Virus genome (UHGV): UHGV-1364441 | Direction: 5' to 3' (one strand) | Origin: a virus | DNA: 64,000 bases | Part shown: positions 1 through 64,000 of the stretch, in pieces | Layout: every line of letters begins with the position of its first letter | How positions within the stretch are numbered: the stretch's first letter is position 1 | The notes under the pieces: model-generated | Seen by the model: only the letters and a program-made list of their open reading frames with translations | The model's database searches: none | Told to the model about the DNA's origin: nothing | Position numbers and translations under genes: made by a program

Positions 1-1493
1 GTACTCAACAGGGGGATCTTTTCACCGCTGGTACCGAGTTCTCTTAAACCAAGGTATTGGATAACAGCAAGAACGCTTGTTTTGGCCAGAATATCGCGAC
101 CGACTGACGTTAAGTCAGTCTGAGAAACAGTGTCTGTACCGGTAAAGTACGGCAATTTATTTGCGCCTGTCGCAAGACCAGCAAGCGCGGTTAAAGTTGC
201 ATCAAGTGGCTGTTTCCCTGCCAGCGCATTTGTCATTGTTGTCGCAAAGTTCGGGTCATTGCCCAGTGCTGCTGCAAGCTCATTCAGGGTATCAAGAGCT
301 TCTGGTGATGAACCAACCAATGCGGATATGGCAGCTCTTACATAAGCGGTCGTAGCAATCTGCGTGTTATTCGTACCCTGTGCAGCGGTAGGCGCAGTAG
401 GTATTCCCGTTAATGCAGGACTTGCCAAAGGCGCTTTGAGAGCCAGGGAATTGTTGATAGTTGTGCTGAAATTCGGGTCGTTATTGATCGCAGCCGCTAT
501 TTCTTTCAGCGTATCCAGTGTGCCAGGTGCGCCGTTGATAAGTGCCGTTATAGCTGCCTTAACAAAGGCTGTATTTGCAATCTGCGTGCTATTTGTGCCT
601 TGTGAGGCCGTAGGTGCTGTCGGCGTACCTGTGAACGCCGGGCTTGCCAAAGGCGCTTTGAGAGCCAGGGAATTGTTGATAGTTGTGCTGAAATTCGGGT
701 CGTTATTGATCGCAGCCGCTATTTCTTTCAGCGTATCCAGTGTGCCAGGTGCGCCGTTGATAAGTGCCGTTATAGCTGCCTTAACAAAGGCCGCATTTGC
801 GATCTGTGTGTTGTTTGTACCGGGTTCAGGTGTCGGCGAAGTCGGCGTACCTGATAGATGTGGACTATCGAGCGGAGCTTTTGTATCAACCAAATCATGG
901 AGAGTTTTGACAGCCAGAGGTGTAGCCGCTTTTCTTTCTTCTGTACTGCTTATTTCATTAGAGAATTCGACACCAACAGCACGGTTAACCCGGTATTTAA
1001 GCACAATCATTTCTTTCGTCACAGCCGTTGCGCCGTTAGGCACGATAACTCGACATAATTCAATTTGATTCTGCCCAATAGTATTGTCCGTACGCGCGTA
1101 AATTCTTGCAGCACTGACAGAAGATGCGCTCTCTACCTGTGTCGTTTTTACACCATGTTCAAAATTGGCTTCTAGCACAATAATGTTGGTAGCCCCAGCC
1201 TTTACCGAGACAGTCACATCTTCTATTTGCTGAACGGATATCTGAACATTATTTACATCTACTGAAGCAGCCCCTTTACCTTCTGAGTTTTCAGAAGTTA
1301 TACGGACGCTCAACCCTGTGCCGGGAACTGGTTCAAATCCACAGTAAAAGCCCGGCAAAACAATATTTTTAAGTTTTCTGTTAAGAGCCGAACTACTATA
1401 GAGTTCGAAATATTGAACATCAGCAAGCAACGGCTGTGAGACACCAGAGGATAGTGTCATTATGTTGTTCGTTTTATCAGCACCCATAATCAT
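1..1493 (-). CDS. tail fibre protein, N-terminal ~497 aa (partial; continues past window start)
   Basis: Minus-strand frame open from ATG at 1493 (ATGA overlap with stop of upstream gene) to the window edge; absent from ORF track because truncated. Hand translation gives MIMGADKTNN... then 74-aa tandem units (NTQIANxAFVKAAITALINGAPGTLDTLKEIAAAINNDPNFSTT) and LDTLNELAAALGNDPNFATTMTNALAGKQP, which I recognise as the conserved block of enterobacterial side tail fibre (Stf / P1 S-like) proteins. Confidence 0.8.
   Translation of the reverse strand, partial: MIMGADKTNNIMTLSSGVSQPLLADVQYFELYSSSALNRKLKNIVLPGFYCGFEPVPGTGLSVRITSENSEGKGAASVDVNNVQISVQQIEDVTVSVKAGATNIIVLEANFEHGVKTTQVESASSVSAARIYARTDNTIGQNQIELCRVIVPNGATAVTKEMIVLKYRVNRAVGVEFSNEISSTEERKAATPLAVKTLHDLVDTKAPLDSPHLSGTPTSPTPEPGTNNTQIANAAFVKAAITALINGAPGTLDTLKEIAAAINNDPNFSTTINNSLALKAPLASPAFTGTPTAPTASQGTNSTQIANTAFVKAAITALINGAPGTLDTLKEIAAAINNDPNFSTTINNSLALKAPLASPALTGIPTAPTAAQGTNNTQIATTAYVRAAISALVGSSPEALDTLNELAAALGNDPNFATTMTNALAGKQPLDATLTALAGLATGANKLPYFTGTDTVSQTDLTSVGRDILAKTSVLAVIQYLGLRELGTSGEKIPLLS
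139..857. repeat. tandem ~222-bp direct repeats (three copies plus a partial), two nearly identical, inside the tail fibre gene
   Basis: Copies starting near 361 and 583 share ~150 bp of identical sequence (ggcttgccaaaggcgctttgagagccagggaattgttgatag...); a diverged copy lies at 139-360. Confidence 0.85.
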
Positions 1494-1936
1494 CCCTCAA
1501 CTTGCTCGATTGTCATGAGAATACTGTAACGTTTACCTTTATAGAGGGTGTCTTGCTGGGTGCAAAGCACAGCAAAAGCCTGTTCCTCAGCATCAACAAG
1601 CACAAGCGTGTTAAAGTCGTAAGGCGTGTTATCCGGCATTCTTTCTTGAGGGAAGGCTGCATTGATAGTGATAATCCCATCCACACTGGACAATATCAGA
1701 TCGGACACAGCAAACTGTTGAGCGTTACTCAATTTAAAATCGAGTGGAATGTCCGCTATATTCCAGCCTCCTGCACCATTAGCAGTTACCAGACTAGATT
1801 TGCACCAATACGCCTTAGAGATAACAAAACGCGCACCTTTGCCGATCGCCGACTCAGCGCGGCGTGAATAATAGTAGGAAAGCAATTGCGCCTTATACAG
1901 GCGGTTACCATCTCTTGCCTTTAAATTTTCAGCCAT
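1490..1936 (-). CDS. hypothetical protein in tail fibre/baseplate module
   Basis: 148-aa ORF translationally coupled to tail fibre start; position corresponds to a tail-fibre-adjacent gene (P1 R-like position); no motif recognised. Confidence 0.5.
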   Translation of the reverse strand: MAENLKARDGNRLYKAQLLSYYYSRRAESAIGKGARFVISKAYWCKSSLVTANGAGGWNIADIPLDFKLSNAQQFAVSDLILSSVDGIITINAAFPQERMPDNTPYDFNTLVLVDAEEQAFAVLCTQQDTLYKGKRYSILMTIEQVEG

Positions 1937-2001
1937 ACGAACATAGCCCCTTCATAAGCAATGAACCAAAGGAGAGTATGCTCAGTTTGTGATTTCCGTT
2001 G

Positions 2002-2027
2002 TTCTTCCCCCGCATTTGGGGGAAGAA
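2002..2027. other. perfect 10-bp stem-loop (ttcttccccc-gcattt-gggggaagaa) directly after stop of 2031..2876
   Basis: Inverted repeat read in sequence; no clear U-run on the coding (minus) strand, so may be a processing or attenuation hairpin rather than a terminator. Confidence 0.4.
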
Positions 2028-2030
2028 TTA

Positions 2031-2876
2031 TTAAACAGGTTGAAGGTGGTAATCCAAAGGCCACGCATCGAGTGGGGTTACATCAAGATGTAATTGCTTT
2101 TCTGCCGTTCTGTTCGGTATGGCGTTAAGAGAAATATTGTTTACCTGGCAGGAGGTATCACTACGGGATAGCATATCAGCCATACTCTCAGTAACATAAA
2201 CACCTTCAATTACCGAAACATCCGTAGACAGGCAATTTAGTATTTCTGCCACTTCAGGGAATACAGCACTAAGCCGAAACGAGACGCCATCAAAAACAAT
2301 ATGCAATGGCAACAAAGGGGCTATTACTGTTTCGAAGTCAGATAACAATTTCTGCACAGCGGCTTCTTTATCCTGCTCTCCATATGAGCGATATAGCTTG
2401 TTCTGATCAACAACGACCAGCCCCCTTGATGTCAGGAAGAACTCACCGAATTGAGCCTGTGCCGTAGGTATTTCTATTTCTGTCGCAAAATATGAACCAT
2501 AGGGGTGTTTTTCTATATTTACAGGTGCATATAGCGGTTCCCAACTAACAGGAATACAACCGAATTCACGCCAGAATGTCTGCTCAATAGGCAAGATAGT
2601 GCCTTTAAAGTGCACTTCATCTAATCGTTGCGCCAGCAGCATTGGCCTACGGGCCTTATCTTTTTCAGTGATAACGAAAAAACGCCCGTATTCAGCAATG
2701 CGGGCATCCATATCCTCACTGTCCATAGTGAAGAAGGATTTTCTGTTACTTATTCTTGTTAATATTGGTTCTACTGCCTCATTCCAGACATCTTGCAAAG
2801 CGTCTATAAAGGCACTCCAGAGATGGGAATCCTGTTTTACTTTAGTTAATCGTTCCTTAAGCCAATTATCTTTCAT
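2031..2876 (-). CDS. putative baseplate protein
   Basis: 281-aa ORF in the colinear minus-strand baseplate cluster between J-like gene and tail fibre; assignment by position only. Confidence 0.45.
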   Translation of the reverse strand: MKDNWLKERLTKVKQDSHLWSAFIDALQDVWNEAVEPILTRISNRKSFFTMDSEDMDARIAEYGRFFVITEKDKARRPMLLAQRLDEVHFKGTILPIEQTFWREFGCIPVSWEPLYAPVNIEKHPYGSYFATEIEIPTAQAQFGEFFLTSRGLVVVDQNKLYRSYGEQDKEAAVQKLLSDFETVIAPLLPLHIVFDGVSFRLSAVFPEVAEILNCLSTDVSVIEGVYVTESMADMLSRSDTSCQVNNISLNAIPNRTAEKQLHLDVTPLDAWPLDYHLQPV

Positions 2877-2886
2877 GCTAACCTCA

Positions 2887-4317
2887 TTACGGGTAAGAAA
2901 TGCTGAACGTTGAAGATTTCACGTCAAGATAAATGAAGTCATTAAAGTAAACAGCATCTTTCATATTTTGTATTGTTATGTCGTAAGACAGAAACATATC
3001 CAGAGACTCTATTACTCGCCAAATATCTTTAACTTTTACCTGTGCATAACATTGCTGGGAATCATCATCACTCTGTAGTAATAAACTGAATGATGACGAA
3101 TCACGGCCAAAATTATCTTCCAACGCTGCTTTAATAGCATTTTGAGCATCGTCTATCAGAACATTTTTACGTGCAATACCTATAAAATTTATAGTAAATG
3201 GCTGTTCATTTGTATCTACATACTCGAACCGCTTGTTCAACTCATTTGGAACATTCTCTAGAGCTTTCAGTATTTCTGATTTTAGCTGAGCCTGGCTTAC
3301 ACCCGGCTTATGTCCGCAAAAGAAAATTTTGTTGATGTTTCGAACGTCAAACCCAGTTATTTTCTCTTGTAACGCTTCGCCCCAAACGTTCAACCATGAA
3401 GTTCCATGAACAACATTCTGAATGAATTGGCGATAATCACCGCCCCATACCACTTGTTCATCGTATGCAACATAATACTGAGCACGATTTCGAGTTTCTT
3501 CTGTAGTTTCCATACCACTACCACCGGTAATGATCGAATCAGTTTTAAACTCAAGTGACTCCACATATTGAGCGATATTTCCAGCCGGTTCTAACTTTTG
3601 TCCTTCAGCCAAAGTATAGTCGCCAAGGCTAGCCATAACATCGATTCGAACCTGACAGCCTGCTGGAGGCATCATACCCATAGAACCATCACCAAACTTG
3701 ACTCCAAGTTGTTCTGTAGGTTTATATGCCAATGAATAGTGCTTACTCTTGTCTCTGGACATTCTAAATAATGGGTTATATGTCCATTTTTCTTCTACGC
3801 CATCTGTAATAACATAAACATCCAGGCTAGAGACTTCTTTTGTTAACTCTCTGGAAAGCAACAATGTCAGAAATAAAGTTTCCTTCTCAATATCAAATGT
3901 AACGCTAACAGCTTCATGCTGTTTAGTTTCTACGCCAGAAACTGTTCCTCCAGCAGGAATTACAACACTGTTAATAATTGCCAAAGGTGTTTGGTCATTG
4001 GCAAGCAATTCAGCCCCGGCTGGTAATGTAATATCCCGATCAGTTTTATTGGTTATAGACGTTGTTCCGTATGAAGCACTAACAAATCGCCCTACGTAGC
4101 TACGATCTTCAGCAACCGCTAAAATACTTGAGCGGCGCGTAGCCGTTGAAATAAGTCCCTCAGTGAGGCCGCGGCTTGCAAATGTACGGGCAATATAAAT
4201 AAGCTGTGATCCGAATATAGCGTGCATCTGCACAAACTGACTATTTACAAATCGTGACCACCATGTGTTTTCATTTAACTTAGCGTTAAATTTGTCCAGT
4301 AATTCTGTAATCGTCAC
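2887..4317 (-). CDS. putative baseplate J-like protein
   Basis: 476-aa ORF, size and position typical of baseplate J/gp47-like wedge protein in W-J-I-fibre order; 4-bp overlap with upstream gene. Confidence 0.5.
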   Translation of the reverse strand: MTITELLDKFNAKLNENTWWSRFVNSQFVQMHAIFGSQLIYIARTFASRGLTEGLISTATRRSSILAVAEDRSYVGRFVSASYGTTSITNKTDRDITLPAGAELLANDQTPLAIINSVVIPAGGTVSGVETKQHEAVSVTFDIEKETLFLTLLLSRELTKEVSSLDVYVITDGVEEKWTYNPLFRMSRDKSKHYSLAYKPTEQLGVKFGDGSMGMMPPAGCQVRIDVMASLGDYTLAEGQKLEPAGNIAQYVESLEFKTDSIITGGSGMETTEETRNRAQYYVAYDEQVVWGGDYRQFIQNVVHGTSWLNVWGEALQEKITGFDVRNINKIFFCGHKPGVSQAQLKSEILKALENVPNELNKRFEYVDTNEQPFTINFIGIARKNVLIDDAQNAIKAALEDNFGRDSSSFSLLLQSDDDSQQCYAQVKVKDIWRVIESLDMFLSYDITIQNMKDAVYFNDFIYLDVKSSTFSISYP

Positions 4318-4688
4318 GCGCCCACCCCACTTGATTTCTGCATAACAATATCCATGCTCCCACCTTTCGCATAAAAACTAATTAATAAAGAATCTTCAGA
4401 AATTGATGTGCAACGAATCCCCTGCACATCCAAACCTGGCAAGTCTTGCCGTAGTTTTTTCATCATTCTCCCTTCAATAGCCACTTCAACTATGTGCGAA
4501 GTTTCAGAGCCGAATGGTTCATGCTTAAATTCTTCCATTGGATTCCCCCAAGAGGGTAAACCATAAACACTCCCTTCAGGGGTTCGTAACCACTCGTCAA
4601 GTCGGGCCATCCATGCTGCGGTACTTCCTTCTGCAATAATGACACCGCTCTCATTCGTTTGAAGTCTTGCGTCTATTTCATAAAGCAT
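4314..4688 (-). CDS. putative baseplate W / gp25-like protein
   Basis: 124-aa ORF immediately upstream of J-like gene; size and order consistent with gpW/gp25 family. Confidence 0.45.
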   Translation of the reverse strand: MLYEIDARLQTNESGVIIAEGSTAAWMARLDEWLRTPEGSVYGLPSWGNPMEEFKHEPFGSETSHIVEVAIEGRMMKKLRQDLPGLDVQGIRCTSISEDSLLISFYAKGGSMDIVMQKSSGVGA

Positions 4689-4693
4689 CTGTA

Positions 4694-7600
4694 TTAATCC
4701 TCAAGCAGAGCATCCAGCGACGGGTCATTAATAGTTGTGCTAGCACGTGGTCGCGGTTGCGGCTGCGATGTTTTGACAACCTTATCCGGATCGCCTTTTG
4801 TATTGTTCTTGTTCACATTCAGAAGATCGTTCAGGATAGAGCAGATGTTATCCAGCGCCTTCAACATAGCAGGATCGTTATTTATAGTGTCAGTAGTTAA
4901 TGGTTGTCTTATTCCGCTTCGTGCGAGATCTGTTACAGTAGGAAGCTGTGGTGGCATAGCAAGAAAAGGTTCTTGCACAGCTGAAGCAGAGCCAAATATG
5001 GCGTTATTGGCACCAGTTGCTATTCCCCTAATGCTATTAGCGGTTTGTTGAATCCCCCCATTCAGCCAGTCTCCAACATTTCTTGTTAATGGGCTAATAG
5101 CTCGCGCAATCGCACTATTCTGTCCAGTAGACTGCATTACAAGATCGTTCAATATCCCTGTACTATCAATCCCCCCAACAAGTCGTGAAAGGTTATCGCC
5201 AACGGCAGGAATTACTGCGGTTCCTGTCTGTTTAAGCCCTGACACCGTGGAATCAAATAGCGAACCAAAGAAGCTCTTATCCTCACCTGTAACCACCTTG
5301 TAGCCGTTGTCATAAATCTGCACATCACTTGGTGCCGTGATAGTTCGTTTTCCAGAGGTAACTACTGGCGCAGCTCCCGCCATAGCCTGGTTGATTGCTA
5401 GAGCCTGCTCCTGCTGTGGAGTTTTCGGTGCTGGCGCTGCAGACGAAAAGCCCTCCATAGCCTGGCTGATTGCCAGAGCCTGCTCCTGCTGTGGAGTTTT
5501 CGGAGTAGAAGGGGATACTTGATCTCCCGGAAGTAGATCAATGATTTCTGTATCGTGATTAACAGTGCGTTTTTGTTGTATGGCTGTTGCGATATCAGCC
5601 ACTTGAGAAGCTTTTTTAAATCCAAAAGATTTACCGGTTAAGCCGGATATCTTTTCAGTAAGAGCCTGATCCATTCCTTTCGCTTTTTCGGAAAGCGAAG
5701 ATATAGAACCAAACGAAGTAGCTAACGCAAAATCCTTTCCCAGGTCCAGACTTGTTCCAGCAAGGCTGGTAGCCGCGCCGCCAAATAAATTACTTGCACC
5801 ACTGATTCCGCTTTCATTTATTGTGATTAACCGCTCAAGCAAACTCGATGGAAAGCCGGTATTAACATCAGCGTTCTCTGGATTAATCGGTTGTGGTTGG
5901 TTACCTGTTTTTTGTGGCTTTTTGGCGGCCTGGGCATGTTGTGCAACTTCAATTGGCTTAGGTGTTGCTGTTGGAACTGCATTCAATACAGGTTGTGCTG
6001 GAGATGTACCATCAGCATATTTCACCTTGCGACCAACGCTATATTGCGAATCACGAGCAATTAGTTGACCACCATTCTCTTGCTGAATTTTATTAAGCCG
6101 CGCCAATGTTTCATCGGAGAACCGCCCTTCCCAACGACCAGTATTTGCGTTGAATGCCCCAAGAGCATTCTTTATGAACTCATTGTTAACCGCCGGGTTT
6201 CCACCTTCTTTCGTCGCTATTGCACGAACTAATTGCGTCATAACCTCTGGGTTGCTGACGTCTATTTTTTCATTAGGCGAGACGCCAAGATATTTACTGA
6301 CGTTATCAATATATTGATTGGTATTGTTCTCATTTGGCGGCGCCCATTTGGAAATGATGCTTGATACCGTCTGTAACTTCTGATGTCCTGCTGCGGCACT
6401 GGTGCCGTTGTAATAGCTTGACACTTGGTTTGCCAACGCCCTGATCCCTTCTTCAGGTGTGTTAAATCGCGCAAAACGTTGTTCACCTTTTGCATTTGGC
6501 GATTCCAGCGTCGCCCCTTCCTGGTTGGCAAAAACAAGATTGCCGAGATTATTATTTCGGTAATTGCGGTTTTTAGCGTTGCTGCCGCCAATATTCAGAT
6601 CCGCTGCAATGGTGTTGTTGGCAGGTGCACTAAATTCTGTTGGAGAAGTATACCCGTGCTCACCAACTCCATCCTCGCCATTACGCCCACCTTGTAATTG
6701 TTCACCAAGAGAATGAATCGCATCGACAGTTTTTTTTGTGCCGTCTTCAACAGCTTTTTTTACTTGTTTCGTGTTTTCGTCAGTGGATAAAAATGTATCC
6801 TTAAGGTTACCAAAAACAGATTTGGTGATATCTACCGCGCCGTTAACACCACGAGCAATATCTCCGGTATCAAAATTCTGAAGTTTTTCACCTGCTCTTT
6901 CAAATCCTAGCGCAGAAATTCCTTTCCCTATCAAGTTCGTTGCGCCCGACACCAAGCCCCCCATATCGAGCACATTAGCTGTTGCGTAAGCCGTTTTTTG
7001 CTGTTCGGATACAGCATCATCGTCACTTAATCCAAAGGCTGCCTTTTGCGCATCTGTATCAGTGTAACCATCTATAGCGTCATATCCCGCCATAGCCAGC
7101 GATCCGATGATCGGGATAGCTCTTGCAGCTGTAGAAGCAGCTGATTTAACACCTATTTTTGCAGCACTTTTGAGGGCTACGGATTCGGTTTTTTTCTTTG
7201 CAACAGTTTCACCTGTTTTAATTGTGGCCTCTTCGGCAACAACACCTGCTGGCTTAACTGCCTTTGCTGTGTTTTTTGTTTCTTTAGCAATACCCTTAGA
7301 TGCGTCGCTTGTGGTGCTGATGTCTTTGGCTTTACTAACCTTTGTTTTAACAGTCTTTGCAGCTCCGGCACCAGCTCCAGCAGCAGCGGTTCCGGCAGCG
7401 GCTTTTTCACCAACAGAAAGGGCTTTTTTCCCCAGATTGCGACCTTTCCTTTTCGGTTTGTTCCGTTTATTTTTACCAGCCTGATCGCCAATATTGATTT
7501 TATTTCTTCTGCTTGCTCGATTTCTCCAGAGATCACTTAAGCCGAACTTATTCCCAGAAGATACTGATTTGCGTAGCTTAACTACTTCGTCGGAGACATT

Positions 7601-8638
7601 TTCCAGACCATCAATTATTTTGTTGTCATTGGTCTGAAGAATTTTTGTTTGCTCTTCTACTGCTTGTGCTGATTTTGTCTCAACAGCATTATTAAATGCT
7701 GTTGCAGAGGTTGCTTTTTGAGTATTCACCACCGCCGGATAAGTGATAGCTGGTGATGTCGCTTTCGAAGATAAAGCCTCACCTTTCCCCTTTTCTACCC
7801 ATTCTTTAAGAGATTCTGCTTTACCTGTGATCTCTTTAGTAATGTCGTACATGCCGCGAGCAGCCATCCACAACGGACCACCAGCGCCGACACCTGCGGC
7901 ATCTGTTAAAGACTCTTCACTGGAAGACTGATTGCCATCTACCCCTATAATGGAGCCTAATTTCCGGAGGAAGCCTTCTTGTAGTTTGGCGTCGGCCTTA
8001 CGTGCGTTCTGCCATTCTTTTTTTCTGGCTATATCTTCGTTGTTTTTCTGGGATACAAAGCGTCCATTACTATCCCGAAGCGGTCCTTTTTGGCTTTGGG
8101 GGGATTGTGGTTCAAGAGGAGCAGAATTAGCGGCTACTGGCACAGAACCTTTCAACTTTTGGGCGGACTGGCGTGATGACGCAAAATGAACGCGCTCTGA
8201 TGTGTTGGTTGCAACAATGAGACGTTCTTCTCCGTTGTTGACCTGCGTCCTCCCTTTTTTCATCGGAAGGCGTTTTATATATGGGTTAGCTTGGGTATTC
8301 TTGGCATCACCAGAGACATAGGGTTCGCTTGCTATGCGTCTACGGGATAGTCTTTGACTTACTTTACCTTGATTTTCACCAAGTTGAGTTATAGACCCTC
8401 TATCAGAGAGAATGGCGTTTTTGATCTCAGCAAGAGCCTTAAGTTCGTTTGTGCTCGCCCCCTGTATAGCGTCAATTATTGCGATACGGTCTTTATTCTC
8501 TTTCAAAATAACCTCTCTTTTGCCAGCGCGATCAACGTTTCCCGGCTTGAGCTTTGTATTTTTCTTCCAGGGCTTTTGACATATGGAGTGCTCGCCATTG
8601 CGGTAATTGTTCAACGTCGCTAACGGGCTGATATCCAT
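4694..8638 (-). CDS. large tail protein (tape-measure / P1 Sit-like by size and position)
   Basis: 1314-aa ORF, Ala/Gly/Lys-rich with internal duplicated segment (QALAISQAMEGF...QALAINQAMAGA), upstream of baseplate genes; I could not confirm a lytic transglycosylase motif. Confidence 0.55.
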   Translation of the reverse strand: MDISPLATLNNYRNGEHSICQKPWKKNTKLKPGNVDRAGKREVILKENKDRIAIIDAIQGASTNELKALAEIKNAILSDRGSITQLGENQGKVSQRLSRRRIASEPYVSGDAKNTQANPYIKRLPMKKGRTQVNNGEERLIVATNTSERVHFASSRQSAQKLKGSVPVAANSAPLEPQSPQSQKGPLRDSNGRFVSQKNNEDIARKKEWQNARKADAKLQEGFLRKLGSIIGVDGNQSSSEESLTDAAGVGAGGPLWMAARGMYDITKEITGKAESLKEWVEKGKGEALSSKATSPAITYPAVVNTQKATSATAFNNAVETKSAQAVEEQTKILQTNDNKIIDGLENVSDEVVKLRKSVSSGNKFGLSDLWRNRASRRNKINIGDQAGKNKRNKPKRKGRNLGKKALSVGEKAAAGTAAAGAGAGAAKTVKTKVSKAKDISTTSDASKGIAKETKNTAKAVKPAGVVAEEATIKTGETVAKKKTESVALKSAAKIGVKSAASTAARAIPIIGSLAMAGYDAIDGYTDTDAQKAAFGLSDDDAVSEQQKTAYATANVLDMGGLVSGATNLIGKGISALGFERAGEKLQNFDTGDIARGVNGAVDITKSVFGNLKDTFLSTDENTKQVKKAVEDGTKKTVDAIHSLGEQLQGGRNGEDGVGEHGYTSPTEFSAPANNTIAADLNIGGSNAKNRNYRNNNLGNLVFANQEGATLESPNAKGEQRFARFNTPEEGIRALANQVSSYYNGTSAAAGHQKLQTVSSIISKWAPPNENNTNQYIDNVSKYLGVSPNEKIDVSNPEVMTQLVRAIATKEGGNPAVNNEFIKNALGAFNANTGRWEGRFSDETLARLNKIQQENGGQLIARDSQYSVGRKVKYADGTSPAQPVLNAVPTATPKPIEVAQHAQAAKKPQKTGNQPQPINPENADVNTGFPSSLLERLITINESGISGASNLFGGAATSLAGTSLDLGKDFALATSFGSISSLSEKAKGMDQALTEKISGLTGKSFGFKKASQVADIATAIQQKRTVNHDTEIIDLLPGDQVSPSTPKTPQQEQALAISQAMEGFSSAAPAPKTPQQEQALAINQAMAGAAPVVTSGKRTITAPSDVQIYDNGYKVVTGEDKSFFGSLFDSTVSGLKQTGTAVIPAVGDNLSRLVGGIDSTGILNDLVMQSTGQNSAIARAISPLTRNVGDWLNGGIQQTANSIRGIATGANNAIFGSASAVQEPFLAMPPQLPTVTDLARSGIRQPLTTDTINNDPAMLKALDNICSILNDLLNVNKNNTKGDPDKVVKTSQPQPRPRASTTINDPSLDALLED

Positions 8639-8652
8639 ATAGAGTCAGGTTG

Positions 8653-9474
8653 TTAATAATGGTTAGCCATCCATTCAGATCTAATTGATGGGATAAACTC
8701 TCTATTGAGAAAGGGGACGTACAGTGTGGTTGTCACATCTGCACCCTCCTTAGCGTTTTTGCAATGTTGCGGAGGCAGGATCAGTCGGCTTGTGCCTCTC
8801 TCAATAGACATTTTCAGGCCGTGGCGTAGGTCTTTTTGCATAAGCTGTATGCGAGCCACAAGCGGAGTAAATTCGGTTTCAAGCGCCATGCTTTCAATGA
8901 TGTCAAAGCGTCGGTTAGCGGCCTGCGTGAAGTCCTCCGGATCGTCTTCAAGCGCCGTGCATAAAGCGAGTTCAGCAATTCGCATCCGTGCCACGCCAGC
9001 ACTGTATTCGGGGCTTTTCATATCAGGAAGTGACGCTCGCATTCGTTCAAGGAGTTCCGCGCCTTTCCCGGTTAATGGTTTAAGTATCCAGTCAGTTGGT
9101 ACTCCATTTACTGGTACGTTGGTTTTCACGTAAGGAGGTACAGTGAGTATTTCTACTGTTTGGGCCAGGTCGCTCAGGTTAATATCTGCATGATGCGTAT
9201 TACCGCAGTGACTGCACTCATAGGAGTAGGTCATTACTGCATCGGGGCGCGAATTAACAAATATCCACCAAAGAGCAGTTCTGCGATCCTGAACTGTCCA
9301 GTTAGCACTGTCGTTAATTTCACCATCCTGCATAGAGTTAAGGTACTCTGTAGTAGTAGCCTCATCTTCTGCCGGGTTCAGGTCAGAATATTTCAGCGCA
9401 TCCTTCACGGTAGGTGCGTGGAACTGAATTTCTGTCTCAGGACGGGAAGGCAATGGGAATTTTGGAATGTTCAA
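8653..9474 (-). CDS. hypothetical tail-associated protein
   Basis: 273-aa ORF heading the minus-strand tail operon; contains CSHCGNTHH Cys/His cluster. Confidence 0.45.
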   Translation of the reverse strand: MNIPKFPLPSRPETEIQFHAPTVKDALKYSDLNPAEDEATTTEYLNSMQDGEINDSANWTVQDRRTALWWIFVNSRPDAVMTYSYECSHCGNTHHADINLSDLAQTVEILTVPPYVKTNVPVNGVPTDWILKPLTGKGAELLERMRASLPDMKSPEYSAGVARMRIAELALCTALEDDPEDFTQAANRRFDIIESMALETEFTPLVARIQLMQKDLRHGLKMSIERGTSRLILPPQHCKNAKEGADVTTTLYVPFLNREFIPSIRSEWMANHY

Positions 9475-9569
9475 TTATTCCTCCGAAAAGCAGGTATCTG
9501 TTCATTTTCCAGAGGATAGGGAGTGTGTGATTTGCGATGGGGATTGAATGAAGATCTTTGCCGGTCGAG

Positions 9570-9839
9570 AAGCGATTATTGAGGGTGATTTTTACACCTT
9601 AAGTGACGCTACTCACATATCCACAGAGTATTTTTATAAACCTTTTTCCATTTTTAATCCTTTTTAGATCCTTTTTAGGCGTCGCTGGAGCCAGTAGTGG
9701 CGCGGGCTGTAGAGGAGGCTGGTGTAAGATTTGCCCTCAATTAAATACGATCGGTGTAAGATTTGCCCTCAAAAGGTGTAAGATTTGCCCTCAAAAGGTG
9801 TAGTAATTGCCCTCAAAGTGATGTAAAAATTGCCCTCAC
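9570..9839. repeat. iteron array upstream of rep gene (one inverted copy at 9570-9589, five direct ~20-bp copies at 9721-9839)
   Basis: ggtgtaagatttgccctcaa x3, ggtgtagtaattgccctcaa, gatgtaaaaattgccctcac; shares the ATTTGCCCTCA core I recall from F plasmid ori2 iterons. Confidence 0.8.
9611..9700. promoter_or_regulatory. origin-proximal AT-rich region with DnaA-box-like sequence (ATATCCACAG)
   Basis: catatccacagagtatttttataaacctttttccatttttaatcc; lies between an inverted iteron copy and the direct iteron array. Confidence 0.4.
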
Positions 9840-9862
9840 CATTTGAAGGATCACACAGGGTT

Positions 9863-10618
9863 ATGAACAGAGCGGAATTAACAGCAAAAGCCGTCAGCCT
9901 GATTGAGTCAGCGACACCTATTAGTCGTAGTTTGGCACAAGCCAATGAGATCACGGAGGCTGCTTATCACCTGACTCGCGACCAAAAGCGACTGTTGTTT
10001 ATTGTGGTGGGAAGACTTCGCTATGCTTCTAAGGATGGCGTTCTTGGTTCAGGTGCCTGTGAGTTGACGGTCAACGAATATGCAGAGATGTATAATTTGC
10101 CCTCTGCTGAAGCCAGCAAGGATATTCGTAAGGCCATTTCAGGGCTTAGCGAGAAGAAAGTTACGATATATAACCCTGATGAATCGACCGAATCAGAAGA
10201 CAGTTATGAGTCTTATCCTTGGATGATTAAGGATGCCTATTCACCACGGCGCGGGACTTACATTATTCATCTTAATCCATATCTCATGCCGTTTTTTACT
10301 CTGCTTGATAAGAGATTCACAAGGCTGAATTTTACCGAAGTATCTCGCCTTACAAATCCTTATTCTATGCGGCTTTATGAGTCCTTATGCCAGTACAGGA
10401 AGGATGATGGAAGCGGCTTTGCCATACTTGGCGTCGAATGGATGCGGGAGCGTTATGGGTTACCAAAAAGCTATCAGCGGTATGCCGAATTTAAGAGAAG
10501 TTTTTTAACGAAGGCTGTAGCAGAGATTGAAAAAAATACAAAAATGAAAATAGTCTTCTCAGAGGTGACGGAAGGCGGCAAAGTTACCAGGATAAAATTT
10601 ACCTATCAGCAGTCTTAA
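9863..10618 (+). CDS. repE: RepE/RepA-family (Rep_3) iteron-binding replication initiator
   Basis: Protein aligns along most of its length with F plasmid RepE as I recall it (TEAAY.L.RDQKR, AEASKDIR, YESxPW.IK, NPY.MRLYESLCQYRK.DGSG, LP.SYQR); start taken at MNRAEL (ORF track starts 9830). Confidence 0.9.
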   Translation: MNRAELTAKAVSLIESATPISRSLAQANEITEAAYHLTRDQKRLLFIVVGRLRYASKDGVLGSGACELTVNEYAEMYNLPSAEASKDIRKAISGLSEKKVTIYNPDESTESEDSYESYPWMIKDAYSPRRGTYIIHLNPYLMPFFTLLDKRFTRLNFTEVSRLTNPYSMRLYESLCQYRKDDGSGFAILGVEWMRERYGLPKSYQRYAEFKRSFLTKAVAEIEKNTKMKIVFSEVTEGGKVTRIKFTYQQS

Positions 10619-10912
10619 GGGCAATTTTTACACCCCTCTCAAGGTGTAGAATTTGCCCTTAACGATCGGCAATTGAGGGCAATTTTTACATCTTAATTGC
10701 ATGTATCTTGTTATTAGCAAGTTGTGTTTTTATATAACGTATTGATATGTAAGGACTATGTAAAAATCGCCCTCAACCAATATCGTGCGTATCGTGCATT
10801 CTTATTGCGCTTTTTTATTATCATTCACTGTGTTAACTGATTGATATTATTGAAATGTGTAAAGAATGCCTTCATTACAGATGAATTGATGATGTAAAAA
10901 ATGCCCTCAAAA
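10617..10912. repeat. downstream iteron cluster (inc-like), mixed orientation, interspersed with AT-rich DNA
   Basis: Copies at ~10617 (inverted), 10643, 10674 (inverted), 10759, 10893 of the same GTGTAnnAATTGCCCTCAA family. Confidence 0.7.
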
Positions 10913-10999
10913 TTGCGCTACCTTCCCTACCCGCTATCGTTGAGGGCGTGGGTGCTGACGGGAAATGAGCAACCCTCCAGCACACATAATTAAAGCTAT

Positions 11000-11707
11000 T
11001 CAGAATTTGATCACTCCACTCACAGCCCCCTTTAACGCACTTGTAGCCATGCCAGCGGCACCGTTGACCAAAGCAGAAACACCTGAGCCTGCGGATGTGT
11101 ATTTCTGGAAAGTGATTGGGTATGACAAGAACTCTGACACCTGATCACGTGAGCGTGTGATTTCCCCAAGTTGCGTAGGAAATACGCGCATTTCTTCTTC
11201 CAGTTCTTTTCCGCCGTCCTGAGTCACCCGGTAGACACGGATTTTCATCAGATATTCAGGAGGAAGGTTTATTGTTCCATCAGGATTTGTTACACGAGAA
11301 CGACGCTCTTTGAACCAGTCCATGATCTTGCCATCTTCGGTATCCCTCACGGTCATAGTGACCGGTCCGGCGCTAACATAGGTTGGCTTGCTGAATTCTA
11401 CGCTGCCGATCACCTTGCTTTCTGTCTCAATGTTTCCACTGCTGTAGGTGATATCCTTCACGAACATATCGAAGCCGTTCAGGCCATCCACTTCAACGGT
11501 CCACTGCCACCCCTGGGCGTAACGGATACGCATAGCGGCAGCAACAATATTTTTCCCGTAGGCAATATCGCTACTGTAATTCCCGCTTACCCCGCCGCCT
11601 GATATGGCTTTATCAAGAATGTCGCTAATGAGGTTGCTGGTGAATGATTTCGTGTTAAATGACAATGCGGTGGTCAACGTTCTACCAACGCTGCTGAAAA
11701 TACTCAC
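11000..11707 (-). CDS. hypothetical structural protein
   Basis: 235-aa ORF at the 3' end of a colinear minus-strand structural operon. Confidence 0.45.
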   Translation of the reverse strand: MSIFSSVGRTLTTALSFNTKSFTSNLISDILDKAISGGGVSGNYSSDIAYGKNIVAAAMRIRYAQGWQWTVEVDGLNGFDMFVKDITYSSGNIETESKVIGSVEFSKPTYVSAGPVTMTVRDTEDGKIMDWFKERRSRVTNPDGTINLPPEYLMKIRVYRVTQDGGKELEEEMRVFPTQLGEITRSRDQVSEFLSYPITFQKYTSAGSGVSALVNGAAGMATSALKGAVSGVIKF

Positions 11708-11722
11708 TCTGCGCCTCCAGCG

Positions 11723-12274
11723 TTAAAAAATGGTAGCCCCCGGAATAATGGCCCGGTTTGAGGACATTTTTTCCTCAATCTCCTGCACGCGGGCATATAG
11801 CGTGGCTTCATCGGGCAGATCGGAGTAGTCAAATTTCCCGTCGATGGACGCTCTACGCTGCCGGGCGACATTTCTTACATTGATAAGCGCCTCCAGATAT
11901 TCCTCCAGCATTCCAATGATTGCAGGAGGCACTTGCCATTCATCCAGCTCTCTGTCGCGTAGATTAACCAGATACAGCATTCGAAAAGGCCAGCGTTCTG
12001 AACCTGTTAGCTCTAATTCAATAAATCCGGATAATTCATCCGAATAGACCAACAAGCCGTTGTTGTCGGTAACATGAACCAGAGAGAGATAATCTTCTGG
12101 CAACGGGATTGCAGTACCACCAGCTTTTTCAAGTTTTAACGTTTTCACTACCCCTGCCCTGTCCTGATACGTGGTCAGAGCTTTGATCAGGAATGCTTTC
12201 AACGTTTCTTCTTCACGCACAAGCAGCGGATTAAATCGCTCTTTAACGCTTTCTAATAATTCAATTGGTGTCAT
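11723..12274 (-). CDS. hypothetical structural protein
   Basis: 183-aa ORF in structural operon. Confidence 0.45.
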   Translation of the reverse strand: MTPIELLESVKERFNPLLVREEETLKAFLIKALTTYQDRAGVVKTLKLEKAGGTAIPLPEDYLSLVHVTDNNGLLVYSDELSGFIELELTGSERWPFRMLYLVNLRDRELDEWQVPPAIIGMLEEYLEALINVRNVARQRRASIDGKFDYSDLPDEATLYARVQEIEEKMSSNRAIIPGATIF

Positions 12275-12328
12275 TGTTGCCTACAACTCAATAACAAGGA
12301 TGTTCCCGCCACAAGGGCGGGATAGGGA

Positions 12329-12820
12329 TTATTCCGCCCAGTTGTAAACAATGCGCAGGGAAGGTTTAACGACCGCCGTTACGTCTTCGGATGAGAAGTC
12401 CACGGCGTCGGAATACACTTTGCAATGAGAATATGTGCGGATCAGACCTTTATGGTTACCGCTATTCGATTCAGCCGCCGCCTGTAAGGTAATTTCCAGA
12501 TATTCTTTTCCGTATACCATCTGTTTTACAGCGGCGAGAACTGCGCCTTCGATAGTTTCCGCGCATGTGACCTGAAATTCACCAGAGTTGCGTAATGGTC
12601 CGTGCTGGTTGAATTTCATGCCACCGGGGGCGTAATCCTCCACATCTTCACGTGTCATTTCTGGTAACTGAGCTGTACGAACTAGTACAGACAGATGTTC
12701 GTAACCCTTAATGGTCATCCAATATTCAGAACCAATAAGTTTTTCGCCTGCAGCCAGGTTTTTATTAAACCGGGATTTTAGAAAGGCCATATCGGCTTTT
12801 GTATTTGCAAAACCGGACAT
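12329..12820 (-). CDS. hypothetical structural protein (tail tube candidate by size/position)
   Basis: 163-aa ORF downstream of sheath-like gene. Confidence 0.4.
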   Translation of the reverse strand: MSGFANTKADMAFLKSRFNKNLAAGEKLIGSEYWMTIKGYEHLSVLVRTAQLPEMTREDVEDYAPGGMKFNQHGPLRNSGEFQVTCAETIEGAVLAAVKQMVYGKEYLEITLQAAAESNSGNHKGLIRTYSHCKVYSDAVDFSSEDVTAVVKPSLRIVYNWAE

Positions 12821-12828
12821 AAATACTC

Positions 12829-13419
12829 CTACACAAAAACAGATGAGATATTGCTACGGTTGATCGATGTGTTACCGCTGCATTGCAGGGTTACCGTGTT
12901 ATGAGTGAAATAGCCTTCCGGTGTGCGCGGGGCGTCCAGTTGGTAACTCACGCTTTTGATAACAACGTCGGTAAGGGCTATGTTCCTACCTATGTTTAAC
13001 GTTACTGTCTCCGGGCGACGACCGAATGGCGCTACATTGTTCAGTTCCGGCGATTCCATCTTTAGCAATGCTGTAATGGCTGCGTTCACTTCAAGTTGCG
13101 CGTTCGTTGTCGCCATGAAATCAATTACCAGATTAAATTCAGGCGGTTGCTGACCTTCCCAAACAAGCATTGAGTTGAAGAGGGTTTTTGTTGTTACGCC
13201 GGTTGCGGTCTGAAGCGTATCTGCAAGAGAGCCAGCCGCAGCGCTAATACCACCAAGCAAACCTCCTACTGACTGGTTTTCAAATGGTGATTGCCACATT
13301 GATGACAGTTCTGCGGTAGATCCTTCACCGATATAACCGACGACCATATCCTCTGAAGAGAGGATATAAACCTTCATTAACGGACTTATTCCGTCAGGCA
13401 TTATCGCGCCGCAAATCAA
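12829..13419 (-). CDS. hypothetical structural protein
   Basis: 196-aa ORF in structural operon. Confidence 0.45.
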   Translation of the reverse strand: MICGAIMPDGISPLMKVYILSSEDMVVGYIGEGSTAELSSMWQSPFENQSVGGLLGGISAAAGSLADTLQTATGVTTKTLFNSMLVWEGQQPPEFNLVIDFMATTNAQLEVNAAITALLKMESPELNNVAPFGRRPETVTLNIGRNIALTDVVIKSVSYQLDAPRTPEGYFTHNTVTLQCSGNTSINRSNISSVFV

Positions 13420-13468
13420 ACGCTATTTCTCCCAGGTAGAGGCCACCTTTGCAGGCGGCCTATGTCAC

Positions 13469-14209
13469 TTACAAACCGCGTTTTTTGCGAATGCGCATTG
13501 ATTTTTTGCGGTTGATATTCGCTACGGATGTATGTGCTTTGCGGCGTGCTTTTTTCAGCGCCTGTTTTTGCAATGACGTCATGCGGCGAGGACGCGGGCG
13601 TTTACGGATGATGGTAACCTTGCCATCACGAACCACTTTTTTACGTACCGCTTCCAGCATTGCGCTATCACCACCAGCAACGGTGTAAATGGCAATAGCT
13701 GTTTCCATCATGTCGGTGTCGCTTTCGGAAAGAGCGTCATAAACACGTTCGGCAGCTGAGTCATCTTCATCGTCGATCATTTCGGTTACATCGTCCTGAT
13801 CAGCGCCAAGCGCAACAGCTGCATCAGCAAGAGCTGCGAGAGCATCGTTATAAGCATCGATTTGCTCATCGGTGAAATCGGTGTCTTCATCGATATCAGC
13901 CAGGCCAGCCATAGTGATTGCTAATGCATCAAATGAGTCAGCCTCCGGATCACCATCTTCAACCCAACCAGCAAGCATGGAAGCTGCCAGGCTGCGCATA
14001 TCACCTTGTGCTCGGGATTCAACTGCTTCCATCATCGCGGTTTCAATGTCGTCTTTGGGCTTTGGTTGAGTGTCCTTTCCTTTCTGTCCTGCGCTTTCCA
14101 GCATGGCGTTATCATTATTGTCCTGCGTGGATTTATCACCGCTTTCAAAGCAGCCAGAACCGAAAATCGCACGCATAAAAGGATCAGCAGTATAATTTTT
14201 CATATTCAA
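13469..14209 (-). CDS. strongly acidic protein with Lys/Arg-rich C-terminal tail
   Basis: 246 aa; long Asp/Glu-rich segment followed by RKRPRPRRMTSLQKQALKKARRKAHT...RKKRGL. Confidence 0.5.
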   Translation of the reverse strand: MNMKNYTADPFMRAIFGSGCFESGDKSTQDNNDNAMLESAGQKGKDTQPKPKDDIETAMMEAVESRAQGDMRSLAASMLAGWVEDGDPEADSFDALAITMAGLADIDEDTDFTDEQIDAYNDALAALADAAVALGADQDDVTEMIDDEDDSAAERVYDALSESDTDMMETAIAIYTVAGGDSAMLEAVRKKVVRDGKVTIIRKRPRPRRMTSLQKQALKKARRKAHTSVANINRKKSMRIRKKRGL

Positions 14210-14246
14210 ACCTCTCTCCCCCGCATCATTTAGCGGGGGTTATAAA

Positions 14247-15905
14247 TCAGCGCATCAGAATTGGCTTACCGACGATTCGGCGAGCTGTACCGGTCGGACA
14301 AACAGACCAGGACACCTCCCACAGATCGATGTCCTTTTGGACAACCTGAACAACATATGGATCTTCACCCTGGGACTTGTCACGTGGAGTAACCAGCGCA
14401 CCGGCTGCAACGTAACGGTCAAGCAATTCAGTCATTGCTTTCATTAGCGTTTCTTTGGTAATGCCATCCGGTTCGTGCTTAATCGCCTGAGCTACTTCAT
14501 AGAAATCTCTGGCGATGGCGTTCATCAAGGAAGACACATGCTGGAATCGCAGATAGTTGTTTTTGCTGTAAGTTGTTAAAGAGTCGTCAATGTAAACGGA
14601 CCCGTCAGCAGCAACTGAAACTGGATTAATGCGCGCAAGAACGAACGCTTCACGATCAACTGCACCGATATTTGGAATTCGGGCAATGTTCTGTCGATCA
14701 ATAATCGCGCGTGATATACCTGCCGGTGCGTAATGCCAACCACCAACATCCGGTACCAGCGCCACTCCTTTTGCCTTCGCTACGAATGCGTCGCAGCTAA
14801 TGCCATAGACGACATTCATTCCAGTGAAAGTATCTCGGCAGGAGAGCGGGAAGTAGTAACGGCTTGGTTGATGTGAGCCGCCAAAACTATGGCTTTTCGC
14901 TTCTGAAATAGCGTTTTCAGGTGTCTGGTTGCCCTTCAGGTCATAGAACATGTCTACGCGAACATCTTCAGCCAGCTTTTTGATTGCGGCTAAGGCGGAT
15001 GCGTCATAACAACCCAATGACAGCAATGCGGTGTAATTAACCTCTGAAGCTTCGAGAACCTTTAATGCTTCCAGATAGTCTGCAGCGTTAATTTCGGACA
15101 GATTTCCATCAGTACCACCTTCAAAAGCTACATCCTCAAAAATGAGTTGAGCAGCGGATGCTTCTGCATTATCTGCCAGTACGGCACCAATTCGAGTGGA
15201 CTGGCTTTCAAGCAGTGTCGGAATCCATGCTGGCTGGCCCATGTCGTTAGTGCCTTCTGGATTGAAAGACACCTGGTGGCTTTCCAGCACCTCAATGGAC
15301 CCATCGGTTTGTTTTTCTTTCAGCGTCAGCGTAAAGAGTTCGCTTTCTTCATCATCGCGAGTTAGTGATAACGTGCGATTTTGAGATGCATCACCATCTT
15401 TGATGAAGAATAATGCCTTCTCTTCACCTTTAATCTGGGGCGTCTCTTTGGGTGTGAAGGTCACTGATTGAGTCGTTGCAGTTGAAGCAACACCAACGCT
15501 TAATGTGTCACCTGGGTTTACTGTGGTTTCAGTAGGTTCAACGGAAAGTTCTTTGCTCGCCTTTGCCGCTTTTGCTTTGCCCACAACGGAAACAGAAATA
15601 CCCGGCACCTTCATGTCTTTAGCGCAAACTCGAACGACATATCCGGAGCCGCCTTTTACTGCGCGCTCCACGTGGCGATATGGTTCAAATGCCGCGCCCT
15701 GGCGAGGGTGAATCGGTGAACCTAATACGCTTTGATAAGTCGTATCGTCAACTTTCAGTACCTTACCCGGTGCGCCACGACGCGATATTACAAGCCCAGC
15801 AAAGACGGATGCGCCACCGCTGGTATTGGTGAGGGTAGCGTCAGCATTTACTGACATTACAGCAACGCCAGCTGCCTGCCCTACCGAAAAACTAATCTTA
15901 TTCAT
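14247..15905 (-). CDS. putative tail sheath protein
   Basis: 552-aa ORF adjacent to putative head gene, by analogy with P1 gene order 22 (sheath) - 23 (head); not confirmed by motif. Confidence 0.45.
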   Translation of the reverse strand: MNKISFSVGQAAGVAVMSVNADATLTNTSGGASVFAGLVISRRGAPGKVLKVDDTTYQSVLGSPIHPRQGAAFEPYRHVERAVKGGSGYVVRVCAKDMKVPGISVSVVGKAKAAKASKELSVEPTETTVNPGDTLSVGVASTATTQSVTFTPKETPQIKGEEKALFFIKDGDASQNRTLSLTRDDEESELFTLTLKEKQTDGSIEVLESHQVSFNPEGTNDMGQPAWIPTLLESQSTRIGAVLADNAEASAAQLIFEDVAFEGGTDGNLSEINAADYLEALKVLEASEVNYTALLSLGCYDASALAAIKKLAEDVRVDMFYDLKGNQTPENAISEAKSHSFGGSHQPSRYYFPLSCRDTFTGMNVVYGISCDAFVAKAKGVALVPDVGGWHYAPAGISRAIIDRQNIARIPNIGAVDREAFVLARINPVSVAADGSVYIDDSLTTYSKNNYLRFQHVSSLMNAIARDFYEVAQAIKHEPDGITKETLMKAMTELLDRYVAAGALVTPRDKSQGEDPYVVQVVQKDIDLWEVSWSVCPTGTARRIVGKPILMR

Positions 15906-15972
15906 GCTGGTTCTTATCCTCTAAAGCGAGAGAACGAGGCAAGGCTACCCACGGTTAATGGGCAGCCTCTGA

Positions 15973-16251
15973 TCAGGATTCGCTTACCGTGAAGTTGTCG
16001 CCTACGGTTACTTCTTTCGTAGTTGGTTCAACACTGACGGCGCTTACGCTTTTAGATGCCTCCCTAACAGTGACTGTGCACTGTGCGGTTTTATTGCCGT
16101 CATTTGTTTTGATTGTCAGCACTGCCTGCCCGGCCTTAAGAGCGGTACATGTAGTGCCATCAACCCGGACAATTTCAGGGTGATCTGACTCAACAGTGAA
16201 AGATTTGTCTGTTGCGTCAGATGGCGTGATAGTTACTTGAATGTTTGCCAT
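15973..16251 (-). CDS. Ig-like (Big_2-type) domain protein, possible decoration protein
   Basis: 92 aa; pattern TVTPSDATDKSFTVES...ALKAGQAVLTIKTNDGNKTAQCTVTV typical of bacterial Ig-like domain 2. Confidence 0.6.
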   Translation of the reverse strand: MANIQVTITPSDATDKSFTVESDHPEIVRVDGTTCTALKAGQAVLTIKTNDGNKTAQCTVTVREASKSVSAVSVEPTTKEVTVGDNFTVSES

Positions 16252-16397
16252 TTTTTCTCCTGAACGCCCCTTAATCAGGGGCGTGTTTTTGCCTTACTTC
16301 TGCTTTGTTTTTTTCTGTGCCTTTGAAGTGTTCGCGGCGATAGTTTCACCTTCATCTACGTCAAGTGACGTTGGTGATACCGACACGTTCGCCACCA

Positions 16398-18095
16398 TCA
16401 CTTTTTTTCGTTAACCTTGCCTGTCAGCATGTCGATAGCACCTTCTTTGGCACGAGTCAGACGCAGGCGGGCGAAATAATTCTCACCGTTGCGCGGGTGG
16501 ACTTCGTTGATAGCACTACCCCAGAGAGTGGTGCGGTTAACGAGAGATGGATTGGTTTCGTGCACATACGGGATTGCTGGGACCGCATCACCAGCGATCA
16601 GCCCGGCTTTACCGATGCCTTCACCGCGACCATAGAAATAAATGTCATCCAGACCTAAGTCATATCCCTGAGCCTTGAATTGCTCACACACAGGCTGCGG
16701 CACTTCGTAAATACGAATCGTGCCAAACAGGGTGCCGATGTACTGCACATACGGTGACTGAACGTAGCCCGGCGCGATTTGGAAGTGCTGTGGAGGCAAA
16801 GAACGCAGGAAGTTAGCTGCGTCACCACCTGCGAAGCCACCGCGAATACCTGTGGTCAGGGTGCGGTTTGCCATTTCCTGAGACAGGGCGTTTACTGCGT
16901 GGCGCAGGAGGCCGACCCAGGACTCATAGTTTTGAGCTTCAGGCAGAGCCACATCAAATTCACGACCATAAACGGTATGGAATACCAGGGTGCGCAGACG
17001 CATGATGTCGGTTTCATGGGAGATCCAGTTCCGCATTGCGGAGAACTGAAGTGCCGCCAATTCAAGGCCGTGTTCACGGCTTAAATCGGAAGCGGACATT
17101 ACGGTGTGTTCGGAAGCAATTACGTACTGAGACGGTCGAACTTCATACTTACGCATAGCCTGGTTGATTACCGGAATCAGGCTTGGATTGCGCTCGATGT
17201 TAATTTCGACCTGAACCGCAATTTCAGTCCCTTCTGCTGGCGCTTGAGTGAAGGTAATGTCGATGACACCAGTGTCATAAGCGACTTTTGCGGTAGCTGA
17301 GAATGCATTGCCTTTGCAGTCTTTATCATTGAAATAAAGGTTGCCATCGCCGTCGTCAACCTTGGACGGTTTGCGGTTGATAAGCAGCTTGTTATAACCA
17401 GCACGCAGCGGGCAGGACTGCCCCTCAAAATTTTGGATGTCGAACTGGAAAGTTTTGGTGCTGCCGTCCCCTTTCGTGGAAAGGGTATACAGGCGCTTCA
17501 TTTGAGAATAAACACCAGCGGATTGCATATTCAGTTCGTCACCTTGCTCGAAGGTGCCGAATTTTGTGCCTGCTACGTTGACCAGTTCATAAATATTTGA
17601 CTCATCACGATCACAAGGAACAAAAGTACAGGCATCACTGGTAGCAGCACCCAGAGAGGCAGGCAGAATTAGTGCAGCATATTGAGCAACTTTCATTACG
17701 CCGTCAGAGCTACGCATTGATTGCGCGACAGACTCAAACATTGCCTTGCCAGTGCCTACGTGTGTATCGCTGGCACATTCAGTCATCAGGCGTTCAAGTG
17801 CCATGTGTGCGTTTGCCAGGATATCGCTTGCCGGGTAGTGACCATGCTGGCGCTTGTACTCATGCAGAGACATAGCCCACCCACCAGCGATCTGACGTGC
17901 AACCTCTGGATTTACGCCTTCAAACATAGCCTCCTTCTGGATAGCTTTATCCAGGTTCTCCATCATCGCTGCCTGATCAGCAATCATATTGCCCGCAGCA
18001 TCGGTGGTCGGATCGACGGTCATAGCCATGACGCTTGCCGCCCGATTCATAATCTCGCGCTCGCGATCACGAGCTGGCTGAATGTTTTTATTCAC
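16398..18095 (-). CDS. putative major head (capsid) protein
   Basis: 565-aa ORF heading structural operon; assignment by size/position analogy to P1 gp23. Confidence 0.4.
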   Translation of the reverse strand: MNKNIQPARDREREIMNRAASVMAMTVDPTTDAAGNMIADQAAMMENLDKAIQKEAMFEGVNPEVARQIAGGWAMSLHEYKRQHGHYPASDILANAHMALERLMTECASDTHVGTGKAMFESVAQSMRSSDGVMKVAQYAALILPASLGAATSDACTFVPCDRDESNIYELVNVAGTKFGTFEQGDELNMQSAGVYSQMKRLYTLSTKGDGSTKTFQFDIQNFEGQSCPLRAGYNKLLINRKPSKVDDGDGNLYFNDKDCKGNAFSATAKVAYDTGVIDITFTQAPAEGTEIAVQVEINIERNPSLIPVINQAMRKYEVRPSQYVIASEHTVMSASDLSREHGLELAALQFSAMRNWISHETDIMRLRTLVFHTVYGREFDVALPEAQNYESWVGLLRHAVNALSQEMANRTLTTGIRGGFAGGDAANFLRSLPPQHFQIAPGYVQSPYVQYIGTLFGTIRIYEVPQPVCEQFKAQGYDLGLDDIYFYGRGEGIGKAGLIAGDAVPAIPYVHETNPSLVNRTTLWGSAINEVHPRNGENYFARLRLTRAKEGAIDMLTGKVNEKK

Positions 18096-18220
18096 GGTTA
18101 AGCCCTAAATTCGGGCGCGGCGTGAAGGTTCTTTTGACGCGCTAACAATACCAACTTTGTGATTTAGTCAATAGCATTAGTAAAATAAAATCTGTTAACA
18201 CACGTGTTGTTATGTGGTTT

Positions 18221-18240
18221 AATTTTAATTTTCTAACACA
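18221..18240. promoter_or_regulatory. operator-like motif (TGTTAGAAAATT family) overlapping promoter of 18254 gene
   Basis: aattttaattttctaacaca; same motif recurs in at least ten intergenic sites. Confidence 0.5.
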
Positions 18241-18253
18241 AATCATTACGGTT

Positions 18254-18646
18254 ATGGCGTATCGGATCTTTGTTTCGTATAAAAATGGCGCGAAAAGCCA
18301 CTCCCTGAACACAACGAGCCGCTTTCTTGTTGAGGCGCAACTGGCATCAATTCTTGCCGAAAGTGAGATACTCTCGCTCGCTGAACGGATCGTTATCCAG
18401 TTTTCTGGTAGAGATATACTCAATGTCCCCGCCCTCACCCCGGCCTCCGAAGTTATGGAATCAATTAAATGGCCTGTATGCGGATGTCCTGCCAGGGTTG
18501 AAGAGCCGGTAACAGCAACGCTCTACATGCCGAAAGCAGTAAGAGATTGGCTTGCTGTGATTGGCAACGGGAAAGTCAGTGCTGGACTGCGAAAGTTAAT
18601 TGAAATGGCAGATATTCCAGAGTTAAAAAACGCATGGCGACAATGA
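18254..18646 (+). CDS. hypothetical protein, operator-preceded
   Basis: ORF from MAYRIFVSY (ORF track starts 18212); operator motif immediately upstream. Confidence 0.45.
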   Translation: MAYRIFVSYKNGAKSHSLNTTSRFLVEAQLASILAESEILSLAERIVIQFSGRDILNVPALTPASEVMESIKWPVCGCPARVEEPVTATLYMPKAVRDWLAVIGNGKVSAGLRKLIEMADIPELKNAWRQ

Positions 18647-18665
18647 GTAAACAGGGGGGGGCAAA

Positions 18666-19124
18666 ATGAGTCACGCGAATCCATCAAAAACACAATATCG
18701 CTTAATGCTGGCGATCGCGTCAGCTATACCAACCAGCCTGAATCCCCCTGCTGGCTATCCCGCTGTTGTTGATGATTGTTTTCAGTATTACGGTGAAGAC
18801 ATTCTGGGACAGTCGAAAGCACTAAAACAGTTGTGCAAAGCCGGGATTCTTCACTGCATAGGCGATCCGGATGATTTTGTTGTCATGCTGGCAGATCGTG
18901 ACTCTTTTCTGCTGTCCTGGAAAGCCGGGGCGCGCGAAGCGCGTTTGGGGAATGGCATTGGCTACATAGACTATAGCGATTGCCCGCTGGCATTTGCTGG
19001 TGGATATATGCATTGGCATGAGCGAAATAGAGGCCGTCAGCGTCAGTATCGCTTGAGTGACTTTAACGTCTGTCACGGTTTCGAAGAAGCTGACAGCCAG
19101 GATATCTGGCTTCAGGAGCCGTGA
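18666..19124 (+). CDS. hypothetical protein
   Basis: 152-aa ORF following 18254 gene. Confidence 0.45.
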   Translation: MSHANPSKTQYRLMLAIASAIPTSLNPPAGYPAVVDDCFQYYGEDILGQSKALKQLCKAGILHCIGDPDDFVVMLADRDSFLLSWKAGAREARLGNGIGYIDYSDCPLAFAGGYMHWHERNRGRQRQYRLSDFNVCHGFEEADSQDIWLQEP

Positions 19125-19444
19125 TTACCCTTCCCTTCCCAAATCTCCCTATTCCTTTGGTTATTCAGTGCGTTTCGTTGGTTGCATTCATCGATCGTGC
19201 TGAATAACTGTTCAGTGTATGTTGGATACTTGTTTAACAGCACTGGCGTGTCCTCTGGCACCAGACAAGGGGAATAATCAATCAGATTTGCCTGCGGCTT
19301 GCTGGTGGCTTCTACGGTAATTTTCACTGGCACGCTGGTTGATGGCTTTTGCCCGTTCCCGCTGCATCCTGATAACGTCATCAGGCACACGCACATCGTT
19401 AATCCCAGCACGGCGTAACGCAGTTTCAAGACGAGTGATTTCAT
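19112..19444 (-). CDS. Rz1-like o-spanin lipoprotein (overlapped with Rz-like gene)
   Basis: Signal peptide with lipobox LSGC, Pro-rich mature part, starts inside the Rz-like gene in another frame. Confidence 0.55.
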   Translation of the reverse strand: MKSLVLKLRYAVLGLTMCVCLMTLSGCSGNGQKPSTSVPVKITVEATSKPQANLIDYSPCLVPEDTPVLLNKYPTYTEQLFSTIDECNQRNALNNQRNREIWEGKGNHGS

Positions 19445-19751
19445 TCTGGCTTTCCTCTCGTTGTTTGATTAGGTTGGCATTCAGTTCTGCTGTTTTGCGC
19501 TGGTACTCCTTTTCCAGTGCTTTAATTCTTTCGTTTTCGGTCAGCATGGCTGAGCGAGCGTTCTCACTTAACTGTAATGCGGTAGAAAGCGTGTTGTTCG
19601 TGCTTTCCAGTTGTGATTTTGAGTCTTCAAGCGATCGGACATACCTGATGTGTTCGATAACTGCCGTCGTTGTTCGGTAAATTCCAGAAATGGCTAAAAG
19701 CGCAATTACAATCAAAATTATCTTTTTCAAAACCATCCTCTCCAGGTTCAT
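19278..19751 (-). CDS. Rz-like i-spanin (lysis)
   Basis: N-terminal membrane anchor (KKIILIVIALLAISGIY), long coiled-coil region, overlapping +1-frame lipoprotein gene at its 3' end. Confidence 0.6.
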   Translation of the reverse strand: MNLERMVLKKIILIVIALLAISGIYRTTTAVIEHIRYVRSLEDSKSQLESTNNTLSTALQLSENARSAMLTENERIKALEKEYQRKTAELNANLIKQREESQNEITRLETALRRAGINDVRVPDDVIRMQRERAKAINQRASENYRRSHQQAAGKSD

Positions 19752-19806
19752 TTTTGGTGTTAAACATGTACCAATTTACATCCTTTTGTGTGCCTAAGTG
19801 GTGTTT

Positions 19807-20610
19807 CTATGGTTCCTTTTTGGTGTTCTTTTGGAGCGCATCGATAACGCCTTGTGGCATGATTAAACTGATTGCCGGACTCATTACTGCATCATCCAGT
19901 AGAGAACCAGTTAACGTGATGGCGACAGCGTTCTCTAAACCTTTGGTTGCCTGAGTGGTTGACGTTTTAATGCGACCTGTAAGGGCTACGACACCCTCAC
20001 TTGCTGAGTTAATTTCGGAGAGTAAAACTTCGGCGGCTGTCACTGCTTCCCGTAAAGCATCAATTTCATCCTGAGTAATGTCCGGAGCCTGTGTTGCCCC
20101 TCCACCAGCCTGTCCACCATCACTATCACCACCGGCACTCCCGGCAGCTTCAATTTTTGCGTTTATGGCGTTCATGGCGGTATTCAGATCGTCAAGTTTC
20201 AGCGCCGCCAATGCGTCCGTTAATGATTGCGGTATGGAAACATTCCCCATCCCCTCTACCAGGGCGAACGCTGGCGCGGGGATCAGTTCATTACCTTTTG
20301 CGTGGCACTCCCAGCCAATCTTCATCTGTAACAACTCTGATGGCGTGGTGTATGGGGAAAGAGAGTCAGCCAGTGATGAAGAAGACTTGCTGGCCTCATT
20401 GAGCTGTTCGGAAAATCCAAGCAATTGAGTCGTCCAGGCCGACACTGAATCAGGATAGGTTTTATCAGGGTGAACCATTTCCTGTATTGCGCTCGCGAGT
20501 GACGAGGCTTTTGAAGAAGCCGCCCGGCTTATGGTTATTGATTCCGGTGTGGAGGCACCAGCACCAGACAGAATTTGGAAGGCTTTAACTTCACCTATTG
20601 AATCAAGCAT
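19807..20610 (-). CDS. hypothetical protein (Ser/Ala/Gly-rich)
   Basis: 267-aa ORF translationally coupled to upstream PAAR-like gene. Confidence 0.45.
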   Translation of the reverse strand: MLDSIGEVKAFQILSGAGASTPESITISRAASSKASSLASAIQEMVHPDKTYPDSVSAWTTQLLGFSEQLNEASKSSSSLADSLSPYTTPSELLQMKIGWECHAKGNELIPAPAFALVEGMGNVSIPQSLTDALAALKLDDLNTAMNAINAKIEAAGSAGGDSDGGQAGGGATQAPDITQDEIDALREAVTAAEVLLSEINSASEGVVALTGRIKTSTTQATKGLENAVAITLTGSLLDDAVMSPAISLIMPQGVIDALQKNTKKEP

Positions 20611-20894
20611 TATGCGACCTGAAAAATATCCTCGCCGTTAGCGATAACAGAACCACAAGAAAGCGGATCGCCTACGCAGACTACTCCCTTTCCACCTATT
20701 GAATACCATGCCCGTGTCGATACAGCCGATCCGGGATGTGCACTGTTGCCATCTGTATGGCTGGGAAACATGGCACCATCCACAACAACTGGCTTACCGT
20801 TGACGGTGAACCATGGAACGGTTTCAGCTACCAGTCGCGGCGGAAATCCTCCGTGACCGGAACAAAGTGTGTCGCTGGTGGCTATTGCGCTCAT
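20610..20894 (-). CDS. PAAR-like repeat protein (putative spike tip)
   Basis: 94 aa with CSGHGG, VNGKPV, SCGSVIANG pattern resembling PAAR/gp5.4 spike-tip proteins; low-to-moderate confidence. Confidence 0.45.
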   Translation of the reverse strand: MSAIATSDTLCSGHGGFPPRLVAETVPWFTVNGKPVVVDGAMFPSHTDGNSAHPGSAVSTRAWYSIGGKGVVCVGDPLSCGSVIANGEDIFQVA

Positions 20895-20987
20895 TCTTCA
20901 TCTCCTGGTTATTCGCCTATTGTCATCACTTTGTTATTTCGTCACTCAAAGAGAGAGTGAAATCACGGAACATTTACAATTCCCGTT

Positions 20988-21157
20988 TTGTTCTCAAATT
21001 GTTCTCAAATTGTTCTCACTTCTATCCAAGTGCCCAGCAGGCGATTAAAGATATTCTCAAAACAACCTCAATTATGACTCTTATTTATCTCTAATTATGT
21101 GGATTTTCGATGCCTTCTCTTTTAAAATCATGATTTGATTCTCAAATGTGTCTCAGA
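20988..21157. repeat. parC-like centromere: three tandem 11-bp repeats (ttgttctcaaa) plus dispersed TTCTCAAA copies upstream of parM
   Basis: ttgttctcaaattgttctcaaattgttctcact at 20988-21020; further copies at ~21053 and ~21136 overlapping the parM promoter. Confidence 0.65.
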
Positions 21158-21171
21158 AGTGGAGCAAGAAG

Positions 21172-22128
21172 ATGCGCATTTTTATCGACGATGGTTCAAC
21201 AAATATCAAAATGCTGTGGGAACACGACGGGGAAACTCGCACGCACATCAGCCCTAACAGCTTTAAGCGCGGATGGTCAGCAACATTTGGTGCTGGCAAG
21301 ACATTTAACTATGTCATTGACGACGAAAAGTATTCGTATGATTTGATCTCGCCAGATGTTCTGCCGACGAATAACGTTGAATGGCAATACAGCCCGCTTA
21401 ACGTCCTGGCTGTTCACCACGCCCTGCTGACAAGTGGCATTGAGCCGCAGGAAGTAGAAATTGTGGTTACGCTGCCACTGGCGGAGTTTTACGACGACGA
21501 CGCGCAATACAATCTCGATAACATCGAGCGCAAGAAAGCCAGCCTTATGCGCCCCGTCACGCTGAATAAAGGCAATGTATTCACGATTAAGAAAGTCACG
21601 GTACGCCCGGAGTCTATTCCGGCAGGAATTGGCCTGTGCGACAATCTGACCCCTGCCCACTCTGTTCTTATCGTCGATTTGGGTGGAACTACCCTTGATG
21701 TTTCAATGGTCGCCGGGCAAATGACGGCAGTTTCCCGTGTTTTTGGCGATTCGAATCTTGGCGTCTCTCTGGTTACCAGGGAAGTAAGGCAAGCACTTGC
21801 CAGAGCCAATACCGAAACGTCAAATTACAATGTCGATCAGCTCATTATTAACCGCCACGATGAAGATTATCTGAACGACAATATCAATGACCCATCAGCT
21901 ATTGGTGATGTGAAAAAGGCCATTGCTGCAAGTATTGACCGTCTGCGTACCCGCGTTCTTGATGTGATTGGCGATTTTAAAGGATATACGCATGTCATGG
22001 TGATCGGTGGCGGCGCACCGCTGGTGGCTGATGCAATTCGCGAGCAAGTTAATATTCGCGATGACCGTTTCTTCGTGGCGGATGACCCGCAACTTGCTCT
22101 TGTTCATGGCCTGAAAGCAATCGGTTAA
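21172..22128 (+). CDS. parM: ParM/StbA actin-like plasmid segregation ATPase
   Basis: MRIFIDDGSTNIK..., HISPNSFK, ERKKA, PESIPAG, DLGGTTLD, YTHVMVIGGGA align with R1 ParM as I recall it; start at MRIF with GGAG RBS (ORF track starts 21148). Confidence 0.9.
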   Translation: MRIFIDDGSTNIKMLWEHDGETRTHISPNSFKRGWSATFGAGKTFNYVIDDEKYSYDLISPDVLPTNNVEWQYSPLNVLAVHHALLTSGIEPQEVEIVVTLPLAEFYDDDAQYNLDNIERKKASLMRPVTLNKGNVFTIKKVTVRPESIPAGIGLCDNLTPAHSVLIVDLGGTTLDVSMVAGQMTAVSRVFGDSNLGVSLVTREVRQALARANTETSNYNVDQLIINRHDEDYLNDNINDPSAIGDVKKAIAASIDRLRTRVLDVIGDFKGYTHVMVIGGGAPLVADAIREQVNIRDDRFFVADDPQLALVHGLKAIG

Positions 22129-22140
22129 CGAGGTATGTCC

Positions 22141-22479
22141 ATGTCTCAGGAACGTAAGAAAGTGATGATTTATCTTCGCCCAGGGGCTTATGCCAATGAA
22201 AAGGCGGCGAGCGAGAAGATAAAAAAACATAGCGATATGGCAAGAACTGCATTGTTGGCAGGGCTTGCGCTGGGAGAAGTCGATAGCAGGCTTCCTGGAT
22301 TACTGGCTTCCCTGCTGACCGAAGTCAATAACCCGGAGCAGATCCGAAAAATGCTGGCATCCTTCCTGGAATTACCTGCTGCTGTTGAGGAGCACCCTGC
22401 CGCCATTGAGCCAGCGAAGGAGCAAGTTGTTGCCAAAAGCGCGTCGGCGCGTAATCTTGCTGATTCTCTACCTGATTGA
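22141..22479 (+). CDS. parR: ParR-like centromere-binding protein
   Basis: Small gene immediately after parM; N-terminal region with ribbon-helix-helix-like pattern and ALLAGLAL segment resembling R1 ParR. Confidence 0.6.
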   Translation: MSQERKKVMIYLRPGAYANEKAASEKIKKHSDMARTALLAGLALGEVDSRLPGLLASLLTEVNNPEQIRKMLASFLELPAAVEEHPAAIEPAKEQVVAKSASARNLADSLPD

Positions 22480-22499
22480 TGGTCAAAACTCTATTTTAA

Positions 22500-22522
22500 G
22501 GCTGCAAATTGCAGCCTTTTTT
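22500..22522 (+). terminator. rho-independent terminator after parR
   Basis: ggctgca-aat-tgcagcc hairpin followed by tttttt. Confidence 0.7.
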
Positions 22523-22525
22523 GTT

Positions 22526-22740
22526 CCTTTTTGGTGTTAAAATGGCATCAAAGCGACACCAAATGGGAGTCGTTAATGTACTGGTGCATACTTGGTGCTA
22601 ATTTAGTGCTATTCAGGCGCAAAACGTGTACCAGTATCCATCGGATTTGATGTTATAGTTCCGGCATTAAGAATGGTGCTATTGCTGTACCGTTGATGTG
22701 TAAATGTGGTGCCGTTTTAGTGTAAAAATAGAGCCAAAAT
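22526..22740. repeat. array of degenerate TGGTGC / GGTACA hexamer-like boxes upstream of parA (putative second centromere/promoter)
   Basis: tttttggtgtta, gacaccaaa, tactggtgca, ttggtgcta, gtgtaccag, atggtgcta, gctgtaccg, tggtgccg; similar boxes recur at 23715-23800 and 19745-19830. Confidence 0.4.
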
Positions 22741-22751
22741 AAAGCCGAGGT

Positions 22752-23399
22752 ATGGACATGATTATCCTGGTAGCAAGTCAAAAGGGAGGCTGTGGCAAGT
22801 CAACCACCAGCGTCAATATTTGTGCCGAGCTGGCCCGAAAAAACAAAGATGTCGTCTTGATTGATGCTGATAAGCAGGGAACGGCAGCTCGATGGGCGTC
22901 AGACCGTAATTCGTCCGAAGTGACACCAGTTATTCATTGCGTCCAGAAGTTTGGAAATATTCGAGAAACTCTGCTCGATCTTAACAATCGATATGAATAC
23001 GTGGTTGTTGATACCGCAGGTCGTGATAGTAAAGAGATGCGCACAGGTATAACGGCGGCGGATATTCTATTGGTTCCATTCAGGCCGTCTCAGCCAGATT
23101 TGGACACGCTGGCACACTTTGTTGAGGTGTTTGAAGAGGCTTTGGATCTGATGCCTAATCCCAATATTAAGGCGTGCGCAGTCTTAACGATGGCCCCGTC
23201 AAATCCGGTTGTGAATGAAGCAAATGAGGCCAAAGAGTATCTGGCAGAATATCCGCAACTGAAATTGCTGAAAACCATTATTCGCGATCGCAAGGTTTAC
23301 CGCGACTGCATGGCTGAAGGAAAGGGTGTTGTTGAGATGGATAACGGTAAGGCGAAAGGTGAAATTCAGATGTTAGTTAAGGAGTTGCTAAGTGATTAA
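22752..23399 (+). CDS. parA: small ParA-family (type Ib) partition ATPase
   Basis: Deviant Walker A KGGCGKST, ~215 aa, followed by a small overlapping gene. Confidence 0.85.
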   Translation: MDMIILVASQKGGCGKSTTSVNICAELARKNKDVVLIDADKQGTAARWASDRNSSEVTPVIHCVQKFGNIRETLLDLNNRYEYVVVDTAGRDSKEMRTGITAADILLVPFRPSQPDLDTLAHFVEVFEEALDLMPNPNIKACAVLTMAPSNPVVNEANEAKEYLAEYPQLKLLKTIIRDRKVYRDCMAEGKGVVEMDNGKAKGEIQMLVKELLSD

Positions 23400-23676
23400 A
23401 CGTCGAGAACCAGCTAAAGCGCCTAAGGCTACTGATCCGGAACTTGAGCGAAGAATTGAAGAGTTCGCCAGCAAAGCGGATTTAATCCCGGATGAAATTA
23501 CAACGGGGAAGGTGCTTGATAAAGATGCGCCGCGCGACTTTAAATCCATACGCGTGAGCTTTAATGAATATGAGTACGGCGTACTCGATGATTTAAGCAA
23601 AAAACTGAACCGCAGCAAATTGAACTTGATTCGGCATGCAATCCTCATGTTAGCGGAGTCTGAGGAAGCAAAATAA
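23392..23676 (+). CDS. ParG-like small centromere-binding partner of ParA
   Basis: 94-aa gene, GTG start overlapping parA stop with AAGGAG RBS; basic N-terminus and C-terminal RHH-like segment (NLIRHAILMLAE). Confidence 0.5.
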   Translation: MIKRREPAKAPKATDPELERRIEEFASKADLIPDEITTGKVLDKDAPRDFKSIRVSFNEYEYGVLDDLSKKLNRSKLNLIRHAILMLAESEEAK

Positions 23677-23944
23677 TGTCTTTCAGGTTGGTTTTAGAAC
23701 TTAAAAATTCTTGAATCAAAGGTGTACCAATGTAGCACCGATTTGGTGCACCTTTACATCCTTTTTGGTGCCAATTGTGTACCATATAGCACTGGTTTAC
23801 TTATGAGCAGAAGTGGGCTTGATGAAAAAGCTCATTATTGAAATAACGATAGAAAGCAATTTCTAATCAACTAGTGGTTGTCAGCCTATTCGGCTTATAA
23901 GATCATACGCTGTTATACGTTTTTTACGCTTTGAGGAATCCACA

Positions 23945-25606
23945 ATGAGTGAGGCAGAAGCCCGCCCGACTAACTTTATTCGTCAGATCATCGATGAAGA
24001 TCTGGCAAGTGGTAAGCACACCACAGTACATACCCGTTTCCCGCCGGAACCGAATGGCTATCTGCATATTGGTCATGCGAAATCTATCTGCCTGAACTTC
24101 GGGATCGCCCAGGACTATAAAGGCCAGTGCAACCTGCGTTTCGACGACACTAACCCGGTAAAAGAAGATATCGAGTACGTCGAGTCGATTAAAAACGACG
24201 TTGAATGGTTAGGTTTTCACTGGTCTGGTAACGTCCGTTACTCCTCCGATTATTTTGATCAGCTCCACGCCTATGCTGTTGAACTGATCAACAAAGGCCT
24301 GGCGTATGTTGACGAACTGACGCCGGAACAGATCCGCGAATACCGCGGCACCCTGACGCAGCCGGGTAAAAACAGCCCGTACCGCGATCGCAGCGTTGAA
24401 GAGAACCTGGCGCTGTTCGAAAAAATGCGTGCCGGTGGTTTTGAAGAAGGTAAAGCCTGCCTGCGTGCGAAAATCGACATGGCGTCGCCGTTTATCGTGA
24501 TGCGCGATCCGGTGCTGTACCGCATTAAGTTTGCTGAACACCACCAGACTGGCAACAAGTGGTGCATCTACCCGATGTACGACTTCACCCACTGCATCAG
24601 CGATGCGCTGGAAGGTATTACGCACTCTCTGTGTACGCTTGAGTTCCAGGACAACCGTCGCCTGTACGACTGGGTGCTGGACAACATCACCATTCCTGTT
24701 CACCCGCGCCAGTACGAATTCTCGCGCCTGAATCTGGAATACACTGTGATGTCCAAGCGTAAGCTGAACCTGCTGGTGACCGACAAGCACGTTGAAGGCT
24801 GGGATGACCCGCGTATGCCGACCATTTCCGGTCTGCGTCGTCGTGGTTACACTGCGGCTTCTATTCGTGAGTTCTGCAAACGCATCGGCGTGACCAAGCA
24901 GGACAACACCATTGAGATGGCGTCGCTGGAATCCTGCATCCGTGAAGATCTCAACGAAAATGCGCCGCGCGCAATGGCGGTTATCGATCCGGTGAAACTG
25001 GTCATCGAAAACTATCAGGGAGAAGGCGAAATGGTCACCATGCCGAACCATCCAAACAAACCGGAAATGGGTAGCCGTCAGGTGCCGTTTAGCGGTGAGA
25101 TTTGGATCGACCGCGCCGATTTCCGAGAAGAAGCTAACAAGCAGTACAAACGTCTGGTGCTGGGTAAAGAAGTGCGTCTGCGTAATGCTTACGTCATTAA
25201 GGCTGAACGCGTGGAGAAAGATGCCGAAGGCAATATCACCACCATCTTCTGTACTTATGACGCCGACACCTTAAGCAAAGATCCGGCAGATGGTCGTAAA
25301 GTGAAAGGCGTTATTCACTGGGTGAGCGCGGCACATGCGCTGCCGGTTGAAATCCGCCTGTACGATCGTCTGTTCAGCGTGCCGAACCCAGGTGCTGCTG
25401 ATGATTTCCTGTCGGTGATTAACCCGGAATCGCTGGTGATCAAACAGGGTTTTGCTGAACCGTCGCTGAAAGAAGCGGTAGCGGGTAAAGCATTCCAGTT
25501 TGAGCGTGAAGGTTATTTCTGCCTCGACAGCCGCCATTCTACGGCGGAAAAACCGGTATTTAACCGCACCGTTGGGCTGCGTGATACCTGGGCGAAGTTA
25601 GGTTAA
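23945..25606 (+). CDS. glnS: glutaminyl-tRNA synthetase
   Basis: 553-aa protein with class I HIGH ([12 protein letters not shown]) and VMSKR motifs; matches enterobacterial GlnRS essentially end to end from memory; own promoter-like upstream region and terminator. Confidence 0.95.
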
Positions 25607-25632
25607 TAGGTATTTCGCCACATAAAAAAGTA

Positions 25633-25656
25633 AACGCCGCTACTGCGGCGTTTTTT
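25633..25656. terminator. bidirectional rho-independent terminator between convergent glnS and dam-like genes
   Basis: aacgccgc-tact-gcggcgtt flanked by A-run upstream and T-run downstream. Confidence 0.7.
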
Positions 25657-26560
25657 ACTTCATTATTGCAATTATATCGTTAGCAACTACACGTGTTGAC
25701 GCCTTGCAGGACACCGACCGTCTGGCTGCCATATGATGTACTTTAAACCCGTTTCCTTCATATAGTTCACGGATGTTTGGCGCACCACTATTTGTTATCA
25801 CTACCTTAGCGCCGCGCTGGTGGGCTTCCACCAATAGAGATACCAGCCGTTTCTGTTCGTCGAAACGGAAGCTATTTCCTGAATAACTGGTAAACCCTTC
25901 TGTATCCGGCAGCGGTTCATACGGCGGATCGCAAAAAATCACATCGCCTTCACCAGCCGCCTCGATGACGCCAGCAAAGTCACCTGATACAAAGGACGTG
26001 TTTTTGAGTACGTCATCAGCCAAAAATGCCTCCATCTCTGCATGTGGGAAGTAGGGCGCTTTGTATTTGCCATACCCCACGTTGAACTCGCCATTTTGGT
26101 TGTACCGCGTTACGCCATTAAAACAGTGCCGATTAAGGTACAAAAAGGCGGCAGCATGATGTAGCTGGTCATACTTTCCTCTGTTAAATGCCTCACGCAC
26201 TTCGAGGTAAGCGTCAGCGTTGTTGTAATTTTTGAAAAAACTATATGACAGCGTGACGAGCGAATGTCCTTCTCGCTGCAATGTCTGATAGAAGTTAATC
26301 AGGTCACCGTTAATATCATTAAGCAGGTTGTGGCGAAATCCTGCATTCGTAAATACGGAACCGCCACCAACGAATGGTTCTATTAACCGCTTACCGTGTG
26401 GTAGATGCTCAAGCACTGTAGGCAATTCTGAGAATTTACCACCTACCCATTTGAATATCGGACGCTCATATTCATCCGGAGTCCGAATGGTGCGCATATA
26501 GCTAATTTCAGCCATCGTATCCTGTTTTTCTATGGCTATGCGTGCTATAGATTTACTCAT
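25655..26560 (-). CDS. dam: Dam-like DNA adenine methyltransferase
   Basis: FKWVGGK and DPPY motifs, collinear with E. coli Dam; start placed at MSKSIAR (AAGGGGG RBS, overlaps stop of upstream ORF); ORF track starts 26656. Confidence 0.8.
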   Translation of the reverse strand: MSKSIARIAIEKQDTMAEISYMRTIRTPDEYERPIFKWVGGKFSELPTVLEHLPHGKRLIEPFVGGGSVFTNAGFRHNLLNDINGDLINFYQTLQREGHSLVTLSYSFFKNYNNADAYLEVREAFNRGKYDQLHHAAAFLYLNRHCFNGVTRYNQNGEFNVGYGKYKAPYFPHAEMEAFLADDVLKNTSFVSGDFAGVIEAAGEGDVIFCDPPYEPLPDTEGFTSYSGNSFRFDEQKRLVSLLVEAHQRGAKVVITNSGAPNIRELYEGNGFKVHHMAARRSVSCKASTRVVANDIIAIMK

Positions 26561-27305
26561 AGAGCACCCCCTTATTCGCTTCGAAAACTGCCTTTGCGAA
26601 TCCATGTGGAGTAGCACTTCGAAAATTAGCCCTGTCAGGCCCTGGTGGCGCGGCATGGATTCTGTTATCTGGCTTGCCTAATGATTCGTCCATTAGGGCA
26701 TCAGGCATGACAAAGCCCTGGCCGCTCCAGAGGCATGTTTTTTTGGTGTAGTTATCTTCCTGACAATATGCAGTGAAGAAGTAAGGGTGAAAGATGTGAT
26801 CTGGCTTACGCCAGAATGTCGATATTTTGCTGACCGGATTTTCAATCATGTACGGACAACCGATCATCTTTGCAATGTCATAACACTGCCAGACAACCTG
26901 CATTGCTTTGAACTGGAAAACCGGATCTTTATTAGCCTTGTCCGAAAACCAGCGCGCGCCGGAAACAGCCAGGTCAGTACACGGTGGGAACCCGGCCAGA
27001 AACACGATGCGCTGCAAATTCTTACGGAGAAAAGCGTATACTTCATCGCTATCGATGATCGCACTAATACGCGTCAGAACGGCACCTGATTGCATCCGCT
27101 CGTCACTGGTCGATAAGTGCTGTGGATCGACGATAGCGGCATCGACACCGTATTCCAGCCAGGGGGCAACCATTGCCCCCGTAAAATCACAAAGACTCAC
27201 AACAAGCGGTCGGTTATTATCGTTCTGCTTCACCGCCAATGGCCTCCACCAGCGCGTTAAACAGTGCAGATAATTCGCCCGTAAAGAGCACGAAATCAGC
27301 ATCAA
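26553..27305 (-). CDS. short C5 cytosine methyltransferase-like protein (start uncertain)
   Basis: Motif I-like DFTGAM, PC motif GFPPC, ENV-like ENPV; only ~215-250 aa so lacks an obvious target-recognition domain; ATG start would overlap rdgC by ~88 nt, alternative GTG near 27200. Confidence 0.5.
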
Positions 27306-28122
27306 ATCGTTGTGCTACATCCTCCCGGTCGATATCGTCGTTCTGGTCATAGAGATCATCACAGAATGTCAGGGCTTTGATACTCATATCATCGTTGACT
27401 CTGAACGACGCACGGTCCATCCAGTTAATTGCAACGGTCGTAGCTACTTTCCCCGCCTCAATGTGAGACATAATCTCGTCGGACTGTAGATCAACTTTGT
27501 TGCAGCGAACGGCACCACCATTATCGAGCAGACCCTTTAATGTGGCGTCTTCACCTGCTGTAAATCCGGCAGGGAAGCCGCTTTTAAACCACTCGGTCAT
27601 TGTAATCTCCAGCGGTTCGCGTGGTGTGAATGGAATGACAGGCAGGCTGCCGAGCGACTTTCGCAATAAAGCCAGCTGGTCCTCTGCCTTTTTGGCGCTG
27701 CTTGCCTCAACGAATACCAGATGGTTGCTGCGGTCGATCAGGATTTTGGCGAGTGATTTTCTCGTGAACGCGCGAGGCAAAAGTGAATGCAGGACTTCAT
27801 CTTTAAGACTGTCTCTTTCCGTTTTCTTCAGCTTGCGGGCTTGCTCTTCTTCGAGTTTCAGGACTTTTTTCTGCAACTCTTCCTTGAGCACCTGCGAGGG
27901 GAGAATTTTTTCTTCTCGCTTATGCTGTATTAGCAGAAAACCCTGGTATTCATGGGTGAGGTTGTCACCAAGAACAGGTGTCCAACCGACTTTAGCTGTG
28001 TCCTGAGAACCGCAAGGAGTAAACACGAATTTGCTAAGAGCATCGGATACTTCTGCGGCACTCCAGTTAACTTCACGTGAAAGACGATAGATGAAGATGT
28101 TTTTGAAAGCGACTGATCTCAT
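27217..28122 (-). CDS. rdgC: recombination-associated protein RdgC
   Basis: Aligns along full length with E. coli RdgC as recalled ([82 protein letters not shown]). Confidence 0.9.
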
Positions 28123-28135
28123 GTTTCACCAATTA

Positions 28136-28166
28136 TGTTAGAAAATTCTATTCAATTATCTAACAT
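28136..28166. promoter_or_regulatory. pair of inverted operator-like motifs 15-45 bp upstream of rdgC start
   Basis: caattatgttagaaaattctattcaattatctaacataattg: 12-bp perfect inverted repeat arms each containing the TGTTAGA core. Confidence 0.55.
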
Positions 28167-28181
28167 AATTGGATGTATTTT

Positions 28182-28835
28182 CTATCCCTTCTTGAAATCA
28201 AAGTTGCTTGCGATAGCCTGGAAGGTGCCTCCAGCCTTGAAATCAATATTTTCGTCGGCTGTCACAGTAATGTTTTTGCCATTAACGCTGATGTTATCGG
28301 CTGATTTGACGTTAACACTCCCTCCCGCATTCACTACTACATCAGCCGGACCAATGATGTATATCTGCCCTGATTCATTCATTCCAATCCTTGAGCCTGC
28401 TGCCGTATTCGCTATTTCATATCCACCGCCAGCCGTTCGCACTTCGAGCACATTGTTGCGGTGAATCACGAAATCTTTTGTCGCCGAAAATTGCGGGCGG
28501 GGAGGCGCTCCGTCTACTTCTGGTGGCGTCCAGCCGCTACCATTGCCTGACGCCTCCGGCGCGACGTTTGGTACTCCGCCAGGCGCATCCTGAGCTGCGC
28601 CAACTATCATTGGGCGTCTGGTATCAATTCGACCATTAACATCCAGATAAGGAAACTCTACCCATACCAGGTCGCCTTTTACTGTAGGTACAAACGCGTT
28701 ACCTATGGGTAACAGGTATTCTGCCCAGGGTAGATCGTCATCAGGAACGCCATTCCAGTCTGGTAAAACACGGACCTGAGCACGCATAAGCCCTGCCGGG
28801 TGCACAGTTCCAACAATTTGCGCTCTACGCTTCAT
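28182..28835 (-). CDS. baseplate spike/hub protein (gpV-like)
   Basis: 217 aa; N-terminal OB-fold-like pattern (GTVHP.G.MRAQVRV...WAEY...GDLVWVEF) then Gly/Asn-rich repetitive C-terminus, like P2 gpV-type spikes. Confidence 0.5.
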   Translation of the reverse strand: MKRRAQIVGTVHPAGLMRAQVRVLPDWNGVPDDDLPWAEYLLPIGNAFVPTVKGDLVWVEFPYLDVNGRIDTRRPMIVGAAQDAPGGVPNVAPEASGNGSGWTPPEVDGAPPRPQFSATKDFVIHRNNVLEVRTAGGGYEIANTAAGSRIGMNESGQIYIIGPADVVVNAGGSVNVKSADNISVNGKNITVTADENIDFKAGGTFQAIASNFDFKKG

Positions 28836-29812
28836 TTGTTCGGCACTCCTAATATCATTCGTGTTGTGTAGCCTACGCGGTCTTCAAAGTGCGCAACATT
28901 TTTTACTATCAGCTTGCGGGGCATTGATTCATCAATGCGGTTTTCCTGGTCATAGCGGTATACGATAATCTCTATTACCATTCCCGGTTTTATATCCGGA
29001 TTGCCTGCGACTTCTATATCCATTTTGGGGACGAGAGACAGCTGCATATTGCGAAGAGTTTCCATATCAGAGTCGGATATATAACGCACTGGGAGTGAGC
29101 TATCGCCATATTCGACGTAGCCATCGGTCATGGAATACCCAACAAAACGATATTGATTCTTTGCTGTTGTCGCATGTTCCTGTTGGAGTAGGCGCATTTT
29201 GGACAAAGTGTATTCTGCTTTAGGGTTATTCCCCTCGTAGGTAAATGATGGCGTTTGCTTCATCAGATCAGCCAGGGTGTAAAAGTTAAATTCCCCCCGG
29301 CATACCCAACATAATGCACCTTTGTCTCGCGCTATCTGCGAGAGCATTTTTGACGGTTTGTCGCCTGCGTTCAGGTGATATGTAACCGCACGCTTTAAGA
29401 CACTGCTGGAAATTTTAAGATTGCCGCTATACGCCTTGAATATGGTGTCCGGCGTTTTGTTCGTGTGTAGATTGGTGCGAGGGGAGGGGATCTTAAACCG
29501 ATGCACGTCTTCACTGACCGCAATAACGGTAACTACATCCCCAGCCAGCATTGCTGACGTAACAAAAAAAGTTGTTTTAAAAGTGCCTGCATTACCGTTT
29601 GGATCGCCCATTTCAGCCACCAGCGATGCACCGTATTTAGCTTTCCAGTCATCAATTATGGTGCCTGTCATGTCATGAATTTCCAGCTTCAATAACGGCG
29701 CTTTAAGGCTGCTCTTTTCCACGTACACTGCGGTAAAAATCCAGTCTCGTGGCACTTTGTTATCGTTAATTGTGACTGACTGGAGGAAGTATTGTTGTAA
29801 CTCCTGGGACAT
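28832..29812 (-). CDS. hypothetical structural protein
   Basis: 326-aa ORF coupled to the spike gene. Confidence 0.45.
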   Translation of the reverse strand: MSQELQQYFLQSVTINDNKVPRDWIFTAVYVEKSSLKAPLLKLEIHDMTGTIIDDWKAKYGASLVAEMGDPNGNAGTFKTTFFVTSAMLAGDVVTVIAVSEDVHRFKIPSPRTNLHTNKTPDTIFKAYSGNLKISSSVLKRAVTYHLNAGDKPSKMLSQIARDKGALCWVCRGEFNFYTLADLMKQTPSFTYEGNNPKAEYTLSKMRLLQQEHATTAKNQYRFVGYSMTDGYVEYGDSSLPVRYISDSDMETLRNMQLSLVPKMDIEVAGNPDIKPGMVIEIIVYRYDQENRIDESMPRKLIVKNVAHFEDRVGYTTRMILGVPNK

Positions 29813-29815
29813 TGA

Positions 29816-30583
29816 TTACCCCATAGCCAGCGAGGTTTCAGTAACAACGCGTTTCGCGTCCAATTCCCAGGCTGTGATTACATCCGCAATGACGCTTACA
29901 GGTGCCTGAGTAGCATAAATCCTCTCTTCTCCCACTGGTGCCGAAACATCCGTAAATCCAACGTCTTTAGCATCCTGAATGGAGCAAATCAGAGGAACAG
30001 GAACACGCACCAGGTTAGTGTTTGCCTCAAATTGTGTTCCGGTCATCAGGCGGAGCCGCGCGCCCAGCGAATTACACATCAGACTCATGGTTGCTTTATC
30101 AGTAGCCATTAACGTAACGTCATAAGTCAGGATAGCCTGGGTGTATTCCAGAGTCGCTAAAGGCATTCCAGTATCCGGGTTGCAAAAACTGGCAGTTTGC
30201 CTGCGGTCTATCTGCTGATCATCATTGATATAGCTGATATCCATAGACCGGGAGATGTTGATCAACGGCAAGGCATCGCGATTAATGTTCTGGTTTTCCG
30301 GTTTTCTTCCTTGCCCAGCATTTGCGCGACGAACTGCTTTAAGAAACTCGATCGCATTGTCGAAACGGGCCACATAGACACGCTCTGCTGGTGGACGATT
30401 CAGGAATGACGCAAAGCGTTTTTCTTCCGGCGCGGGGGCCACCAGTAAGATATCAGAAAAGATATTGCTGATTAGCGTAGCAAACGCGTTATCCACGTTT
30501 TCAAAGCCCGTGGTCTGGAATTTCCCTGTGCGTGAGGTTTGCCATTCACCTGTTCGCGCCAGGAGGGTTTTATTTGAAGTCAT
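29816..30583 (-). CDS. hypothetical protein
   Basis: 255-aa ORF in same operon. Confidence 0.45.
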   Translation of the reverse strand: MTSNKTLLARTGEWQTSRTGKFQTTGFENVDNAFATLISNIFSDILLVAPAPEEKRFASFLNRPPAERVYVARFDNAIEFLKAVRRANAGQGRKPENQNINRDALPLINISRSMDISYINDDQQIDRRQTASFCNPDTGMPLATLEYTQAILTYDVTLMATDKATMSLMCNSLGARLRLMTGTQFEANTNLVRVPVPLICSIQDAKDVGFTDVSAPVGEERIYATQAPVSVIADVITAWELDAKRVVTETSLAMG

Positions 30584-31494
30584 TCGATCACTCCGTTTTG
30601 AGTCGTATCAAAATTCCTGGCAGGTATGCAGTAGTAAAGCGAACCAACATGCTGTGTGCCGTAGCTAAAAATACGGTGCACGTACCACCAGCGGCGGGCT
30701 ACGCCGTTTACCATCTCTTCATTCCATTCAAGAATTGACCCGACGGGGACGTTATTTGCTGCAATACGCAGAATCAGAACATCATCGGTTAAGCCATCCT
30801 GCTCACCGTCTGCGTCAATCGCATGGAAAGAGTCACGCCCGTCCGGGTTATCCAGCACATAAACGATTTCAGGTTCCTGGTAAGTCAGTTCGCGCTGGTT
30901 GTTATCCAGTTCAGTGAATGACTCTTCTCCTGTTTCGTCGCTGACTACCCCATATGTGCCAACATCTGGTCGATATAAGAGAGCCTGAAACGCGTCTGGG
31001 CTGGATTCAATAATCAGCATCCAGTCTGCGCGGATTTGGTCGTTAAAGGCTTTATGCCCGTTATAGCGCGCTTTTAGCTGTGGAGTTGGTTCTCTGCCTG
31101 CCAGGGAAGGTGGAAGTATGGCTATATCTGATTCGCCAGCATCTGGAGTAAGGCCACCGTTGCTATCAGCAAAATTATCATGGCTATCAGCTTTGGCGGC
31201 GGGTTGCTCTTCCAGAATGCTGAATGAATCCGAACTGGTATTGCCATGTTCCGGCGCGCCTCCTGCATTCGCTTCAATCGGCGCTGGCGTTTCTCTCTGC
31301 GTGCTGTCATGTTCTGACCCCTTACTTGCCAGGTTTGCATCGTCAGAAAACCATTCGTCAAAACGGCCCATAAGCATCCTCAAAGGTCGATTTATCAGGT
31401 ATCGAGGGGCATTGTCTGGAGATTGTGATTTCACATGAACAAGCTCAAGTTGCACTTGCACTTGCGCATGGTGAATTGGGTTACAATTCATCAC
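30580..31494 (-). CDS. hypothetical protein (acidic, low-complexity N-terminal region)
   Basis: 304-aa ORF; start uncertain. Confidence 0.4.
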   Translation of the reverse strand: MMNCNPIHHAQVQVQLELVHVKSQSPDNAPRYLINRPLRMLMGRFDEWFSDDANLASKGSEHDSTQRETPAPIEANAGGAPEHGNTSSDSFSILEEQPAAKADSHDNFADSNGGLTPDAGESDIAILPPSLAGREPTPQLKARYNGHKAFNDQIRADWMLIIESSPDAFQALLYRPDVGTYGVVSDETGEESFTELDNNQRELTYQEPEIVYVLDNPDGRDSFHAIDADGEQDGLTDDVLILRIAANNVPVGSILEWNEEMVNGVARRWWYVHRIFSYGTQHVGSLYYCIPARNFDTTQNGVIE

Positions 31495-31677
31495 AAAGCC
31501 ATCTTTTATGCTACATTTGCATTTTTTTATTGTTATTATATCATTATTCGTGTCTTAGGCTGATTGTTGTACTATTGCTTGTTGCGAAGTGAATTTGTGC
31601 ATAAGTAACCAGTTGAGTAGAGAGACACGTCGCTCAGAGCGTGGAAAGTATTGAGTGCAATAGAGAGATAATACAAA

Positions 31678-31878
31678 ATGAGGAAGATTCTTTTGACATC
31701 AGAGGTCAAGACCTTGCTACGCATCAAGTCTGATCGGACCCTGACGAAGATGATTAATAGAGGCGAGTTCCCCAAAGGATTCCGTATCGGGCTGCGTCGC
31801 ATTGGCTGGTATGAAGACGAGGTGCTAGCTTGGTTGAAAGAGCGTGAGGAAGAAGCTCGTGGCGGAGAGATGTCATAA
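31678..31878 (+). CDS. AlpA-family phage transcriptional regulator / excisionase-like DNA-binding protein
   Basis: 66 aa with ...RIGLRRIGWYEDEVLAWL... pattern typical of AlpA/Xis HTH proteins. Confidence 0.65.
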   Translation: MRKILLTSEVKTLLRIKSDRTLTKMINRGEFPKGFRIGLRRIGWYEDEVLAWLKEREEEARGGEMS

Positions 31879-31935
31879 TCTCCAACCAGAAGAACTGGAA
31901 TGAGTTCATCCCCGCCCAGAAGGGCGGGGATGACG

Positions 31936-33138
31936 TTAAGTTTTAGCATTGTTCTTCACATATTCCACAAACATCTTTTCTGCTTGTGCTGGTGGCGTGC
32001 CCGTCATGATAAGAGCATCAATAAACGCCTGCTTCTTCAGTGCGAACTGATCAGCAAGGCGTTGCTGAAGTTCCTTGTTTTTCTGTTTCTCTCGTTGCAA
32101 AGCTGCTTCTTTTGCCTCCGCCCGTTTTTTCTGTGCGTCTGACAACTTTCTGGCCCTGGTCAGTTGGTCACGTAGCTTGTCGATCTTGCCGTTGTCCTTT
32201 GCCAGTTTTGTACTTAAAGCGGTCTGGCGCTTCTGATAGAGCCTCCATTCGCGCTTGGCGGCGTCAACGTTCGTTTTACTGCTACGATTGCGATTAAACT
32301 CCTTCTCGTCTTCTTTTGAGAAGTGTTTGGTTGTACGGCGCCGATCGTCACCAAATGCAATTTGCGTTGCGGCCTTTTGTAACGCACGAGCAATACTCAT
32401 TTGCCAACTGGCGGACTGTAACCGCGTCATTGAGTGGATCACGTGTTTACAGGCGACGCCTTGTAGCTTAGGGTTACGAACTTTTGGATAGGCGTATTCT
32501 TTTGGCGGGGCCAGGGCAAAGTTACCCGCAGTAGCAATGTAACGATACCAGTATTGATGACGACCACAGTCACAATCGAAAGACACTCGCCCGGCGCACA
32601 GTGATTTAGTGATTTTGAGAGCTGATTTATCGTCTTCTGCGATGTCATCAACCATCTGATCCCATTCTTCAAAGCGTATACGGACGATATGGTGCTGGTG
32701 GACGGATATATCCGATGCTTCTACGCGGATATTAATCACATTGTGGCGAAGAGATACGGGTGTAGCTCTTTTGATACCAGATCCGTCATCCACGGCGTTA
32801 TTTGCACGCTTAATATCGATTGCCTGGCTGGATGCCACCAGCTGGGCGTATGTGATGCCAGCCGTCTTGCTGTCATATTTTTCGCGCGTTTTACTCCGTA
32901 GCTTTTCGAAACCTTTCAGGTCGTCTCGCGTGAAGAACGTGCCGCCTTTTTTCTTCCCTAACTTGAGAATATCTTCGGCGGATTTGTTCCTCAGTCTACC
33001 TGGCGTCAGCGTCCGGTGAGCTTGTCGGCGCTTACGGGTTTGTTCTTTCCTGATAAGCTCGAATAAACGCGTGAAGTCCTTAGAGGACAGGCCGTCAGTG
33101 ATATAGCGCCCGTCCTGGTTTTTCAGGAAATCAGGCAT
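31936..33138 (-). CDS. SWIM-type zinc-finger protein with basic coiled-coil C-terminus
   Basis: 400 aa; CAGRVSFDCDCGRHQYWYRYI...ACKHVIH gives a CxCx(n)CxH arrangement; C-terminal ~90 aa Lys/Arg/Glu-rich. Confidence 0.5.
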   Translation of the reverse strand: MPDFLKNQDGRYITDGLSSKDFTRLFELIRKEQTRKRRQAHRTLTPGRLRNKSAEDILKLGKKKGGTFFTRDDLKGFEKLRSKTREKYDSKTAGITYAQLVASSQAIDIKRANNAVDDGSGIKRATPVSLRHNVINIRVEASDISVHQHHIVRIRFEEWDQMVDDIAEDDKSALKITKSLCAGRVSFDCDCGRHQYWYRYIATAGNFALAPPKEYAYPKVRNPKLQGVACKHVIHSMTRLQSASWQMSIARALQKAATQIAFGDDRRRTTKHFSKEDEKEFNRNRSSKTNVDAAKREWRLYQKRQTALSTKLAKDNGKIDKLRDQLTRARKLSDAQKKRAEAKEAALQREKQKNKELQQRLADQFALKKQAFIDALIMTGTPPAQAEKMFVEYVKNNAKT

Positions 33139-33460
33139 TTTCTATCTCCGGTTCCGCGCTCGCGTAATCACGGATCTTGTTCCTCAGCCATGCGACATCA
33201 GGAAGAGTTAACGTGGTCCCGGCGGGCATTTCTTCCATTTCTGACTCATGGCCCACCAGCACCCGGAATACCCAGCGCAAATCTGCATTGCCATACGCCC
33301 TGTAGGCTGCAAGGTCTGAACGATATACTTCATCAATCTTTATCGTGTACTGGAAATTATCAGAGTGATACTCCGATACCCGCTTAATCATTTCCTGGTG
33401 AAACAGCGCACGAAAAATATCGTCTTCAATGTACCTATCGTCGAGTCTGCTATAGCCCAT
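33131..33460 (-). CDS. hypothetical protein
   Basis: 109-aa ORF overlapping start of SWIM gene by 8 nt. Confidence 0.45.
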   Translation of the reverse strand: MGYSRLDDRYIEDDIFRALFHQEMIKRVSEYHSDNFQYTIKIDEVYRSDLAAYRAYGNADLRWVFRVLVGHESEMEEMPAGTTLTLPDVAWLRNKIRDYASAEPEIENA

Positions 33461-33551
33461 AACAAAGCTCCTCAGTCATAACCTGGGGAAACTTTATGGA
33501 GGATGTGAAATGCGAGAAAGCAGCGTCACCAGGGCGGGTGACGCTGTGAAA

Positions 33552-33845
33552 TTAAGCGTGGAAAAATAACGGGCGGATATTTGGGCGAGCGGTTTGTGAA
33601 GCGACCCAAAGCTCATACTGGGATTGCATACCAGTCCACATCTCGGCACTGGTTCCCAGAGCAGATTCCAGACGAAGCGCCATATCAGCAGAAATCCCTG
33701 CTTTCTCGTTCAGAATCCGAGAAAGCGCCGTGCGAGTAATGCCTAATGCGGCAGCTGCATCTGTGACTGATATGTCTCCCAGATACTCACGAAGAACCGC
33801 GCCAGGATGCGCGGGATTATGCATACGACTCATAGTGTTCCTCAA
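33552..33845 (-). CDS. higA: HigA-family antitoxin (XRE HTH)
   Basis: [15 protein letters not shown]...[37 protein letters not shown] is the characteristic HigA/VapI pattern; overlaps toxin gene by 4 nt. Confidence 0.8.
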
Positions 33846-34123
33846 TGATAATCCTGATAGTCAACAAGAATTGCGTCTTCGCCTTCAAATCGGAAGGTAA
33901 GTCGCCAGTTACCGTTTACTGATATTGCCCAGTGACCTTTAAGGTCTGCCCCCTTTAGTGGGTGCAATTCCCATCCCGGCGCAGACATATCGTCCGGGCG
34001 TTTAGCTGCATTAAGAGCAGTCAATTGAATGCGTAGCTTAATCGCATGTTTAGCTTGAATGCCTGCTGTTGATCCTGTCTTGAAAAATCGTTCAAGCCCT
34101 TTATGGCGAAATGACTTAATCAA
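33842..34123 (-). CDS. higB: HigB-family toxin (RelE/ParE superfamily)
   Basis: (M)[17 protein letters not shown]... with C-terminal [14 protein letters not shown]; start assigned to TTG at 34123 (ORF track extends to TTG at 34186 through the palindromic operator). Confidence 0.75.
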
Positions 34124-34147
34124 AATAACTTCATCCGTGCCTGTATC

Positions 34148-34161
34148 CTGTGTATACACAG
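34148..34161. promoter_or_regulatory. 14-bp perfect palindrome (ctgtgtatacacag) upstream of higB, putative HigA operator
   Basis: Read in sequence ~25 bp upstream of proposed TTG start. Confidence 0.5.
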
Positions 34162-34459
34162 TACACACGGAGAGGGCAAAGTGCAAGCACTATTCGGATG
34201 AACAGAGTTAGTTCGTTGTTCTGGAATTTATTGATTGTCAACAAGTGACTTTCATTAAACTTAAGGCATGGACCAGCTCGATAGTGAGCTGGTTGTTATC
34301 TACAGATCGAAGGGATTCGACAAGATGAATACTTTTAATAAGCTGATTGATTTATTGAATAAATTCATTAGCGCCTCTTTAACTAAGCAGGTGTCCACGT
34401 CAGTGTTTTTGTTACTCTTCTACCTGGTATTGCGGGAGTTAACAAAGCTACTGATGTGA

Positions 34460-35113
34460 TCAAAGTATCACTGTATCTTCATCAACTTCTTTCCCAGCCA
34501 GTGAATTTGGCTGGGGACTGCCTGCTTTAACCTTTTCATGCCCAATAATGGACAGGAACGAAGCGAGGATGCCTGTTTTGTGCTCTTTCTCGACTGTACC
34601 TGTCATCTGTTCCACGTAATCCGCACTGGCAACGTTGTGGTATACGGTCGCGTAGCAACACAGGATCATAAGAATATGTTCCGGCCTGATGTCCTGCCAG
34701 TTCACCCGGTAGACTTCTTCTCCGTTACCGTTGTATTCGGTGTCAACGATGGAGTCGGGGATTTCGAAAGCACCTTTGTTATTTTGCGGCAGGGATAATA
34801 GCTTCTGGAGTTTTAGCTCTCTGTATCTTTCCATCCCGACGATGATCGCAGCTCTGCCGTCGGCATGACGTGTCTTGAGTGTTACCTGGCTTGCTCCGGT
34901 GCCAGCGGAGATCGTTGGCGTAATTTCGTCTACCAGCACCTTAAATTTGCTTTTCCGCAGGGCTGCTATAGCTGGAGGAATTTTTTGCTTTTGTTCCAAT
35001 GCTGACGCGGGAAGGGGTTTTACTTCGTTAATCACGAGAGCGCCGTCTTTCAGTATTGCAGTGAGCATTTGCGGTTTGCTGGTGGTCAGGCTGAATATTG
35101 CGATCTTTTCCAT
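34460..35113 (-). CDS. hypothetical protein
   Basis: Start at MEKIAIF with GGAGGAAGG RBS; ORF-track start at 35155 lies inside a terminator hairpin. Confidence 0.5.
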   Translation of the reverse strand: MEKIAIFSLTTSKPQMLTAILKDGALVINEVKPLPASALEQKQKIPPAIAALRKSKFKVLVDEITPTISAGTGASQVTLKTRHADGRAAIIVGMERYRELKLQKLLSLPQNNKGAFEIPDSIVDTEYNGNGEEVYRVNWQDIRPEHILMILCCYATVYHNVASADYVEQMTGTVEKEHKTGILASFLSIIGHEKVKAGSPQPNSLAGKEVDEDTVIL

Positions 35114-35140
35114 TGTCCTTCCTCCACGGATGACGGATAC

Positions 35141-35164
35141 AAAAAAAGGCCGCACATGGCGGCC
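35141..35164 (-). terminator. rho-independent terminator on minus strand immediately upstream of 34460..35113
   Basis: ggccgc-acatg-gcggcc followed on the minus strand by seven U. Confidence 0.55.
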
Positions 35165-35381
35165 TGCTTTGGCGTTATGACTCCCTACCGCGCTTCGGCT
35201 GAAAGTTAATCGTCAAAAGAACCTTCAACGGGAGCCGTTAGCGCGATGGATTATGTGCAGTTTGTGATTTCCAGAATAGTGTCAACTACTTTTTTGTGGA
35301 TTTTTTATTTGCCTGAAATTTGGCCTAAATCATGTTGATGTAGCTTGTTGTTTTTATAACATAAAACTTCATTTTGTTTAC

Positions 35382-36005
35382 ATGAAGGACGGTGTAGTGA
35401 AGTTAAGGGTTTTGGGGGCCGCGCTCGCGGCTATGCTGGGATGTGTATCTGTAAATACAGCCACTGCAACTGCGTTACCCGCACAATTCAGGGCAGGGAA
35501 GCAGGTTATGAATAATGCTGGCGGGGATCGTTCGCAGGCGGCGATATTGGACTTTTGCAAGAGGGAGGGCATCCCATTGCGGCCTGTTGGCACTCAGTTT
35601 GTTGGCAATTCTGACTTTTGCGTTTTTGCATATACAGCGTATCTGACTGATAAAGCTATAACAAAAACAGGTTATTCAACTAAAGATACTCTTGCCAGAT
35701 TAAGTCAGGGATGGCAGCAATTCGAAGTGTATCGCCAGCAAGGATTAGGTGAGCTATTGCAGCCACTTTTTATGCTTGCCTTGGTGCCAGAAGGGCAGCA
35801 ATTTTTGGTTAAAAAGAGAATGCTTCGCCAAAGCGATGTTGCCGGGTTCGATAGCATGATGGCTTATGAGCGCCAACTAACTGAGCAGCGCAATAAAAAA
35901 CCATCTGCATCATGTGTGCAAAGTAAAACAGCAGAATACAGTGCAGTGGCTGGTCCTTTAGCCAAACAAATGGCAGAGCAATGGTGTAAAAAGTACGGGC
36001 AATAA
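35382..36005 (+). CDS. secreted protein / possible lipoprotein
   Basis: N-terminal signal peptide (LRVLGAALAAMLGC); no family recognised. Confidence 0.5.
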   Translation: MKDGVVKLRVLGAALAAMLGCVSVNTATATALPAQFRAGKQVMNNAGGDRSQAAILDFCKREGIPLRPVGTQFVGNSDFCVFAYTAYLTDKAITKTGYSTKDTLARLSQGWQQFEVYRQQGLGELLQPLFMLALVPEGQQFLVKKRMLRQSDVAGFDSMMAYERQLTEQRNKKPSASCVQSKTAEYSAVAGPLAKQMAEQWCKKYGQ

Positions 36006-36025
36006 GTTACGTAGCGGAGGCAAAA

Positions 36026-36418
36026 TTGAAAAAATTAGCTATTGCTTTATTGGCTGCTTTTCCTTTGCTGGCAGACGCTGGGAATCTGCAAGTGAAATGC
36101 GGTCAGTTTGATATAAAAATCTATCCAAACGCTATATTTCTGAACGGGAATAAGGTCGATAACGCACATCGTAAAACTGAATCTGACGTAATGAGTTATG
36201 TGTTCCAGGAATATGCAGAGATGGGAGGCACTTATACGCTGTACTCGCTTGATGTTCCTTCTCGCGGTGATATGACATTATCCCATCAATGGCAGAATGC
36301 CGATGGCGAAGCTCTGCGCGAGGTGAAGACAGAAAAATGTGGCACTTTCCATTCTTTTGAGGGTAAAGCGCCAAATGTTAAATCTGTGCTTGAAAAACAG
36401 CGTGCAGGTGAGTTTTAA
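36026..36418 (+). CDS. secreted protein
   Basis: Signal peptide MKKLAIALLAAFPLLADA; 130 aa. Confidence 0.5.
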   Translation: MKKLAIALLAAFPLLADAGNLQVKCGQFDIKIYPNAIFLNGNKVDNAHRKTESDVMSYVFQEYAEMGGTYTLYSLDVPSRGDMTLSHQWQNADGEALREVKTEKCGTFHSFEGKAPNVKSVLEKQRAGEF

Positions 36419-36432
36419 CCAGTATTAATTAT

Positions 36433-36470
36433 GCCGCCCCACCTTATAGCGGAGTGGGGCGGATTGTTCC
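36433..36470 (+). terminator. rho-independent terminator after secreted-protein pair
   Basis: ccgcccca...tggggcgg hairpin followed by T-rich tract. Confidence 0.5.
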
Positions 36471-36964
36471 CATTGTTATTTTTTTCTTTTCATTTTCATG
36501 GATTGTTTACAGGCATAAGCCAACGCCTTAGCTTTCACTTCATCCAGTTTCCCTGTAATCACTTCTTTTCCGAGAGTGACAAACCAGTCATAGCAACCGC
36601 CAGTGATGTTCTGGATTTGATAATTCAGGTAGCGAACGGTCATTTTGATACTCCCTCCAGTTTTGATGGGAGCAAAGAACGCAGGTTATTGCGTGAGTAG
36701 ACGGTGAGTGATGGGAAAAGTTTGTAATTGTTCATAGTGACTCCTTGCTTTCGAAGCCGTCACAGACTGTTCCACGGTCTGGTGGCGGCGCAATACAGGT
36801 TGGAACACCGTGAGTCAACGGGGGCTTTTAGCCACCTGTATTGCGCTGCCATAACTATGACATTGGCAATCATACGAAATCCTTGAGGATTTGTCTCGTT
36901 GCGTCGAGCGGTGAACCAATCTAATCAAAATGTACAATCAGTAAATTTCAAACTCAACATAAAA

Positions 36965-36976
36965 TGTTAGAAAATT
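36965..36976. promoter_or_regulatory. operator-like motif tgttagaaaatt
   Basis: Member of recurring motif family; overlaps stop of ref-like gene. Confidence 0.4.
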
Positions 36977-37553
36977 AATTCACCATTTCTTGCACCGTCT
37001 GATAGAGCGTCATCTCTTCGGCATTGTGCCGTATAAAATCTGCTTTCCCGCCTATTTTTCCATCAGCATGAACAGGAACCAACCAGGGATATTGTTCGCG
37101 GATCTCTGCTGGCGCTGCGTGCTGGTGGTGCCATTTACACAAAGGGAGAACGTATTTATGGGCATCTTTAGCCGTTCTGCCAAATATGTGGTGGAGAGAT
37201 ACGACAGGGCTATGCTTCCCGTGAAGATGGCAGGCAATACAGGGGAGTTTGCCTATAGCGTCCTGTATCCGGCGCTCTTCTGCTGTGAGTGATCTCCCTT
37301 TTAATCCGCGTGACGGGCGCGTTTTTTTGGGGAGGGCTGACGCCGCCCTCTCTCTTCTGCGCTGTTCACTTTGCCTCACTTTTTCAAGTTTCTTTTGACG
37401 ATATTCAGGCGATGCGGCTTTTTCCCTTGCGCGTTGCTGCTGGCGTTGAGCCTGCTGAAGACGTTTTGCCCTTTGCTCTTCCCGCCATTCCGGATCAGCC
37501 AGTTTTTGCATGGCTTTTTGTCTCTGTTTCTCCCAATAACTCTGTCTCTGCAT
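36975..37553 (-). CDS. ref: Ref-like HNH endonuclease (P1 recombination enhancement function-like)
   Basis: Arg/Gln-rich N-terminus then HNH zinc-finger block LPCIACHLHG...VSLHHI.GRT...LPLCKWHHQHAAP...YPWLVPVHADG, matching P1 Ref as recalled. Confidence 0.7.
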   Translation of the reverse strand: MQRQSYWEKQRQKAMQKLADPEWREEQRAKRLQQAQRQQQRAREKAASPEYRQKKLEKVRQSEQRRRERAASALPKKTRPSRGLKGRSLTAEERRIQDAIGKLPCIACHLHGKHSPVVSLHHIFGRTAKDAHKYVLPLCKWHHQHAAPAEIREQYPWLVPVHADGKIGGKADFIRHNAEEMTLYQTVQEMVN

Positions 37554-37600
37554 GTTGGCTGCCTCTTACTTATCAGCGATTTTTTTATGATTGATCATCT

Positions 37601-37631
37601 TTGTTAGATATTCAAAATTGATTTTCTAACA
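37601..37631. promoter_or_regulatory. inverted pair of operator-like motifs in divergent promoter region between ref-like gene and 37827 gene
   Basis: tgttagatattcaaaattgattttctaaca. Confidence 0.5.
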
Positions 37632-37826
37632 TAAAACATTAATATCAGTCGCTGTTTACTGTTTGGAGGACATGATGCTTATAGCCTTAAGTGCGATCCA
37701 CCAGCCACCTGTGAATGAGATCGGCCTGTTTTATGTGCTGTTTTTCGGCGCGTTGGCGCTACTTGAGCTTGGTATTGAGCTTTTTGCAGTGCTTATGTTT
37801 TGCGTCACGATGCTGGGGAAATTTTG

Positions 37827-38450
37827 ATGGTGAAACGTGTTTTGAAAATTTACATCGCGGGTCCGATGACTGGTTATCCAGATTACAACCGCGCGGCGTT
37901 TAATGCGAAGGCGAGTGAGCTGACGGCTGAAGGGCATATCGTTCTGAATCCAGCGGTGTTACCTGGTGGCCTTTGTCAGAGTGAATACATGGATATTTGC
38001 CTGGCAATGGTGCGTTCTGCTGATGCTATCTATCTGCTTAAGGGCTGGGAAGCGTCCGCAGGAGCACGAGCAGAACACGCCCTGGCTGAAAAACTGGAGC
38101 TGACGGTAATTTATGAAGCGCCATCTGACACAGATTGCAGAATGGCAGCGCATATTTACCGCGAACTGGTCGATGCGTTACGTGATGTTGCTATTGAATG
38201 TCACGGCACGGATCAGCTTCGCGCTCGCTTAAGCAATACCCTTTCCAGTTACCTGTCTTTAGCCGAAGGATACAACCTCCGACAGCGGAGAATGGTCAAA
38301 TTAATCACGCGTTTATCTCAATCCCTGGCAAATGCCGAACCAACTAATCCGCTACCTAATGACGCAATGAATTATCTGAAGTCATGCGGCGTTGTTTCTG
38401 AAGATGCAGTTCGTTTTGTGGAGTTTATGTCTCAGAGGATGTCGGCGTGA
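37827..38450 (+). CDS. DUF4406-like (nucleoside 2-deoxyribosyltransferase-like fold) protein with extra C-terminal domain
   Basis: N-terminus KIYIAGPMTGYPDYN... typical of DUF4406; start at MVKR with GGGGAAA RBS (ORF track 37800). Confidence 0.5.
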   Translation: MVKRVLKIYIAGPMTGYPDYNRAAFNAKASELTAEGHIVLNPAVLPGGLCQSEYMDICLAMVRSADAIYLLKGWEASAGARAEHALAEKLELTVIYEAPSDTDCRMAAHIYRELVDALRDVAIECHGTDQLRARLSNTLSSYLSLAEGYNLRQRRMVKLITRLSQSLANAEPTNPLPNDAMNYLKSCGVVSEDAVRFVEFMSQRMSA

Positions 38451-38764
38451 GCTGGCGGGGATGGGGAAGGGCGGAAATCATGATACTCCGCCAGTGCGCC
38501 GGAACTATGACAGTCGAGACTATTGGGAGACTGATCGGACGTACCGGTGGCGCAGTCAGGACTAAAGCGCGGCAACTGCGGATCAGCATGATTCTGAAAG
38601 GAGACTTTCACCAGTCAGCCAAATACCGGCAGAGCGATATAGAACTGGCGCGGCAGCTTCATCAGTGTGGTGTTCCCCGCCGTGAGATCGCAGAAAAACT
38701 CGAAATGCCCCTGGGAATGATTAATCAGTACGTTTATTTCGAAAGGAGAGTGCATGAAGTCTGA
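38447..38764 (+). CDS. hypothetical small protein, possible DNA-binding
   Basis: 105 aa, GTG or internal ATG start; two HTH-like segments. Confidence 0.4.
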
Positions 38765-39116
38765 AGGTTTAACGCCCGCACAACTGGCAGAGCGTAACGC
38801 TGAATTACCCAGGATTACCCAGGAAAAAGCCTTCCACATACTCGAACGATTAGAAACGCTCGCTACGGAGGAGAAGATATCCCCGGAGATGCTGGTCGAG
38901 TGCAGCCGTGTGATATTGCGTCGCAAGAACGACATCGCGCGGCTGACATCTGGCGCACCATCCGTATCAGCCAGTCCAACGCTTTATTGCAGCTTCTGCA
39001 ACAAATCCCAGCACACCGTTAAAAAGTTAATTGCCGGGGACAACGTTTTCATCTGCAACGAGTGCGTGAAAGATTGCAACAACATTATCCAGGAAGAGCA
39101 AAGGGAATCAGCATGA
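38754..39116 (+). CDS. small protein with C-terminal ClpX-type C4 zinc-binding domain
   Basis: [39 protein letters not shown] closely parallels the ClpX N-terminal zinc-binding domain ([39 protein letters not shown] as recalled); AAGGAGAG RBS. Confidence 0.6.
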
Positions 39117-39829
39117 AATTTTCCAAATTTTCTGAGTTGGTGAATCGTATTTTGTCCAACAACCACAGCCATCGTCGCGATATGGATGTAACGATCGTTG
39201 TTCATTCGCCTGGCAGCATTGGTTCAACACCTTCAGTTGAGGTTCAGTCAATTCACGCTGGTTTTGATTGGGATTCCGGGAAAGTGCTGATTTTCCCAGC
39301 ACAGCCACTGACCACGCTAACACCAGAACAGATTACTGATATCACGGATAGTGTGCGCAAAGGTCAGTCTTGGCACGCATATCAGGAATACAAGAAGCAT
39401 AAAGAGCAGTTGGAAAAATTATCGATTGAACTTGATGCCGCAAAACAGCGCATTGCAGAACTGGAGAGCGAACGCGTGGTGCTGGCGGCGGAGAATGTGG
39501 AGCTGAAGTCTGTGCACCCTCAACCATTCGGAGCTGAGATGATGAAGGCTCTTGATGCGTATGAGAAGCATCAGGATGAAGTGCCAGAGACAGGAATGCT
39601 CAATGCATTTTTCATCTTGCGCGACAGCATCCGTGTTGAAACCCCAGCCACCGACGCTTTCCTGGCTGAAGTGCGTGCGCAGGGGGTAGAGATGTACGCA
39701 GATAACCTCGACAACGCAGCAGACGACGCAGAACGAGGTGGTTTTGATTATGCCGTTAAGTTTCTACGCAGTGAAGCGTCTGGTGTACGTTTGTTCGCCG
39801 ACCAGCTTCGCAAAGGAGGCAACCAGTGA
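39113..39829 (+). CDS. Ea22-like protein (lambdoid early-region family)
   Basis: Coiled-coil [31 protein letters not shown] and [14 protein letters not shown] block shared with 43105 paralog; ATGA coupling with previous gene. Confidence 0.5.
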
Positions 39830-40101
39830 ATATCGACACGACAATAACGATCGATACGCTCCTAAATACCGGTCTGGCACTTCTCGGTTGGTTTTACATC
39901 ATGTTCAGTGCGGGGAAGTGGGCGGCCTCTGTTTTTCTAAAGCAGTGGGGAAAGCGCCGCAAACAGGAAAAACGCCAGAAAGCGTTGGAGGCGTTCTATG
40001 ACGCATTTGAACTTAGCCGCATTGAACCAGGCACAACAGCGAGGATAGCGACAAAAGGCGACCTGATGATAGTGATGTTCAGACAGGAGAAAACCAAATG
40101 A
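39826..40101 (+). CDS. small membrane protein
   Basis: 91 aa with one hydrophobic segment. Confidence 0.4.
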   Translation: MNIDTTITIDTLLNTGLALLGWFYIMFSAGKWAASVFLKQWGKRRKQEKRQKALEAFYDAFELSRIEPGTTARIATKGDLMIVMFRQEKTK

Positions 40102-40322
40102 CAGAACAGACGATGACAAATCGCGAACTTGTTGATGCCGCGATTGAACTTGCTGGCGATTTTTATTCCATGATGGGTTACGAGCATCGACCTGGTTTTA
40201 AGTATTGGGAGTCACCGCATCCGCAAGAACAACAGGTGTTTGAAATGGCCTGCCGTGCTTTTGAGGTTATTCGCGGTTCTGATGTGATGGATGCCGTTGC
40301 CGACTTGGAGGATGAAGAGTGA
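40098..40322 (+). CDS. hypothetical small protein
   Basis: 74-aa coupled ORF. Confidence 0.4.
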   Translation: MTEQTMTNRELVDAAIELAGDFYSMMGYEHRPGFKYWESPHPQEQQVFEMACRAFEVIRGSDVMDAVADLEDEE

Positions 40323-40630
40323 GCATCATTAAAGAAATGCCGGTAGAACGTGATGAATATGGCTGCTGGACACATCCGGAGTATGAAAAGTTTTGCGCAG
40401 GTCGTGAATATATATCCACTGAGGAATTTGACGCCTGGATGAAGGAAAATAATCTTCAGTGGACTATTCGCAGTATGGATGAAGATGATTTTGATCTGGA
40501 CGCAGCTGGTCCCGATATTGCCGCCTGGGAACCGGAGCGACCAGAGGGTGAAGGCTGGTTTGTTGGCTCTATTCATGACACTGAAGATGGTCCAGTTTGT
40601 ATCTGGCTGCGGGAGAAGGTTGCCGCATGA
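40319..40630 (+). CDS. hypothetical small protein
   Basis: 103-aa coupled ORF. Confidence 0.4.
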
Positions 40631-41319
40631 TCCAGGCTCTGCATGAAGTGAATTTATATAGCCGTATTGATGGTTCAGGCTACAGAAACATATGGGTTGT
40701 TGGTGATTTGCACGGTTGCTACACCCTACTTATGAATGAACTCCATCGTGTGGATTTTGACCCGACACAGGATTTACTGATATCGGTTGGCGACCTTATC
40801 GATCGCGGCGCCGAAAATGTTGAATGCCTGGAGCTATTGCAGATGCCCTGGTTCAGGGCAGTAGTGGGGAACCATGAGCTGTTGATGCTCGATGCGTTAA
40901 GTCCTGATGGCAACGTGAATAACTGGCTAATGAATGGCGGTCAATGGTTCTTCATGCTGGACGCTGATCAGGAAATATTAGCCAGGGCGCTGGTGGAGTT
41001 GGTAAGACGACTGCCCTATATCATTGAGTTGAACACCGGGCAAGAAACTATCGTTATAGCCCATGCCGACTATCCGGATAATGAATATCAATTCGGTAAG
41101 GAGGTGCCGCTTTTCAACGTTGTCTGGGCGCGCGAGCGTATCAGTGATTCGATAGATGGCATTGGTGGAGAAATCACAGGCGCAGATCGCTTTATCTTTG
41201 GGCACACACCGGTACGAAGACCAAAAGCATACTGGAATCAGCACTACATAGACACGGGCGCGGTTTTTTGCGGAAATCTGACGCTAATGCAGGTGAAGGG
41301 AGGACAGCTTAAAGTCTGA
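40627..41319 (+). CDS. Ser/Thr protein phosphatase (lambda PPase / PrpA-like)
   Basis: [59 protein letters not shown] metallophosphatase motifs; start at MIQALHE coupled to previous stop. Confidence 0.85.
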
Positions 41320-41343
41320 TCAAATCATTTACGCACTCAAAAT

Positions 41344-41376
41344 GTGTTAGAACATTGATTTTAGTTTTCTAACATA
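41344..41376. promoter_or_regulatory. inverted pair of operator-like motifs upstream of 41417 gene
   Basis: tgtgttagaacattgattttagttttctaacat. Confidence 0.5.
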
Positions 41377-41416
41377 TTATTTTACCGCTCGGAACAAAAC
41401 AGAGTCGGTATACATT

Positions 41417-42412
41417 ATGAGTGCAATAATCACACCTCATTTCGTAAACGGAGCTGGTGTGGCTGTCTTTCCGGTAGACAAGCCCACCAGTAACTACATT
41501 GGCGTAGGTCGCCGTTTCATTATCTCCCCACTTCCGCGTGAACAGGCTGAAAACACGCCAGATGGCGTAGTGGATCTGAATTATTCGCTGGTTGCCAACC
41601 AGTCTCTGAAACCGTTTTTTCAAAGCGAGCGCGTATTTAACGCGTTGGGCGGTGAAGATTCGCTTGTTCATTGGGTAAGTTCCAATATCCACGATTGCCA
41701 GGCGCACGATAAGCGCGATTGCAGCCACCAGCTAACCACTCATTTCTATAACGGCTCTGCCGTTCGCCTGTGCTGGAAGCATGATGCGGAATACATGATG
41801 AAGGGGTACAGCAAGCTGGACGACCAGTTATCCCTGAATCGTGCCAACTGGGTTATGAACTGGGCTGCGAGCGAGTTAAAACTACCGCCAGAACGCGATC
41901 TGAGCATGGTTGAACTCACTTTTTGGGCCATTCGCCGGAATCTGAAAGATGAGCTGCCAGATGAAGCCGGTCGCATTGCATTTTGTCAGCCAAAAACTGA
42001 AATCCCTACCGGTACGCTGAAAGAATCAGATATCACCTGGGAGCACAGTACCCGCGAGCTGGTGGACATAACCGCAGAGCAGATCGTCAACCTGTCTGTA
42101 GATGAGGATTCCGGCCTGCTTTATATGCGCCGACCAAAAGCGGTCCTCGGTAAAAGCCCGGCTTATCTCCGGTTTGTGGTTTCTCGTCCGTGCATCGGAT
42201 GCGGTGGCAAAGTTAACCACCCGTTCATATACCGCGCCCGCTCGTTAAACGAACACGACCGCTGGGCTGTTCCTCTTTGCGATGACTGCGCCAGAAGCGC
42301 AGAAAACGATGTCCGGGCATGGGAAAAAGCACATGGCATACGCCTTTACGTAGCCGCTAACCAGCTTTTTGACTTCGCCATCGAGCGCGGAGTGATCACT
42401 TTCAATAACTGA
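41417..42412 (+). CDS. hypothetical protein with C-terminal Cys cluster (prophage DUF968-like?)
   Basis: 331 aa; CIGCGG...HP...PLCDDCA suggests zinc-binding; family guess is weak. Confidence 0.45.
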   Translation: MSAIITPHFVNGAGVAVFPVDKPTSNYIGVGRRFIISPLPREQAENTPDGVVDLNYSLVANQSLKPFFQSERVFNALGGEDSLVHWVSSNIHDCQAHDKRDCSHQLTTHFYNGSAVRLCWKHDAEYMMKGYSKLDDQLSLNRANWVMNWAASELKLPPERDLSMVELTFWAIRRNLKDELPDEAGRIAFCQPKTEIPTGTLKESDITWEHSTRELVDITAEQIVNLSVDEDSGLLYMRRPKAVLGKSPAYLRFVVSRPCIGCGGKVNHPFIYRARSLNEHDRWAVPLCDDCARSAENDVRAWEKAHGIRLYVAANQLFDFAIERGVITFNN

Positions 42413-42428
42413 TGAGGTGGATCAAAAA

Positions 42429-43118
42429 ATGAAAGAACGCGGGATGATTTTTAACGATGAGATGGTCAGGGCCATCCTCGAAGGAGGGAAGACGCAGACT
42501 CGCCGACCTGTAAAAAATGTCAGGGCCGATAACTGCCTGGTTATCCGTAAACCGACAAAGAAACGCAATGGTGTCTATACCCACGTTATGGATGCACCTG
42601 AACATGGTTTATGCCCGTTCGGTAACGTTGGTGATCGCATATGGGTCCGTGAGGCGTGGGCGATATTAGGCAATGAGGATGGTTGCAGTGTGGACTGGAA
42701 CGACAACCTTTGTCGTGGCGATGAGAAGAACGCAGCAAGGATTTATCGGGCCAGTTGTGAGCAAAAGCCGGGTGATTACGGCTTGTGGTCGATACCCGAT
42801 GATGCCGACTGGAAACCTCACACTGTGAATGAAAAATTTGATGGCGGGTGGTGTCCATCAATTCACATGCCGCGCTGGGCATCGCGCATTCTTCTGGAAA
42901 TTACCAACGTGCGCGTTGAGCGGTTGAACGATATCAGCGAATGCGATGCAAGGGCTGAGGGCGCACCAACAGAATCGACCCTCATTGGCGATAAGCATTA
43001 CCCAAGTTTCCGTAGCCTATGGAAATCAATTTATGGCGAAGATAGTTGGAACGCTAATCCCTGGGTGTGGGTAATCGAGTTTAAGCGTATTCAGGGGGCA
43101 ACCAGTGAGCAAAATTAA
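42429..43118 (+). CDS. hypothetical prophage protein
   Basis: MKERGMIFNDEMVRAILEGGKTQTRRP N-terminus common in lambdoid prophage proteins; GAGGTGG RBS. Confidence 0.45.
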   Translation: MKERGMIFNDEMVRAILEGGKTQTRRPVKNVRADNCLVIRKPTKKRNGVYTHVMDAPEHGLCPFGNVGDRIWVREAWAILGNEDGCSVDWNDNLCRGDEKNAARIYRASCEQKPGDYGLWSIPDDADWKPHTVNEKFDGGWCPSIHMPRWASRILLEITNVRVERLNDISECDARAEGAPTESTLIGDKHYPSFRSLWKSIYGEDSWNANPWVWVIEFKRIQGATSEQN

Positions 43119-43803
43119 CTATCAAGAACTGCGCGAGGCGGCGGAACAGGCAACGCAAGATGAATGGGTAGCATATATTTTGCCGGGTCATAACGGCATT
43201 TATCCTGCGCGCACGTCTGAGGGTAGGCATTGCGGATACTTTATTGACTGGCCTGGCATTGATGGACAAAGGAATGCTGGTGCTAATGCCCGTTATATCG
43301 CGGCCATCCCACCAAAAGTTGCGCTGGCACTCCTGGGCGAAATTAAGCGCCTGGAGGACACAAATATTGATGCTATGTGCCGAATAGCACCGCTTGAGAC
43401 TAAGCTCGCGGCTCTGGTGGCAGAGAACGCCGGGCTGAAACTCGCAATGGCTGTAACTCTTGATCATGTGTCGGTCACGGATGCAGGGCAGGCCGGAGTT
43501 GCTGCAATGATTATCAACGATGCTCTGCACCACAGCGAAACCCCAGCCACCGATGCTTTTCTGGCTGAAGGGAAGACTGAAGCACGCAAGGAAGGCGCTT
43601 ATTTTGTGGCGAACAGAATGTTGGCAGCCTGGAAAGCTGGTTTTATTGATGATACTGCGAAGAACGCTGCGGATATTGCCCGGATGATCCTTACCTCTAC
43701 TGAGTTTATGACTAATGCGCCGGAAAGCCATTTTGATCGCTCATTCTCTGATGGCGTTCTCGAAGATATCGCCGAACAGCTTCGTAAAGGAGTCATCCAA
43801 TGA
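43105..43803 (+). CDS. Ea22-like protein, paralog
   Basis: GTG start; shares SKI(N/D)YQ.LREAAE N-terminus and [10 protein letters not shown] block with neighbours. Confidence 0.5.
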   Translation: MSKINYQELREAAEQATQDEWVAYILPGHNGIYPARTSEGRHCGYFIDWPGIDGQRNAGANARYIAAIPPKVALALLGEIKRLEDTNIDAMCRIAPLETKLAALVAENAGLKLAMAVTLDHVSVTDAGQAGVAAMIINDALHHSETPATDAFLAEGKTEARKEGAYFVANRMLAAWKAGFIDDTAKNAADIARMILTSTEFMTNAPESHFDRSFSDGVLEDIAEQLRKGVIQ

Positions 43804-44303
43804 GCAAGATTGACTATCAGGCACTGCGTGAGGCGGCAGAGAAAGCAACGTGGGGAGACTGGGACTCATATAAACCACACCGTGGCGCACGTGGTTATGA
43901 GGTCCGACTAAGTAGTCAGGCCATCGCGCAACACGTTCTGAAAAACAACGCTGAATTTATTGCTGCCTTTAATCCAAAGATTGCATTGGCACTACTGGAT
44001 GAACGGGAAAGGAACCAGCAATACATCAAATCCCGCGACCAGGAGAACGAGGATATTGCGCTAACGGTAGGGAAGCTGCGCGAGAAGCTGGAAGCCGCAG
44101 AGAAGCGCATTGCAGAGTTAGAAAGTGGTTCTCAGGCACAAAAGTTAGTTGAAGCAATCATTGTTGCGATAGAAAACGAACAGGAAAGGCTTTTTGATGA
44201 AGATTACCTAATGGATTCGAAAGAATGCATTGACGTAATTCGTGAAGAAGTAAAGCGATGGAATGATTCCCGTGCCGCTGGCATTCGCATCAAAGGAGAG
44301 TGA
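43800..44303 (+). CDS. Ea22-like protein, paralog
   Basis: MSKIDYQALREAAEKAT... N-terminus near-identical in pattern to 43105 gene; coiled-coil. Confidence 0.5.
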   Translation: MSKIDYQALREAAEKATWGDWDSYKPHRGARGYEVRLSSQAIAQHVLKNNAEFIAAFNPKIALALLDERERNQQYIKSRDQENEDIALTVGKLREKLEAAEKRIAELESGSQAQKLVEAIIVAIENEQERLFDEDYLMDSKECIDVIREEVKRWNDSRAAGIRIKGE

Positions 44304-44304
44304 T

Positions 44305-44499
44305 ATGGCAACCAACAACCGTAAAGCAAAGATTCTGTTAGTTCGTAGAAACGCTCCTGGCGTCTGGCAGTGGGTGAGACTCAGCAACCGACGGATGGGG
44401 TTGATGAAATATTACGGGATGATGGATTGTGGTTTTTGCAAAAAGCCCAGCGCGGCGCAAAACCGCTGGAAAAACCATTTGCGCACTAAAGGAGAGTGA
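44305..44499 (+). CDS. hypothetical small basic protein
   Basis: MATNNRKAK...; preceded by aaaggagagtgatATGgc cassette. Confidence 0.35.
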   Translation: MATNNRKAKILLVRRNAPGVWQWVRLSNRRMGLMKYYGMMDCGFCKKPSAAQNRWKNHLRTKGE

Positions 44500-44500
44500 T

Positions 44501-44710
44501 ATGGCTATTGCCGCAAGTTACACCATGCATCTCTATTGTGACTGCCGCCAGTGTACGGAAGGTGTATATCCAGTGCCAGACTTCGGTGAATATATCGGTA
44601 CGTCATGGGCTGGCTGTGCAAAAGAGGCACGTAAGGATGGCTGGCGAATAAGCAAAGACAAAACACGTGCTTTTGCGCCCGGGCATAAAGTTTTGAGGAT
44701 TAACAAATGA
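44501..44710 (+). CDS. hypothetical small Cys-rich protein
   Basis: MAIAASYTMHLYCDCRQCTEG...; preceded by the same 18-bp aaaggagagtgatatggc cassette. Confidence 0.35.
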   Translation: MAIAASYTMHLYCDCRQCTEGVYPVPDFGEYIGTSWAGCAKEARKDGWRISKDKTRAFAPGHKVLRINK

Positions 44711-45396
44711 CCACTTTAACCGACAAAGAACTGATTAAAGAAATCAAAGAGCGTATCAGCAGCCTGGACGTTCGAGACAATATTGAACGCCGGGCTTATG
44801 AAATTGCACTGGCATCGCTGGAAGCAGATCCAGTTGCTTATATTTTCAAACATCCGGCCGGGAAATTATTCTGGGCTTTAACGGATGAAAGCAATAAAGA
44901 GCAACCGGACGTTATTCCTGTTTATGCTGCCGCGCCTGCGTCGGTTGTGCCGGATAATGCATCAGAGCCTCTTGCTTATGCTTACAAAGAGCTTACGCCT
45001 GAGATTATGCGCAACCAGGCTGCCGAATCCAATCGCGGTAATGAGTGGACCGGCAATCCTGATATTGATAACGCCATCATCATGCTCGACCGCATAGATA
45101 CGCTGGAAAATTGCGATGATGACCGTATTGAGGCTGTTAAGGCTGTTTTGCGTAGACTGGCTGGCAACTCTCCGGTAACTCCGGATGGTTGGATAAGCTG
45201 TAGTGAGCGAATGCCGGATAGCAAAACAGCCGTTCTTGTTGCCAGGGAGTTTGACAGGAAAGGTGACTGGCGAATGAAATGGGCGACTTACATCCCGGGG
45301 CATCCTGACGCTAATGATGGGTGGATAATTCCAGGTGCGTCGTGGATACCATCACACTGGATGCCGCTACCAGAACCGCCGCAGGAGGCGAAATGA
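44707..45396 (+). CDS. DUF551-domain prophage protein
   Basis: C-terminal DGWISCSERMPD...WMPLPEPP pattern typical of DUF551. Confidence 0.5.
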   Translation: MTTLTDKELIKEIKERISSLDVRDNIERRAYEIALASLEADPVAYIFKHPAGKLFWALTDESNKEQPDVIPVYAAAPASVVPDNASEPLAYAYKELTPEIMRNQAAESNRGNEWTGNPDIDNAIIMLDRIDTLENCDDDRIEAVKAVLRRLAGNSPVTPDGWISCSERMPDSKTAVLVAREFDRKGDWRMKWATYIPGHPDANDGWIIPGASWIPSHWMPLPEPPQEAK

Positions 45397-45653
45397 TGGA
45401 TGTAAAAGAGAAGGTTTTGCAGGTGATGCGTTCCCGGGCTGCCCTGCAAGATAAAGCTCTCGGCGGGGAATATCCATTCAGGATGGCAACCTGGAATTTG
45501 CGGTTGGCAATGGAGAAGGAATTTCCTGATGAAGAATGGCGCTCGGCAGATTTGCGCAAAATTCTTATGGAGCTGGCTAAAGACGGAACAGTATCCAAAG
45601 ATACCCATGCCAGCCGGATTGGTCAGGCGGTATGGAGACTGGAGGTGAGGTAA
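45393..45653 (+). CDS. hypothetical small protein
   Basis: MMDVKEKVLQ... with GGAGG RBS (ORF track starts 45321). Confidence 0.4.
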   Translation: MMDVKEKVLQVMRSRAALQDKALGGEYPFRMATWNLRLAMEKEFPDEEWRSADLRKILMELAKDGTVSKDTHASRIGQAVWRLEVR

Positions 45654-45934
45654 TGGCTAACCTGCAACTTGCCGTCAAAGGTGAATACTTCGATGACATG
45701 ATTCGCGGGGAGAAAACGGAAGAGTATCGCCTGTGTAATGGCTACTGGAATAAGCGAATCATGTTCCGGGAATATGACCGCCTGATTATCACAAAGGGAT
45801 ATCCGAAGCGCGACGATTCCAGTCGCAGAATAGACGTCCCGTATAACGGATATGAAATCAAGACAATCACACATCCGCACTTCGGTGATAAACCGGTAAA
45901 GGTGTACGCGATAAAGGTGAATATCAATGGCTAA
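45653..45934 (+). CDS. hypothetical small protein
   Basis: MANLQLAVKGEYFDDMIRGEKTEEYR...; RBS GGTGAGG. Confidence 0.4.
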   Translation: MANLQLAVKGEYFDDMIRGEKTEEYRLCNGYWNKRIMFREYDRLIITKGYPKRDDSSRRIDVPYNGYEIKTITHPHFGDKPVKVYAIKVNING

Positions 45935-46379
45935 ATTTCAAAGAGCTATTATTTTTCTGGCTATGTTATCAGCCAGTCATTTATCCCACGCGTCAGTTAT
46001 TGCCGCTGGAGCGGCGGCAACAGCGGCGGCAACAGCGGCGGCAACAGCAGCGGCAACAGCAGCGACCACGGCGGCAGTAAATGCTTCTATCGCCAGCGAG
46101 CAAGCGCGGCGTGCTGCAACCAATGCTTCCGCAAACACCACCACGGTATCAGTCACACAATCAAAACCGAATATAGGCTTTGTTACTTGCGGAAAGAGGA
46201 ATAGCGAAATGGTTGGTTCTCTTGGTTGTGTAATGTGGCAAGAGGACGATAGACCTGAAATCCCGTGGAACTCATGGCCTGGTTACATTCTTGGTAAGAA
46301 GATACCCACCAGCTATGAAGTAAATGCTATTTCATTCGACCAATATAACGGTGTTGCAACGGTGTATTTTCTGTATTAA
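45927..46379 (+). CDS. secreted protein with Ala/Thr repeat tract
   Basis: Signal peptide then AAATAAATAAATAAATAATTAA encoded by tandem 9-bp gcggcggca/acagcggcg repeats. Confidence 0.5.
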   Translation: MAKFQRAIIFLAMLSASHLSHASVIAAGAAATAAATAAATAAATAATTAAVNASIASEQARRAATNASANTTTVSVTQSKPNIGFVTCGKRNSEMVGSLGCVMWQEDDRPEIPWNSWPGYILGKKIPTSYEVNAISFDQYNGVATVYFLY

Positions 46380-46391
46380 CACGGAGTAATT

Positions 46392-46685
46392 ATGTGGCGT
46401 GGTAATAGTCATGGCAGAAGCCAGATGATACTTACCGAATATACGTTAGACCACAAAACCAATAAATCACGCTCAGTATATTTGCTTCGGCACAATAGCC
46501 GCGTAAGGAATACCGTGCTGGAGCAAAATCTGACCGTTGAAATGGATAATTTTGGGAACTTCAAGCCAACAATAGCGCTTGATGATTTTCCGCGTGGTTT
46601 AAGCGAAAGAGAAGCAATGCTTAAATTAGCAGAATGGCTACAGAGATTAAGTATTGCTATTGAAGATAACTGGAGCAATCCGTAA
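46392..46685 (+). CDS. hypothetical protein
   Basis: 97-aa ORF. Confidence 0.4.
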   Translation: MWRGNSHGRSQMILTEYTLDHKTNKSRSVYLLRHNSRVRNTVLEQNLTVEMDNFGNFKPTIALDDFPRGLSEREAMLKLAEWLQRLSIAIEDNWSNP

Positions 46686-46925
46686 TGAAAAATAAAAAGT
46701 TTTGGTCTACGTTTTTATTTGTCTGTGTTTGTGGCTTTTTTGTTGCTTTAGCTGGTGGCGTAGAATGGGGAACGGAGAACTGCGGCGTAATGGTTGGTGA
46801 CACCTTATTACTCGCGGGCATGTTAGCTTTTATTCGTTCATGAGAAAGATTCAAACCACCAGCAATATTATTACCCCTGTCGTTACGGCAGGGGGCTGCA
46901 ACACTGTGTAATTGAGTAATTTTAT

Positions 46926-47300
46926 ATGATGACATTCAAACATTTTCTTGACCGTCCATTATGGGCGGCAGCCGCAGGCTATGACTTTAATTATATGGAT
47001 TGCATGTCTTATACCGCCAATGCATACGACCATTCCTTCAGTCTGCTGTTTAATTCTTTAAGAATATTGCCGCAAACAGAAGTTGGAGAGCTTCATTTAT
47101 GGCTATTGGGCTTTATCGCGGCTGGAGTTGGTATTGCTGTATGGCCTTTTATTTTCTGGCTGGTGGCTGTTGTAGTGTGGTTTAAGTGCAAGGCATACCG
47201 GAATAAGTATTTCTTAGGTGATGGAATGACTGATATTGCCAAAAGGAACATTGAAAATTGGACCAAAGAATGCGAAAAGAAATGGAGCAACAAGAAATGA
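46926..47300 (+). CDS. membrane protein
   Basis: Hydrophobic stretch LWLLGFIAAGVGIAVWPFIFWLVAVVVWF. Confidence 0.45.
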   Translation: MMTFKHFLDRPLWAAAAGYDFNYMDCMSYTANAYDHSFSLLFNSLRILPQTEVGELHLWLLGFIAAGVGIAVWPFIFWLVAVVVWFKCKAYRNKYFLGDGMTDIAKRNIENWTKECEKKWSNKK

Positions 47301-48013
47301 CCAGAATCACTAAATTGCGCATATCAGAGATTATTGCACGCATCGAAATGTATGGACACGGTGCTGGATATACGGCAGATGAGGTGTTGGAGCTTGCCAA
47401 AATAGCGTTAGCAACCTGCAAGGATGGTGAAACCATAAAGCTGATTGACTTGTTGGTGCAGGAGCTGCCAAAGCGTGGAGGGTGGCCTGATGATGTGCTC
47501 GATTGTCGCATGGTTAGAGAGGACGAGTATGAACCATCATATGGCCTCTTTGCTTTTGGCTCTGACCCAGCAAAAAGCCTGCGAGGACGCCATTTTTGCC
47601 TTGAGGTCAGACTCCCGATAAGTAACCTTGATCGTGAGGAATACACGGAAATAATTTCGCGCAAACAATACGAAGAGGCTCTAGAAGCATCCAGTAAGTT
47701 AAATTTTGAGCAATGGCTGGAACAGCAACGCGGGAAAATCGATGTGGACTGTGGTTGTGTGTCCACTGAAACATTCATGCACTGGCTGCGGGTAGCTTAC
47801 GAGGCTGGCAACCATCCGGATTTTCCGGATAGTTCCCAACAATCGCCCAAGAAAAGCGTAAAAACCACTCTGGAAAGAGGCTATCTTGAGGCCGCATTAA
47901 AGATTAAGCCGGGCCATACGCTAGGCGTCATTGATGCCATGTTGGTTCATGAAATGGCGAAGGCTTTATTGCCGCTGGTGGCTGATAAAATTCCGAATAA
48001 AGCCGATATCTGA
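47297..48013 (+). CDS. hypothetical protein
   Basis: Start MTRITKL by ATGA coupling (ORF track 47258). Confidence 0.45.
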   Translation: MTRITKLRISEIIARIEMYGHGAGYTADEVLELAKIALATCKDGETIKLIDLLVQELPKRGGWPDDVLDCRMVREDEYEPSYGLFAFGSDPAKSLRGRHFCLEVRLPISNLDREEYTEIISRKQYEEALEASSKLNFEQWLEQQRGKIDVDCGCVSTETFMHWLRVAYEAGNHPDFPDSSQQSPKKSVKTTLERGYLEAALKIKPGHTLGVIDAMLVHEMAKALLPLVADKIPNKADI

Positions 48014-48052
48014 TCACCATGCTAAAATCCCCTCAATTCACAGAGGGGATTT

Positions 48053-48325
48053 TTGTATATGTTGCATAGAGTTTTATGGAAAAGCGTTATTGTCGGCGCG
48101 ATCTTGGCTATGTCTGGGTGTGCTATGGTGCAATACAATGACGGAGAAAAGGTTAGCATCCAGTCAGATGGTTGGTATGGCCTGGATAGCCTGCAAAAAA
48201 CAGCGGATAAAGCCTGCCAGCAATACGGAAAGTCTAAAGCCGTATATCAGCATAGTGCTAACGCTAATCCTCATCTTGCGCCCGGAACAGGCGTTCAGAA
48301 TACCATCTGGAAATGTGAGCCTTAA
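48053..48325 (+). CDS. lipoprotein
   Basis: Signal peptide with lipobox (AILAMSGC). Confidence 0.5.
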
Positions 48326-48327
48326 AT

Positions 48328-48579
48328 ATGAGCGACTGGAATATTGCAGCTAAAAGTCAGGAAGAACGGGATAAGGTTAACGTTGATCTGGCTGCCAGCG
48401 GTGTGGCGTACAAAGAGCGATTGAACATACCTGTCATAGCTGAACAGGTAGCCCGCGAGCAACCAGAGAATCTGCGCACCTATTTCATGGAACGGCTACG
48501 GCACTACCGGCAGTTAAGCCTCCAGTTGCCAAAAGGGAGCGATCCGGTGTATCAGAACGAGGATGCACCAAAAAAATAA
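48328..48579 (+). CDS. hypothetical protein
   Basis: 83-aa ORF. Confidence 0.4.
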
Positions 48580-48702
48580 CGGCAAGATGGGGGAGAAATG
48601 TGATTAGCCCCCAGCGTGGCGCGCCTACAAACCCAGCTTTCACAAACTATGCCTTTTCAATGTATACTGTATGAATAAACAGTATCATTAAGGTAAAACG
48701 CT

Positions 48703-49092
48703 ATGGGCTTCCCTTCTCCTGCGGCGGATTATGCAGAGAGCCGCATTTCTCTTGATCAGCAACTAATCAGACATCCTTCCGCGACCTACTTCATGCGGGC
48801 GGCAGACAGCCATCACCGTGAGGGAATATTGCAAGGTGCTTTGCTGGTGGTTGATTCCTCACTTACTCCGGTTGATGGTTCACTGCTTATATGCGCTATG
48901 GAGGGTGAATATCGCATAAAGAGATACAGGAAATATCCGCGCCAGCACCTGGAGGATTTAAGCACCGGGAAGAAAGAGGCGTTACCAGTAGATGACGATG
49001 GATGCACGGGCAGTAATGCTGTTTTTGGTGTGATCACTTATGTCATTAATGATGCCAGAAGTGGGGAGTTTGATTATAGACCTGTGATTTAA
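48703..49092 (+). CDS. humD: HumD/UmuD'-like S24 peptidase-fold protein
   Basis: GFPSPAADY...HPSATYF..A.DS...G.L.G.LLVVDSS collinear with UmuD lacking the N-terminal arm, as in P1 HumD. Confidence 0.75.
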   Translation: MGFPSPAADYAESRISLDQQLIRHPSATYFMRAADSHHREGILQGALLVVDSSLTPVDGSLLICAMEGEYRIKRYRKYPRQHLEDLSTGKKEALPVDDDGCTGSNAVFGVITYVINDARSGEFDYRPVI

Positions 49093-49137
49093 GGCGCATA
49101 AAGAAGCCCGCCAGACCAGGCGGGCTTTTTGTTGATA

Positions 49138-50232
49138 TCATTCAATGATTTTTTCGGCTGTCAGCCAGCTAATTTCATGCCTGTCTTTCGGCGGTTTTAG
49201 CATGTGAGCATATTCAGCGACATGCTCCCACGGAATTGTTTTTGCCCACTCAACGATAGCATTGTGATCTGCAGTGAAGAGTGGAATAGTGTGCGATTTC
49301 AACCATTCTAATGTCGTGACGCCATGTTTTTTGGCGTGGTGCTGCGCATGATGCCGGGCTATCACTCGTAATGGCATTGTCCATTCACTACCATCAGGCA
49401 TCGAAAAGCGCATTGTCTTCGGCATATCTGATTCAAGAACAGCCTCCCTAATACCAGGGAACTCACCAAGAATCATACGACGATAGTCATCACTATTTCG
49501 CCCGCCATACCTTTCGGCAAAATGATCAAGATATTCTTGGGTAATAAATGGTGAATCCTCCGCACTCAGCTTAATGGCTTTATATACACCACTCGTATTA
49601 TCTTCAGCTAAAGCACGTCCATGATGTGAATCATAAAAAAAGCCTATTTCCTCTGGTGACGGAATTGAAGTGAGCAATATGCGTGAATCACCACTAGTCA
49701 TGCTTGCCCACACAATGCTGTATGCCCGATCGCTGATATGTGCGGAATCCACAATAATGAATAAAAGATGGTCGGCGTAGTGACCTGCAATGCTATCTTC
49801 ATAGTTAAGGCGGTAGTTACAAAAGCACATTCCCCAAAATTCATTGAACATCAGACCGCTATCACCGACCTTAAAATACTCAATGATAAAAGGTTGTTTT
49901 TTCAGCAATGCCTCCCAACATTGCCACACATATGCAACAATTCCTCTTTTGCAAGCATTTGATTTTGGATAAACAATTACTGTCCGGGAATCAGGATACA
50001 TAATCGTATAAAGGGTACTAATAACAGCAAGCACTTGCGGTCGTCCGATCCCATACGGAGTGGTGACAGTAGCTTTTGCATTATTGGGCTGTATAGCTTC
50101 AACAATTTGTTGTTGCTGGTGGCTTAAATCAATATCAAACAATTCTTTTGCTGCCAGTACCCAATTGTCTTTATATTTCTCCACCAGCGACAGCCAGCGC
50201 GGATCTTTATAAATATTGCTCTTAGTCGCCAT
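49138..50232 (-). CDS. terminase large-subunit paralog with degenerate ATPase motifs
   Basis: Collinear with the PacB-like TerL at 55532..57040 (DPRW..., SHQQQ.I...Q, AGHYADHLLFIIVDSA, GFFYDSHH, ED.PF.T..., YGGR) but Walker A GHGTGKS replaced by TPYGIGRP and Walker B ILDEAS by IIVDSA; shorter C-terminus. Confidence 0.6.
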   Translation of the reverse strand: MATKSNIYKDPRWLSLVEKYKDNWVLAAKELFDIDLSHQQQQIVEAIQPNNAKATVTTPYGIGRPQVLAVISTLYTIMYPDSRTVIVYPKSNACKRGIVAYVWQCWEALLKKQPFIIEYFKVGDSGLMFNEFWGMCFCNYRLNYEDSIAGHYADHLLFIIVDSAHISDRAYSIVWASMTSGDSRILLTSIPSPEEIGFFYDSHHGRALAEDNTSGVYKAIKLSAEDSPFITQEYLDHFAERYGGRNSDDYRRMILGEFPGIREAVLESDMPKTMRFSMPDGSEWTMPLRVIARHHAQHHAKKHGVTTLEWLKSHTIPLFTADHNAIVEWAKTIPWEHVAEYAHMLKPPKDRHEISWLTAEKIIE

Positions 50233-50989
50233 CTGCCACTTCCTTAACTTCTTCTTTGGCCTGTTCTGCAATCGCCGCACGGCATTTCGCCCTGGCTGTA
50301 GCGATTGCTTCAGCTCGCACATCGTCTGGAATCGTTGACGTGATATACATATCCAGTTCTTCGGCACGGAATACTGTTTGGTCCAGATATTCGCGTAGCA
50401 TCCAGGTAAATTCGAAATCACACGCGATAATCTCTGCGCTACCTTCTGCACCATTTGGGAAATGAATAAATGCCTGTTTAGCCAAACCGATAACACGACA
50501 TGCGGTTGCCAAAACAGCGACAACCAGGTTTACATTTTCACACGCTACGGGCTGATTAACGCCGGAGATTACTCCATTTAACTGTCGGTTATATGGAAGG
50601 TAGTTTGAGATGCGTTCTACGCGCCATGTGCCAGTCAGGCTGCCATTTTTAAATATAATTGGTGTAACGGATAGCCCAAGCTCGCGTATAAGTCGTTGCG
50701 CTATAGCAGGATCATTAAACAGGTCTAATGCTACACATTCGAAAGACTGCGCAAGGGCAAACAGTTCTTCCAGAGAGTAGTCTTTGCCCCTGGCGGTGAT
50801 GTAACGACGAACGCCGCTGTCTGCATCACTCCATATAGCTACGCCATGCTCTTCATTCAGCTCTTCATTAAAGCCGAGATACGTCATGATAGTGCGTTCA
50901 ATCGTGTCAAACGGCAGTGACATGTCGGCGTTAACAGCCACCAGCAGGCCATTACGCAAGCGGTATTGAATTGTTTTAGTGCTTTCCAT
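50222..50989 (-). CDS. hypothetical protein
   Basis: 255-aa ORF overlapping start of TerL paralog. Confidence 0.45.
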   Translation of the reverse strand: MESTKTIQYRLRNGLLVAVNADMSLPFDTIERTIMTYLGFNEELNEEHGVAIWSDADSGVRRYITARGKDYSLEELFALAQSFECVALDLFNDPAIAQRLIRELGLSVTPIIFKNGSLTGTWRVERISNYLPYNRQLNGVISGVNQPVACENVNLVVAVLATACRVIGLAKQAFIHFPNGAEGSAEIIACDFEFTWMLREYLDQTVFRAEELDMYITSTIPDDVRAEAIATARAKCRAAIAEQAKEEVKEVADGD

Positions 50990-50995
50990 GTCAAA

Positions 50996-51658
50996 TCACT
51001 CCACAACAAACCAGTCACAGGCCAGCAGGTCGCCAACTGAAGGCACCCACGGAACAACTACACCTTGTGCATTTTTTAAGGCGAAATAAGCACCATACGG
51101 AACGAGGTCGCCGGGGAAATATCCCTTAATGGCTTCCATTCGTGCCGGGTACTGTCCTTCGGGAACCAGCCAGCAGAATTGGTTTTCGCCGTTCCACCCG
51201 CGTCGAGCAACTTTCTTGCCATCCTTCAACCACATCAGCGCGTCAGAAAAGTCGGCTGCTTCAAGGTCGATTTCTTCTTGTAGAGTAGCGATACCGCCAG
51301 CAGAAATAGTTACGTCCCTGGCTGTAATGAATGTCACCCCATTGTGACCTTCAATGCTGAGCGATACCCCATTTTCGGAGGCGTCGTTAACCCGGCTATA
51401 GCATTTTTCAAATGCTTTCTCTGGCACATAGACCAGATAACCATTTTCAGCAGTGACGAGATATCCTCCTATTTGCGGTCGGAACTTTTCCAAGAACACA
51501 CCATCAACACGAAGCGTCATTCCTTTTGGCTCCACGACTTCGATGCTGCCAAAAATGGGCGCATAAGCTTTGCCGACAATAACAATATCTTTGATTTTCG
51601 ATGCCCGAATGATGCTGTGGCATTTGTATTTGGGGAACACCTGAAAAGTGCTGGCCAT
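50996..51658 (-). CDS. two-domain protein with possible DUF2829-like C-terminal domain
   Basis: C-terminal FSDALMWLKDGKKVARRGWNGENQF...GDLLACDWFVV resembles DUF2829 consensus as I recall it; family call tentative. Confidence 0.4.
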   Translation of the reverse strand: MASTFQVFPKYKCHSIIRASKIKDIVIVGKAYAPIFGSIEVVEPKGMTLRVDGVFLEKFRPQIGGYLVTAENGYLVYVPEKAFEKCYSRVNDASENGVSLSIEGHNGVTFITARDVTISAGGIATLQEEIDLEAADFSDALMWLKDGKKVARRGWNGENQFCWLVPEGQYPARMEAIKGYFPGDLVPYGAYFALKNAQGVVVPWVPSVGDLLACDWFVVE

Positions 51659-51672
51659 AATCCTTCCTCTAC

Positions 51673-52167
51673 TTAAAACTTTGCGTACTGAAGCGGTGTA
51701 CGCTTGATTTCAACGCGGCCTTCCGATGTGCTACCAAAGCCACCAGCACCACGCTCCGTTTCGTTGAGTTCCTCAACCTCGACTAGTGAGACTTGTTCAA
51801 CACGCTCAAAAATTCCTTGCATGACAGCCATTCCAGGCTTGAGACAAACGCCTTCCCCGCCTGGATCAGTAATCAGTTTTGCCATGATTTCGCCGCGATA
51901 ATCGGAGTCGATAATTCCTACGCAGTTAGCCAGGCGAGTATGTTTTTTGCAGCCCAATCCTGATCGCGGATAGAGTTTCAGACACCAGCCGGGCGGGATC
52001 TCCATAGCCAGTCCGGTATACACCCACCAGCTTGAGGAAATTGCACCATTGCTATCGACGCATGGTTTTATTTCAACAGCCTCAAAATCCATCGCCGCCG
52101 ATCCGGAGGTGGCATAAGCTGGAAGTTTTGCTGCCGGATGTAGGCGTTTCACTTTTACGTAAATCAT
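51673..52167 (-). CDS. dut: dUTP diphosphatase (trimeric dUTPase)
   Basis: AYATSGSAAMD, PRSGLG, GIIDSDYRGE, RGAGGFGSTS motifs. Confidence 0.85.
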   Translation of the reverse strand: MIYVKVKRLHPAAKLPAYATSGSAAMDFEAVEIKPCVDSNGAISSSWWVYTGLAMEIPPGWCLKLYPRSGLGCKKHTRLANCVGIIDSDYRGEIMAKLITDPGGEGVCLKPGMAVMQGIFERVEQVSLVEVEELNETERGAGGFGSTSEGRVEIKRTPLQYAKF

Positions 52168-52640
52168 TGTTTTTTAGCTCTCTGCGTGAAGGTGTAAACC
52201 CGACGTTTGATATGTGGAACGGTAGGAACAGGAAGACAGGAACTTTCAATAACTCCTTGCTCCTCCAGCGATCGCACCGCCCGCAAGAACTGCGACGTGT
52301 CGCCGCCAAACTGGCGGGCATAGGTGCTGCCGTTATGAAGTATTTGAGCTATTACCCGAGCTTTTGTCTGGCTGTCACGATATGCGAATAGCCGCACGGC
52401 CTCTTCTGGCGCAATCGCTAACTGATAGCCTTTCCCGGCACGGTGTCGAATGAATCCATGCGCCAGTAGGTTTTTGAGTTCGTTACGAGTGCGAACAGAT
52501 CCGTAATCCAGGAAGTGTGGATTGATAACGACTGGCTTAAACCATTCCGTAGGTGCTTTAGCTAATAGAGCTAACAGCTTCCCGGACAATTCTGGATAGG
52601 AAGACGGGTAACAATTCAGAGATGGGTAATAAGTTTTCAC
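52164..52640 (-). CDS. hypothetical protein
   Basis: 158-aa coupled ORF. Confidence 0.4.
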   Translation of the reverse strand: MKTYYPSLNCYPSSYPELSGKLLALLAKAPTEWFKPVVINPHFLDYGSVRTRNELKNLLAHGFIRHRAGKGYQLAIAPEEAVRLFAYRDSQTKARVIAQILHNGSTYARQFGGDTSQFLRAVRSLEEQGVIESSCLPVPTVPHIKRRVYTFTQRAKKQ

Positions 52641-52981
52641 CGACGCCCCCTTGCCGGATATCGACCTGCATTAGTATCCGGTGCAATAAAGCCGGTAGTG
52701 GGGCGAGTGAAAGCGAGATTAATCTTCTCGACCATAGTGCGATAATTTTCCTGATAGTGGGCCAGGAGTTTTTCGGCGGCAATGATGGTTACTTTCCGGA
52801 CGTAGCTTTCTGCTTCCTCCAGATTTCGCCAGTTTTTTTCGAGGGTAAACACAGGGACGGCCTCAAGCCCGGTCATGATGCCGAACACAACGACAGCATG
52901 ACTGTTCTTAACACCAGCGGCGAAGGTTACGGTGTAACCATCCACCTTGAAGCGTCTTGATTCCGTGATTTGACTCTGCAA
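52637..52981 (-). CDS. hypothetical protein
   Basis: 114-aa ORF, first gene of operator-controlled operon. Confidence 0.4.
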   Translation of the reverse strand: MQSQITESRRFKVDGYTVTFAAGVKNSHAVVVFGIMTGLEAVPVFTLEKNWRNLEEAESYVRKVTIIAAEKLLAHYQENYRTMVEKINLAFTRPTTGFIAPDTNAGRYPARGRR

Positions 52982-53037
52982 AGCACCCTCCTAAATAGGC
53001 GAGGGTACTTTACAGCAAAGGCGTTAATCTAAAAAGA

Positions 53038-53051
53038 TGTGTTAGAAATTT
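53038..53051. promoter_or_regulatory. operator-like motif upstream of 52981 operon
   Basis: tgtgttagaaattt. Confidence 0.5.
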
Positions 53052-53054
53052 AAT

Positions 53055-54083
53055 TTACGAATCCATCAGGCGGCTATTAGCCCCCACAGACACGCCACCA
53101 CGGCGAAGATACCGCATAAGTGTTTCCGGTTTCTTCCAGGTTCCTTCCTGCATGATCTCCACCATAGACACCTGCTTTTCAGCCATATCAATAGCGGCCC
53201 CGACGCGTGCACTATGCCCGGTCCACGTCCGGTATCTTCCTTTGTTTGGCGTAGCATCTCTTTTATTCAGCAACACCCAGGCGTCGCTGAATATTTTCTC
53301 CATTGCAGGTGCAGTAAGGGGCGTTGTCGTGATCCTGGCCTTATTGCTACGGTGTATCGGCGGGAACAGCACTGCGTCAGGATGTTCGCGAAGCCCGGAA
53401 ACATCCAGCCAGTCATTCAGCACAGCGGTAGTGCGACGGGAAAGCACCTTATCAAGCCCGGCGGCGGTCGTTATTGTCTTCGTGTGTGAAATATGTAGCG
53501 TGACAGTGTCACCTGTTTGGTCCAGATCTCCTACACGAATACGCGAGATTTCCGACATACGCATCAGCGTATTGTATGCAACAAAGAGAAAAGCCCGGTT
53601 GCGCAGATCCACCAGCCGTTCTGACCTGGACAACAGGACGTCGAGCAGTTTCAGATCGTCCCACCGCAGCGGTATAGCCTGGCCTGTTCGTTCGCCTTTT
53701 TCAGTTGCCGCTTCGCGCCGGATGCGCCGCATAGCCAGAGAAACACTTTTATCATCCGAAAGTGGCGGAAGGCCACAATGCGAAAGCAGCATGTTCAGCA
53801 TGGCGTAGTGCTTATCAATGGTGGTCGAAGCCAGATCGGCATCATGCAGCTGAAGAAAATACTCGCGGGCCATTTCTGGTGAGATCGGAAACCAGGCAAG
53901 CTGGCGAGCGTGACACCAGCGCGCCCAGGAATGAAACACCAAACGGAGGTCGCGCAGAGTATTCGGCGCATAAGCTCCCTGGTCATTCATGAACCGCATA
54001 AAGTTTTCTGCGGCTTCCTGGTACTCTTTGCCAATGTTGCGCAGAAAACCACCGGAACTGCCAGAGATAATTAATTCACTCAT
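53055..54083 (-). CDS. cre: Cre-like tyrosine recombinase
   Basis: Collinear with P1 Cre as recalled: WFP..PE..R.Y.L.L, SVSLAMRRIRRE, RMSEISRIRVGDL, HISHTKT, WTGHSARVGAAIDMA, EIMQEGTW; catalytic R-H-R-Y context retained. Confidence 0.85.
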   Translation of the reverse strand: MSELIISGSSGGFLRNIGKEYQEAAENFMRFMNDQGAYAPNTLRDLRLVFHSWARWCHARQLAWFPISPEMAREYFLQLHDADLASTTIDKHYAMLNMLLSHCGLPPLSDDKSVSLAMRRIRREAATEKGERTGQAIPLRWDDLKLLDVLLSRSERLVDLRNRAFLFVAYNTLMRMSEISRIRVGDLDQTGDTVTLHISHTKTITTAAGLDKVLSRRTTAVLNDWLDVSGLREHPDAVLFPPIHRSNKARITTTPLTAPAMEKIFSDAWVLLNKRDATPNKGRYRTWTGHSARVGAAIDMAEKQVSMVEIMQEGTWKKPETLMRYLRRGGVSVGANSRLMDS

Positions 54084-54439
54084 GAAACTATTTAACCTCT
54101 ATATACAGATGACGCTACGCGAAAAATATAAAAATGACAGGGTAGCTATAAGTTAATTTTCAAGATTCAAGCCTTTGATTCGAGGCACGTATTTTCAGTG
54201 ATGTCAATACTGATCATCTACCCATGATTATAGCCTAACTTTAAATAATGCCAATTATCTAAAGTTAGAAATTTAGGAATTTTTTTTCTTTCCGCGCAGA
54301 TGGGCAATGCATTGCTGGTGTGGGCTTTAAGTTATGCCTGGCAGTTTTTAAGCAGAATTTTCTAAATTGGATGATAAAAAAATGCATCTTGATCCTTTAC
54401 TCACCCTGTTATTCGGCATAGATTTGTCATAGTAATTTT

Positions 54440-54452
54440 ATGTTAGAAAACT
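54440..54452. promoter_or_regulatory. operator-like motif 17 bp upstream of 54469 start
   Basis: atgttagaaaact; a second partial copy at ~54262. Confidence 0.5.
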
Positions 54453-54468
54453 AAATCGAGTAGGAATA

Positions 54469-55506
54469 ATGAGTAAGAAGTCGATCGAGAAAGAGTACAA
54501 ACGGTTCCTGCAAACCGCTGAACGGTGGAAAGAGCTGGTGGTCGCAAACTCTGTTTTCCATGATACCAGTTATTCCGGCGAGGAATTCCGCCATGTTGCA
54601 CTAACACATGATCAGAATGTGCTAGAAGAAGCTGAAAAGTGCCTCACAGAATGGAAAGCCTTTGTTGACTTGTGCCGTAACGCTGACGGCAAAGCGTCTA
54701 ACATTGTTGAGTCTGTATATTCTCCGATCCCATTCATTATCGAGGACACAAATCAAAGCACGCATATTGTTGTGCAAAGCGCGACCACCACCCGCTCATT
54801 TACGCGCGAAAATCTGCTCAAAAAATATGATGCAATTATAAAGAAAAGCCTGAAAAACAAGATATTTTCGCAGATTGTTGGTGCACTTGAAGAAGAGCGC
54901 CGTTTTTTCGCATCAGAACCTGAAGGGGAAGTTTACCGGGCGCGCAAAGATGGATACACAGATGTAGTGCTTACAACAAACATTGAAGGCAGCAATGCTC
55001 TGTCACGATTCAGGGTAGGCGCACACGGAGCCTTAGTGTTCGCAAAACTTCCGAACACCACAGTGCCCGTTGTTAATAATGTCGGCGAACGTCGCAGCAT
55101 TACTATTTATTCTGGGGTTGAGTCGATACCTTGCGGCCTGCTTGGTGACTTTAGTCTCTATCGCGTTCGCGATCTGGAGAAACACCAACCAAGCTATGTT
55201 GCGAAGTCATACATCTTGCGAAACATCGACATCCGCAATGAGAGCTTAAAGAACAAATCAGCCAAAATGCTTGAGGAAGCCGATCCGGCTATTCGCCATA
55301 TCATTGAGCGTAAAATACAGACAGCACGCGAAGCGATGGCGCGACTGAATAAAATGGATCTGGAGTTGTTAGACGTAATGATGACATCCGGAGATGACCT
55401 GACAGGCATAAAACTGACAGACGCGCGGAAAAGATACGGTAAAACCATAGAAGAACGTTACGGGTTCACTTTCTCCCAAACACAGCACGCCGCTAAACTC
55501 TGGTAA
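54469..55506 (+). CDS. hypothetical protein (candidate regulator in the pacB-cre interval)
   Basis: 345-aa ORF with operator motifs in its own promoter; no family recognised. Confidence 0.45.
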   Translation: MSKKSIEKEYKRFLQTAERWKELVVANSVFHDTSYSGEEFRHVALTHDQNVLEEAEKCLTEWKAFVDLCRNADGKASNIVESVYSPIPFIIEDTNQSTHIVVQSATTTRSFTRENLLKKYDAIIKKSLKNKIFSQIVGALEEERRFFASEPEGEVYRARKDGYTDVVLTTNIEGSNALSRFRVGAHGALVFAKLPNTTVPVVNNVGERRSITIYSGVESIPCGLLGDFSLYRVRDLEKHQPSYVAKSYILRNIDIRNESLKNKSAKMLEEADPAIRHIIERKIQTAREAMARLNKMDLELLDVMMTSGDDLTGIKLTDARKRYGKTIEERYGFTFSQTQHAAKLW

Positions 55507-55531
55507 TCATAAGCCCCGCATTGCCGGGGCT

Positions 55532-57040
55532 TTATATATCCAGATCTGGCATTTCCACATCTGCAAGAACCTGATCGCGGAAGGTAGCCATTTCAGCGCC
55601 GATATCTTCATTAGCAGGAACATAGTCCACCAGCATTGTAAAGCAGTAGGTATCCCATCGGTCAGGTGATTTGATGTTCAGCTTTTGCCGCATGTGCTCC
55701 TTGCGCATCATCGCCATCTTCCCTTCTTCATTAAGTAAAAAGGGGATTTTTGACGCTTGCTCTGCCGTTTTAGGGTCACTGTCTATTCGCATACGACCTG
55801 ACTTTATGGCATCACGAGCCATAATATTTGCGTAGGCACGCTGGTTAACAAAACGCTCCTTGTCTTTGTTCGAAAACATGGGTTTCCCCCACCGAATCCG
55901 TACCGGATTAGCCCCACGGCGCACCAGCTGCGCACAGGTATCTGAACCAAAACCGTCTGCGTCAACCGCGATTGTAATATTCGGGTATTTATCCGGCGTG
56001 CATTCGTTGTATATAAAGTCAGCAAAAGCCAGCGGGTCCATAGTCCCTGGCATTTCCATTACCTTAAAGTTAACAACACGCCGCTTTTCCCGGTGACCAG
56101 ACACTTTACAGATATTAAGAACTGACTTGTCTCGCCCGTTACCAACGTCAGCAGTAGCCACCCATCCCCAGTTTTTCTCCAACAACACCTTGCGCCGCGC
56201 AGCGCGATCGCATTCATCACGACCAAGCAAATAGCCGTTAATCTCCCGAGGAAACTGACCAAGAACCTTGACCATGTACTCAATAGAATCGCGCCCGCCA
56301 TATTCCAGGAGTTTCTGCCTGATGAATTGTGGTGTGACGAACGGTGATTCTTCTGAGTTAAGAACAATTGCTGTCCAGATCCCTTTCGGGTTGTCTGGGG
56401 TTTTAGCTTGAGAATGGTGCGAATCGTAGAAATAACCACTTGGCCTTGTTGGCTGGGATAGCATCAACATTCGGTTATCTTCTTCAGTCAGAGCGCCAGT
56501 CATTACGCCGATCGCTTTATCAGATATACCTGATGCTTCATCCAGAATTAGAAGCAAATGTGCCGCGTGCTCCCCCGCCAGAGCTTCTTCGTTACCGAGT
56601 CGATAGCCTTTGCAGAGAACTTCCCAGATCCCCTTTCGAGAGCGTTCATAAAACATGGTGTCAGACAGGACAAAATAGGTCTGTAACCACCCATGACGCT
56701 TAACGGCATTCGCCCAATACTGTTTAACGTATTTAAATACACCTGTCTTAACCTGACCTATTTTGTTAGCAACAATGATGACACGGGCATCGGGGAACAG
56801 AATCAAATAAATCAGCAACAACATAGCCGTTAGCGACGATTTCCCTGTACCGTGACCAGAGGTAACAGTGGTTCTGCTCCCTTTTTGCTGTACGGACTGG
56901 ATAATCTCCTGCTGCTGGTGGGAGGGAAACATCCCGAATATATCAACAACAGCCTGGGTAAAGTTGTAGCGGTATTTGATTACCATATCGCGCCAGCGTG
57001 GATCGCTGGTGACGCATTTAATCTTGCGCCCACCAGCCAT
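55532..57040 (-). CDS. pacB: terminase large subunit (PacB-like)
   Basis: Walker A GHGTGKSS, Walker B LLILDEAS, ~500 aa, directly downstream of small-subunit-like gene. Confidence 0.8.
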   Translation of the reverse strand: MAGGRKIKCVTSDPRWRDMVIKYRYNFTQAVVDIFGMFPSHQQQEIIQSVQQKGSRTTVTSGHGTGKSSLTAMLLLIYLILFPDARVIIVANKIGQVKTGVFKYVKQYWANAVKRHGWLQTYFVLSDTMFYERSRKGIWEVLCKGYRLGNEEALAGEHAAHLLLILDEASGISDKAIGVMTGALTEEDNRMLMLSQPTRPSGYFYDSHHSQAKTPDNPKGIWTAIVLNSEESPFVTPQFIRQKLLEYGGRDSIEYMVKVLGQFPREINGYLLGRDECDRAARRKVLLEKNWGWVATADVGNGRDKSVLNICKVSGHREKRRVVNFKVMEMPGTMDPLAFADFIYNECTPDKYPNITIAVDADGFGSDTCAQLVRRGANPVRIRWGKPMFSNKDKERFVNQRAYANIMARDAIKSGRMRIDSDPKTAEQASKIPFLLNEEGKMAMMRKEHMRQKLNIKSPDRWDTYCFTMLVDYVPANEDIGAEMATFRDQVLADVEMPDLDI

Positions 57041-58404
57041 TAGTCATCCTCCGGCGGTTCTATCGCAATATCATCATCTCCGGCGTCATACCCTGCATCT
57101 GATGCATCATAATCACCGTAAATTTCAGCCGTTGCCGAAGGGTCAATGTCCAACTCTTCATCGTTGGCCTCGAATTCCCCAGCCTTACGCTCGCCATTGT
57201 GGTCGTAATCTCCGCACCCCAGATCTTCAACAATGGTTGCCACATCCGCCCGGCGCTCTGCCAGCCATTGCGGATGGTTAGCCTGAAGCGATGCAAACTC
57301 CTTCGCTTCTTTGTCCAGCTGTTCATCATCAACATCATTGATGTCAGAAACTGGAGGTTCGAGAAGAGTGATAGCTTTCGCCGCGCGCGCCGCGAGGATA
57401 GCCGGGACACTGACACCCTGACGCTCGATGTATTCAGCAACACCGATATCGTCCAGCTCCTCGCGCTCACGCATACGTATAGCGGCGGCGATAACTCTGG
57501 CTGCGCGTGCGTCAGCGCCAATGCGATATTCAATCTCTTTGCCACGCTGTTCGGCCTGTAGGCGTGCTAATTCGAGTTTTTCTCTGGCCTCGGCCTCTCT
57601 GAATGCTTGCTGGCGAGCACCCTGACGAAGTTTTTCATCACCCTGTCGCAGCTTTTGTTCGGACTGATATATCGCTGCCAACCTACTGATAAAATCGTTC
57701 ATGTAGTAGGCCGCGTCACTGATTAGACCGAGAAGTCGCTGCCCAGGGTGCATTCCTTCTGGCTGTTCATCACCCAGGGCGTCTATCTCCGCCTGTAGGC
57801 GTTCGGCCTCCTGATCAACAATGCTTTGGTACTGAAGTGCGCGTTCTTGCGCCATTTGAATTGCTAACCGCAGGTGCTCTTCTGCGCCGTTCTTCATCAT
57901 GTCGCGAGCCACACTCGTAGTGGGCAACGTGGCACGCTGCACAGCACCGCCAGGGATCATTGCTGAAGATCCCTCGATTTTTGAGGCGCATTTATCTTCG
58001 GTGGGGATCATTTTCGCCATTTTTTCGCGCAATGATCTCCTGACAGATTCTTTTATCTCATTGTTATTATTTGCATTATTTTCATGATCCGAAGTTTTCT
58101 TTCTCGGCATACTTCGGAAAGAACCTGTGCCCTGTGAATTGTCAATTTCTGTAAATTTTGTTGTTTCTGTACCCTCTTCTGGTCTTTTTTTTGCTCTTCC
58201 TGCCCGTTTTTTTTGAGGTGATTTGGTGCTTTTTTTTGTAGTCTTCACCTGCGACCGCACCTCATTTTTTTTCATATTGAGATGCTTTCTGGCGGTATTG
58301 AAGCTAAGGTCGTGTTGCTCGCAGTATTCCTTTACGGTGATCCCTTTTTCTTCACGCAACGCTATAAATTTGGCGCGGTGCTCTTCCCAATTAACCAGAC
58401 TCAT
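57040..58404 (-). CDS. pacA: terminase small subunit / pac-recognition protein (PacA-like)
   Basis: N-terminal HTH-like segment, Lys-rich linker, acidic C-terminus; contains a GATC-rich pac-like cluster within its coding sequence as in P1 pacA. Confidence 0.55.
   Translation of the reverse strand: MSLVNWEEHRAKFIALREEKGITVKEYCEQHDLSFNTARKHLNMKKNEVRSQVKTTKKSTKSPQKKRAGRAKKRPEEGTETTKFTEIDNSQGTGSFRSMPRKKTSDHENNANNNNEIKESVRRSLREKMAKMIPTEDKCASKIEGSSAMIPGGAVQRATLPTTSVARDMMKNGAEEHLRLAIQMAQERALQYQSIVDQEAERLQAEIDALGDEQPEGMHPGQRLLGLISDAAYYMNDFISRLAAIYQSEQKLRQGDEKLRQGARQQAFREAEAREKLELARLQAEQRGKEIEYRIGADARAARVIAAAIRMREREELDDIGVAEYIERQGVSVPAILAARAAKAITLLEPPVSDINDVDDEQLDKEAKEFASLQANHPQWLAERRADVATIVEDLGCGDYDHNGERKAGEFEANDEELDIDPSATAEIYGDYDASDAGYDAGDDDIAIEPPEDD
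57955..58089. other. pac-like cluster of five GATC sites in TGATC(A/G)-type contexts
   Basis: GATC at 57955, 57968, 58006, 58034, 58086 within 135 bp, two on one side and three on the other of a ~35-bp core. Confidence 0.5.

Positions 58405-64000: not shown

Follow-up and report, generated by a model that had tools for sequence, protein, structure and literature searches.

Within a 64,000-nucleotide stretch of the virus genome UHGV-1364441 (hereafter, the window), an iteron replicon lies at positions 9570-10912 among structural genes of a P1-like phage, which raises the question of which plasmid or phage lineage it belongs to and what it does there. The initial annotation regarded it as an F-type, RepE-like iteron replicon in a P1-like backbone. 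The observation and its coordinates are confirmed, as the pattern RTGTARNNNTTGCCCTCA, with up to 2 mismatches, is matched 14 times in the window versus 0.52 expected from shuffles, and 13 of these 14 matches fall within 9580-10909, so that 9570-10912 accurately brackets the outermost iterons. The RepE-like and P1-like parts of the description also stand, while the assignment to F or RepFIA does not, since the initiator falls in a sister clade and does not reach the cutoff of the RepE model, the left half of the iteron is different and the F operator is missing. The locus is very probably the replicon by which the prophage of a D6-type (P1 subgroup 2) phage-plasmid is maintained as a plasmid, of the iteron-controlled theta type and with an initiator from a clade sister to F RepE.

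The rep gene (9863..10618, + strand) encodes a 251-aa initiator of the Rep_3 family (Pfam PF01051/PF21205), made of two winged-helix domains (WH1 and WH2) that are recognized as Rep3_N (2.9e-29, 102.7 bits, cutoff 22.4) and Rep3_C (9e-16, 58.3 bits, cutoff 21.1). F RepE is its closest characterized relative, with 50% identity and 68% positives over 228 aa (E 2e-86), and RepE entries are also the best matches among solved structures (~1e-73). In contrast, BLASTP found no significant similarity to P1 RepA (E 0.057), so that the initiator is indeed like F RepE and not like P1 RepA, as first proposed. The kinship with RepE, and the fact that the TTGCCCTCA iteron half and a layout resembling that of ori2 occur in F as well, could suggest that a conjugative F plasmid recently supplied a genuine F-family RepFIA (IncFIA) replicon, which would then be incompatible with F. 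However, protein identity is only 50%, and DNA similarity to F is confined to a 203-bp stretch at 66%; at the nucleotide level, no similarity points to a recent exchange with conjugative F plasmids. The NCBIfam RepE equivalog NF010305 is the best model for Rep, but the score of 280.6 bits is below the 342-bit cutoff, compared to 537.8 bits for F RepE. A score under the threshold would account for the unspecific name 'RepB family' given to the protein. In addition, MOB-suite places the replicon in rep_cluster_1704, not IncFIA.

The distribution of Rep identities in PLSDB is discontinuous, with 108 records at 95% or more and one at 60-80%, followed by thousands of RepE genes at about 50% and then by other Rep_3 proteins at about 31%. 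When 5.8 billion proteins were searched, rare relatives that fill this gap were recovered, at 78, 71, 63, 60, 57 and 55% identity, while a scan of IMG/VR viral contigs returned only near-identical D6-like contigs and one 34% match. In a neighbour-joining tree rooted with proteins 30-35% identical, the window Rep and the rare relatives form one clade, sister to the clade that contains F RepE and all proteins named RepE. The window Rep is thus separated from every RepE-proper sequence, which again argues against a RepFIA replicon.

The residues by which RepE handles DNA are in part retained. RepE contacts single-stranded DNA through residues among which N22, F146 and Y172 have been shown to be essential (PMC10602881). 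Seven of the 11 residues in contact with the single strand of the unwinding element are kept in Rep (N22, R47, L142, R145, F146, Q171 and Y172), the three essential ones included. In WH1, the segment SAEASKDIR is almost invariant across the RepE clade and the window Rep clade. In WH2, R205-R207 of the RepE helix are needed for duplex binding (PMC10602881). Here the RRR of RepE has become KRS in the window Rep, and only the middle arginine is invariant. The near-invariant WH1 segment parallels the invariant TTGCCCTCA half of the iteron, and the change from RRR to KRS in WH2 parallels the changed left half-site, if WH1 and WH2 are presumably assigned to the iteron halves as in the structures of RepE with iteron and with operator. 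R118 of RepE, whose substitution in R118P makes RepE monomeric, corresponds to D in the window Rep.

The DNA around rep has the organization expected for a Rep_3 replicon, with clustered direct repeats beside the gene, an AT-rich region and a DnaA box. Exact copies of TTGCCCTCA number six in the window, all inside 9400-11100. To the left of the origin lies an outlying inverted iteron-like site, GGTGTAAAAATCACCCTCA (9580..9598, - strand). The origin itself, read on the + strand, begins with the DnaA box ATATCCACA (9617..9625), which matches TTATCCACA at 8/9 positions and corresponds in the alignment to the second of the two DnaA boxes in F ori2. A DNA unwinding element with 78% A+T follows (9626..9680), containing five T5 tracts (at 9631, 9643, 9651, 9661 and 9672), GATC at 9667 and the motifs TATTTTTATAA and TTTTTAGATC in common with F ori2. 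A G+C-rich spacer (9681..9720), which ends in ..GTAGAGGAGG (..AGAGGAG) and whose position is conserved in the clade and in F, then leads to five direct 19-bp iterons (9721..9838). These are located at 9721-9739, 9753-9771, 9775-9793, 9797-9815 and 9820-9838, with start-to-start distances of 32, 22, 22 and 23 bp and the consensus RGTGTARnnnTTGCCCTCA, and rep starts about 25 nt after the last of them. A further iteron-like site, GATGTATAATTTGCCCTCT (10087..10105, + strand), is found inside rep, where it encodes EMYNLPS, and is kept in four of the six clade members. Downstream of the gene, an A+T-rich cluster of mixed orientation (10616..10909) with two matches to the IHF consensus holds five or six iterons in total, at 10616-10634 (-), 10643-10661 (+), 10674-10692 (-), 10757-10775 (+), 10856-10874 (+, weak) and 10891-10909 (+). 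The first one, inverted, overlaps the stop codon of rep and is conserved in the relatives. An Rfam scan of 9300-11100 found nothing.

This cluster occupies the position of incC in F, where DnaA boxes, an AT-rich 13-mer region and four iterons at oriS are followed by repE and then by five incC iterons (PMC13028717). When the origin was aligned with F ori2 and five clade members, the order of elements was the same in all, that is, DnaA box(es), TATTTTTATAA, T5 tracts, G+C-rich spacer, four to six direct iterons and rep. The 251-aa initiator with two winged-helix domains is likewise common to F, and the ori2-repE-incC order extends to downstream iterons that set in at the rep stop codon; the first incC iteron of F begins within a few bp of the repE stop codon, and the inverted iteron of the window overlaps that of rep. 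The downstream repeats of the window are of mixed orientation, while the incC repeats found in F are all inverted with respect to those of ori2. In the origin, five iterons and one clear DnaA box are present in the window, compared to four iterons and two DnaA boxes in F. The iterons themselves only partly correspond. In particular, the window clade has (A/G)TGTA(A/G)nnnTTGCCCTCA and F has TGTGACAAATTGCCCTCAG, with only the right-hand 9 bp in common. The F iteron as such is therefore not found here, and the left half reads RTGTAR instead of TGTGACAA and stands 1 bp nearer the TTGCCCTCA core, two features that are not expected of RepFIA. A core shared with the F ori2 iterons had been claimed, and for TTGCCCTCA the sharing is strict, while the exact 11-mer ATTTGCCCTCA, of which the window holds three copies, does not occur in F ori2, which has AATTGCCCTCA instead, also present in three copies in the window.

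A second departure from F concerns the operator. In F, RepE dimers bind an operator that lies between the origin iterons and repE. No counterpart of this sequence (about 45 bp, with inverted 8-bp half-iterons TGTGACAA..TTGTCACA) was found in the window element or in any clade member. Moreover, sopABC is not linked to the window replicon, unlike in F, and the window replicon is phage-borne. The missing operator and the unlinked sopABC both speak against a captured RepFIA replicon.

As far as can be read from its sequence, the locus holds an iteron-type origin that is complete and built like F ori2, and its operation can be modelled on the biochemistry of RepE. Host DnaA would bind the box at 9617-9625 and Rep monomers the five direct iterons at 9721-9838, where one winged-helix domain would read the conserved TTGCCCTCA half and the other the clade-specific RTGTAR half. 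The T-tract unwinding element (9626-9680) would melt, with Rep holding the T-rich strand via the residues conserved from RepE, and the host helicase would be loaded. Rep may also repress its own synthesis on the last iterons, over a promoter embedded there, as in the case of P1 repA. Autorepression is most likely to take place at the last iterons as rep starts so close to them and an F-type operator is missing. As for the promoter, a scan upstream of rep found no sigma-70 consensus, and the last origin iteron (9820-9838) contains TGTAAAAAT, which resembles an extended -10 and lies at the position homologous to the -10 that inspection of the sequence places inside a half-site of the F operator. 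From this position and from the lack of an operator, we infer that the rep promoter might be buried in the last iterons and repressed by iteron-bound Rep, by analogy with P1; this step is a weak one, since the consensus scan yielded no canonical promoter. The downstream cluster (10616-10909) would act like F incC by titrating Rep and handcuffing origins, and the analogy suggests that it most likely limits copy number in this way, holding it low. Stable inheritance would rely on phd/doc, a Cre-like recombinase and the ParM and ParA partition systems, which lie at a distance of about 10-12 kb.

The identity of the element is given by its DNA. Over the 1.5-kb segment that carries the replicon, identity is 99.6% with Escherichia phage D6 (NC_050154.1 45453-46974) and 100% with the E. 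coli plasmid NZ_CP150992.1, and the Rep protein is 100% identical to D6 orf42. Collinearity with D6 extends over the whole window, which corresponds to D6 36363 to 91159 and on to 10326 with an identity of about 85-98%, and in both rep is located between the pmgB and tub homologues, as expected of a D6-like (P1 subgroup 2) element. No substantive difference separates the two replicons; outside them, the two sequences differ in several accessory blocks and in a diverged sit gene. The idea that the replicon is unusually conserved with respect to D6 was rejected, as every gene from pmgB to the sheath gene shows 97-100% identity and divergence is limited to sit. This is the replicon of phage D6, already catalogued, and the rep gene and iterons of D6 have already been annotated and published. 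D6 is a known P1-like phage-plasmid, and in its subgroup 14 persistent genes separate the replication from the partition genes (PMC7969092), while a 'repB associated with iteron sequences' has been reported for a D6-like plasmid (PMC6799933). The orf42-type replicon is carried by D6-like plasmid prophages, e.g., pYU39_89, and is present in 111 PLSDB plasmids from Escherichia, Salmonella and Shigella, mostly about 90 kb in size and non-mobilizable.

It could be argued that the replicon is decayed or redundant, with maintenance ensured by another origin and the repeats kept for some other regulatory binding. The conserved iteron-like site inside rep and the outlying sites do hint at something beyond origin firing. 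However, the rep ORF is intact, the protein is identical in D6 and in the window, its RefSeq accession is the same in the two plasmid records inspected, and the essential RepE residues N22, F146 and Y172 are kept. Furthermore, the complete origin architecture is conserved in relatives whose Rep is only 55-78% identical, and the D6 annotation contains, apart from the lytic RepL, no plasmid-type initiator besides rep. A decayed or redundant replicon is, on these grounds, very unlikely, and a working maintenance replicon remains the preferred reading.

The comparison with P1 starts from the flanking genes. On the left lies a pmgB homologue (8653..9474, - strand; D6 orf41), 40% identical to P1 PmgB, and on the right a homologue of the tail tube gene tub (11000..11707, - strand; D6 orf43), 51% identical to P1 Tub. 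These identities and the collinearity with D6 bear out the P1-like backbone. The replicon had also been described as sitting between tail and structural genes at a site where P1 carries different genes. P1 in fact has nothing at this site, since pmgB and tub abut there with a 14-bp gap, and the P1 replicon is located elsewhere, between parA and upfA. The window replicon shares with P1 oriR-repA-incA (IncY) and with p0111 the role of a low-copy iteron replicon that keeps a P1-type prophage as a plasmid and, with P1, a rep start near the origin iterons and repeats on both sides of rep. It differs from both in its initiator, for which similarity is not detectable, in its genomic slot and in its partition genes, which are not adjacent. 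In principle, the locus could be a P1 RepA-type (IncY) replicon in a new position. Both belong to the iteron class, with repeats flanking rep and, according to the P1 annotation, a promoter probably buried in the origin iterons, and the D6 record itself is annotated 'similar to P1 gene repA?'. Yet the initiator shows no significant similarity to P1 RepA; P1 RepA matches no NCBIfam model while the window Rep matches that of RepE; and the P1 slot, parA-upfA, adjoins the partition genes, whereas the window slot is pmgB-tub. The probability of a relocated IncY replicon is accordingly close to nil. The PlasmidFinder type 'p0111' was likewise considered and rejected, as the p0111 Rep of pO111_2 has no significant similarity to the window Rep (E 0.027).

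The initial annotation saw in the locus a modular exchange of replicons between conjugative-plasmid and phage-plasmid lineages. The relatives of Rep allow this to be evaluated. Three of them belong to metagenomic P1/D6-like contigs: in one (L007, Rep 71%), a P1-related genome whose capsid and sheath are 77% and 74% identical to those of P1, the replicon occupies the P1 repA/par slot, from the upfB side to gene 23; in another (L013, Rep 55%) it lies between ddrA and ddrB homologues; and in the third (L005, Rep 78%) near ulx and darB homologues. Two others, the Nissabacter plasmid CP028040.1 (L011, Rep 57%) and a JGI contig (L012, Rep 63%), have ordinary plasmid backbones. Clade members with a Rep of 55-78% share the origin architecture and the (A/G)TGTA(A/G)nnnTTGCCCTCA iterons of the window and are devoid of the operator; in L013, a more divergent relative, the iteron is different to a corresponding degree. 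At the nucleotide level, the window is homologous to L005 or L007 only within 9610-10630, a segment that runs from the DnaA box as far as the first downstream iteron, and the initiators of P1, p0111-type and D6-type elements lack any detectable mutual similarity. Both findings support the modular replacement of replicons, with the D6-type Rep clade occupying at least four backbone slots in P1/D6-like phages as well as non-phage plasmids. A recent exchange with F is not supported, as the levels of protein and DNA similarity indicate that any exchange with the F lineage is ancient.

A more ambitious reading would be that the D6-type unit (about 1 kb, made of DnaA box, unwinding element, iterons and rep) is a portable cassette belonging to a RepE sister clade not named before. 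It would have been planted independently in at least four P1/D6-like slots and, since the clade lacks the dimer operator, would be self-regulated through its iterons, as P1 is. In the D6 lineage the cassette would split a late structural unit that has its own late promoter (9513-9533), and antisense late transcription could serve as a lytic off-switch. If so, late transcripts that extend from tub across into the origin, in antisense orientation to rep, could switch off plasmid-mode replication during lytic growth. Taken as a whole, this reading is rather doubtful. The general idea that replicon modules are shuffled is already established, and the refinement beyond what was known, which consists of the RepE sister-clade placement, the operator-less design and the cassette in several slots, is a modest one.

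The D6-type maintenance replicon can also be compared with F in terms of compatibility. The initial annotation implied incompatibility with F-family plasmids, and this is not indicated by the one strain, CUVET16-559, in which the replicon coexists with an F-identical RepE encoded on another plasmid. In this strain, a plasmid with a 100%-identical replicon resides beside pCUVET16-559.1, whose RepE has the same protein accession as that of F. The latter plasmid has four intact incC-type repeats, the same four that the scan detects in F, whereas a 54-bp deletion has left it with two of the four ori2 iterons; it also carries FII and FIB replicons. The co-residence suggests that the D6-type replicon tolerates F RepE and F-type iterons in the cell, and it informs on one direction only, because the F-like plasmid has the FII and FIB replicons as well. 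Strain ETEC6335, considered as a second case of co-residence, was rejected since its MOB-suite 'IncFIA' label corresponds to IncFII and IncX1 replicons, with no repE. With the co-residence in CUVET16-559 added to the evidence from protein, DNA, iterons and typing, the capture of a RepFIA replicon from F is extremely improbable and can be considered largely refuted already.

The significance of the placement next to RepE is mainly one of bookkeeping. D6-like phage-plasmids have a wide distribution in pathogenic E. coli, Shigella and Salmonella, and yet common replicon-typing tools and databases are reported to lack the D6 rep gene (preprint bioRxiv 10.1101/2025.09.12.675607). The iteron signature of the RepE sister clade, (A/G)TGTA(A/G)nnnTTGCCCTCA, represents a simple marker for the replicon, and the sister-clade placement predicts that the replicon is compatible with IncY and p0111 plasmids, and probably with those of IncFIA. 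In addition, the presence of the Rep clade in several P1-like slots offers a concrete case of replicon modules shuffled between plasmids and phage-plasmids.

Two neighbouring features of the window deserve mention. In the gap between pmgB and the replicon, and not part of the latter, lies a candidate D6-type late promoter for the pmgB-sit unit, AAATCACACA-N5-TATCCT (9513..9533, - strand). Upstream of pmgB, P1-type late promoter boxes were searched for and none was found; the D6-specific motif was found instead. Its general form, AAATCACAMA-N5-YATNNT, has four exact matches in the window versus 0.17 expected, all on the minus strand and located upstream of R, pmgB, the capsid gene and mat, a layout that parallels that of the P1 late promoters.

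The second feature is represented by the partition genes, which lie in a region corresponding to D6 orf58-61, all on the + strand. They include a ParM-type ATPase (21148-22128; Pfam StbA_N 4.2e-69, ParM_N 5.8e-55) with its small partner ORF (22135-22479), and a small ParA-type ATPase (22752-23399; AAA_31/CbiA/ParA) with an ORF beside it (23392-23676). Taken together (21148..23676), these genes are unlinked to the replicon and serve the same plasmid state.

The rep gene, which encodes the 251-aa Rep_3 initiator, ends in an element of dyad symmetry. Two iterons, the 19-bp repeats that are putative Rep-binding sites, together form a near-perfect 20-bp inverted repeat (window 10616-10661) that begins at the rep stop codon and whose arms are 90% complementary and separated by an 8-nt spacer. 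An inverted iteron located at the stop codon, or no more than about 12 nt from it, is conserved in the five closest members of the clade of Rep proteins sister to F RepE, and in F itself the first incC iteron begins shortly after the repE stop. The inverted repeat could bind Rep dimers, or it could act as a barrier or terminator where rep ends. A further iteron-like site, GATGTATAATTTGCCCTCT, lies within rep at 10087-10105, where it encodes EMYNLPS. This site is retained in four of the six clade members, with counterparts in L007 (6230-6248), in the Nissabacter locus L011 (8227-8245) and in L012 (8218-8236), while the homologous place in F repE holds only a weaker trace, ATTGACCTCTG. The site-bearing members have in common a TTG leucine codon (CTG in one member) and a CCC proline codon. 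In E. coli, these leucine and proline codons are minor ones, and their being shared by these members hints that the DNA itself is under selection, as a putative Rep-binding site.

Related replicons on other plasmids were also considered. pCUVET16-559.1 (locus L020, 13006-14332), a clinical multireplicon plasmid from a strain that also carries a window-type replicon, has an F-type ori2 in which a 54-bp deletion removed two of the four iterons; its incC repeats are still present and its RepE is still identical to that of F. The plasmid NZ_CP122592.1 of ETEC6335, labelled 'IncFIA' by MOB-suite, was rejected as a carrier of a repE replicon, as its annotated initiators are limited to an IncFII RepA and an IncX1-type Rep. 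Therefore, 'IncFIA' typing in PLSDB, when unchecked, is not evidence of a RepE replicon.

The motif AAATCACA(A/C)A-N5-YATNNT has four exact matches in the window versus 0.17 expected, all on the minus strand (1975-1995, 9513-9533, 18145-18165 and 35250-35270), each upstream of a late-type unit, namely tail-fibre R/S, pmgB-sit, the major capsid gene and mat. The motif, which shares its architecture with the Lpa-dependent late promoters of P1 but differs from them in its -22 box, is probably the D6-type late promoter. The copy at 9513-9533 falls in the gap that separates pmgB from the replicon; its P1 equivalent instead lies upstream of pmgC.

From window 8500 to about 15750, a stretch comprising pmgB, the replicon, tub and tail genes, identity to D6 is 97-100%. 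The divergent part of the block is the sit homologue, a tape-measure/transglycosylase gene (4694-8638), whose identity falls to 75-93% per 250 bp across 5750-8500; this difference suggests a mosaic replacement inside sit. Two other blocks (42414-48607 and 49084-50249) had no D6 match by megablast and are therefore variable accessory regions. Among their ORFs scanned against Pfam, two encode Ead/Ea22-like proteins and one a DUF551 protein, while several others, including a 461-aa ORF (49138-50523, minus strand), had no Pfam match.

ARAGORN predicted four tRNA genes at 60324-61518, Met(cat), Ser(tga), Thr(tgt) and Arg(tct), whereas those annotated at the collinear place in the D6 record are Ser, Thr and Asn; the tRNA set is thus not the same in these close relatives. 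The strand assigned by ARAGORN is opposite to that in the D6 annotation. Finally, a 553-aa ORF (23945-25606) adjoining the partition genes is collinear with D6 orf62, annotated as glutaminyl-tRNA synthetase, an unusual cargo in a phage-plasmid.

Follow-up and report, generated by a model that had tools for sequence, protein, structure and literature searches.

Gene 21 of P1-like phages is annotated as a tail or baseplate gene, and the sequence data presented below suggest that this annotation is probably wrong. Its product, gp21, is likely to be a substrate of the phage maturation protease Pro and to reside inside the prohead. Taken as a whole, the best explanation, which we hold with slightly more than even confidence, is that gp21 is a Pro substrate of the prohead interior, and not a baseplate or tail tube protein, with an acidic body that would mask a basic module.

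Gene 21 and its neighbourhood

The window, i.e. the whole stretch of 64,000 nucleotides that was analysed (virus genome UHGV-1364441), represents a D6-like plasmid prophage of the P1 family. It is not phage D6 itself, being a mosaic relative in which megablast blocks of 85-97.6% identity are separated by unmatched stretches, e.g. ∼42400-48600. Four tRNA genes at 60324-61518 on the minus strand, Met(cat), Ser(tga), Thr(tgt), and Arg(tct), make up a set different from that of D6, where Ser, Thr, and Asn are annotated at the same place. The D6 record calls PmgS (L005, 9085-10308; ∼62750-63980 of the window by alignment) a 'putative prohead scaffolding protein'; its Pfam matches are weak and coiled-coil-like, and it lacks the protease motif described below. 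We assume that pmgS was among the 29 genes knocked out in P1, and hence is dispensable. [quoted passage not shown]

On the minus strand, positions 13469-14209 form one ORF of the ORF list, opening with TTG at 14209. Translation probably starts two codons further in, at the ATG at 14203, which is preceded by the ribosome-binding site GGAGAGAGG and gives the same length of 244 amino acids as the D6 annotation, D6_47 (Table 1). The gene is 99.7% identical to D6_47 at the nucleotide level and 100% identical at the protein level. The D6 record labels D6_47 as a putative baseplate protein similar to P1 gene 21, and the identity between P1 gp21 and the window protein is about 41-44%. The protein matches PHROG 1053 with an E-value of 3e-85, and the PHROG entry gives no function.

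The first-pass annotation placed the gene in a structural operon. This location is confirmed, as the gene lies between the sheath gene (14247-15905) and the pair pmgG (12829-13401) and bplB (12329-12820), in a late operon ordered as the capsid gene, Ig-like ORF(s), the sheath gene, gene 21, pmgG, and bplB. The gene order in the P1 record is identical (23, 22, 21, pmgG, bplB), and in every P1-like relative examined gene 21 adjoins the sheath, tube-linking, and tube genes.

Gene 21 is flanked by two GC-rich hairpins on the minus strand, one just upstream of the ribosome-binding site (14220-14241, CCCCCGC-TAAATGAT-GCGGGGG) and the other just past the stop codon (∼13443-13462, GGCCGCC-TGCAAAG-GTGGCC). 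Neither is followed by a T-run, and a scan of the coding strand around gene 21 for sigma-70 promoters and intrinsic terminators found none. The hairpins might set relative expression or mRNA stability inside the operon.

Further upstream, in the region 16250-16420 on the minus strand, the capsid gene ends with ...AACGAAAAAAAGTGA, with seven A's right before the stop codon. A frame shifted from that of the capsid gene, beginning VSVSPTSLDVDEGETI, runs on for 35 codons (D6 orf50), and after it there is a separate ORF of 92 amino acids (15973-16251, minus strand) whose product has a Big_2 Ig-like domain (Pfam, E = 2.6e-8). The arrangement resembles an Ig-like extension appended to the capsid protein by frameshifting, either still in use or decayed.

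Table 1. Coordinates of gene 21, of the parts and putative cleavage sites of its product, and of the capsid gene features in the window; arrows mark the position of the mapped or putative cut.
Feature	Position	Strand	Details
CDS, P1 gene 21 homologue (D6_47)	13469..14203	-	244 aa + stop, 26.7 kDa, pI 4.7
Residues 1-36, variable disordered N-terminal piece	14096..14203	-	ends at putative site 1
Putative prohead-protease site 1, A33-M-L-E36↓S37	14093..14107	-	matches P1 capsid AMLE↓S exactly
Putative prohead-protease site 2, A56-M-M-E59↓A60	14024..14038	-	start of acidic helical domain
Residues 60-184, acidic helical domain	13652..14026	-	125 aa, net -32, 13.1 kDa
Putative prohead-protease site 3, A181-M-L-E184↓A185	13649..13663	-	exactly at the acidic/basic junction
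Residues 185-244, polybasic module	13472..13651	-	60 aa, net +24, 7.1 kDa, pI 12
Major capsid protein gene (P1 gene 23 homologue, D6_51)	16398..18095	-	PHROG 1014; N-terminal delta domain
Capsid maturation site AMFE↓S	17730..17744	-	capsid residues 118-122; aligns with P1 gp23 E120↓S121
Second capsid delta-domain motif AMFE↓G	17916..17930	-	

Bipartite architecture and candidate Pro sites

The acidic body and polybasic C-terminus described in the first-pass annotation are a real feature of the protein. Residues 1-184 contain 46 D/E and 10 K/R (net -36, pI 4.05), and the 60 residues that follow contain one D/E and 25 K/R. The best-split charge score was 60, compared to a mean of 15 (sd 5.2) and a maximum of 48 in 5000 shuffles. 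The split is found in all 72 aligned family members, with the net charge varying from -26 to -40 in the N-terminal part and from +17 to +29 in the C-terminal part, and it recurs in the sampled representatives of 50%-identity clusters.

In the AF2 model (mean pLDDT 78.7), residues 1-5 and 17-46 have pLDDT below 50, while residues 50-176 form a helical bundle, with pLDDT mostly above 90 over residues 71-160 and 80-88 before them. The basic module is predicted as a hairpin (187-200) and two helices (210-222 and 226-242), and with a column identity of 0.73 over the 72 sequences it is among the best-conserved parts of the protein. Residues 1-36, a possible propeptide or capsid-targeting segment, have a column identity of 0.30, compared to 0.80 at the motif of site 1.

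The three putative protease sites are conserved islands (0.73-0.80) within a variable N-terminus (0.25-0.30), and they share one logo, with A or P at P4, M at P3, L, F, or M at P2, E at P1, and S or A at P1'. At site 1, E36 is invariant in the 72 sequences, with A/P at P4, M at P3, L/M/F at P2, and S/N at P1'. E184 of site 3 is invariant as well and is predicted to lie in a disordered linker (pLDDT below 50). E59 of site 2 is retained in more than 90% of family members, and site 2 falls in a predicted helix (pLDDT ∼80-88); as this helix is confidently predicted, site 2 is the least certain of the three.

Homology searches yielded little. Pfam had no match for the whole protein or for the basic module, and sequence profile searches against PDB, with the whole family and with the basic module, returned nothing meaningful and no known DNA-binding domain. 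Foldseek searches against PDB and BFVD gave no match at E ≤0.001, the best hit being the SP-15 homologue, a member of the same family. Sequence or fold homology to known prohead-internal or core proteins was likewise not found.

The sites are of interest because of their match to the capsid maturation site. The P1 capsid protein has been shown by Edman sequencing to be cut between E120 and S121 (PMC9024508), and the P1 gp23 sequence at the mapped cut, which we checked, is KAMLE↓SVAAEM. In the D6 proteome (111 proteins, 26,875 aa) the motif AM[LFM]E[SAG] occurs eight times, while 0.14 occurrences are expected from shuffled sequences. Three of the eight matches are in Pro, one in DarA, one in the capsid protein, and three in gp21; no other protein has any. 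Hence gp21 carries the motif of its own phage's maturation protease at three sites. Among the open frames of the window in all six reading frames, the motif is present only in gene 21 (three times) and in the capsid delta domain (twice). The D6 DarA match, at residues 62-66, coincides with the start of the Pfam DarA_N domain and fits the absence of residues 1-69 of P1 DarA from the cryo-EM structure (PMC12810830). P1 itself has less strict motifs (LME↓S, ILE↓G, ILE↓A, and LTE↓A), and the proteome-wide enrichment is weaker, with 18 matches compared to 9.9 expected.

Pro is expected to act inside the assembled prohead only. Combined with the presence of putative Pro sites in gp21, this places gp21, by inference, in the prohead.

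The cleavage residue across the family

In an exhaustive profile search, 493 representatives of clusters at 50% identity scored E ≤0.001, so the family comprises at least 493 clusters; it is a conserved, syntenic core gene of the structural operon. Most family members have E before the putative junction cut, many others have D, and a few have S; the N-terminal motifs follow this residue. Hydrophobic-hydrophobic-E motifs were found in the N-terminal part of 79 of the 94 E-type proteins, and D motifs in four. Among the 46 D-type proteins, 29 had N-terminal D motifs and one an E motif; four of the five S-type proteins had N-terminal S motifs. Overall, the junction residue agreed with the type of the N-terminal motif in 108 of 145 representatives, compared to 59.6 on average and at most 78 in 20,000 permutations. 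No such E/D/S motif bias was seen in the acidic mid-domain. In the large alignment the site-2 column is often one residue off, and motif counts were used instead. A neighbour-joining tree from which the motif columns were left out required ∼11 changes of type, and therefore the concordance does not stem from one inherited event.

The capsid protein changes together with gp21. In three D-type contigs with the P1-like gene order (L012-L014), the capsid site is AMLD↓S, KMLD↓S, and KMLD↓A, and the second site in the delta domain is PMFD↓A/S. In two S-type contigs (L015 and L016), the capsid sites are LLLS↓S and MLLS↓A, and the second ones, PLYS↓S and IFS↓S. The S-type proteins had no match in three scans of viral contigs, and the S-type context was taken from contigs encoding S-type proteins and from the complete Moritella plasmid pMR24a. 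In pMR24a, [ML]LS[SA] occurs nine times compared to 2.4 expected: three times in Pro, once in DarA, at position 120 of the capsid protein, twice in gp21, once in DarB, and once in an unrelated reverse transcriptase. The third gp21 site of the plasmid, ILS↓A, fits the wider pattern only. The DarA match, DDHLLS↓AITTR, is at the position homologous to D6 DEAMFE↓SITTTR, and neither E-type nor D-type motifs are enriched in pMR24a. The plasmid also carries a diversity-generating retroelement (Avd and reverse transcriptase; L017, 3494-5115), situated two genes downstream of a homologue of tail fibre protein S.

Thus, the E/D/S type switches jointly in gp21 and the capsid protein, and in pMR24a in Pro and DarA as well. 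Joint change of one residue in four proteins and in several lineages can be explained by a shared protease specificity, and cannot be explained by shared descent.

The basic module extends to distant phages. It is 57% identical to the module of gp64 of Listeria phage LIS04 (L004, 3419-4444), which falls in the same PHROG 1053 (E = 3e-22), while the capsid proteins of P1-like and SP-15-like phages are far diverged. Conservation of the module against diverged capsids suggests an unchanging partner such as DNA, and not a co-evolving shell. Distant relatives always retain the basic module but have unrelated domains, or poly-D/E of variable length, in place of the acidic part; selection therefore seems to act mainly on the basic part, and such a replacement next to a retained module fits a charge-masking role. 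The protease of these relatives is long and of the T4 type, and what appears to be a scaffold region with many [IL]xE↓S sites is fused to it. The polybasic module is also present in Firmicutes-type phages and in a T4-like metagenomic phage (P0124-P0128, L009), where it lies either within a longer protein between two acidic parts or behind a variable poly-D/E run. It is preceded there by [LI]-E-E, and in LIS04 IKE↓S follows it, so that the module may be flanked by T4-type protease sites.

Location and function of gp21

Gene 21 bears the label 'baseplate or tail tube' in the P1 record, and 'tail tube protein' in derived records. The tail/baseplate label of P1 gene 21 reportedly rests on amber mutants without tails. 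However, the tube has since been identified as BplB (PMC10304247), the tube initiator as Tub, and the tube-linking protein as PmgG (PMC12810830), and all three are encoded by genes separate from gene 21 (bplB, tub, and pmgG). In addition, gp21 (ORF 56) is not among the 23 P1 virion proteins detected by LC-MS/MS, which do include ORFs 54, 55, 57, and 58 (PMC9024508, Table 1 therein), and it is absent from the components, baseplate included, that were modelled or listed in the whole-virion cryo-EM study (PMC12810830). Neither of these virion studies discusses gp21. Its non-detection is no argument against processing, as processed gp21 would be almost invisible to tryptic mass spectrometry: tryptic peptides of P1 gp21 would be of usable length and destroyed by the cuts, or 102 residues long, or not longer than seven residues. 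Nor does the protein resemble a tube or baseplate component, as the AF2 model is a helical bundle followed by a basic hairpin and helices, and there is no match to a tail PHROG or Pfam family.

Loss of pmgG or bplB removes tails (PMC9024508, PMC10304247). The P1 record has no annotated promoter between the LP23 and pmgF promoters, and hence a nonsense mutation in gene 21 could be polar on pmgG and bplB. Such polarity could explain the tail-less phenotype; it may also be that the classical '21' alleles lie in pmgG or bplB instead. Still, the tail phenotype remains the main point against a prohead substrate.

If the annotation is right nevertheless, gp21 would assist the assembly of the tail or baseplate without remaining in the virion, e.g. 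as a chaperone of the tube or the tape measure, and its protease-like motifs would have a different use; we consider this improbable. The GenBank note and the conserved place of the gene, immediately behind the sheath gene and ahead of pmgG and bplB, are in line with such a role. Tail chaperones tend to be acidic and not to occur in virions. The virion lists do not include gp21 (PMC9024508). On the other hand, an assembly factor of the tail cannot explain why the motif type changes with those of the capsid protein, DarA, and Pro in three specificity classes. Pro, moreover, is expected to act in proheads only, and the old phenotype can be explained by polarity, while the predicted helical fold and the lack of tail-related matches speak against a tube protein. 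Heads and tails assemble separately (PMC9024508). A G/GT-type frameshifting tail chaperone was considered and rejected, as no minus-strand ORF of at least 50 aa overlaps the gene; the position is not that of a tail chaperone either, as the tape measure gene sit is located elsewhere and is preceded by pmgB.

The first-pass annotation had proposed either a DNA-mimic anti-restriction protein or an internal virion protein co-injected with DNA. The latter proposal is supported as regards location: three Pro motifs that co-vary with the capsid site support a place inside the head, and it is this location, and not co-injection as such, that they support. As a DNA mimic, the acidic domain would be packaged, injected, and would block restriction enzymes or RecBCD in a Dar-type function. 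This has a 125-residue domain of net charge -32 and a probable head-internal location, judging from the protease motifs, in its favour, and the accompanying statement that P1-family phages package anti-restriction proteins in the head agrees with published data on P1 (PMC9024508, PMC12810830). A small and very acidic domain is indeed what gp21 shares with Ocr and ArdA. However, gp21 has no Pfam match to ArdA or Ocr and no sequence or fold similarity to these or any other solved mimic, and the structure-based check, a Foldseek search, found no mimic fold. Moreover, gene 21 behaves as a conserved and syntenic core gene of the late structural operon in at least 493 clusters, unlike typical accessory anti-defence genes, its product has a fused polybasic module, and its relatives swap the acidic part while keeping the basic one. 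Given the absence of matches and the core-gene behaviour, we reject the DNA mimic as very unlikely.

The main rival to our reading is a scaffold or core protein that would help to build the prohead and whose basic tail would bind the inner face of the shell or the delta domains, with Pro clipping the junction and all pieces leaving before DNA enters. We give it a minor share of the probability, larger than those of the tail factor and the DNA mimic. The evidence from the protease sites and their co-variation applies to it in the same way. The P22 scaffold has a basic helix-turn-helix, and herpesvirus scaffolds are cut near the C-terminus (at the M-site) by an assemblin-type protease; the AF2 layout of gp21, an acidic helical body followed by a basic helical C-terminus, recalls both. 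Furthermore, gp21 was not detected in virions (PMC9024508, PMC12810830), and P1 is said to have no separate scaffold, which leaves the slot free (PMC9024508). In contrast, the 57% identity of the module between P1-like and SP-15-like phages, despite their far-diverged capsid proteins, points to an invariant ligand, e.g. DNA. The charge density of gp21 is also much higher than in the P22 gp8 and herpesvirus scaffolds: known coat-binding domains carry far less charge than +24 per 60 residues, and the capsid delta domains in the window are themselves weakly acidic (-1 to -5). Finally, phages with the module already have delta domains or, in the distant relatives, the long protease with its apparent scaffold fusion. 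Given these fusions in the relatives and the delta domain of the P1-type capsid, a main scaffold role seems unnecessary (PMC12810830). Delta-domain capsids of the P1 and T5 types are thought to need no separate core protein (PMC9024508, PMC12810830), a point that weighs against our own reading as well.

For a Pro substrate of the prohead interior, the following mechanism can be proposed. The precursor would be made from the late operon and built into the prohead with the capsid protein, DarA, and Pro. Pro would then cut behind E36 and E184 and, probably, behind E59; the cut at E184 would separate the acidic domain from the folded polybasic module. The acidic body would serve as an anionic propiece that neutralises the polycation in the cytoplasm and perhaps aids targeting. 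After cleavage, the basic module would bind the incoming DNA and remain in the head, and the acidic pieces would leave or be displaced. The basic module is favoured as the functional product because it is strongly conserved and because the acidic part is swapped in relatives; it probably binds DNA, although this is less certain than the claim that gp21 is a Pro substrate. For the full mechanism, DNA binding by the basic module included, our confidence is somewhat below even.

Several known systems are similar in part. Internal proteins (IPs) of T4 are basic, and the T4 protease motif consists of a hydrophobic residue, any residue, Glu, and a small residue, a style that the P1/D6 motif resembles. 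The gp21 protease of T4 cuts core and internal proteins (gp22, gp67, gp68, IPI-III, and Alt) that are located within the prohead; some of these proteins are acidic and degraded, and the IPs are trimmed, kept, and injected with DNA (PMC9958956). Unlike them, gp21 combines acidic and basic parts in one polypeptide, its gene lies among tail genes and not beside the protease gene, and no sequence or fold homology between the two was detectable. DarA of P1 belongs to the same phage family, is head-internal, and is trimmed by Pro; its single copy of the motif co-varies in the S-type plasmid. However, DarA is large and bound to the capsid wall and consists of DarA_N and DarA_C, while gp21 is small, with three sites and a bipartite charge. 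In adenovirus pre-protein VII and pre-mu, as in the propieces of defensins, a polycationic peptide that binds nucleic acid or membranes is freed from a precursor by a dedicated protease at the site where it acts, and an anionic propiece balances the charge. The likeness to gp21 would be one of design only, as these proteins and proteases are unrelated to it.

More tentatively than the mechanism itself, the P1 gene 21 family may represent widespread phage 'pro-polycations', i.e. folded, histone-like peptides of 60 residues and charge +24 that would enter the prohead under the mask of an anionic propiece, be unmasked by the maturation protease, bind the packaged genome, and perhaps travel to the next host. 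If so, they would be the tailed-phage counterpart of adenovirus protein VII and mu. Protease-processed proteins of the capsid interior are already known, but the gene 21 family has so far not been recognised as such, and its layout of a fused acidic mask and basic peptide is unusual. This design, if real, is a simple mechanism that has not been reported for tailed phages.

P1 is a classic model phage, and its numbered, classical gene 21 has been labelled as a tail or baseplate gene for decades, with the label spreading to relatives. Moving gene 21 to the capsid interior would alter the P1 assembly map, and it bears on whether P1 has capsid core proteins besides the capsid delta domain and DarA/Hdf. 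Processing in the capsid interior would also explain why gp21 was missed by both proteomics and whole-virion cryo-EM. More generally, the family would provide a natural record of how maturation-protease specificity switches from E to D to S and how all the substrates follow jointly, and the joint switching of cleavage sites in four proteins offers a way to predict protease substrates in uncharacterised phages.

Follow-up and report, generated by a model that had tools for sequence, protein, structure and literature searches.

A gene for a small PAAR-like protein lies next to lysis and partition genes in the window, the 64,000-nucleotide stretch of viral DNA analysed here, and more than 7 kb away from the gene of the spike that such a protein would cap. 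A gene for a Ser/Ala/Gly-rich protein of 267 aa is coupled to it downstream. The original prediction took this arrangement as a possible sign of an exchangeable cassette of tip and effector. The question is whether the locus is such a cassette or the ordinary tail-tip locus of a known type of phage.

The tip gene and its setting

The DNA of the window is that of a D6-like, P1-related phage-plasmid from E. coli. Positions 19000-23500 are 92.9% identical in nucleotide sequence to Escherichia phage D6, a P1-related myovirus with a plasmid prophage, and 98-99% identical to non-mobilizable E. coli plasmids of about 90 kb. At least 122 plasmid records match this region; they come mostly from Escherichia, Salmonella and Shigella, and also from Enterobacter. 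The D6 annotation gives P1 names for the genes of the window, and the features that we use below are collected in Table 1. A search of positions 17000-30000 against Rfam found no RNA family.

Table 1. Features of the window around the tip gene, in order of position
Feature	Position	Strand	Basis
Gene 22 (sheath)	14247..15905	-	D6 annotation
Gene 23 (capsid)	16398..18095	-	D6 annotation
Rz1-like outer-membrane lipoprotein spanin	19112..19444	-	PHROG 456/30284; weak Pfam O_Spanin_T7 match; D6 orf54
Rz-like inner-membrane spanin, third gene of the leftward operon	19278..19751	-	PHROG 214/89 'Rz-like spanin'
upfB ortholog, 267 aa	19807..20610	-	D6 orf56 'similar to P1 upfB'; phrog_1559 at 3e-102
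upfC ortholog, 94-aa PAAR-repeat protein (probable spike tip)	20610..20894	-	D6 orf57 'similar to P1 upfC'
Ribosome-binding site AGGAG, 7 nt 5' of the upfC ATG	20902..20906	-	read from sequence
Candidate late promoter: box AAATAACAAAGTG, 2 nt, -10-like hexamer GACAAT, no -35	20919..20939	-	pattern only
parM/parR (StbA/StbB), divergent to upfC, upstream	21148..22479		
ParA-type ATPase, beyond parM/parR	22752..23399		
hrdC	27217..28122	-	D6 annotation
Gene 5 ortholog, trimeric central spike: OB-fold and beta-helix, no lysozyme domain	28182..28835	-	PDB 9vzk 'Gp5' 5.4e-54; PHROG 430
Gene 6 ortholog, baseplate hub carrying the spike	28832..29812	-	phrog_1390; D6 orf67 'similar to P1 gene 6'

The PAAR gene does lie between lysis and partition genes: the spanin genes occupy 19112..19751 and parM/parR lies on the other side. 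The Rz-like gene is the counterpart of P1 ppfA, which is annotated as Rz in P1. The Rz1-like gene overlaps the 3' end of the Rz-like gene in another frame and carries the lipobox LSGC; an internal Met may be its true start.

The upfC reading frame runs from ATG to TAA on the minus strand. Plus-strand ORFs at 20736..20960, 20813..21094 and 20869..21048 were rejected as shadows of this conserved frame. The best characterised match of the 94-aa protein was P1 UpfC (PDB 9vyi_A, 8e-36, residues 1-93). PHROG 281 'PAAR motif' matched it at 2.6e-29, and NCBIfam T6SS_PAAR_dom matched residues 8-88 at E=1e-8, with 35 bits against an equivalog cut-off of 124 bits. T4 gp5.4, 'tip of the central spike', matched residues 2-87 at 1e-5, and the Vibrio PAAR protein 4jiv matched at 0.011. 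The Pfam PAAR_motif profile aligned only residues 53-84 and scored 26.7 bits, 0.3 short of its gathering score of 27. Thus, the PDB, PHROG and NCBIfam matches bear out the prediction of a PAAR-like spike-tip gene. With Pfam, the condition that was to refute this prediction, the lack of a PAAR profile hit, comes out as a near miss if read to the letter. Relatives are recorded as 'PAAR_motif (faint)', and in 99%-identical E. coli plasmids the NCBI pipeline names the protein 'PAAR domain-containing protein'. The protein is a bare domain and has no effector extension. An AlphaFold2 model calculated from the single sequence was unusable (pLDDT 37.9), and a UpfC-like cone of three intertwined beta-hairpins is predicted from the 57% identity to the solved UpfC. 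Judged by its sequence, the ORF is a real gene, the D6-lineage ortholog of P1 upfC. The UpfC/UpfB module of P1-like phages is already characterised, and its identification is not new. What is new here is the contrast between a conserved UpfC and a fast-evolving UpfB, the recombination blocks relative to D6, and the candidate late-promoter box.

Residues H14, H46, H53 and C80 occur without exception in the four family members compared (window, D6, P1 and Cronobacter phage JK004), and in the alignment they correspond to His/Cys positions of T4 gp5.4. In T4 gp5.4, three His and one Cys form a tetrahedral iron site at the apex of the cone, and the H14A substitution abolishes binding to the spike (PMC12407873). 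We therefore name H14, H46, H53 and C80 as predicted metal ligands, forming a putative 3His+1Cys site of the UpfC-like protein.

The gp5-like spike protein is 46% identical to P1 gp5, which Gonzales et al. (2022) described as a needle without a lysozyme domain, and the neighbouring gene 6 encodes the counterpart of P1 gp6, the hub (PMC12810830). No HxH apex motif was found anywhere in the gp5-like protein. Since it has no such apex, the protein is nearer to T4 gp5 or VgrG minus the lysozyme domain than to P2 gpV. A gpV-like spike had been expected about 8 kb from the tip gene; the distance proved right (7.3 kb end to end, 7.9 kb start to start), and the spike turned out to be of the gp5 type. 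According to the published criterion of the T4 gp5.4 study, spikes without a C-terminal HxH carry a separate tip. The spike of the window thus needs a separate tip and, by analogy, is the predicted docking partner of the UpfC-like protein.

The region upstream of upfC contains a candidate late promoter. The sequence GAAATAACAAAGTG found there recurs in the same orientation 5' of the capsid gene 23, of a tail-fibre assembly gene (1490..1936) and of a mat-like gene (34460..35155). At these four sites the box always stands exactly 2 nt before a NANNNT hexamer. The pattern AAATMACAAASTK-N2-NANNNT, which was refined on these same sites, occurs 4 times against 0.07 expected. Upstream of upfC the box, the 2-nt spacing and the hexamer are kept in five D6-like loci (the window, D6, L005, L007 and L009). 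Late promoters of P1 have a conserved element centred near -22, which is the Lpa site, and a -10 hexamer, and they have no -35 (PMC10695390). The site upstream of upfC fits this architecture: a box common to late operons, a -10 hexamer and no -35. This suggests that upfC may be co-expressed late with the virion genes. A scan for recurrent palindromes with 9-bp arms as Lpa boxes gave none, a sigma-70 consensus scan gave nothing upstream of upfC, and no P1-type C1 operators were found in the window. P1 differs in this respect. Its upfC is preceded, at a distance of 82-98 nt, by a C1 operator with one mismatch, whereas the window lacks this operator and has the box common with the capsid gene instead. 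Upstream of P1 upfC there is neither a copy of the P1 gene-23 late box nor the box of the window type, and the paper on P1vir transcriptomics makes no mention of upfB or upfC.

The coupled UpfB-like protein

The stop codon of upfC and the start codon of upfB overlap as TAATG, with one base in common. The 267-aa protein contains 14.6% Ala, 12.0% Ser and 7.9% Gly, together 34.5%, so that the coupled Ser/Ala/Gly-rich gene of the original prediction was described correctly. A tblastn search of a phage collection with UpfB missed P1. Direct pairwise BLASTP recovered the homology to P1 UpfB: 27% identity at E=8e-22, colinear over 262 aa. The AlphaFold2 model of the monomer is entirely helical (pLDDT 80, pTM 0.74). 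A Gly/Ser linker at about residues 157-175, whose length varies among homologs, joins the helical N- and C-terminal parts. Two islands, at residues 85-120 and 217-252, stand out as conserved among variable segments. The family is small: a search of 1.84 billion proteins gave 73 representatives at E<=1e-3, and almost all of them have 240-265 aa.

Profile and sequence searches with the UpfB-like protein gave no Pfam, NCBIfam or PDB domain match. A Foldseek search of the model against the PDB returned nothing at E<=0.001; the matches beyond this limit were generic helical bundles (TM 0.15-0.3). Against BFVD, the sole matches were weak ones, to DUF7217 proteins (E~3e-3, TM 0.43-0.53) from Pectobacterium phage Wc4, Serratia phage 3M and Salmonella phage 38. 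No match to DUF7217 or another Pfam family was obtained with the query or with ten distant members of its family, and for this reason the link to DUF7217 is only a weak lead.

The place of UpfB in the virion is suggested by P1. In the 2026 cryo-EM study of P1, a monomeric UpfC sits on the trimeric gp5 in a manner 'strikingly similar' to T4 gp5/gp5.4, and a 'novel three-trimeric tripod' on the tip was assigned to UpfB after an AlphaFold3 trimer had been fitted into medium-resolution density (PMC12810830). By analogy, trimers of the UpfB-like protein are probably attached to the spike tip in the D6-like phage.

It is also conceivable that the UpfB-like protein is not a virion component at all. 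It could be a chaperone of tip or spike assembly, or a late protein associated with the envelope, the periplasm or lysis, and the PAAR tip would then sit on the spike by itself. The shared operon with Rz/Rz1 would agree with this, and so would the paper on the virion proteome of P1, whose main text does not name UpfB (UpfC of P1, for its part, was not detected by LC-MS/MS). Gonzales et al. (2022), whose HHpred search named P1 UpfC a T4 gp5.4-like tip, reported an in-frame deletion without a plaquing defect, and upfB and upfC were nonessential in a genome-wide CRISPRi screen of P1. The assignment of the tripod is, moreover, the fit of a predicted model. However, the tripod density is present on the P1 tip, and the authors report a good fit of the UpfB trimer. 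The strict linkage of upfC and upfB and the overlap of the two genes in divergent relatives suggest a stoichiometric partnership, and the helical model of the UpfB-like protein has no evident signal peptide or membrane segment. We therefore consider a role outside the virion to be quite unlikely. The UpfC-like and UpfB-like proteins are most likely both parts of the membrane-piercing apparatus of the tail.

Gene order, divergence and allelic exchange

To interpret the distance between the spike gene and the tip gene, we compared the gene order of related loci. Oriented on upfC, the common order is gene 7-24-6-5, hrdC, one or more methylase genes, optional accessory or partition genes, upfC, upfB and Rz/Rz1, with the capsid gene 23 further downstream. 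Besides the window, this order is present in P1, JK004, D6, L005 and L009. Gene 5 and upfC are separated by about 8.8 kb in P1, by 5.1 kb in L005, an E. coli contig, and by 6.0 kb in L009, a contig from a food metagenome. L007 ends upstream of the partition genes and is informative only for upfC-upfB-Rz and for the capsid gene 23. The order upfC-upfB-Rz was found in seven loci, with upfC and upfB adjacent or overlapping; in the D6-like loci the stop of upfC and the start of upfB have one base in common. In L012, a more distant relative, the PAAR and UpfB-like genes lie beside ParA/ParG with one extra gene, for a protein of 122 aa, between them.

Because the order is fixed across P1-like loci, the separation of the tip gene from the spike gene is ancestral and is not a sign of a mobile cassette. 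P1-like genomes have their operons scattered in this way; in P1 there are at least 45 transcription units (PMC10695390). The extra distance in the window is due to the ParA module and a glnS gene that D6 shares. The T4 gp5.4 study likewise remarks that a tip gene can lie apart from the spike gene. The spike-tip finding is thus correct but ordinary, since a separation of about 7 kb is normal for the P1-like layout.

The two coupled genes differ sharply in their rate of evolution (Table 2). Of the virion proteins compared, UpfC ranks with the most conserved, and UpfB is the least conserved at every level of divergence. Relative to D6, upfC has a dN/dS of 0.04 at a dS of 0.35, which indicates strong purifying selection. 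UpfB, with a dN/dS of 0.12-0.18, is still under purifying selection. Between 97% and 26% identity, UpfB homologs can be aligned colinearly from end to end, which points to gradual divergence of the protein rather than to replacement of a module.

Table 2. Amino acid identity (%) of window proteins to their counterparts in six relatives of growing distance
Protein	D6	L005	L007	L009	P1	JK004
UpfC	97	89	78	62	56	52
Capsid (gene 23)	97	87	83	63	44	45
gp5	92	78	–	62	46	48
UpfB	91	59	48	39	27	26

At the nucleotide level, blocks of about 99-100% identity between the window and D6 alternate with blocks of 83-93%. Such alternation implies allelic exchange by homologous recombination. One diverged block of about 1.3 kb (~20000-21250) covers upfB, upfC and the upstream region; it is ~83-91% identical to D6, and its flanks are ~99% identical. 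A separate block with the same range of identity (~27750-28700) covers gp5 and the 5' end of hrdC, and further diverged blocks include the capsid gene and the ParA region. Allelic exchange relative to D6 is therefore not specific to the tip locus.

These data bear directly on the idea of a T6SS-style exchangeable cassette, in which the PAAR protein would carry a toxic or enzymatic 267-aa effector into the target cell and the pair would be swapped between phages as a unit. T6SS PAAR proteins do carry effectors, and in the window the two genes are translationally coupled. The diverged block relative to D6 roughly corresponds to upfB and upfC, and UpfB is the fastest-evolving virion protein of the family. 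Only this part of the idea, the allelic exchange of the block and the fast evolution of UpfB, held up. The 267-aa protein is all-helical, has no domain match and no match to an enzyme-like fold, and there is no immunity-like partner; the spanin genes come next. The tip is highly conserved, the position of the locus is fixed, UpfB homologs stay colinear, and the score of the PAAR domain is far from the T6SS equivalog cut-off. An effector cassette is not supported because the gene order is fixed, the tip is conserved, the PAAR protein is a bare 94-aa domain and UpfB is an ortholog of the structural tripod protein; we consider it very unlikely. The earlier reading was thus half right, in the spike tip and its distance from the spike, and half wrong, in regarding this distance as unusual and in the effector cassette.

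Most E. coli hosts of such plasmids probably have PAAR genes of their own, and this counts against the PAAR gene being a 'moron' that serves the host, for example as a PAAR cap for the host T6SS; although PHROG 281 is placed in the category 'moron, auxiliary metabolic gene and host takeover' and the gene lies among plasmid-maintenance genes, its closest structurally characterised homologs are the virion tips of P1 and T4, its candidate promoter class is common with the capsid gene, and the gp5-like spike without an apex needs a tip, which makes such a role extremely unlikely. The PHROG category is most likely a mislabel for the UpfC-type PAAR family. The practical value of the analysis is in correct annotation, because the tip family stands in the PHROGs category 'moron/host takeover' and its partner is 'hypothetical' in many plasmid records.

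The preferred reading, a structural tip with a structural partner, leaves one lead worth following: the tip is exceptionally conserved and its tripod partner exceptionally variable, a contrast with a possible effect on host range or on infection of hosts with truncated LPS. Speculatively, the module that touches the host envelope and evolves fast could be the UpfB 'tripod' rather than the PAAR tip; D6/P1-like phage-plasmids may exchange it along with the gp5 spike through homologous recombination, and this would tune penetration or host range. We regard this as rather unlikely. If true, the upfC-upfB locus would be a second determinant of specificity besides the tail fibres.

Proposed mechanism and comparison with known systems

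Homology, the conserved His/Cys ligand positions, synteny with gene overlap, and purifying selection were all observed in this analysis. Taken together, the ORF very probably encodes the spike-tip protein of a D6-like contractile-tailed phage-plasmid, which caps the gp5-like trimer and is encoded in one operon with the UpfB-like protein and the spanins. For assembly and location in the virion, stoichiometry, time of expression and phenotype, the following scheme is modelled on P1 and T4. One copy of the UpfC-like protein would fold as a PAAR-type cone around a metal ion with three His and one Cys as ligands. The cone would cap the blunt C-terminal beta-helix of the gp5-like trimer, and would give the spike a sharper and more stable point for its passage through the outer membrane on sheath contraction. 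Trimers of the UpfB-like protein probably hang on the cone, like the three trimers assigned to UpfB in P1. The tip assembly would then be the first to reach the outer membrane and pierce it, and the Sit tape-measure transglycosylase would cleave the peptidoglycan, as has been proposed for P1. The upfC and upfB genes would be expressed from one leftward operon with Rz/Rz1, probably from a late promoter of the capsid-gene class. From the analogy with P1 and T4, the tip is expected to be dispensable for plaques on standard hosts and, with some types of envelope, to aid fitness or penetration.

Three known systems can be compared with this locus. T6SS PAAR proteins (VCA0105/4jiv, c1882; PF05488) belong to the same superfamily as the window protein and have, on VgrG, the spike-capping role that is predicted for it. 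They differ in that the window protein has no effector extension, no adjacent effector/immunity pair and no T6SS genes.

T4 gp5.4 (PDB 4ku0, 5iv5) is closer. As predicted for the UpfC-like protein, it is a PAAR-repeat cone of about 95 aa with a 3His+1Cys site, it sits as a monomer on a trimeric beta-helical spike, and it is dispensable for plaque formation. According to the T4 gp5.4 study, the tip is dispensable for assembly, but the phage requires it for fitness and to infect mutants with deep-rough LPS. The same study counts tips among the best-conserved proteins of contractile injection systems and names T4 gp5.4 and P1 UpfC as the sole pair of tail proteins that match by BLAST. Identity between T4 gp5.4 and the window protein is only about 28-30%. 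T4 also differs in that gene 5.4 lies near gene 5, gp5 has a lysozyme domain, and there is no UpfB-like partner.

The closest system is P1. Its upfC lies beside hrdC/uhr and has repA-parAB downstream, whereas the window has ParMR (StbAB) and iterons immediately upstream of upfC. UpfB of the window is very diverged from P1 UpfB, yet the two are homologous over their full length; in both phages the gene directly follows the tip gene, and the protein is made of helical parts with a Gly/Ser linker. In P1, as in the window, upfC lies far from gene 5 and is followed by upfB and then Rz/Rz1. P1 UpfC (PDB 9vyi), also of 94 aa, is 56-57% identical to the window protein and has the same His/Cys ligands.

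Mosaic relationship to phage D6

The window was compared with phage D6 over positions 8500-31250 and was found to be strongly mosaic, with blocks of ~99-100% identity alternating with blocks of 75-93%. The diverged blocks comprise the 3' part of sit, the capsid gene 23, upfB-upfC (upfC encodes the PAAR-type spike tip, and upfB is the 267-aa gene coupled to it), the parR/ParA region, the spike gene gp5 and gp6/gp24. Between adjoining genes, dS ranges from 0.009 up to 0.70. This mosaic identity and the spread of dS indicate that D6-like elements frequently exchange DNA with one another by homologous recombination.

The phage-plasmid also carries a full-length glutaminyl-tRNA synthetase gene of 553 aa (23945-25606, plus strand), which is likewise present in D6 as orf62. 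In the 99% identical plasmid NZ_CP122510, an IS91-family insertion occupies the place of the synthetase region, and rdgC is truncated. A cluster of four tRNA genes (Met-CAT, Ser-TGA, Thr-TGT and Arg-TCT) lies at 60324-61518 on the minus strand. The 12-mer GCGGCGGCAACA occurs in four tandem copies at 46010-46061, within the ORF 45927..46379.

Repeats at the partition and replication genes

The divergent upfC/parM region contains three to four copies of the 11-bp direct repeat TTCTCAAATTG (20980-21018 and 21139-21155). These are probably the parC centromere and the ParR-binding iterons of a ParMR (StbAB) partition system. The putative iterons directly adjoin the candidate upfC promoter. In relatives the type of repeat is alike, but its sequence and copy number differ; the counterpart in the D6-like locus of an E. 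coli contig is ~9 copies of GAGACAAACTA.

In a more distant relative (L012, a 92-kb contig of GCA_000264825.1), the UpfB-like gene is parted from the PAAR gene by an additional 122-aa gene, whose stop codon overlaps the UpfB-like start. There the trio (5172-6780) adjoins ParA/ParG partition genes.

Both sides of repA are occupied by ~19-22-bp repeated units (TTGAGGGCAAATCTTACAC and related sequences; 9721-9830 and 10618-10690), which are probably replication iterons.

Candidate late promoters and putative repressor operators

Four sites share the box AAATMACAAASTK followed, after 2 nt, by a NANNNT hexamer, and we consider them candidate D6-type late promoters. The box is related to an inverted repeat, AAAGTCA-N5-TGACTTT, in the gene-23 promoter region of P1.

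Coordinates of repA, the candidate promoters and the putative operators in the window
Feature	Position	Strand	Remark
repA	9830..10618		Rep3-family
AAATMACAAASTK-box site	1975-1995	-	upstream of tail-fibre assembly gene
AAATMACAAASTK-box site	18145-18165	-	upstream of capsid gene 23
AAATMACAAASTK-box site	20919-20939	-	upstream of upfC
AAATMACAAASTK-box site	35250-35270	-	upstream of mat-like gene
TTATGTTAGAAAATTA copies	18226, 28133, 28153, 35349, 36962, 37619, 41362, 53037, 54260, 54438, 58869, 62587		

The asymmetric 16-mer TTATGTTAGAAAATTA occurs 12 times in the window at no more than three mismatches (0.66 expected). Its exact-word copies lie between the long ORFs, and the sites at 28133 and 28153 form an inverted pair. 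The 12 copies probably serve a heteroimmune C1-type repressor as its set of operators. A search of the window for the P1 C1 operator ATTGCTCTAATAAATTT did not find it. In P1 itself, a C1 operator with one mismatch (13903-13919) is located 82-98 nt upstream of upfC; the upfC-upfB-Rz-Rz1 operon of P1 may therefore be controlled by the repressor. Such control, possible in P1, would be unlike the D6-like arrangement.

Follow-up and report, generated by a model that had tools for sequence, protein, structure and literature searches.

The par region of a D6-like phage-plasmid

The window, a 64,000-nucleotide stretch of viral DNA, is a D6-like phage-plasmid with 88% identity to Escherichia phage D6 and 99.4% identity to the E. 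coli plasmid pTB423. Phage-plasmids of this kind are widely distributed among E. coli, Shigella and Salmonella (PMC6799933; 122 plasmid records here). Within the window, two intact plasmid-segregation systems of different types are confirmed to adjoin one another, namely an actin-type ParM/ParR system (par1) and a small ParA whose partner is a ribbon-helix-helix (RHH) protein (par2). The two operons lie in tandem on the same strand, with parC located 5' of parM and a terminator positioned between parR and the first box array of par2 (array B). The features of the region are as follows:

19750..19830, no strand: box array A, with boxes at 19755 (+), 19768 (-), 19799 (+) and 19821 (+), at the junction of the upfB stop and the spanin start
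20988..21155, plus strand: parC of par1, six (T)TCTCA boxes in an 11-bp register
21100..21128, plus strand: presumed par1 promoter (-35 TGGATT, 17-bp spacer, -10 TAAAAT), placed from conservation
21172..22128, plus strand: parM, 318 aa, actin-like segregation ATPase (Pfam and PDB matches)
22141..22479, plus strand: parR, 112 aa, predicted centromere-binding protein of par1 (Pfam and PDB matches)
22498..22525, plus strand: strong intrinsic terminator downstream of parR, in which a T run follows a hairpin of 9-bp stem and 3-nt loop (terminator scan)
22527..22725, no strand: box array B, at least 9 TGGTRY boxes ahead of parA, to either side of its presumed promoter
22651..22659, plus strand: presumed extended -10 element of par2 (TGtTATAGT), placed from conservation
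22758..23399, plus strand: parA, 213 aa, small Walker-type (type Ib) partition ATPase (homology)
23392..23676, plus strand: RHH partner gene, 94 aa, presumed centromere-binding protein of par2, with a GTG start and an 8-nt overlap with the end of parA
23720..23795, no strand: box array C, 4 strict (8 relaxed) TGGTRY boxes downstream of the RHH gene

The counterpart in D6 is orf58-orf61 (GenBank MF356679), the same locus with an identical gene order and 88% identity, where the terminator is invariant. The D6 record names a StbA type protein, a StbB type protein and a 'possible ParA partitioning function', with orf61, the RHH partner, listed as 'hypothetical' and the centromere sites absent from the annotation; the partition genes of a D6-like plasmid have likewise been given as parA, stbB and parM (PMC6799933). 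The double-par arrangement is an ordinary one that was largely annotated before. The newly described part is the putative binding-site arrays and, in relation to the GenBank naming, this comprises the RHH partner, its putative boxes and the remote array A. The searchable literature yielded no experiment on any D6-like par locus, and no known RNA family of Rfam occurs in 19000-24200.

The two modules are found jointly in essentially every D6-like plasmid retrieved: 111 of the 122 records cover at least 80% of a 3-kb query. The partition functions of these elements lie about 10 kb from repA. The initial annotation had set the locus apart from the single ParAB of P1, which holds as far as checked, for the D6 record contains no further par gene in 1-50,000 and 52,881-91,159.

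The ParM/ParR module and its parC

The identity of the first gene is given by its matches to the Pfam families StbA_N (232 bits) and ParM_N (186 bits), both above cut-off, and by a full-length alignment to ParM of R1 (4a62; E 1.4e-111, residues 1-318 to 1-319), on which an eye count gives about 55% identity. Its start is likely the ATG at 21172 rather than the GTG at 21148. The small parR gene follows directly, beginning 13 nt past the parM stop at a position that agrees with the annotation of D6 orf59, and its product matches Plasmid_stab_B (PF10784; 42.6 bits against a cut-off of 25) and the structure of pB171 ParR (2jd3; E 6e-6). ParR is closer to the pB171/StbB family than to that of R1. 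In one relative (L006) the ParR allele is divergent, yet the strand at its N-terminus and the NLA(D/N)SLPD tail at its C-terminus are preserved.

Upstream of the operon are the direct repeats of parC. The 11-bp tandem repeats ascribed to parC at first are indeed present, and the site extends farther, to about 21155. Its boxes lie at 20991, 21002 and 21013, in tandem and 11 bp apart, and then at 21054, 21139 and 21150. Tandem Repeats Finder reports period 11 in 20988-21018, with 2.8 copies of the unit TTGTTCTCAAA at 100% match, and of the 4 exact matches to TTCTCAAAT in the 64 kb, 3 fall inside the 160 bp of parC. These boxes, which also emerge as repeat family D3, are kept in D6 and other relatives while the spacers have diverged; L006 even carries additional TCTCT boxes with an 11-bp spacing at the same site. 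The (T)TCTCA boxes are found to either side of the presumed promoter; the window and D6 share both of its hexamer blocks and differ in the spacer that separates them. A consensus promoter scan gave no plus-strand promoter above threshold for either par1 or par2.

An actin-like ATPase, a small parR gene immediately 3' of it and direct repeats around a promoter (here placed by conservation) are the hallmarks of a type II system, just as the anatomy of par2 fits the definition of type Ib (PMC3074162, PMC5016525). A close parallel for the centromere is ParMRC of R1, where parC is likewise built of direct repeats at 11-bp phasing, divided into two groups by the promoter (PMC5016525). The R1 site is reported to have ten iterons (5+5; Dam and Gerdes 1994, cited in PMC5016525), compared with the six boxes (3+1+2) found here. 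ParR dimers would bind the phased boxes on both sides of the promoter, and the resulting ParR-parC complex would both repress the operon and cap ParM filaments, which would then push sister plasmids apart.

The small ParA, its ribbon-helix-helix partner and their boxes

ParA of par2 has the deviant Walker A motif KGGCGKST and aligns with TP228 ParF (4dzz; E 1.3e-17, residues 4-211 to ParF 5-202). It is a small protein without the N-terminal helix-turn-helix of type Ia. It belongs to PHROG 164, 'ParA-like partition protein', and its residues 2-209 cover positions 1-203 of the 203-position NCBIfam model NF041546, 'ParA family partition ATPase', at 162 bits against a cut-off of 180. By this comparison it is a relative of the family and no equivalog at the NCBI threshold.

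The second gene encodes a small protein with a flexible N-terminal tail, as expected for a type Ib partner, and a C-terminus that models as a ribbon-helix-helix. The fold rests on a second structure model, which took its alignment depth from an exhaustive profile search (a family of 125 representatives); it is confident, and fold comparison matches it to RHH folds. An earlier model from an alignment of 11 close homologues had a low mean pLDDT (58.8) and was discarded. Searches of Pfam (E up to 0.1), NCBIfam and the PDB with the 94-aa protein itself returned nothing significant. A word-index homologue search reached D6-like relatives only. RHH families of Pfam are matched by some of the 83 family members searched, and none of the 83 matches ParG. 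Comparison with ParG by hhalign, for which the ParG query was verified against 1p94, places the two RHH regions in register (12.8% probability, E 0.0022), yet the match is not significant, and no characterised centromere-binding protein shows a significant link to it in sequence. The initial description of a small ParA with a ParG-like partner thus stands for ParA and, in terms of fold and architecture, for the partner, but fails at the level of sequence family: the protein belongs to an unnamed family outside Pfam ParG and pB171 ParB. The ten members whose names were looked up are all 'hypothetical' or unnamed.

Among the plasmid records listed, the RHH gene adjoins a ParA-type ATPase in 38 of 40, the other two having in one case a hypothetical protein alone and in the other no listed feature; in pAsa5 the ParA/RHH pair adjoins repA. 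The 94-aa protein is likely to be the centromere-binding protein of par2. Could the pair instead be a DNA-processing accessory, of the VirC1/VirC2 or relaxosome (NikA-like) kind, rather than a partition system? ParA does match VirC1 in Pfam (E 7e-14) and NCBIfam (E 4.5e-15), but its 55.7 bits are set against a cut-off of 313 and fall far below its score with the ParA partition model. Similarly, 15 of the 83 RHH family members weakly match the Pfam NikA-like family, but NikA-like, CopG and TacA proteins all share the RHH fold and such matches are therefore uninformative about specific function. Moreover, mobility typing classes D6-like plasmids as non-mobilizable in 120 of 122 records. Together with the repA neighbour in pAsa5 and a ParA homologous to that of the proven pB171 par2 system, discussed below, this makes the accessory reading highly improbable and it was rejected.

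The boxes were counted as T[GA]GT[GA][CT] on both strands in 150-bp sliding windows over the whole 64 kb, with Poisson probabilities. The three densest clusters are arrays B, C and A. The flanking of par2 by box arrays on both sides, claimed at the outset, is borne out by B and C, with the motif better described as TGGTRY recurring every 11 bp. In array B, 9 boxes are counted where 0.58 would be expected (P 1e-8), and in array C 4 where 0.22 would be (P 8e-5). Between boxes on the same strand, distances of 11, 22 and 33 bp are found 37, 28 and 17 times and intermediate ones hardly ever. Across D6-like elements the boxes are conserved and the spacers drift. For instance, the boxes of array B are retained in D6, L003, L006 and L019 though the region is merely 50-67% identical to D6, and where the downstream sequence is unrelated (L003, L004, L006 and L019) box arrays are still found at the place of array C. 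A GGTRC core also occurs upstream of the ParA/RHH pairs of distant homologues on Aeromonas, Arsenophonus and, marginally, Serratia plasmids. The arrays downstream of the Serratia and Aeromonas homologues show no clear enrichment (P 0.12 and 0.3), and flanking on both sides is therefore no family-wide rule. A role for the boxes as C1 operator or host-factor site was given no weight because they still accompany the RHH gene where it turns up in unrelated plasmids.

Array B is a putative type Ib centromere/operator, its 11-bp-phased boxes being arranged around an extended -10 element. The sequence TGnTATA(C/G)T is found at the same place in 6 of 6 diverse D6-like elements, inside a block conserved with D6, and was missed by the consensus scan because its -35 is poor. 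Dimers of the 94-aa protein would bind the boxes of arrays B and C, one per helical turn; the overlap of array B with the par2 promoter would provide for autorepression; and the basic N-terminal tail of the partner (MIKRRE...) may stimulate the ATPase of nucleoid-bound ParA and so position the plasmid.

Several known systems resemble par2 in part. In ParF-ParG-parH of TP228 a small Walker ATPase is likewise paired with a partner that has a flexible N-terminal tail and a C-terminal RHH, and short degenerate boxes upstream of the operon, set apart by AT-rich spacers, make up the centromere/operator (PMC3130281, PMC3074162). The boxes there are tetramers, whereas here they are hexamers on an 11-bp period, in arrays on both sides with a remote one in addition, and the 94-aa partner lies outside the ParG sequence family. 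The double par locus of pB171, to which the initial annotation had likened the arrangement, also joins a type II to a type Ib system, and its par2, parC1-parA-parB-parC2, is a proven partition system with centromere sites on both sides (PMC4270457). A pB171-type locus (L026) was reached through the ParR fragment of a PDB alignment. Its ParA is 43% identical to the one here over the full length (E 1e-58) and its ParM is also 43% identical, and in both cases arrays lie upstream and downstream of the par2 genes. pB171 ParB and the 94-aa partner both have a C-terminal RHH and both begin M-V/I-K-K/R. The differences are that the pB171-type locus is divergent around a shared parC1 where this one is tandem with a terminator, that its ParB is unrelated in sequence to the 94-aa partner (BLASTP E 0.13, hhalign probability 0.7%), that its boxes are, by eye, TCACA/TTCATA-like where those here are TGGTRY, and that a third array 2.7 kb away is present here.

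Are both modules in use? The initial annotation had raised pseudogenisation of either module as the point on which its reading could fall, and neither is pseudogenised. parM, parR, parA and the RHH gene are all full length and intact, with dN/dS against relatives of 0.02-0.26 wherever dS is large enough for an estimate. For parM the values are 0.02-0.15 against intact relatives, with 0.02 at a dS of up to 2, and for parA they are about 0.00-0.05, with 0.02 at a dS of about 1.2. All four genes are under strong purifying selection at high synonymous divergence. On the other hand, one could argue that a single module drives segregation, the other being redundant baggage or kept mainly as a transcriptional regulator. 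One relative with a ParM truncated to 183 aa (L018) is still present in the viral contig collection, so that one system may be enough. The par1 and par2 cassettes are, in addition, exchanged independently among relatives, as if each were dispensable during replacement. Such a division is nevertheless unlikely in view of the selection on the four genes (for parA and parM at high synonymous divergence), of the joint presence of both modules in nearly all D6-like plasmids, and of documented double par loci with two working systems, such as pB171 par2 (PMC4270457) and, as reported, Shigella pINV (PMC6519299). The region is probably the plasmid-segregation region of the D6-like phage-plasmid, with two independent, intact, tandem partition operons, type II ParMRC and type Ib, which together would stabilise the plasmid.

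The window carries a par2 allele divergent from D6 (84% nucleotide identity for parA and 73% for the RHH gene) between flanks of at least 95% identity. On one reading, parA is swapped as a cassette together with the N-terminal tail of its partner, and the partner's DNA-binding domain stays constant, as do arrays A and C.

A third array beside the spanin genes

The box motif had also been reported near 19745-19830, and this is array A, located about 2.7 kb from array B across the ParMRC module. It has 4 boxes against 0.23 expected (P 1e-4) and shares repeat families D1, D2 and D4 with arrays B and C. It immediately precedes an Rz-like spanin pair, with 4 nt between the end of the nearest box and the first ATG in the i-spanin ORF, and its boxes form conserved islands among variable spacers in 19 of 19 distinct D6-like sequences. 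No upfB-spanin junction from a par2-less element was found; the DNA and UpfB protein searches did not reach P1. Array A most likely binds the same 94-aa protein as arrays B and C, and would serve as an additional centromere site or else as an operator.

As an operator or roadblock, array A would allow the par2 RHH protein to silence the neighbouring spanin (lysis) genes for as long as the element persists as a plasmid prophage, so that a partition protein doubles as a phage-gene regulator. The closeness of the nearest box to the i-spanin start and the conservation of the junction both favour such a role, and the Sop system of the phage-plasmid N15 is reported, in work attributed to Ravin, Rech and Lane in 2008, to affect late gene expression. 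Against it, no sigma-70-like promoter is detected in array A on the spanin strand, in a scan that covers sigma-70-like promoters and not Lpa-dependent ones; P1-type late genes have Lpa-dependent promoters. A four-box array is equally compatible with an accessory centromere. Precedent for a remote array, in favour of the operator role, comes from the multi-site binding of the type Ib delta/omega system of pSM19035, where an RHH protein recognises short direct and inverted repeats at three separate sites, each overlapping a different promoter (PMC5016525). The scattered centromere sites known for N15 (PMC5016525) are on the same side of the argument. The delta/omega system is not related to par2 in sequence (delta' 2oze matches at E 4e-4 along a short stretch only), and pSM19035 belongs to a Gram-positive host clade, has heptad repeats and transcribes its genes separately. 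The operator role is on balance a possibility with less than even support. Doubtful to a greater degree is the broader proposal, which includes the related reading of the cassette swap, that array A is a conserved third target of the RHH protein functioning either as a lysis-gene repressor or roadblock, or as part of a distributed centromere bracketing par1.

Each of these readings would have its own consequence. If array A is a repressor site, plasmid maintenance would be coupled to the lysis decision; if the three arrays are a distributed centromere, both segregation machines would act on one higher-order complex; and if the cassette swap is as it appears, D6-like elements would change their motor-adaptor pairing with centromere specificity unchanged. 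The general understanding of partition is left as it was, and the interest of the findings is modest. Compared with P1, D6-like elements use a different and doubled partition apparatus, about 10 kb from repA. With a 94-aa candidate and a box motif (TGGTRY, 11-bp period, three arrays) the system is directly testable, and the gene and its boxes are markers for par-based incompatibility typing of D6-like elements. Finally, since the RHH family and the core of its boxes also occur in ordinary plasmids of Serratia, Aeromonas and Arsenophonus, a family so far named 'hypothetical' gains a plausible role.

The element and its partition genes

The 3-kb par region is 88% identical to that of Escherichia phage D6 and 99.4% identical to that of the E. 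coli plasmid pTB423, and it matches 122 plasmid records, nearly all of which are ~90 kb and non-mobilizable, with hosts that are nearly all E. coli, Salmonella or Shigella. Together these matches identify the window as a D6-like phage-plasmid and a relative of P1. The features relevant to its two partition cassettes, par1 (type II, parC/ParM/ParR) and par2 (type Ib, ParA with a small ribbon-helix-helix, or RHH, partner), are as follows.

Features of the par region and related genes
9863-10618, plus strand: repA, plasmid replication gene, 99.9% identical to D6 orf42
19278-19736 and 19112-19444, minus strand: overlapping spanin-like ORF pair (Rz-like PHROG 214/89 and 456)
20610-20894, minus strand: upfC-like gene, PAAR-motif protein (PHROG 281; RefSeq 'PAAR domain-containing protein')
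20991, 21002, 21013, 21054, 21139 and 21150: (T)TCTCA boxes of parC
21172-22128, plus strand: parM
22141-22479, plus strand: parR, above the Pfam Plasmid_stab_B cut-off and matching the pB171 ParR structure 2jd3
22498-22518: par1 terminator with a 9-bp stem, closing the operon (terminator scan)
22758-23399, plus strand: parA, 213 aa, with KGGCGKST
23392-23676, plus strand: RHH partner gene, 94 aa, GTG start with AAGGAG 7 nt upstream, overlapping parA by 8 nt
23945-25606, plus strand: full-length glutaminyl-tRNA synthetase gene (glnS), directly downstream of array C

The initial annotation described two adjacent partition systems of different types, a description that stands and that pseudogenisation of either would have undone. 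The ParM, ParR, ParA and small-partner ORFs are all present and intact, each at its full length both here and in almost all of 20 related loci, and dN/dS against the window points to purifying selection on each: 0.02-0.15 for parM, 0.09-0.26 for parR (at a dS of 0.1 or more), ~0.00-0.05 for parA and, among comparisons with unsaturated dS, 0.07-0.13 for the RHH gene. The parR ratio of 0.94 in one locus (L004) is meaningless, as the pair is near-identical with a dS of 0.013. In L018, a D6-like relative from a viral contig collection, the parM frame at 3407-4362 is truncated to 183 aa, and this locus is possibly a natural par1 knockout that still keeps par2. It is likely that the window holds a functional type II and a functional type Ib partition system; for these loci we infer 'binding site' and every step that follows.

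Part of this picture is already public: the StbA/StbB pair and a ParA-like gene have been annotated, and loci with a double par are known. The D6 GenBank record names the first two genes 'StbA type plasmid stability protein' and 'StbB type plasmid stability protein', the third 'hypothetical protein ... possible ParA partitioning function' and the fourth 'hypothetical protein', and in population work on a D6-like plasmid of Salmonella the partition genes are given as parA, stbB and parM (PMC6799933). No further par gene is annotated in the D6 record over the stretches 1-50,000 and 52,881-91,159, so that the contrast drawn earlier between this doubled par and the single ParAB of P1 holds over these stretches. 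In P1, repA, parA and parB are contiguous. In the window repA sits among tail genes ~10 kb from the par loci, and replication and partition are therefore unlinked, unlike in P1. The presence of glnS downstream of par is already known for D6-like elements. Just upstream of parC, the upfC-like gene presumably encodes a tail-spike tip protein.

The type II cassette

The 11-bp tandem repeat reported for parC is recovered by Tandem Repeats Finder at 20988-21018 (period 11, 2.8 copies, 100% match), and the boxes of parC extend past it. Between the window and D6 these boxes are retained and the spacers altered. The same is seen at greater distance in L006, a related locus in which parM has strongly diverged (dS ~1.9) and parR is undetected by blastn, yet TCTCA/TCTCT boxes persist at 11-bp spacing and ParR retains its N-terminal strand and C-terminal tail. 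Two conserved blocks 17 bp apart at 21100-21128, TGGATT and TAAAAT, are our guess for the par1 promoter, a site that a consensus promoter scan did not call; in R1 the parC repeats are likewise split around the promoter (PMC5016525).

ParM matches Pfam StbA_N and ParM_N, can be aligned with R1 ParM from end to end (E 1.4e-111, ~55% identity counted by eye) and shares 43% identity with ParM from a pB171-type locus. The ATG at 21172 is preferred as its start over the GTG at 21148, because GGAG lies 8 nt upstream and the D6 annotation agrees.

The type Ib partner, its predicted boxes and array A

ParA aligns over its full length with TP228 ParF (E 1.3e-17), is 43% identical to the ParA of pB171-type par2, and scores 162 bits on the NCBIfam 'ParA family partition ATPase' model, below the cut-off of 180. 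The partner has no sequence match in Pfam, NCBIfam or PDB. Exhaustive profile searching places it in a family of 125 cluster representatives, almost all of 54-100 aa with a few longer and multi-domain, and ten members looked up by exact sequence were all 'hypothetical' or unnamed. An alignment of 83 members has a conserved N-terminal M-V/I-K-x-R (-R), a short helix IExFAxxAD, a variable linker and a conserved C-terminal block, FKxIRVPFNEYEYxxL...GRSKLNxIRxAI; Pfam RHH matches among members are NikA-like (15), RHH_1 (6) and DUF6290 (6). An AlphaFold2 model built on the family alignment (mean pLDDT 86.6; 10-residue block averages of 92-99 over residues 41-90) has an extended segment and then two helices, at residues 59-72 and 76-93. 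Alignment, Pfam matches and model together predict a flexible tail with a C-terminal RHH, which is how type Ib centromere-binding proteins are built (PMC3074162). The earlier description of the partner as ParG-like thus survives for architecture and not for sequence family, as hhalign against ParG (sequence confirmed against 1p94) gives a probability of 12.8%.

Where might such a protein bind? Counting T[GA]GT[GA][CT] on both strands in 150-bp windows over the whole 64 kb, the three densest sites are those where box arrays had been noted, upstream of parA (array B, 22527-22725; 9 boxes against 0.58 expected, Poisson P 1e-8), downstream of the pair (array C, 23720-23795; 4 against 0.22, P 8e-5) and near 19745-19830 (array A, 19750-19830; 4 against 0.23, P 1e-4). 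The consensus of 117 distinct instances, pooled over six diverse D6-like elements, is T-G-G-T-R-Y with AT-rich flanks. Spacings on the same strand peak sharply at 11, 22 and 33 bp (37, 28 and 17 counts), with almost none between, and those on opposite strands fall at 11n+2 and 11n-2; there is therefore one box per helical turn, on a single face of the DNA. Although the window and D6 share only 50-67% identity in array B, the boxes are kept in both, and box arrays persist in relatives with unrelated DNA downstream of the RHH gene, where a terminator replaces glnS. A terminator-like hairpin follows array C in L003, L004, L006 and L019, which lack glnS there.

The boxes are assigned as predicted sites of the RHH protein mainly because they accompany its gene across genera. 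The RHH gene adjoins a ParA-type ATPase in 38 of 40 records (tblastn, among the records listed), including conjugative plasmids of Serratia, Aeromonas (pAsa5, beside repA), Arsenophonus and Marinobacter. Non-coding DNA at the pair carries the box core in pAsa5 (for instance CCTTTTTGGTACCAAAAAGG and TTTAGTGC) and in Arsenophonus (TTTTGGTACCAAA). Upstream of the pair, the enrichment of boxes is significant for Aeromonas (P 3e-6) and Arsenophonus (P 8e-4) and borderline for Serratia (P 0.02), and downstream enrichment is clear in Arsenophonus only (P 0.009); flanking on both sides is a D6-like trait rather than one of the whole family. Within array B, two sub-arrays flank a conserved TGnTATA(C/G)T at 22651-22659, which we would guess to be an extended -10 promoter for par2. 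Boxes on either side of it would lead to autorepression, a property of other type Ib systems (PMC3074162).

Array A shares longer repeat units with arrays B and C (families D1, D2 and D4) and straddles the junction between the upfB-like gene and the two overlapping minus-strand ORFs, both 'hypothetical protein' in the D6 record. One of these combines a membrane anchor at its N-terminus with a coiled coil, the other has an LSGC lipobox, and together they resemble an Rz-like spanin pair. The box closest to the i-spanin ORF stops 4 nt short of that ORF's first ATG. When 19 distinct D6-like sequences are compared, the boxes are exactly the conserved islands of this short non-coding stretch; the spacers vary from lineage to lineage, and in L003 there are additional boxes, spaced by 11 bp. 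A scan for sigma-70 promoters predicted none at array A. Array A may be either an accessory centromere or an operator, and both readings have precedents, in the three separate sites at different promoters bound by pSM19035 omega and in the scattered centromere sites of N15 (PMC5016525).

Related double par loci and apparent cassette exchange

In mechanism and architecture par1 is like R1 ParMRC and par2 like TP228 ParFG-parH (PMC3130281). The closest described arrangement is the double par of pB171, represented by a pB171-type locus (L026) retrieved via the ParR fragment of a PDB alignment. The resemblance proposed earlier extends to homologous ATPases (ParA and ParM, 43% each) and to boxes both up- and downstream (PMC4270457), and stops at operon layout and centromere recognition. 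The pB171-type parB-parA and parM-parR diverge around a shared central region, whereas the operons of the window are arranged in tandem, each with its own cis sites, and are divided by a terminator, and neither box sequence nor centromere-binding protein is common to both (no relationship between ParB and the 94-aa partner by BLASTP or hhalign). This otherwise unrelated ParB (L026 1871-2146, minus strand) also starts MVKKPS, and the common M-V/I-K may be a shared tip that contacts ParA or stimulates its ATPase. The title of a study on Shigella pINV likewise points to one replicon with two working par systems (PMC6519299).

New here are the TGGTRY box, its period of 11 bp and its three arrays, one of them before spanin genes, together with the apparently independent exchange of the two cassettes and a candidate RHH centromere-binding protein, from an unnamed widespread family, for the unannotated 94-aa gene.

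Against D6 (L001), identity is at least 95% on both sides of the par2 cassette, 50-90% over ~22490-23600 (array B, parA and the N-terminal half of the RHH gene) and 70-86% in parC, with a dS of ~1.2 for parA and ~0.2 for parM. In L006, L007, L010 and L020 the replaced or divergent cassette is par1, so that the two cassettes appear to have been exchanged independently. At the protein level the RHH domain hardly varies among D6-like homologues, arrays A and C are conserved against D6, and in L003 parA is 96% identical and the RHH gene only 76%. Such comparisons indicate that centromere specificity is kept while the pairing of ParA and tail changes, and the cassette pattern would fit selection on incompatibility or on motor-adaptor matching.

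Follow-up and report, generated by a model that had tools for sequence, protein, structure and literature searches.

A complete, apparently functional Escherichia-type glnS unit carried by D6-like phage-plasmids

Among the textbook examples of essential chromosomal genes are those for aminoacyl-tRNA synthetases. Phage D6 and the glnS-bearing plasmid prophages related to it were reportedly described by Gilcrease and Casjens in 2018. In the D6 GenBank record, orf62 is annotated as glnS and lies between orf61 and dam, and the gene was later stated to occur in all D6-like genomes, where it was termed a moron (PMC6799933, 2019). The stretch of DNA analyzed here (the window, 64,000 nucleotides) is a D6-like (P1-family) phage-plasmid, most closely matched by E. 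coli RL465 plasmid II (99.8% identical); the closest plasmid matches retrieved are of replicon type rep_cluster_1704. Phage D6 matches it with 94.7% nucleotide identity over 99% of the 4.7 kb between positions 22700 and 27400, with the same gene order. D6 orf62 and D6-like prophages such as pYU39_89 have glnS in the matching position and with matching junctions, the D6 glutaminyl-tRNA synthetase (GlnRS) showing 99.3% amino acid identity; D6 is unlike the window only in its alleles, the 3′ half of glnS in the window being of another E. coli allele type. The presence of glnS on this type of phage-plasmid is a real and already published hallmark of the lineage. An earlier sequence-only reading had considered that the arrangement might turn out to be a common, annotated feature of documented neutral origin: it is indeed common, annotated (D6 orf62) and published (PMC6799933), but a neutral origin is not documented. 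The literature that we searched contained no functional study of D6-like glnS. Our additions are the existence of glnS-less variants, the promoter-to-terminator anatomy of the unit, purifying selection, mosaic alleles, an intact host glnS, and independent captures.

The glnS cassette was found in approximately 96–100 of about 107 D6-like plasmids in PLSDB. Among complete E. coli genomes (n = 5,426), D6-like elements occur in approximately 1.5%, with 82 D6-like backbones, 75 of which carry glnS. Retention of the gene stands at about 91% in the lineage, with carriers in Escherichia, Salmonella, and Shigella, and the remaining D6-like plasmids (about 9%) do not have the cassette. The flanks of these natural glnS-less plasmids are 96–98% identical to the window, and such plasmids, for example pCUVET20-PYO4.3, constitute ready-made controls for function. 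The statement that synthetases are rare on phages and plasmids is borne out for GlnRS, the gene of which was found only in D6 among cultured phages (50,697 phage records) and in 149 of 72,556 plasmid records, about 102 of them from the D6-like lineage. We also considered that the element might integrate into chromosomes by glnS homology, and rejected this because all 82 backbones found in the complete E. coli genomes lie outside the chromosome.

The gene had been read as a full-length glnS with both class I motifs, and the open reading frame is exactly as claimed. Its product scores 1067.6 bits against the TIGR00440 glnS equivalog model (cut-off 425.8), with residues 28–551 corresponding to model positions 1–524, and matches the PF00749 tRNA-synt_1c domain and both beta-barrel anticodon-binding domains (PF03950 and PF20974), all above cut-off. 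It aligns end to end, with three substitutions, to the crystallized E. coli GlnRS (1O0B), and both class I signatures are intact: HIGH at residue 41 and VMSKR, the KMSKS-type motif as in E. coli GlnRS, at residue 268. Comparison with the host-type gene, which had been proposed as a check, shows that the protein differs from K-12 GlnRS by I112V, D510E, and V552L and by the absence of the terminal E554 (approximately 99.3% identity). At the nucleotide level, there are 62 differences over the 1,662 positions compared, 57 of them in the first 1,650, of which 55 are synonymous. The plasmid gene apparently encodes a catalytically competent GlnRS of the ordinary host type.

By its sequence features, the captured piece is the whole Escherichia glnS transcription unit, from predicted promoter through predicted terminator (table 1). 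On the left side, resemblance to the E. coli/E. albertii chromosome upstream of glnS starts at about position 23857, and resemblance to the plasmid copy that diverges most, that of E. fergusonii pEF-4, at about 23826. The plasmid-type DNA on the left contains two direct repeats of approximately 27 nt (CAAAGGTGTACCAATGTAGCACCGATTT and CAATTGTGTACCATATAGCACTGGTTT), spaced 54–55 nt, plus a 13-nt inverted repeat, and may serve the upstream ParA-like operon as a centromere or an operator; glnS-less plasmids have a different but motif-related sequence at this position. The promoter-like region noticed earlier has the sequence of the K-12 chromosomal glnS promoter in both its −35 and −10 hexamers, the latter containing a Dam site (GATC, 23901–23904). 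A passage of PMC11741368, citing Plumbridge & Soll 1987, states that glnS is derepressed by dam deletion or by mutation of the Dam site. The claim that the gene has its own terminator also holds, with a GC-rich hairpin of 9 bp (25632–25653) followed by a T-run. A matching hairpin is found downstream of chromosomal glnS in Kluyvera, Pseudescherichia, Enterobacter, and Citrobacter, and in E. coli 19A14 the glnS hairpin lies approximately 80 nt past the stop codon, with a REP-like (repetitive extragenic palindrome) insert in between. The plasmid hairpin is recognizable as the native glnS terminator and would here also end the convergent dam, the stop codon of which (25655–25657) falls within the T-run. 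In its last three codons, dam reads ...IMK* on plasmids with glnS and ...TLK* on those without it, and the two plasmid types are homologous again from TGCAAT on. Homology to the E. coli chromosome in the window is confined to approximately 23857–25600 and the native terminator, in agreement with the view that a single housekeeping gene was captured by a mobile element, with no chromosome junction. An Rfam scan of positions 23300–26000 gave sub-threshold matches only, on the terminator hairpin.

Table 1. Features of the glnS unit and its borders in the window
Feature	Position	Strand	Basis
Plasmid-type, non-chromosomal intergenic DNA directly left of the captured unit	23717..23798		No homology to the K-12 chromosome
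Left junction zone	23826..23877	+	Alignments to chromosomal and plasmid glnS upstream DNA
Predicted native glnS sigma-70 promoter, TTGTCA-17-GATCAT	23878..23906	+	Scan and K-12 upstream alignment
Shine-Dalgarno sequence GAGGAA, 6 nt before ATG, same as chromosomal	23933..23938	+	Sequence reading
glnS CDS, glutamine--tRNA ligase	23945..25606	+	ORF of 553 aa
Predicted intrinsic terminator, AAACGCCGC-TACT-GCGGCGTTT and T-run, readable in either direction	25632..25659		Scan
Right junction	25657..25666		Comparison of glnS-bearing and glnS-less plasmids

Upstream of glnS, Pfam searches identified ParM/StbA, StbB, and a ParA-like ATPase, along with a small ORF; downstream, on the minus strand, come a D12-class Dam methylase, another ORF, and RdgC. 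The gene neighbors named in the sequence-only reading were recovered as far as ParA-like, Dam, and RdgC are concerned, but neither the small ORF called ParG-like nor the ORF between dam and rdgC, called a C5-methyltransferase, had a Pfam match; for the latter, the D6 annotation gives a putative C5-methylase. The ParA-like module of the window belongs to a minority allele class. The four tRNA genes in the window lie 35 kb from glnS, none of them is a tRNA-Gln, and glutamine makes up 3.9% of the element's proteins, which are not Gln-rich; on these data, the proposed link between glnS and the tRNA array as a translation support is weak and unsupported. A Gln-rich phage proteome as the reason for carrying glnS was rejected on the same amino acid composition and lack of tRNA-Gln.

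Several observations bear on the origin of the plasmid alleles. A plasmid-specific 5′ haplotype is common to all eight plasmid copies examined, both junctions are the same in the four copies whose flanks were compared (the window, D6, pZ1323HEC0010-2, and pEF-4), and the copies on Salmonella-borne plasmids are intact and still of E. coli type, which together argue for one capture into a D6-like ancestor. The donor can be narrowed down no further than to an E. coli-like bacterium: over its first 450 nt, glnS has 96% identity to each of the sampled E. coli alleles and 94.7% to E. albertii. A DNA pattern, exact or degenerate, for the plasmid-type promoter haplotype had no match in 100,044 species-representative genomes, and the Escherichia among the matches listed in a peptide-pattern scan were E. 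albertii and a single divergent E. coli. The dN/dS ratio ranges from 0.009 to 0.03 between plasmid and chromosomal glnS and from 0.013 to 0.015 between chromosomal genes, and two plasmid copies that are 20 nt apart differ by 20 synonymous and no non-synonymous changes. Among the approximately 20 fixed differences of the plasmid 5′ haplotype, only V97I, Q106K, and I112V change the protein. Judging from these substitution patterns, the plasmid copies are under strong purifying selection. The D6 allele differs from K-12 at 36 positions in the first 900 nt and at 7 in the last 750 (binomial P = 5.5e-5), and the window allele at 30 and 27, respectively. Such mosaic alleles point to gene conversion with the host chromosomal glnS. 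As that gene is strongly constrained, conversion from it could account for some of the apparent purifying selection.

Citrobacter cronae p.S175-1.4 and Enterobacter ludwigii CM-TZ4 plasmid unnamed2 each carry a glnS unit extending from promoter to terminator, with end points almost as in the D6-like cassette. Their backbones are unlike D6, the former being a MOBP/MPF_I conjugative plasmid and the latter a 133-kb plasmid with two integrases, and their glnS genes are approximately 92% identical to Citrobacter and to Lelliottia/Enterobacter chromosomes, respectively. On this evidence, the two plasmids captured glnS independently of the D6 lineage, from related genera, and such convergent captures suggest a selective value.

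Our preferred reading, to which we assign a probability of about 0.65, is that the glnS unit was captured once by a D6-like ancestor and is now a dosage or back-up cargo for the normal enzyme, kept by purifying selection. The identity, boundaries, conservation, selection, mosaicism, and dispensability of the gene are observed; for its expression, enzymatic activity, and benefit, we infer the following scheme. The Escherichia unit (approximately 23850 to 25660) would have entered the small gap that separates the ParA-like operon from the convergent dam, and its own constitutive sigma-70 promoter would allow expression from the plasmid prophage. A lysogen would gain a second glnS dose, lytic genome amplification would supply many more, and the transient under-methylation of new DNA would further derepress the Dam-sensitive promoter. 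The benefit would come from the amount or back-up of normal GlnRS, not from an altered specificity or drug insensitivity, and our best guess is that charging of Gln-tRNA(Gln) would be maintained for the element as host gene expression falters. The gene behaves as a moron, dispensable to the element, held by purifying selection and exchanging sequence with chromosomal glnS by homologous recombination. The near-identity of the protein to the host enzyme argues for dosage or back-up and against a toxin-insensitive variant. Some points go against dosage: with neither a Gln-rich proteome nor a tRNA-Gln, the element has no obvious special demand for GlnRS, and some D6-like plasmids (approximately 9%) manage without the gene. 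Moreover, Swanson et al. reportedly showed in 1988 that excess GlnRS leads to mischarging in E. coli, so that an extra dose is not self-evidently beneficial.

It may be argued instead that glnS is an effectively neutral passenger, a chance capture that hitch-hikes on a successful element and looks conserved through repair by chromosomal recombination. The exchange with the chromosome seen in mosaic alleles would fit this view, as would the dispensability of the gene and the occasional finding of degraded copies (NZ_CP031917.1, with matches in four pieces, and CP042632.1, with a match to residues 53–553 only and no glnS annotated). We nevertheless consider it unlikely. The 5′ haplotype, which is plasmid-specific and non-chromosomal, is itself conserved in the protein that it encodes, the two plasmid copies compared above differ by synonymous changes only, and retention by most of the lineage extends over three genera. 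In addition, conversion by the divergent glnS of Salmonella is not apparent in the Salmonella-borne copies, and glnS was captured independently on two other plasmid backbones.

Another role put forward in the sequence-only reading, and earlier for D6-like glnS in PMC6799933, is plasmid retention by "essential gene addiction," in which the host comes to rely on the plasmid GlnRS as its chromosomal copy is down-regulated or decays, so that plasmid loss is penalized. There is a precedent in the cysS gene of plasmid pBT1, shown by experiment to be essential, with the chromosomal cysS strongly down-regulated (PMC6785131). The location of glnS in the maintenance region, adjoining two partition systems, and the Citrobacter plasmid p.S175-1.4, in which cysS adjoins glnS near a higB toxin gene, are also in line with this idea. 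Host genomes, however, give it no support: 5,425 of the 5,426 complete E. coli genomes have a glnS match, with 5,428 chromosomal places versus 81 on plasmids, which leaves at most a handful of carriers without a chromosomal copy. In the one host–plasmid pair compared (MLI108K2), the chromosomal glnS and 90 nt upstream, including the promoter, are identical to K-12. D6-like elements already have phd-doc and higA-higB toxin–antitoxin systems (PMC6799933), and the D6 annotation includes a RelE-family toxin and HigA antitoxins. Because, furthermore, glnS-less D6-like plasmids persist and the plasmid GlnRS is almost the host enzyme, unlike the CysRS of pBT1, retention appears improbable.

Protection against a toxin, defense system, or inhibitor that acts on GlnRS or tRNA-Gln, and which extra GlnRS would titrate or against which it would shield or recharge tRNA-Gln, is in our opinion very unlikely. 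Plasmid-borne synthetases are a classic route to resistance or immunity (mupirocin ileS2/mupA, agrocin-84 LeuRS), and purifying selection together with convergent captures implies some benefit. However, resistance synthetases diverge from the sensitive enzyme, whereas here we found three conservative substitutions and a one-residue C-terminal trim; this disfavors the earlier suggestion of an insensitive enzyme and leaves titration by extra dosage alone. Moreover, no neighboring gene points to toxin or antibiotic production, and no natural GlnRS-directed agent linked to these hosts was found in the literature searched. Finally, a chimeric assembly of chromosomal and plasmid reads, which the sequence-only reading wished to see excluded, has practically no chance of being the explanation, because phage D6 and about 100 complete plasmids of PLSDB, assembled independently and originating from several countries and three genera, have the same junctions.

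The dosage or back-up reading can be extended, in a way that we regard as doubtful, to the proposal that normal glnS units have been repeatedly selected on mobile elements of Enterobacteriaceae (the D6-like phage-plasmids, the Citrobacter conjugative plasmid with cysS, and the Enterobacter plasmid), where a replication-coupled, Dam-sensitive extra dose of GlnRS would counter an unrecognized stress that affects Gln-tRNA(Gln) charging, such as host shut-off or a toxin or defense directed at GlnRS or tRNA-Gln. If true, housekeeping synthetases on plasmids would represent a general group of counter-defense or fitness genes that act through dosage. That a temperate phage-plasmid lineage keeps a near-perfect synthetase copy is relevant to the question of how translation in the host is manipulated, or insured, by mobile elements.

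The unit can be compared with several known systems. As in the case of the resistance or immunity synthetases (mupA/ileS2), an extra synthetase is carried by a mobile element; these are strongly divergent, inhibitor-insensitive enzymes, in contrast to the near-K-12 protein encoded here. Like phage morons, the glnS unit is an autonomous promoter-ORF-terminator cassette, with predicted expression signals of its own, and the natural glnS-less plasmids indicate that the phage can dispense with it. The element shares with the P1 family the carriage of tRNA genes, four in this case. The synthetases of huge phages are distant homologs, with less than 60% amino acid identity, whereas the GlnRS of the window is a recent host-derived copy without its cognate tRNA-Gln. 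The CysRS of pBT1 in Salmonella Typhimurium ST313 D23580 is likewise a complete class I synthetase on a plasmid beside an intact chromosomal paralog, and has a lower activity and stability than the chromosomal enzyme (PMC6785131). A search of the supplements of that study returned rows for the chromosomal glnS only, with nothing on a plasmid-borne glnS. Unlike pBT1 CysRS, the D6-like GlnRS is nearly identical to the host enzyme, and variants lacking its gene occur naturally.

The window belongs to the D6-like phage-plasmids of the P1 family. Over 4.7 kb around glnS, it is 99.8% identical to plasmid II of E. coli RL465 and 94.7% identical to phage D6, whose GenBank orf62, at exactly the same position, is annotated as 'glutaminyl-tRNA synthetase, similar to E. 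coli GlnS'. The gene has also been reported, and termed a moron (cargo gene), in all D6-like genomes (PMC6799933). The arrangement was thus already known, and the glnS cassette is a hallmark of the D6 lineage that others have annotated and published. The sequence-only reading, which saw a captured housekeeping gene in a plasmid maintenance region, was right in its structural interpretation, and the finding is real; mis-assembly, which it had feared, is ruled out by identical junctions in ~100 independent assemblies. As it had also allowed for, the arrangement is common and annotated, but no neutral origin is documented. The points developed here (capture precise to the transcription unit, a native terminator, variants that lack glnS, gene conversion between plasmid and host copies, and independent captures elsewhere) refine a known question and are not a new discovery.

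The product of the gene scores 1067.6 bits against TIGR00440 (cut-off 425.8), contains, by Pfam, the catalytic domain together with both anticodon-binding domains, carries the class I motifs HIGH (residue 41) and VMSKR (residue 268), and can be aligned over its whole length with crystallised E. coli GlnRS (1O0B). The full-length ORF of the sequence-only reading is thus real, and its sequence is that of a bona fide glutamine--tRNA ligase. The gene differs from K-12 glnS at 62 of 1,662 compared nucleotide positions, the only protein changes being I112V, D510E, V552L, and loss of the terminal Glu (the last codons read ...AKLG-stop, vs ...AKVGE-stop in E. coli).

Features of the window and corresponding positions in glnS-less D6-like plasmids
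Feature	Position	Strand	Details
ParM/StbA, StbB, ParA-like ATPase, small ORF			upstream genes
ParA-like/orf61 module	22752-23676
Spacer repeats	23717-23798		two ~27-nt direct repeats, 54-55 nt apart, and 13-nt inverted repeat AAAGGTGTACCAA/TTGGTGCACCTTT
Native glnS promoter	23878-23906	+	TTGTCA-17-GATCAT, within chromosomal homology
glnS ORF	23945..25606	+	553 aa, glutamine--tRNA ligase (predicted)
glnS terminator hairpin	25632-25653		AAACGCCGC-N4-GCGGCGTTT
dam, D12-class Dam methylase	25655-26656	-	downstream gene
ORF without Pfam hit	26553-27305	-	downstream gene
RdgC		-	downstream gene
Four tRNA genes	60324-61518	-	ARAGORN: Met(cat), Ser(tga), Thr(tgt), Arg(tct)
E. coli pCUVET20-PYO4.3	L003 3979-4112		glnS-less
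Shigella dysenteriae 93-119 plasmid	L004 3966-4099		glnS-less

Homology to the E. coli chromosome begins at ~23857, slightly 5' of the -35 box, and continues through the native promoter, the leader, and the Shine-Dalgarno site into the ORF. At the other end, the same hairpin lies 3' of chromosomal glnS in Kluyvera, Pseudescherichia, Enterobacter, and Citrobacter and, in E. coli 19A14, ~80 nt past the glnS stop, beyond a REP-like (repetitive extragenic palindrome) insert; it is the native glnS terminator and not a foreign one. The cargo is thus a complete transcription unit, from promoter through terminator, in its REP-less form. The REP-like insert separates stop and terminator in E. coli chromosomal glnS (L002 4759-4850, L014 2066-2160), and is absent from the plasmid copy (window 25607-25660) and from other Enterobacteriaceae chromosomes. 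Lacking it, unlike the E. coli chromosome, the captured unit came from a REP-less donor or underwent a later deletion.

The flanking genes are those listed in the sequence-only reading, although its labels 'ParG-like' and 'C5-MTase' found no Pfam confirmation. The ORF bearing the second label matches no Pfam family at E<=0.01; its D6 counterpart is annotated as a putative DNA-cytosine methylase. This ORF and dam are separate in the window, and some D6-like plasmids, such as E. coli p702_18_3 (L010 4449-6737), carry beside glnS a single 2,289-nt 'Dam family' ORF, which may represent a fused or an alternative methylase module. Between orf61 and the captured unit lie 190 bp of plasmid-type DNA, whose repeats, directly 3' of the ParA-like operon, may be its centromere or operator. 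Different, motif-related repeats occupy this position in glnS-less plasmids.

In PLSDB, the ParA-like module was found on 107 plasmids and the left glnS junction on 96-100. The backbone occurs in 82 of 5,426 complete E. coli genomes, plasmid-borne in 82/82 with no chromosomal copy among these matches; the spacer is of glnS type in 75 and glnS-less in seven. The cassette is thus dispensable, being absent from ~9% of D6-like plasmids, some with flanks 96-98% identical to the window, so that the published 'all D6-like genomes' is slightly too strong. In these plasmids (see table; further matches are H167, H168, H171, H172, and H176), ~134 bp that include another terminator (AAGCCCC-AGGC-GGGGCTT) take the place of window 23678-25646, and the last three dam codons are altered; they offer natural controls for functional tests. 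The ParA-like/orf61 module falls into two divergent allele classes, with identity to the window of 80-90% in 91 of 107 records and >90% in 16. The window belongs to the minority class, which it shares with glnS-less plasmids, and glnS presence is therefore uncoupled from the partition allele. Beyond the lineage, GlnRS homologues are rare: they occur in 149 of 72,556 plasmid records, ~102 of them D6-like, and D6 alone has a close GlnRS among 50,697 phage records, the other matches being huge-phage or metagenomic contigs with <60% amino acid identity.

We compared eight plasmid and six chromosomal glnS alleles. The first ~450 nt form a plasmid-specific haplotype with V97I, Q106K, and I112V in all eight plasmid copies, ~96% identical to each sampled E. 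coli allele and 94.7% to E. albertii, and junctions are identical in the four copies (4/4) with compared flanks. This common haplotype and these common junctions point to a single capture, in an ancestor, from a donor resembling E. coli; plasmid copies from Salmonella have kept the E. coli type. A mosaic pattern marks the 3' half, which resembles the 19A14/NY1601 chromosomal allele in most plasmid copies and K-12/O157 in D6. Relative to K-12, differences in D6 number 36 over the opening 900 nt and 7 over the closing 750 (binomial P = 5.5e-5); for the window the corresponding counts are 30 and 27. The uneven D6 pattern bears the hallmark of gene conversion with the host's own glnS. The most divergent D6-like copy, that of E. 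fergusonii pEF-4 (L009 1225-2889), differs by 75-86 nt from all others and encodes 554 aa ending in ...WAKVEG, with both junctions as elsewhere; recombination with the chromosome of an Escherichia other than E. coli may have reshaped it.

We consider it fairly probable (about 0.65) that the cassette provides a functional host-type GlnRS from its own promoter, acting by dosage or as a back-up. The lysogen would gain one extra copy, and lytic replication would supply many. The sequences establish the cassette's identity, boundaries, selection, mosaicism, and dispensability, and from these its expression, activity, and benefit are inferred. The -10 hexamer holds a GATC Dam site at 23901, and E. 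coli glnS is derepressed by dam deletion or Dam-site mutation (Plumbridge and Soll 1987, as cited in PMC11741368); such a promoter could couple glnS expression to replication. The proposed translation support by glnS together with the tRNA array finds no backing: the array lies 35 kb away, none of its four tRNAs is tRNA-Gln or reads a Gln codon, and the element's ORFs contain 3.9% Gln. The E. coli proteome contains roughly 4.4%, so the element's is not Gln-rich. The D6-like plasmid pYU39_89 is listed with Asn, Thr, Ser, and Met tRNAs (PMC6799933), the fourth thus being discrepant with the Arg that ARAGORN assigns in the window.

Alternatively, the host might come to depend on plasmid glnS, a maintenance hypothesis raised in PMC6799933 by analogy with cysS of pBT1, the Salmonella ST313 D23580 plasmid (PMC6785131). 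However, a glnS match is kept in 5,425 of 5,426 E. coli genomes (5,428 chromosomal places), and in the carrier MLI108K2 chromosomal glnS and 90 nt upstream, promoter included, are identical to K-12. There is thus no sequence-level sign of dependence in these genomes, although chromosomal glnS might still be silenced transcriptionally, as cysS is in D23580. The retention role suggested earlier seems unlikely. Titration of a toxin or defence system by plasmid GlnRS is similarly improbable, and an insensitive 'resistance' enzyme is disfavoured by ~99.3% identity to host GlnRS. A neutral passenger is doubtful in view of purifying selection (dN/dS 0.009-0.03 between plasmid and chromosomal copies, 0.013-0.015 among chromosomal ones), ~91% retention across three genera, and convergent captures on Citrobacter cronae and Enterobacter ludwigii plasmids; window and p92_MLI108-2 glnS differ by 20 nt yet encode identical proteins, and degraded plasmid copies exist but are rare.

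The C. cronae and E. ludwigii plasmids represent independent captures whose end points nearly coincide. E. ludwigii CM-TZ4 plasmid unnamed2 (L006 4788-10002; 133 kb) carries its glnS unit, complete from promoter to terminator and ~92% identical to chromosomes of Lelliottia/Enterobacter, beside two genes for site-specific integrases and one for a dinQ-type toxin. On C. cronae p.S175-1.4 (L005 3331-7155; 98 kb, conjugative MOBP/MPF_I), the corresponding unit is ~92% identical to Citrobacter chromosomal glnS and so was captured independently; there, cysS adjoins glnS, and a higB toxin gene lies ~1 kb upstream of the pair, an arrangement resembling the cysS of pBT1.
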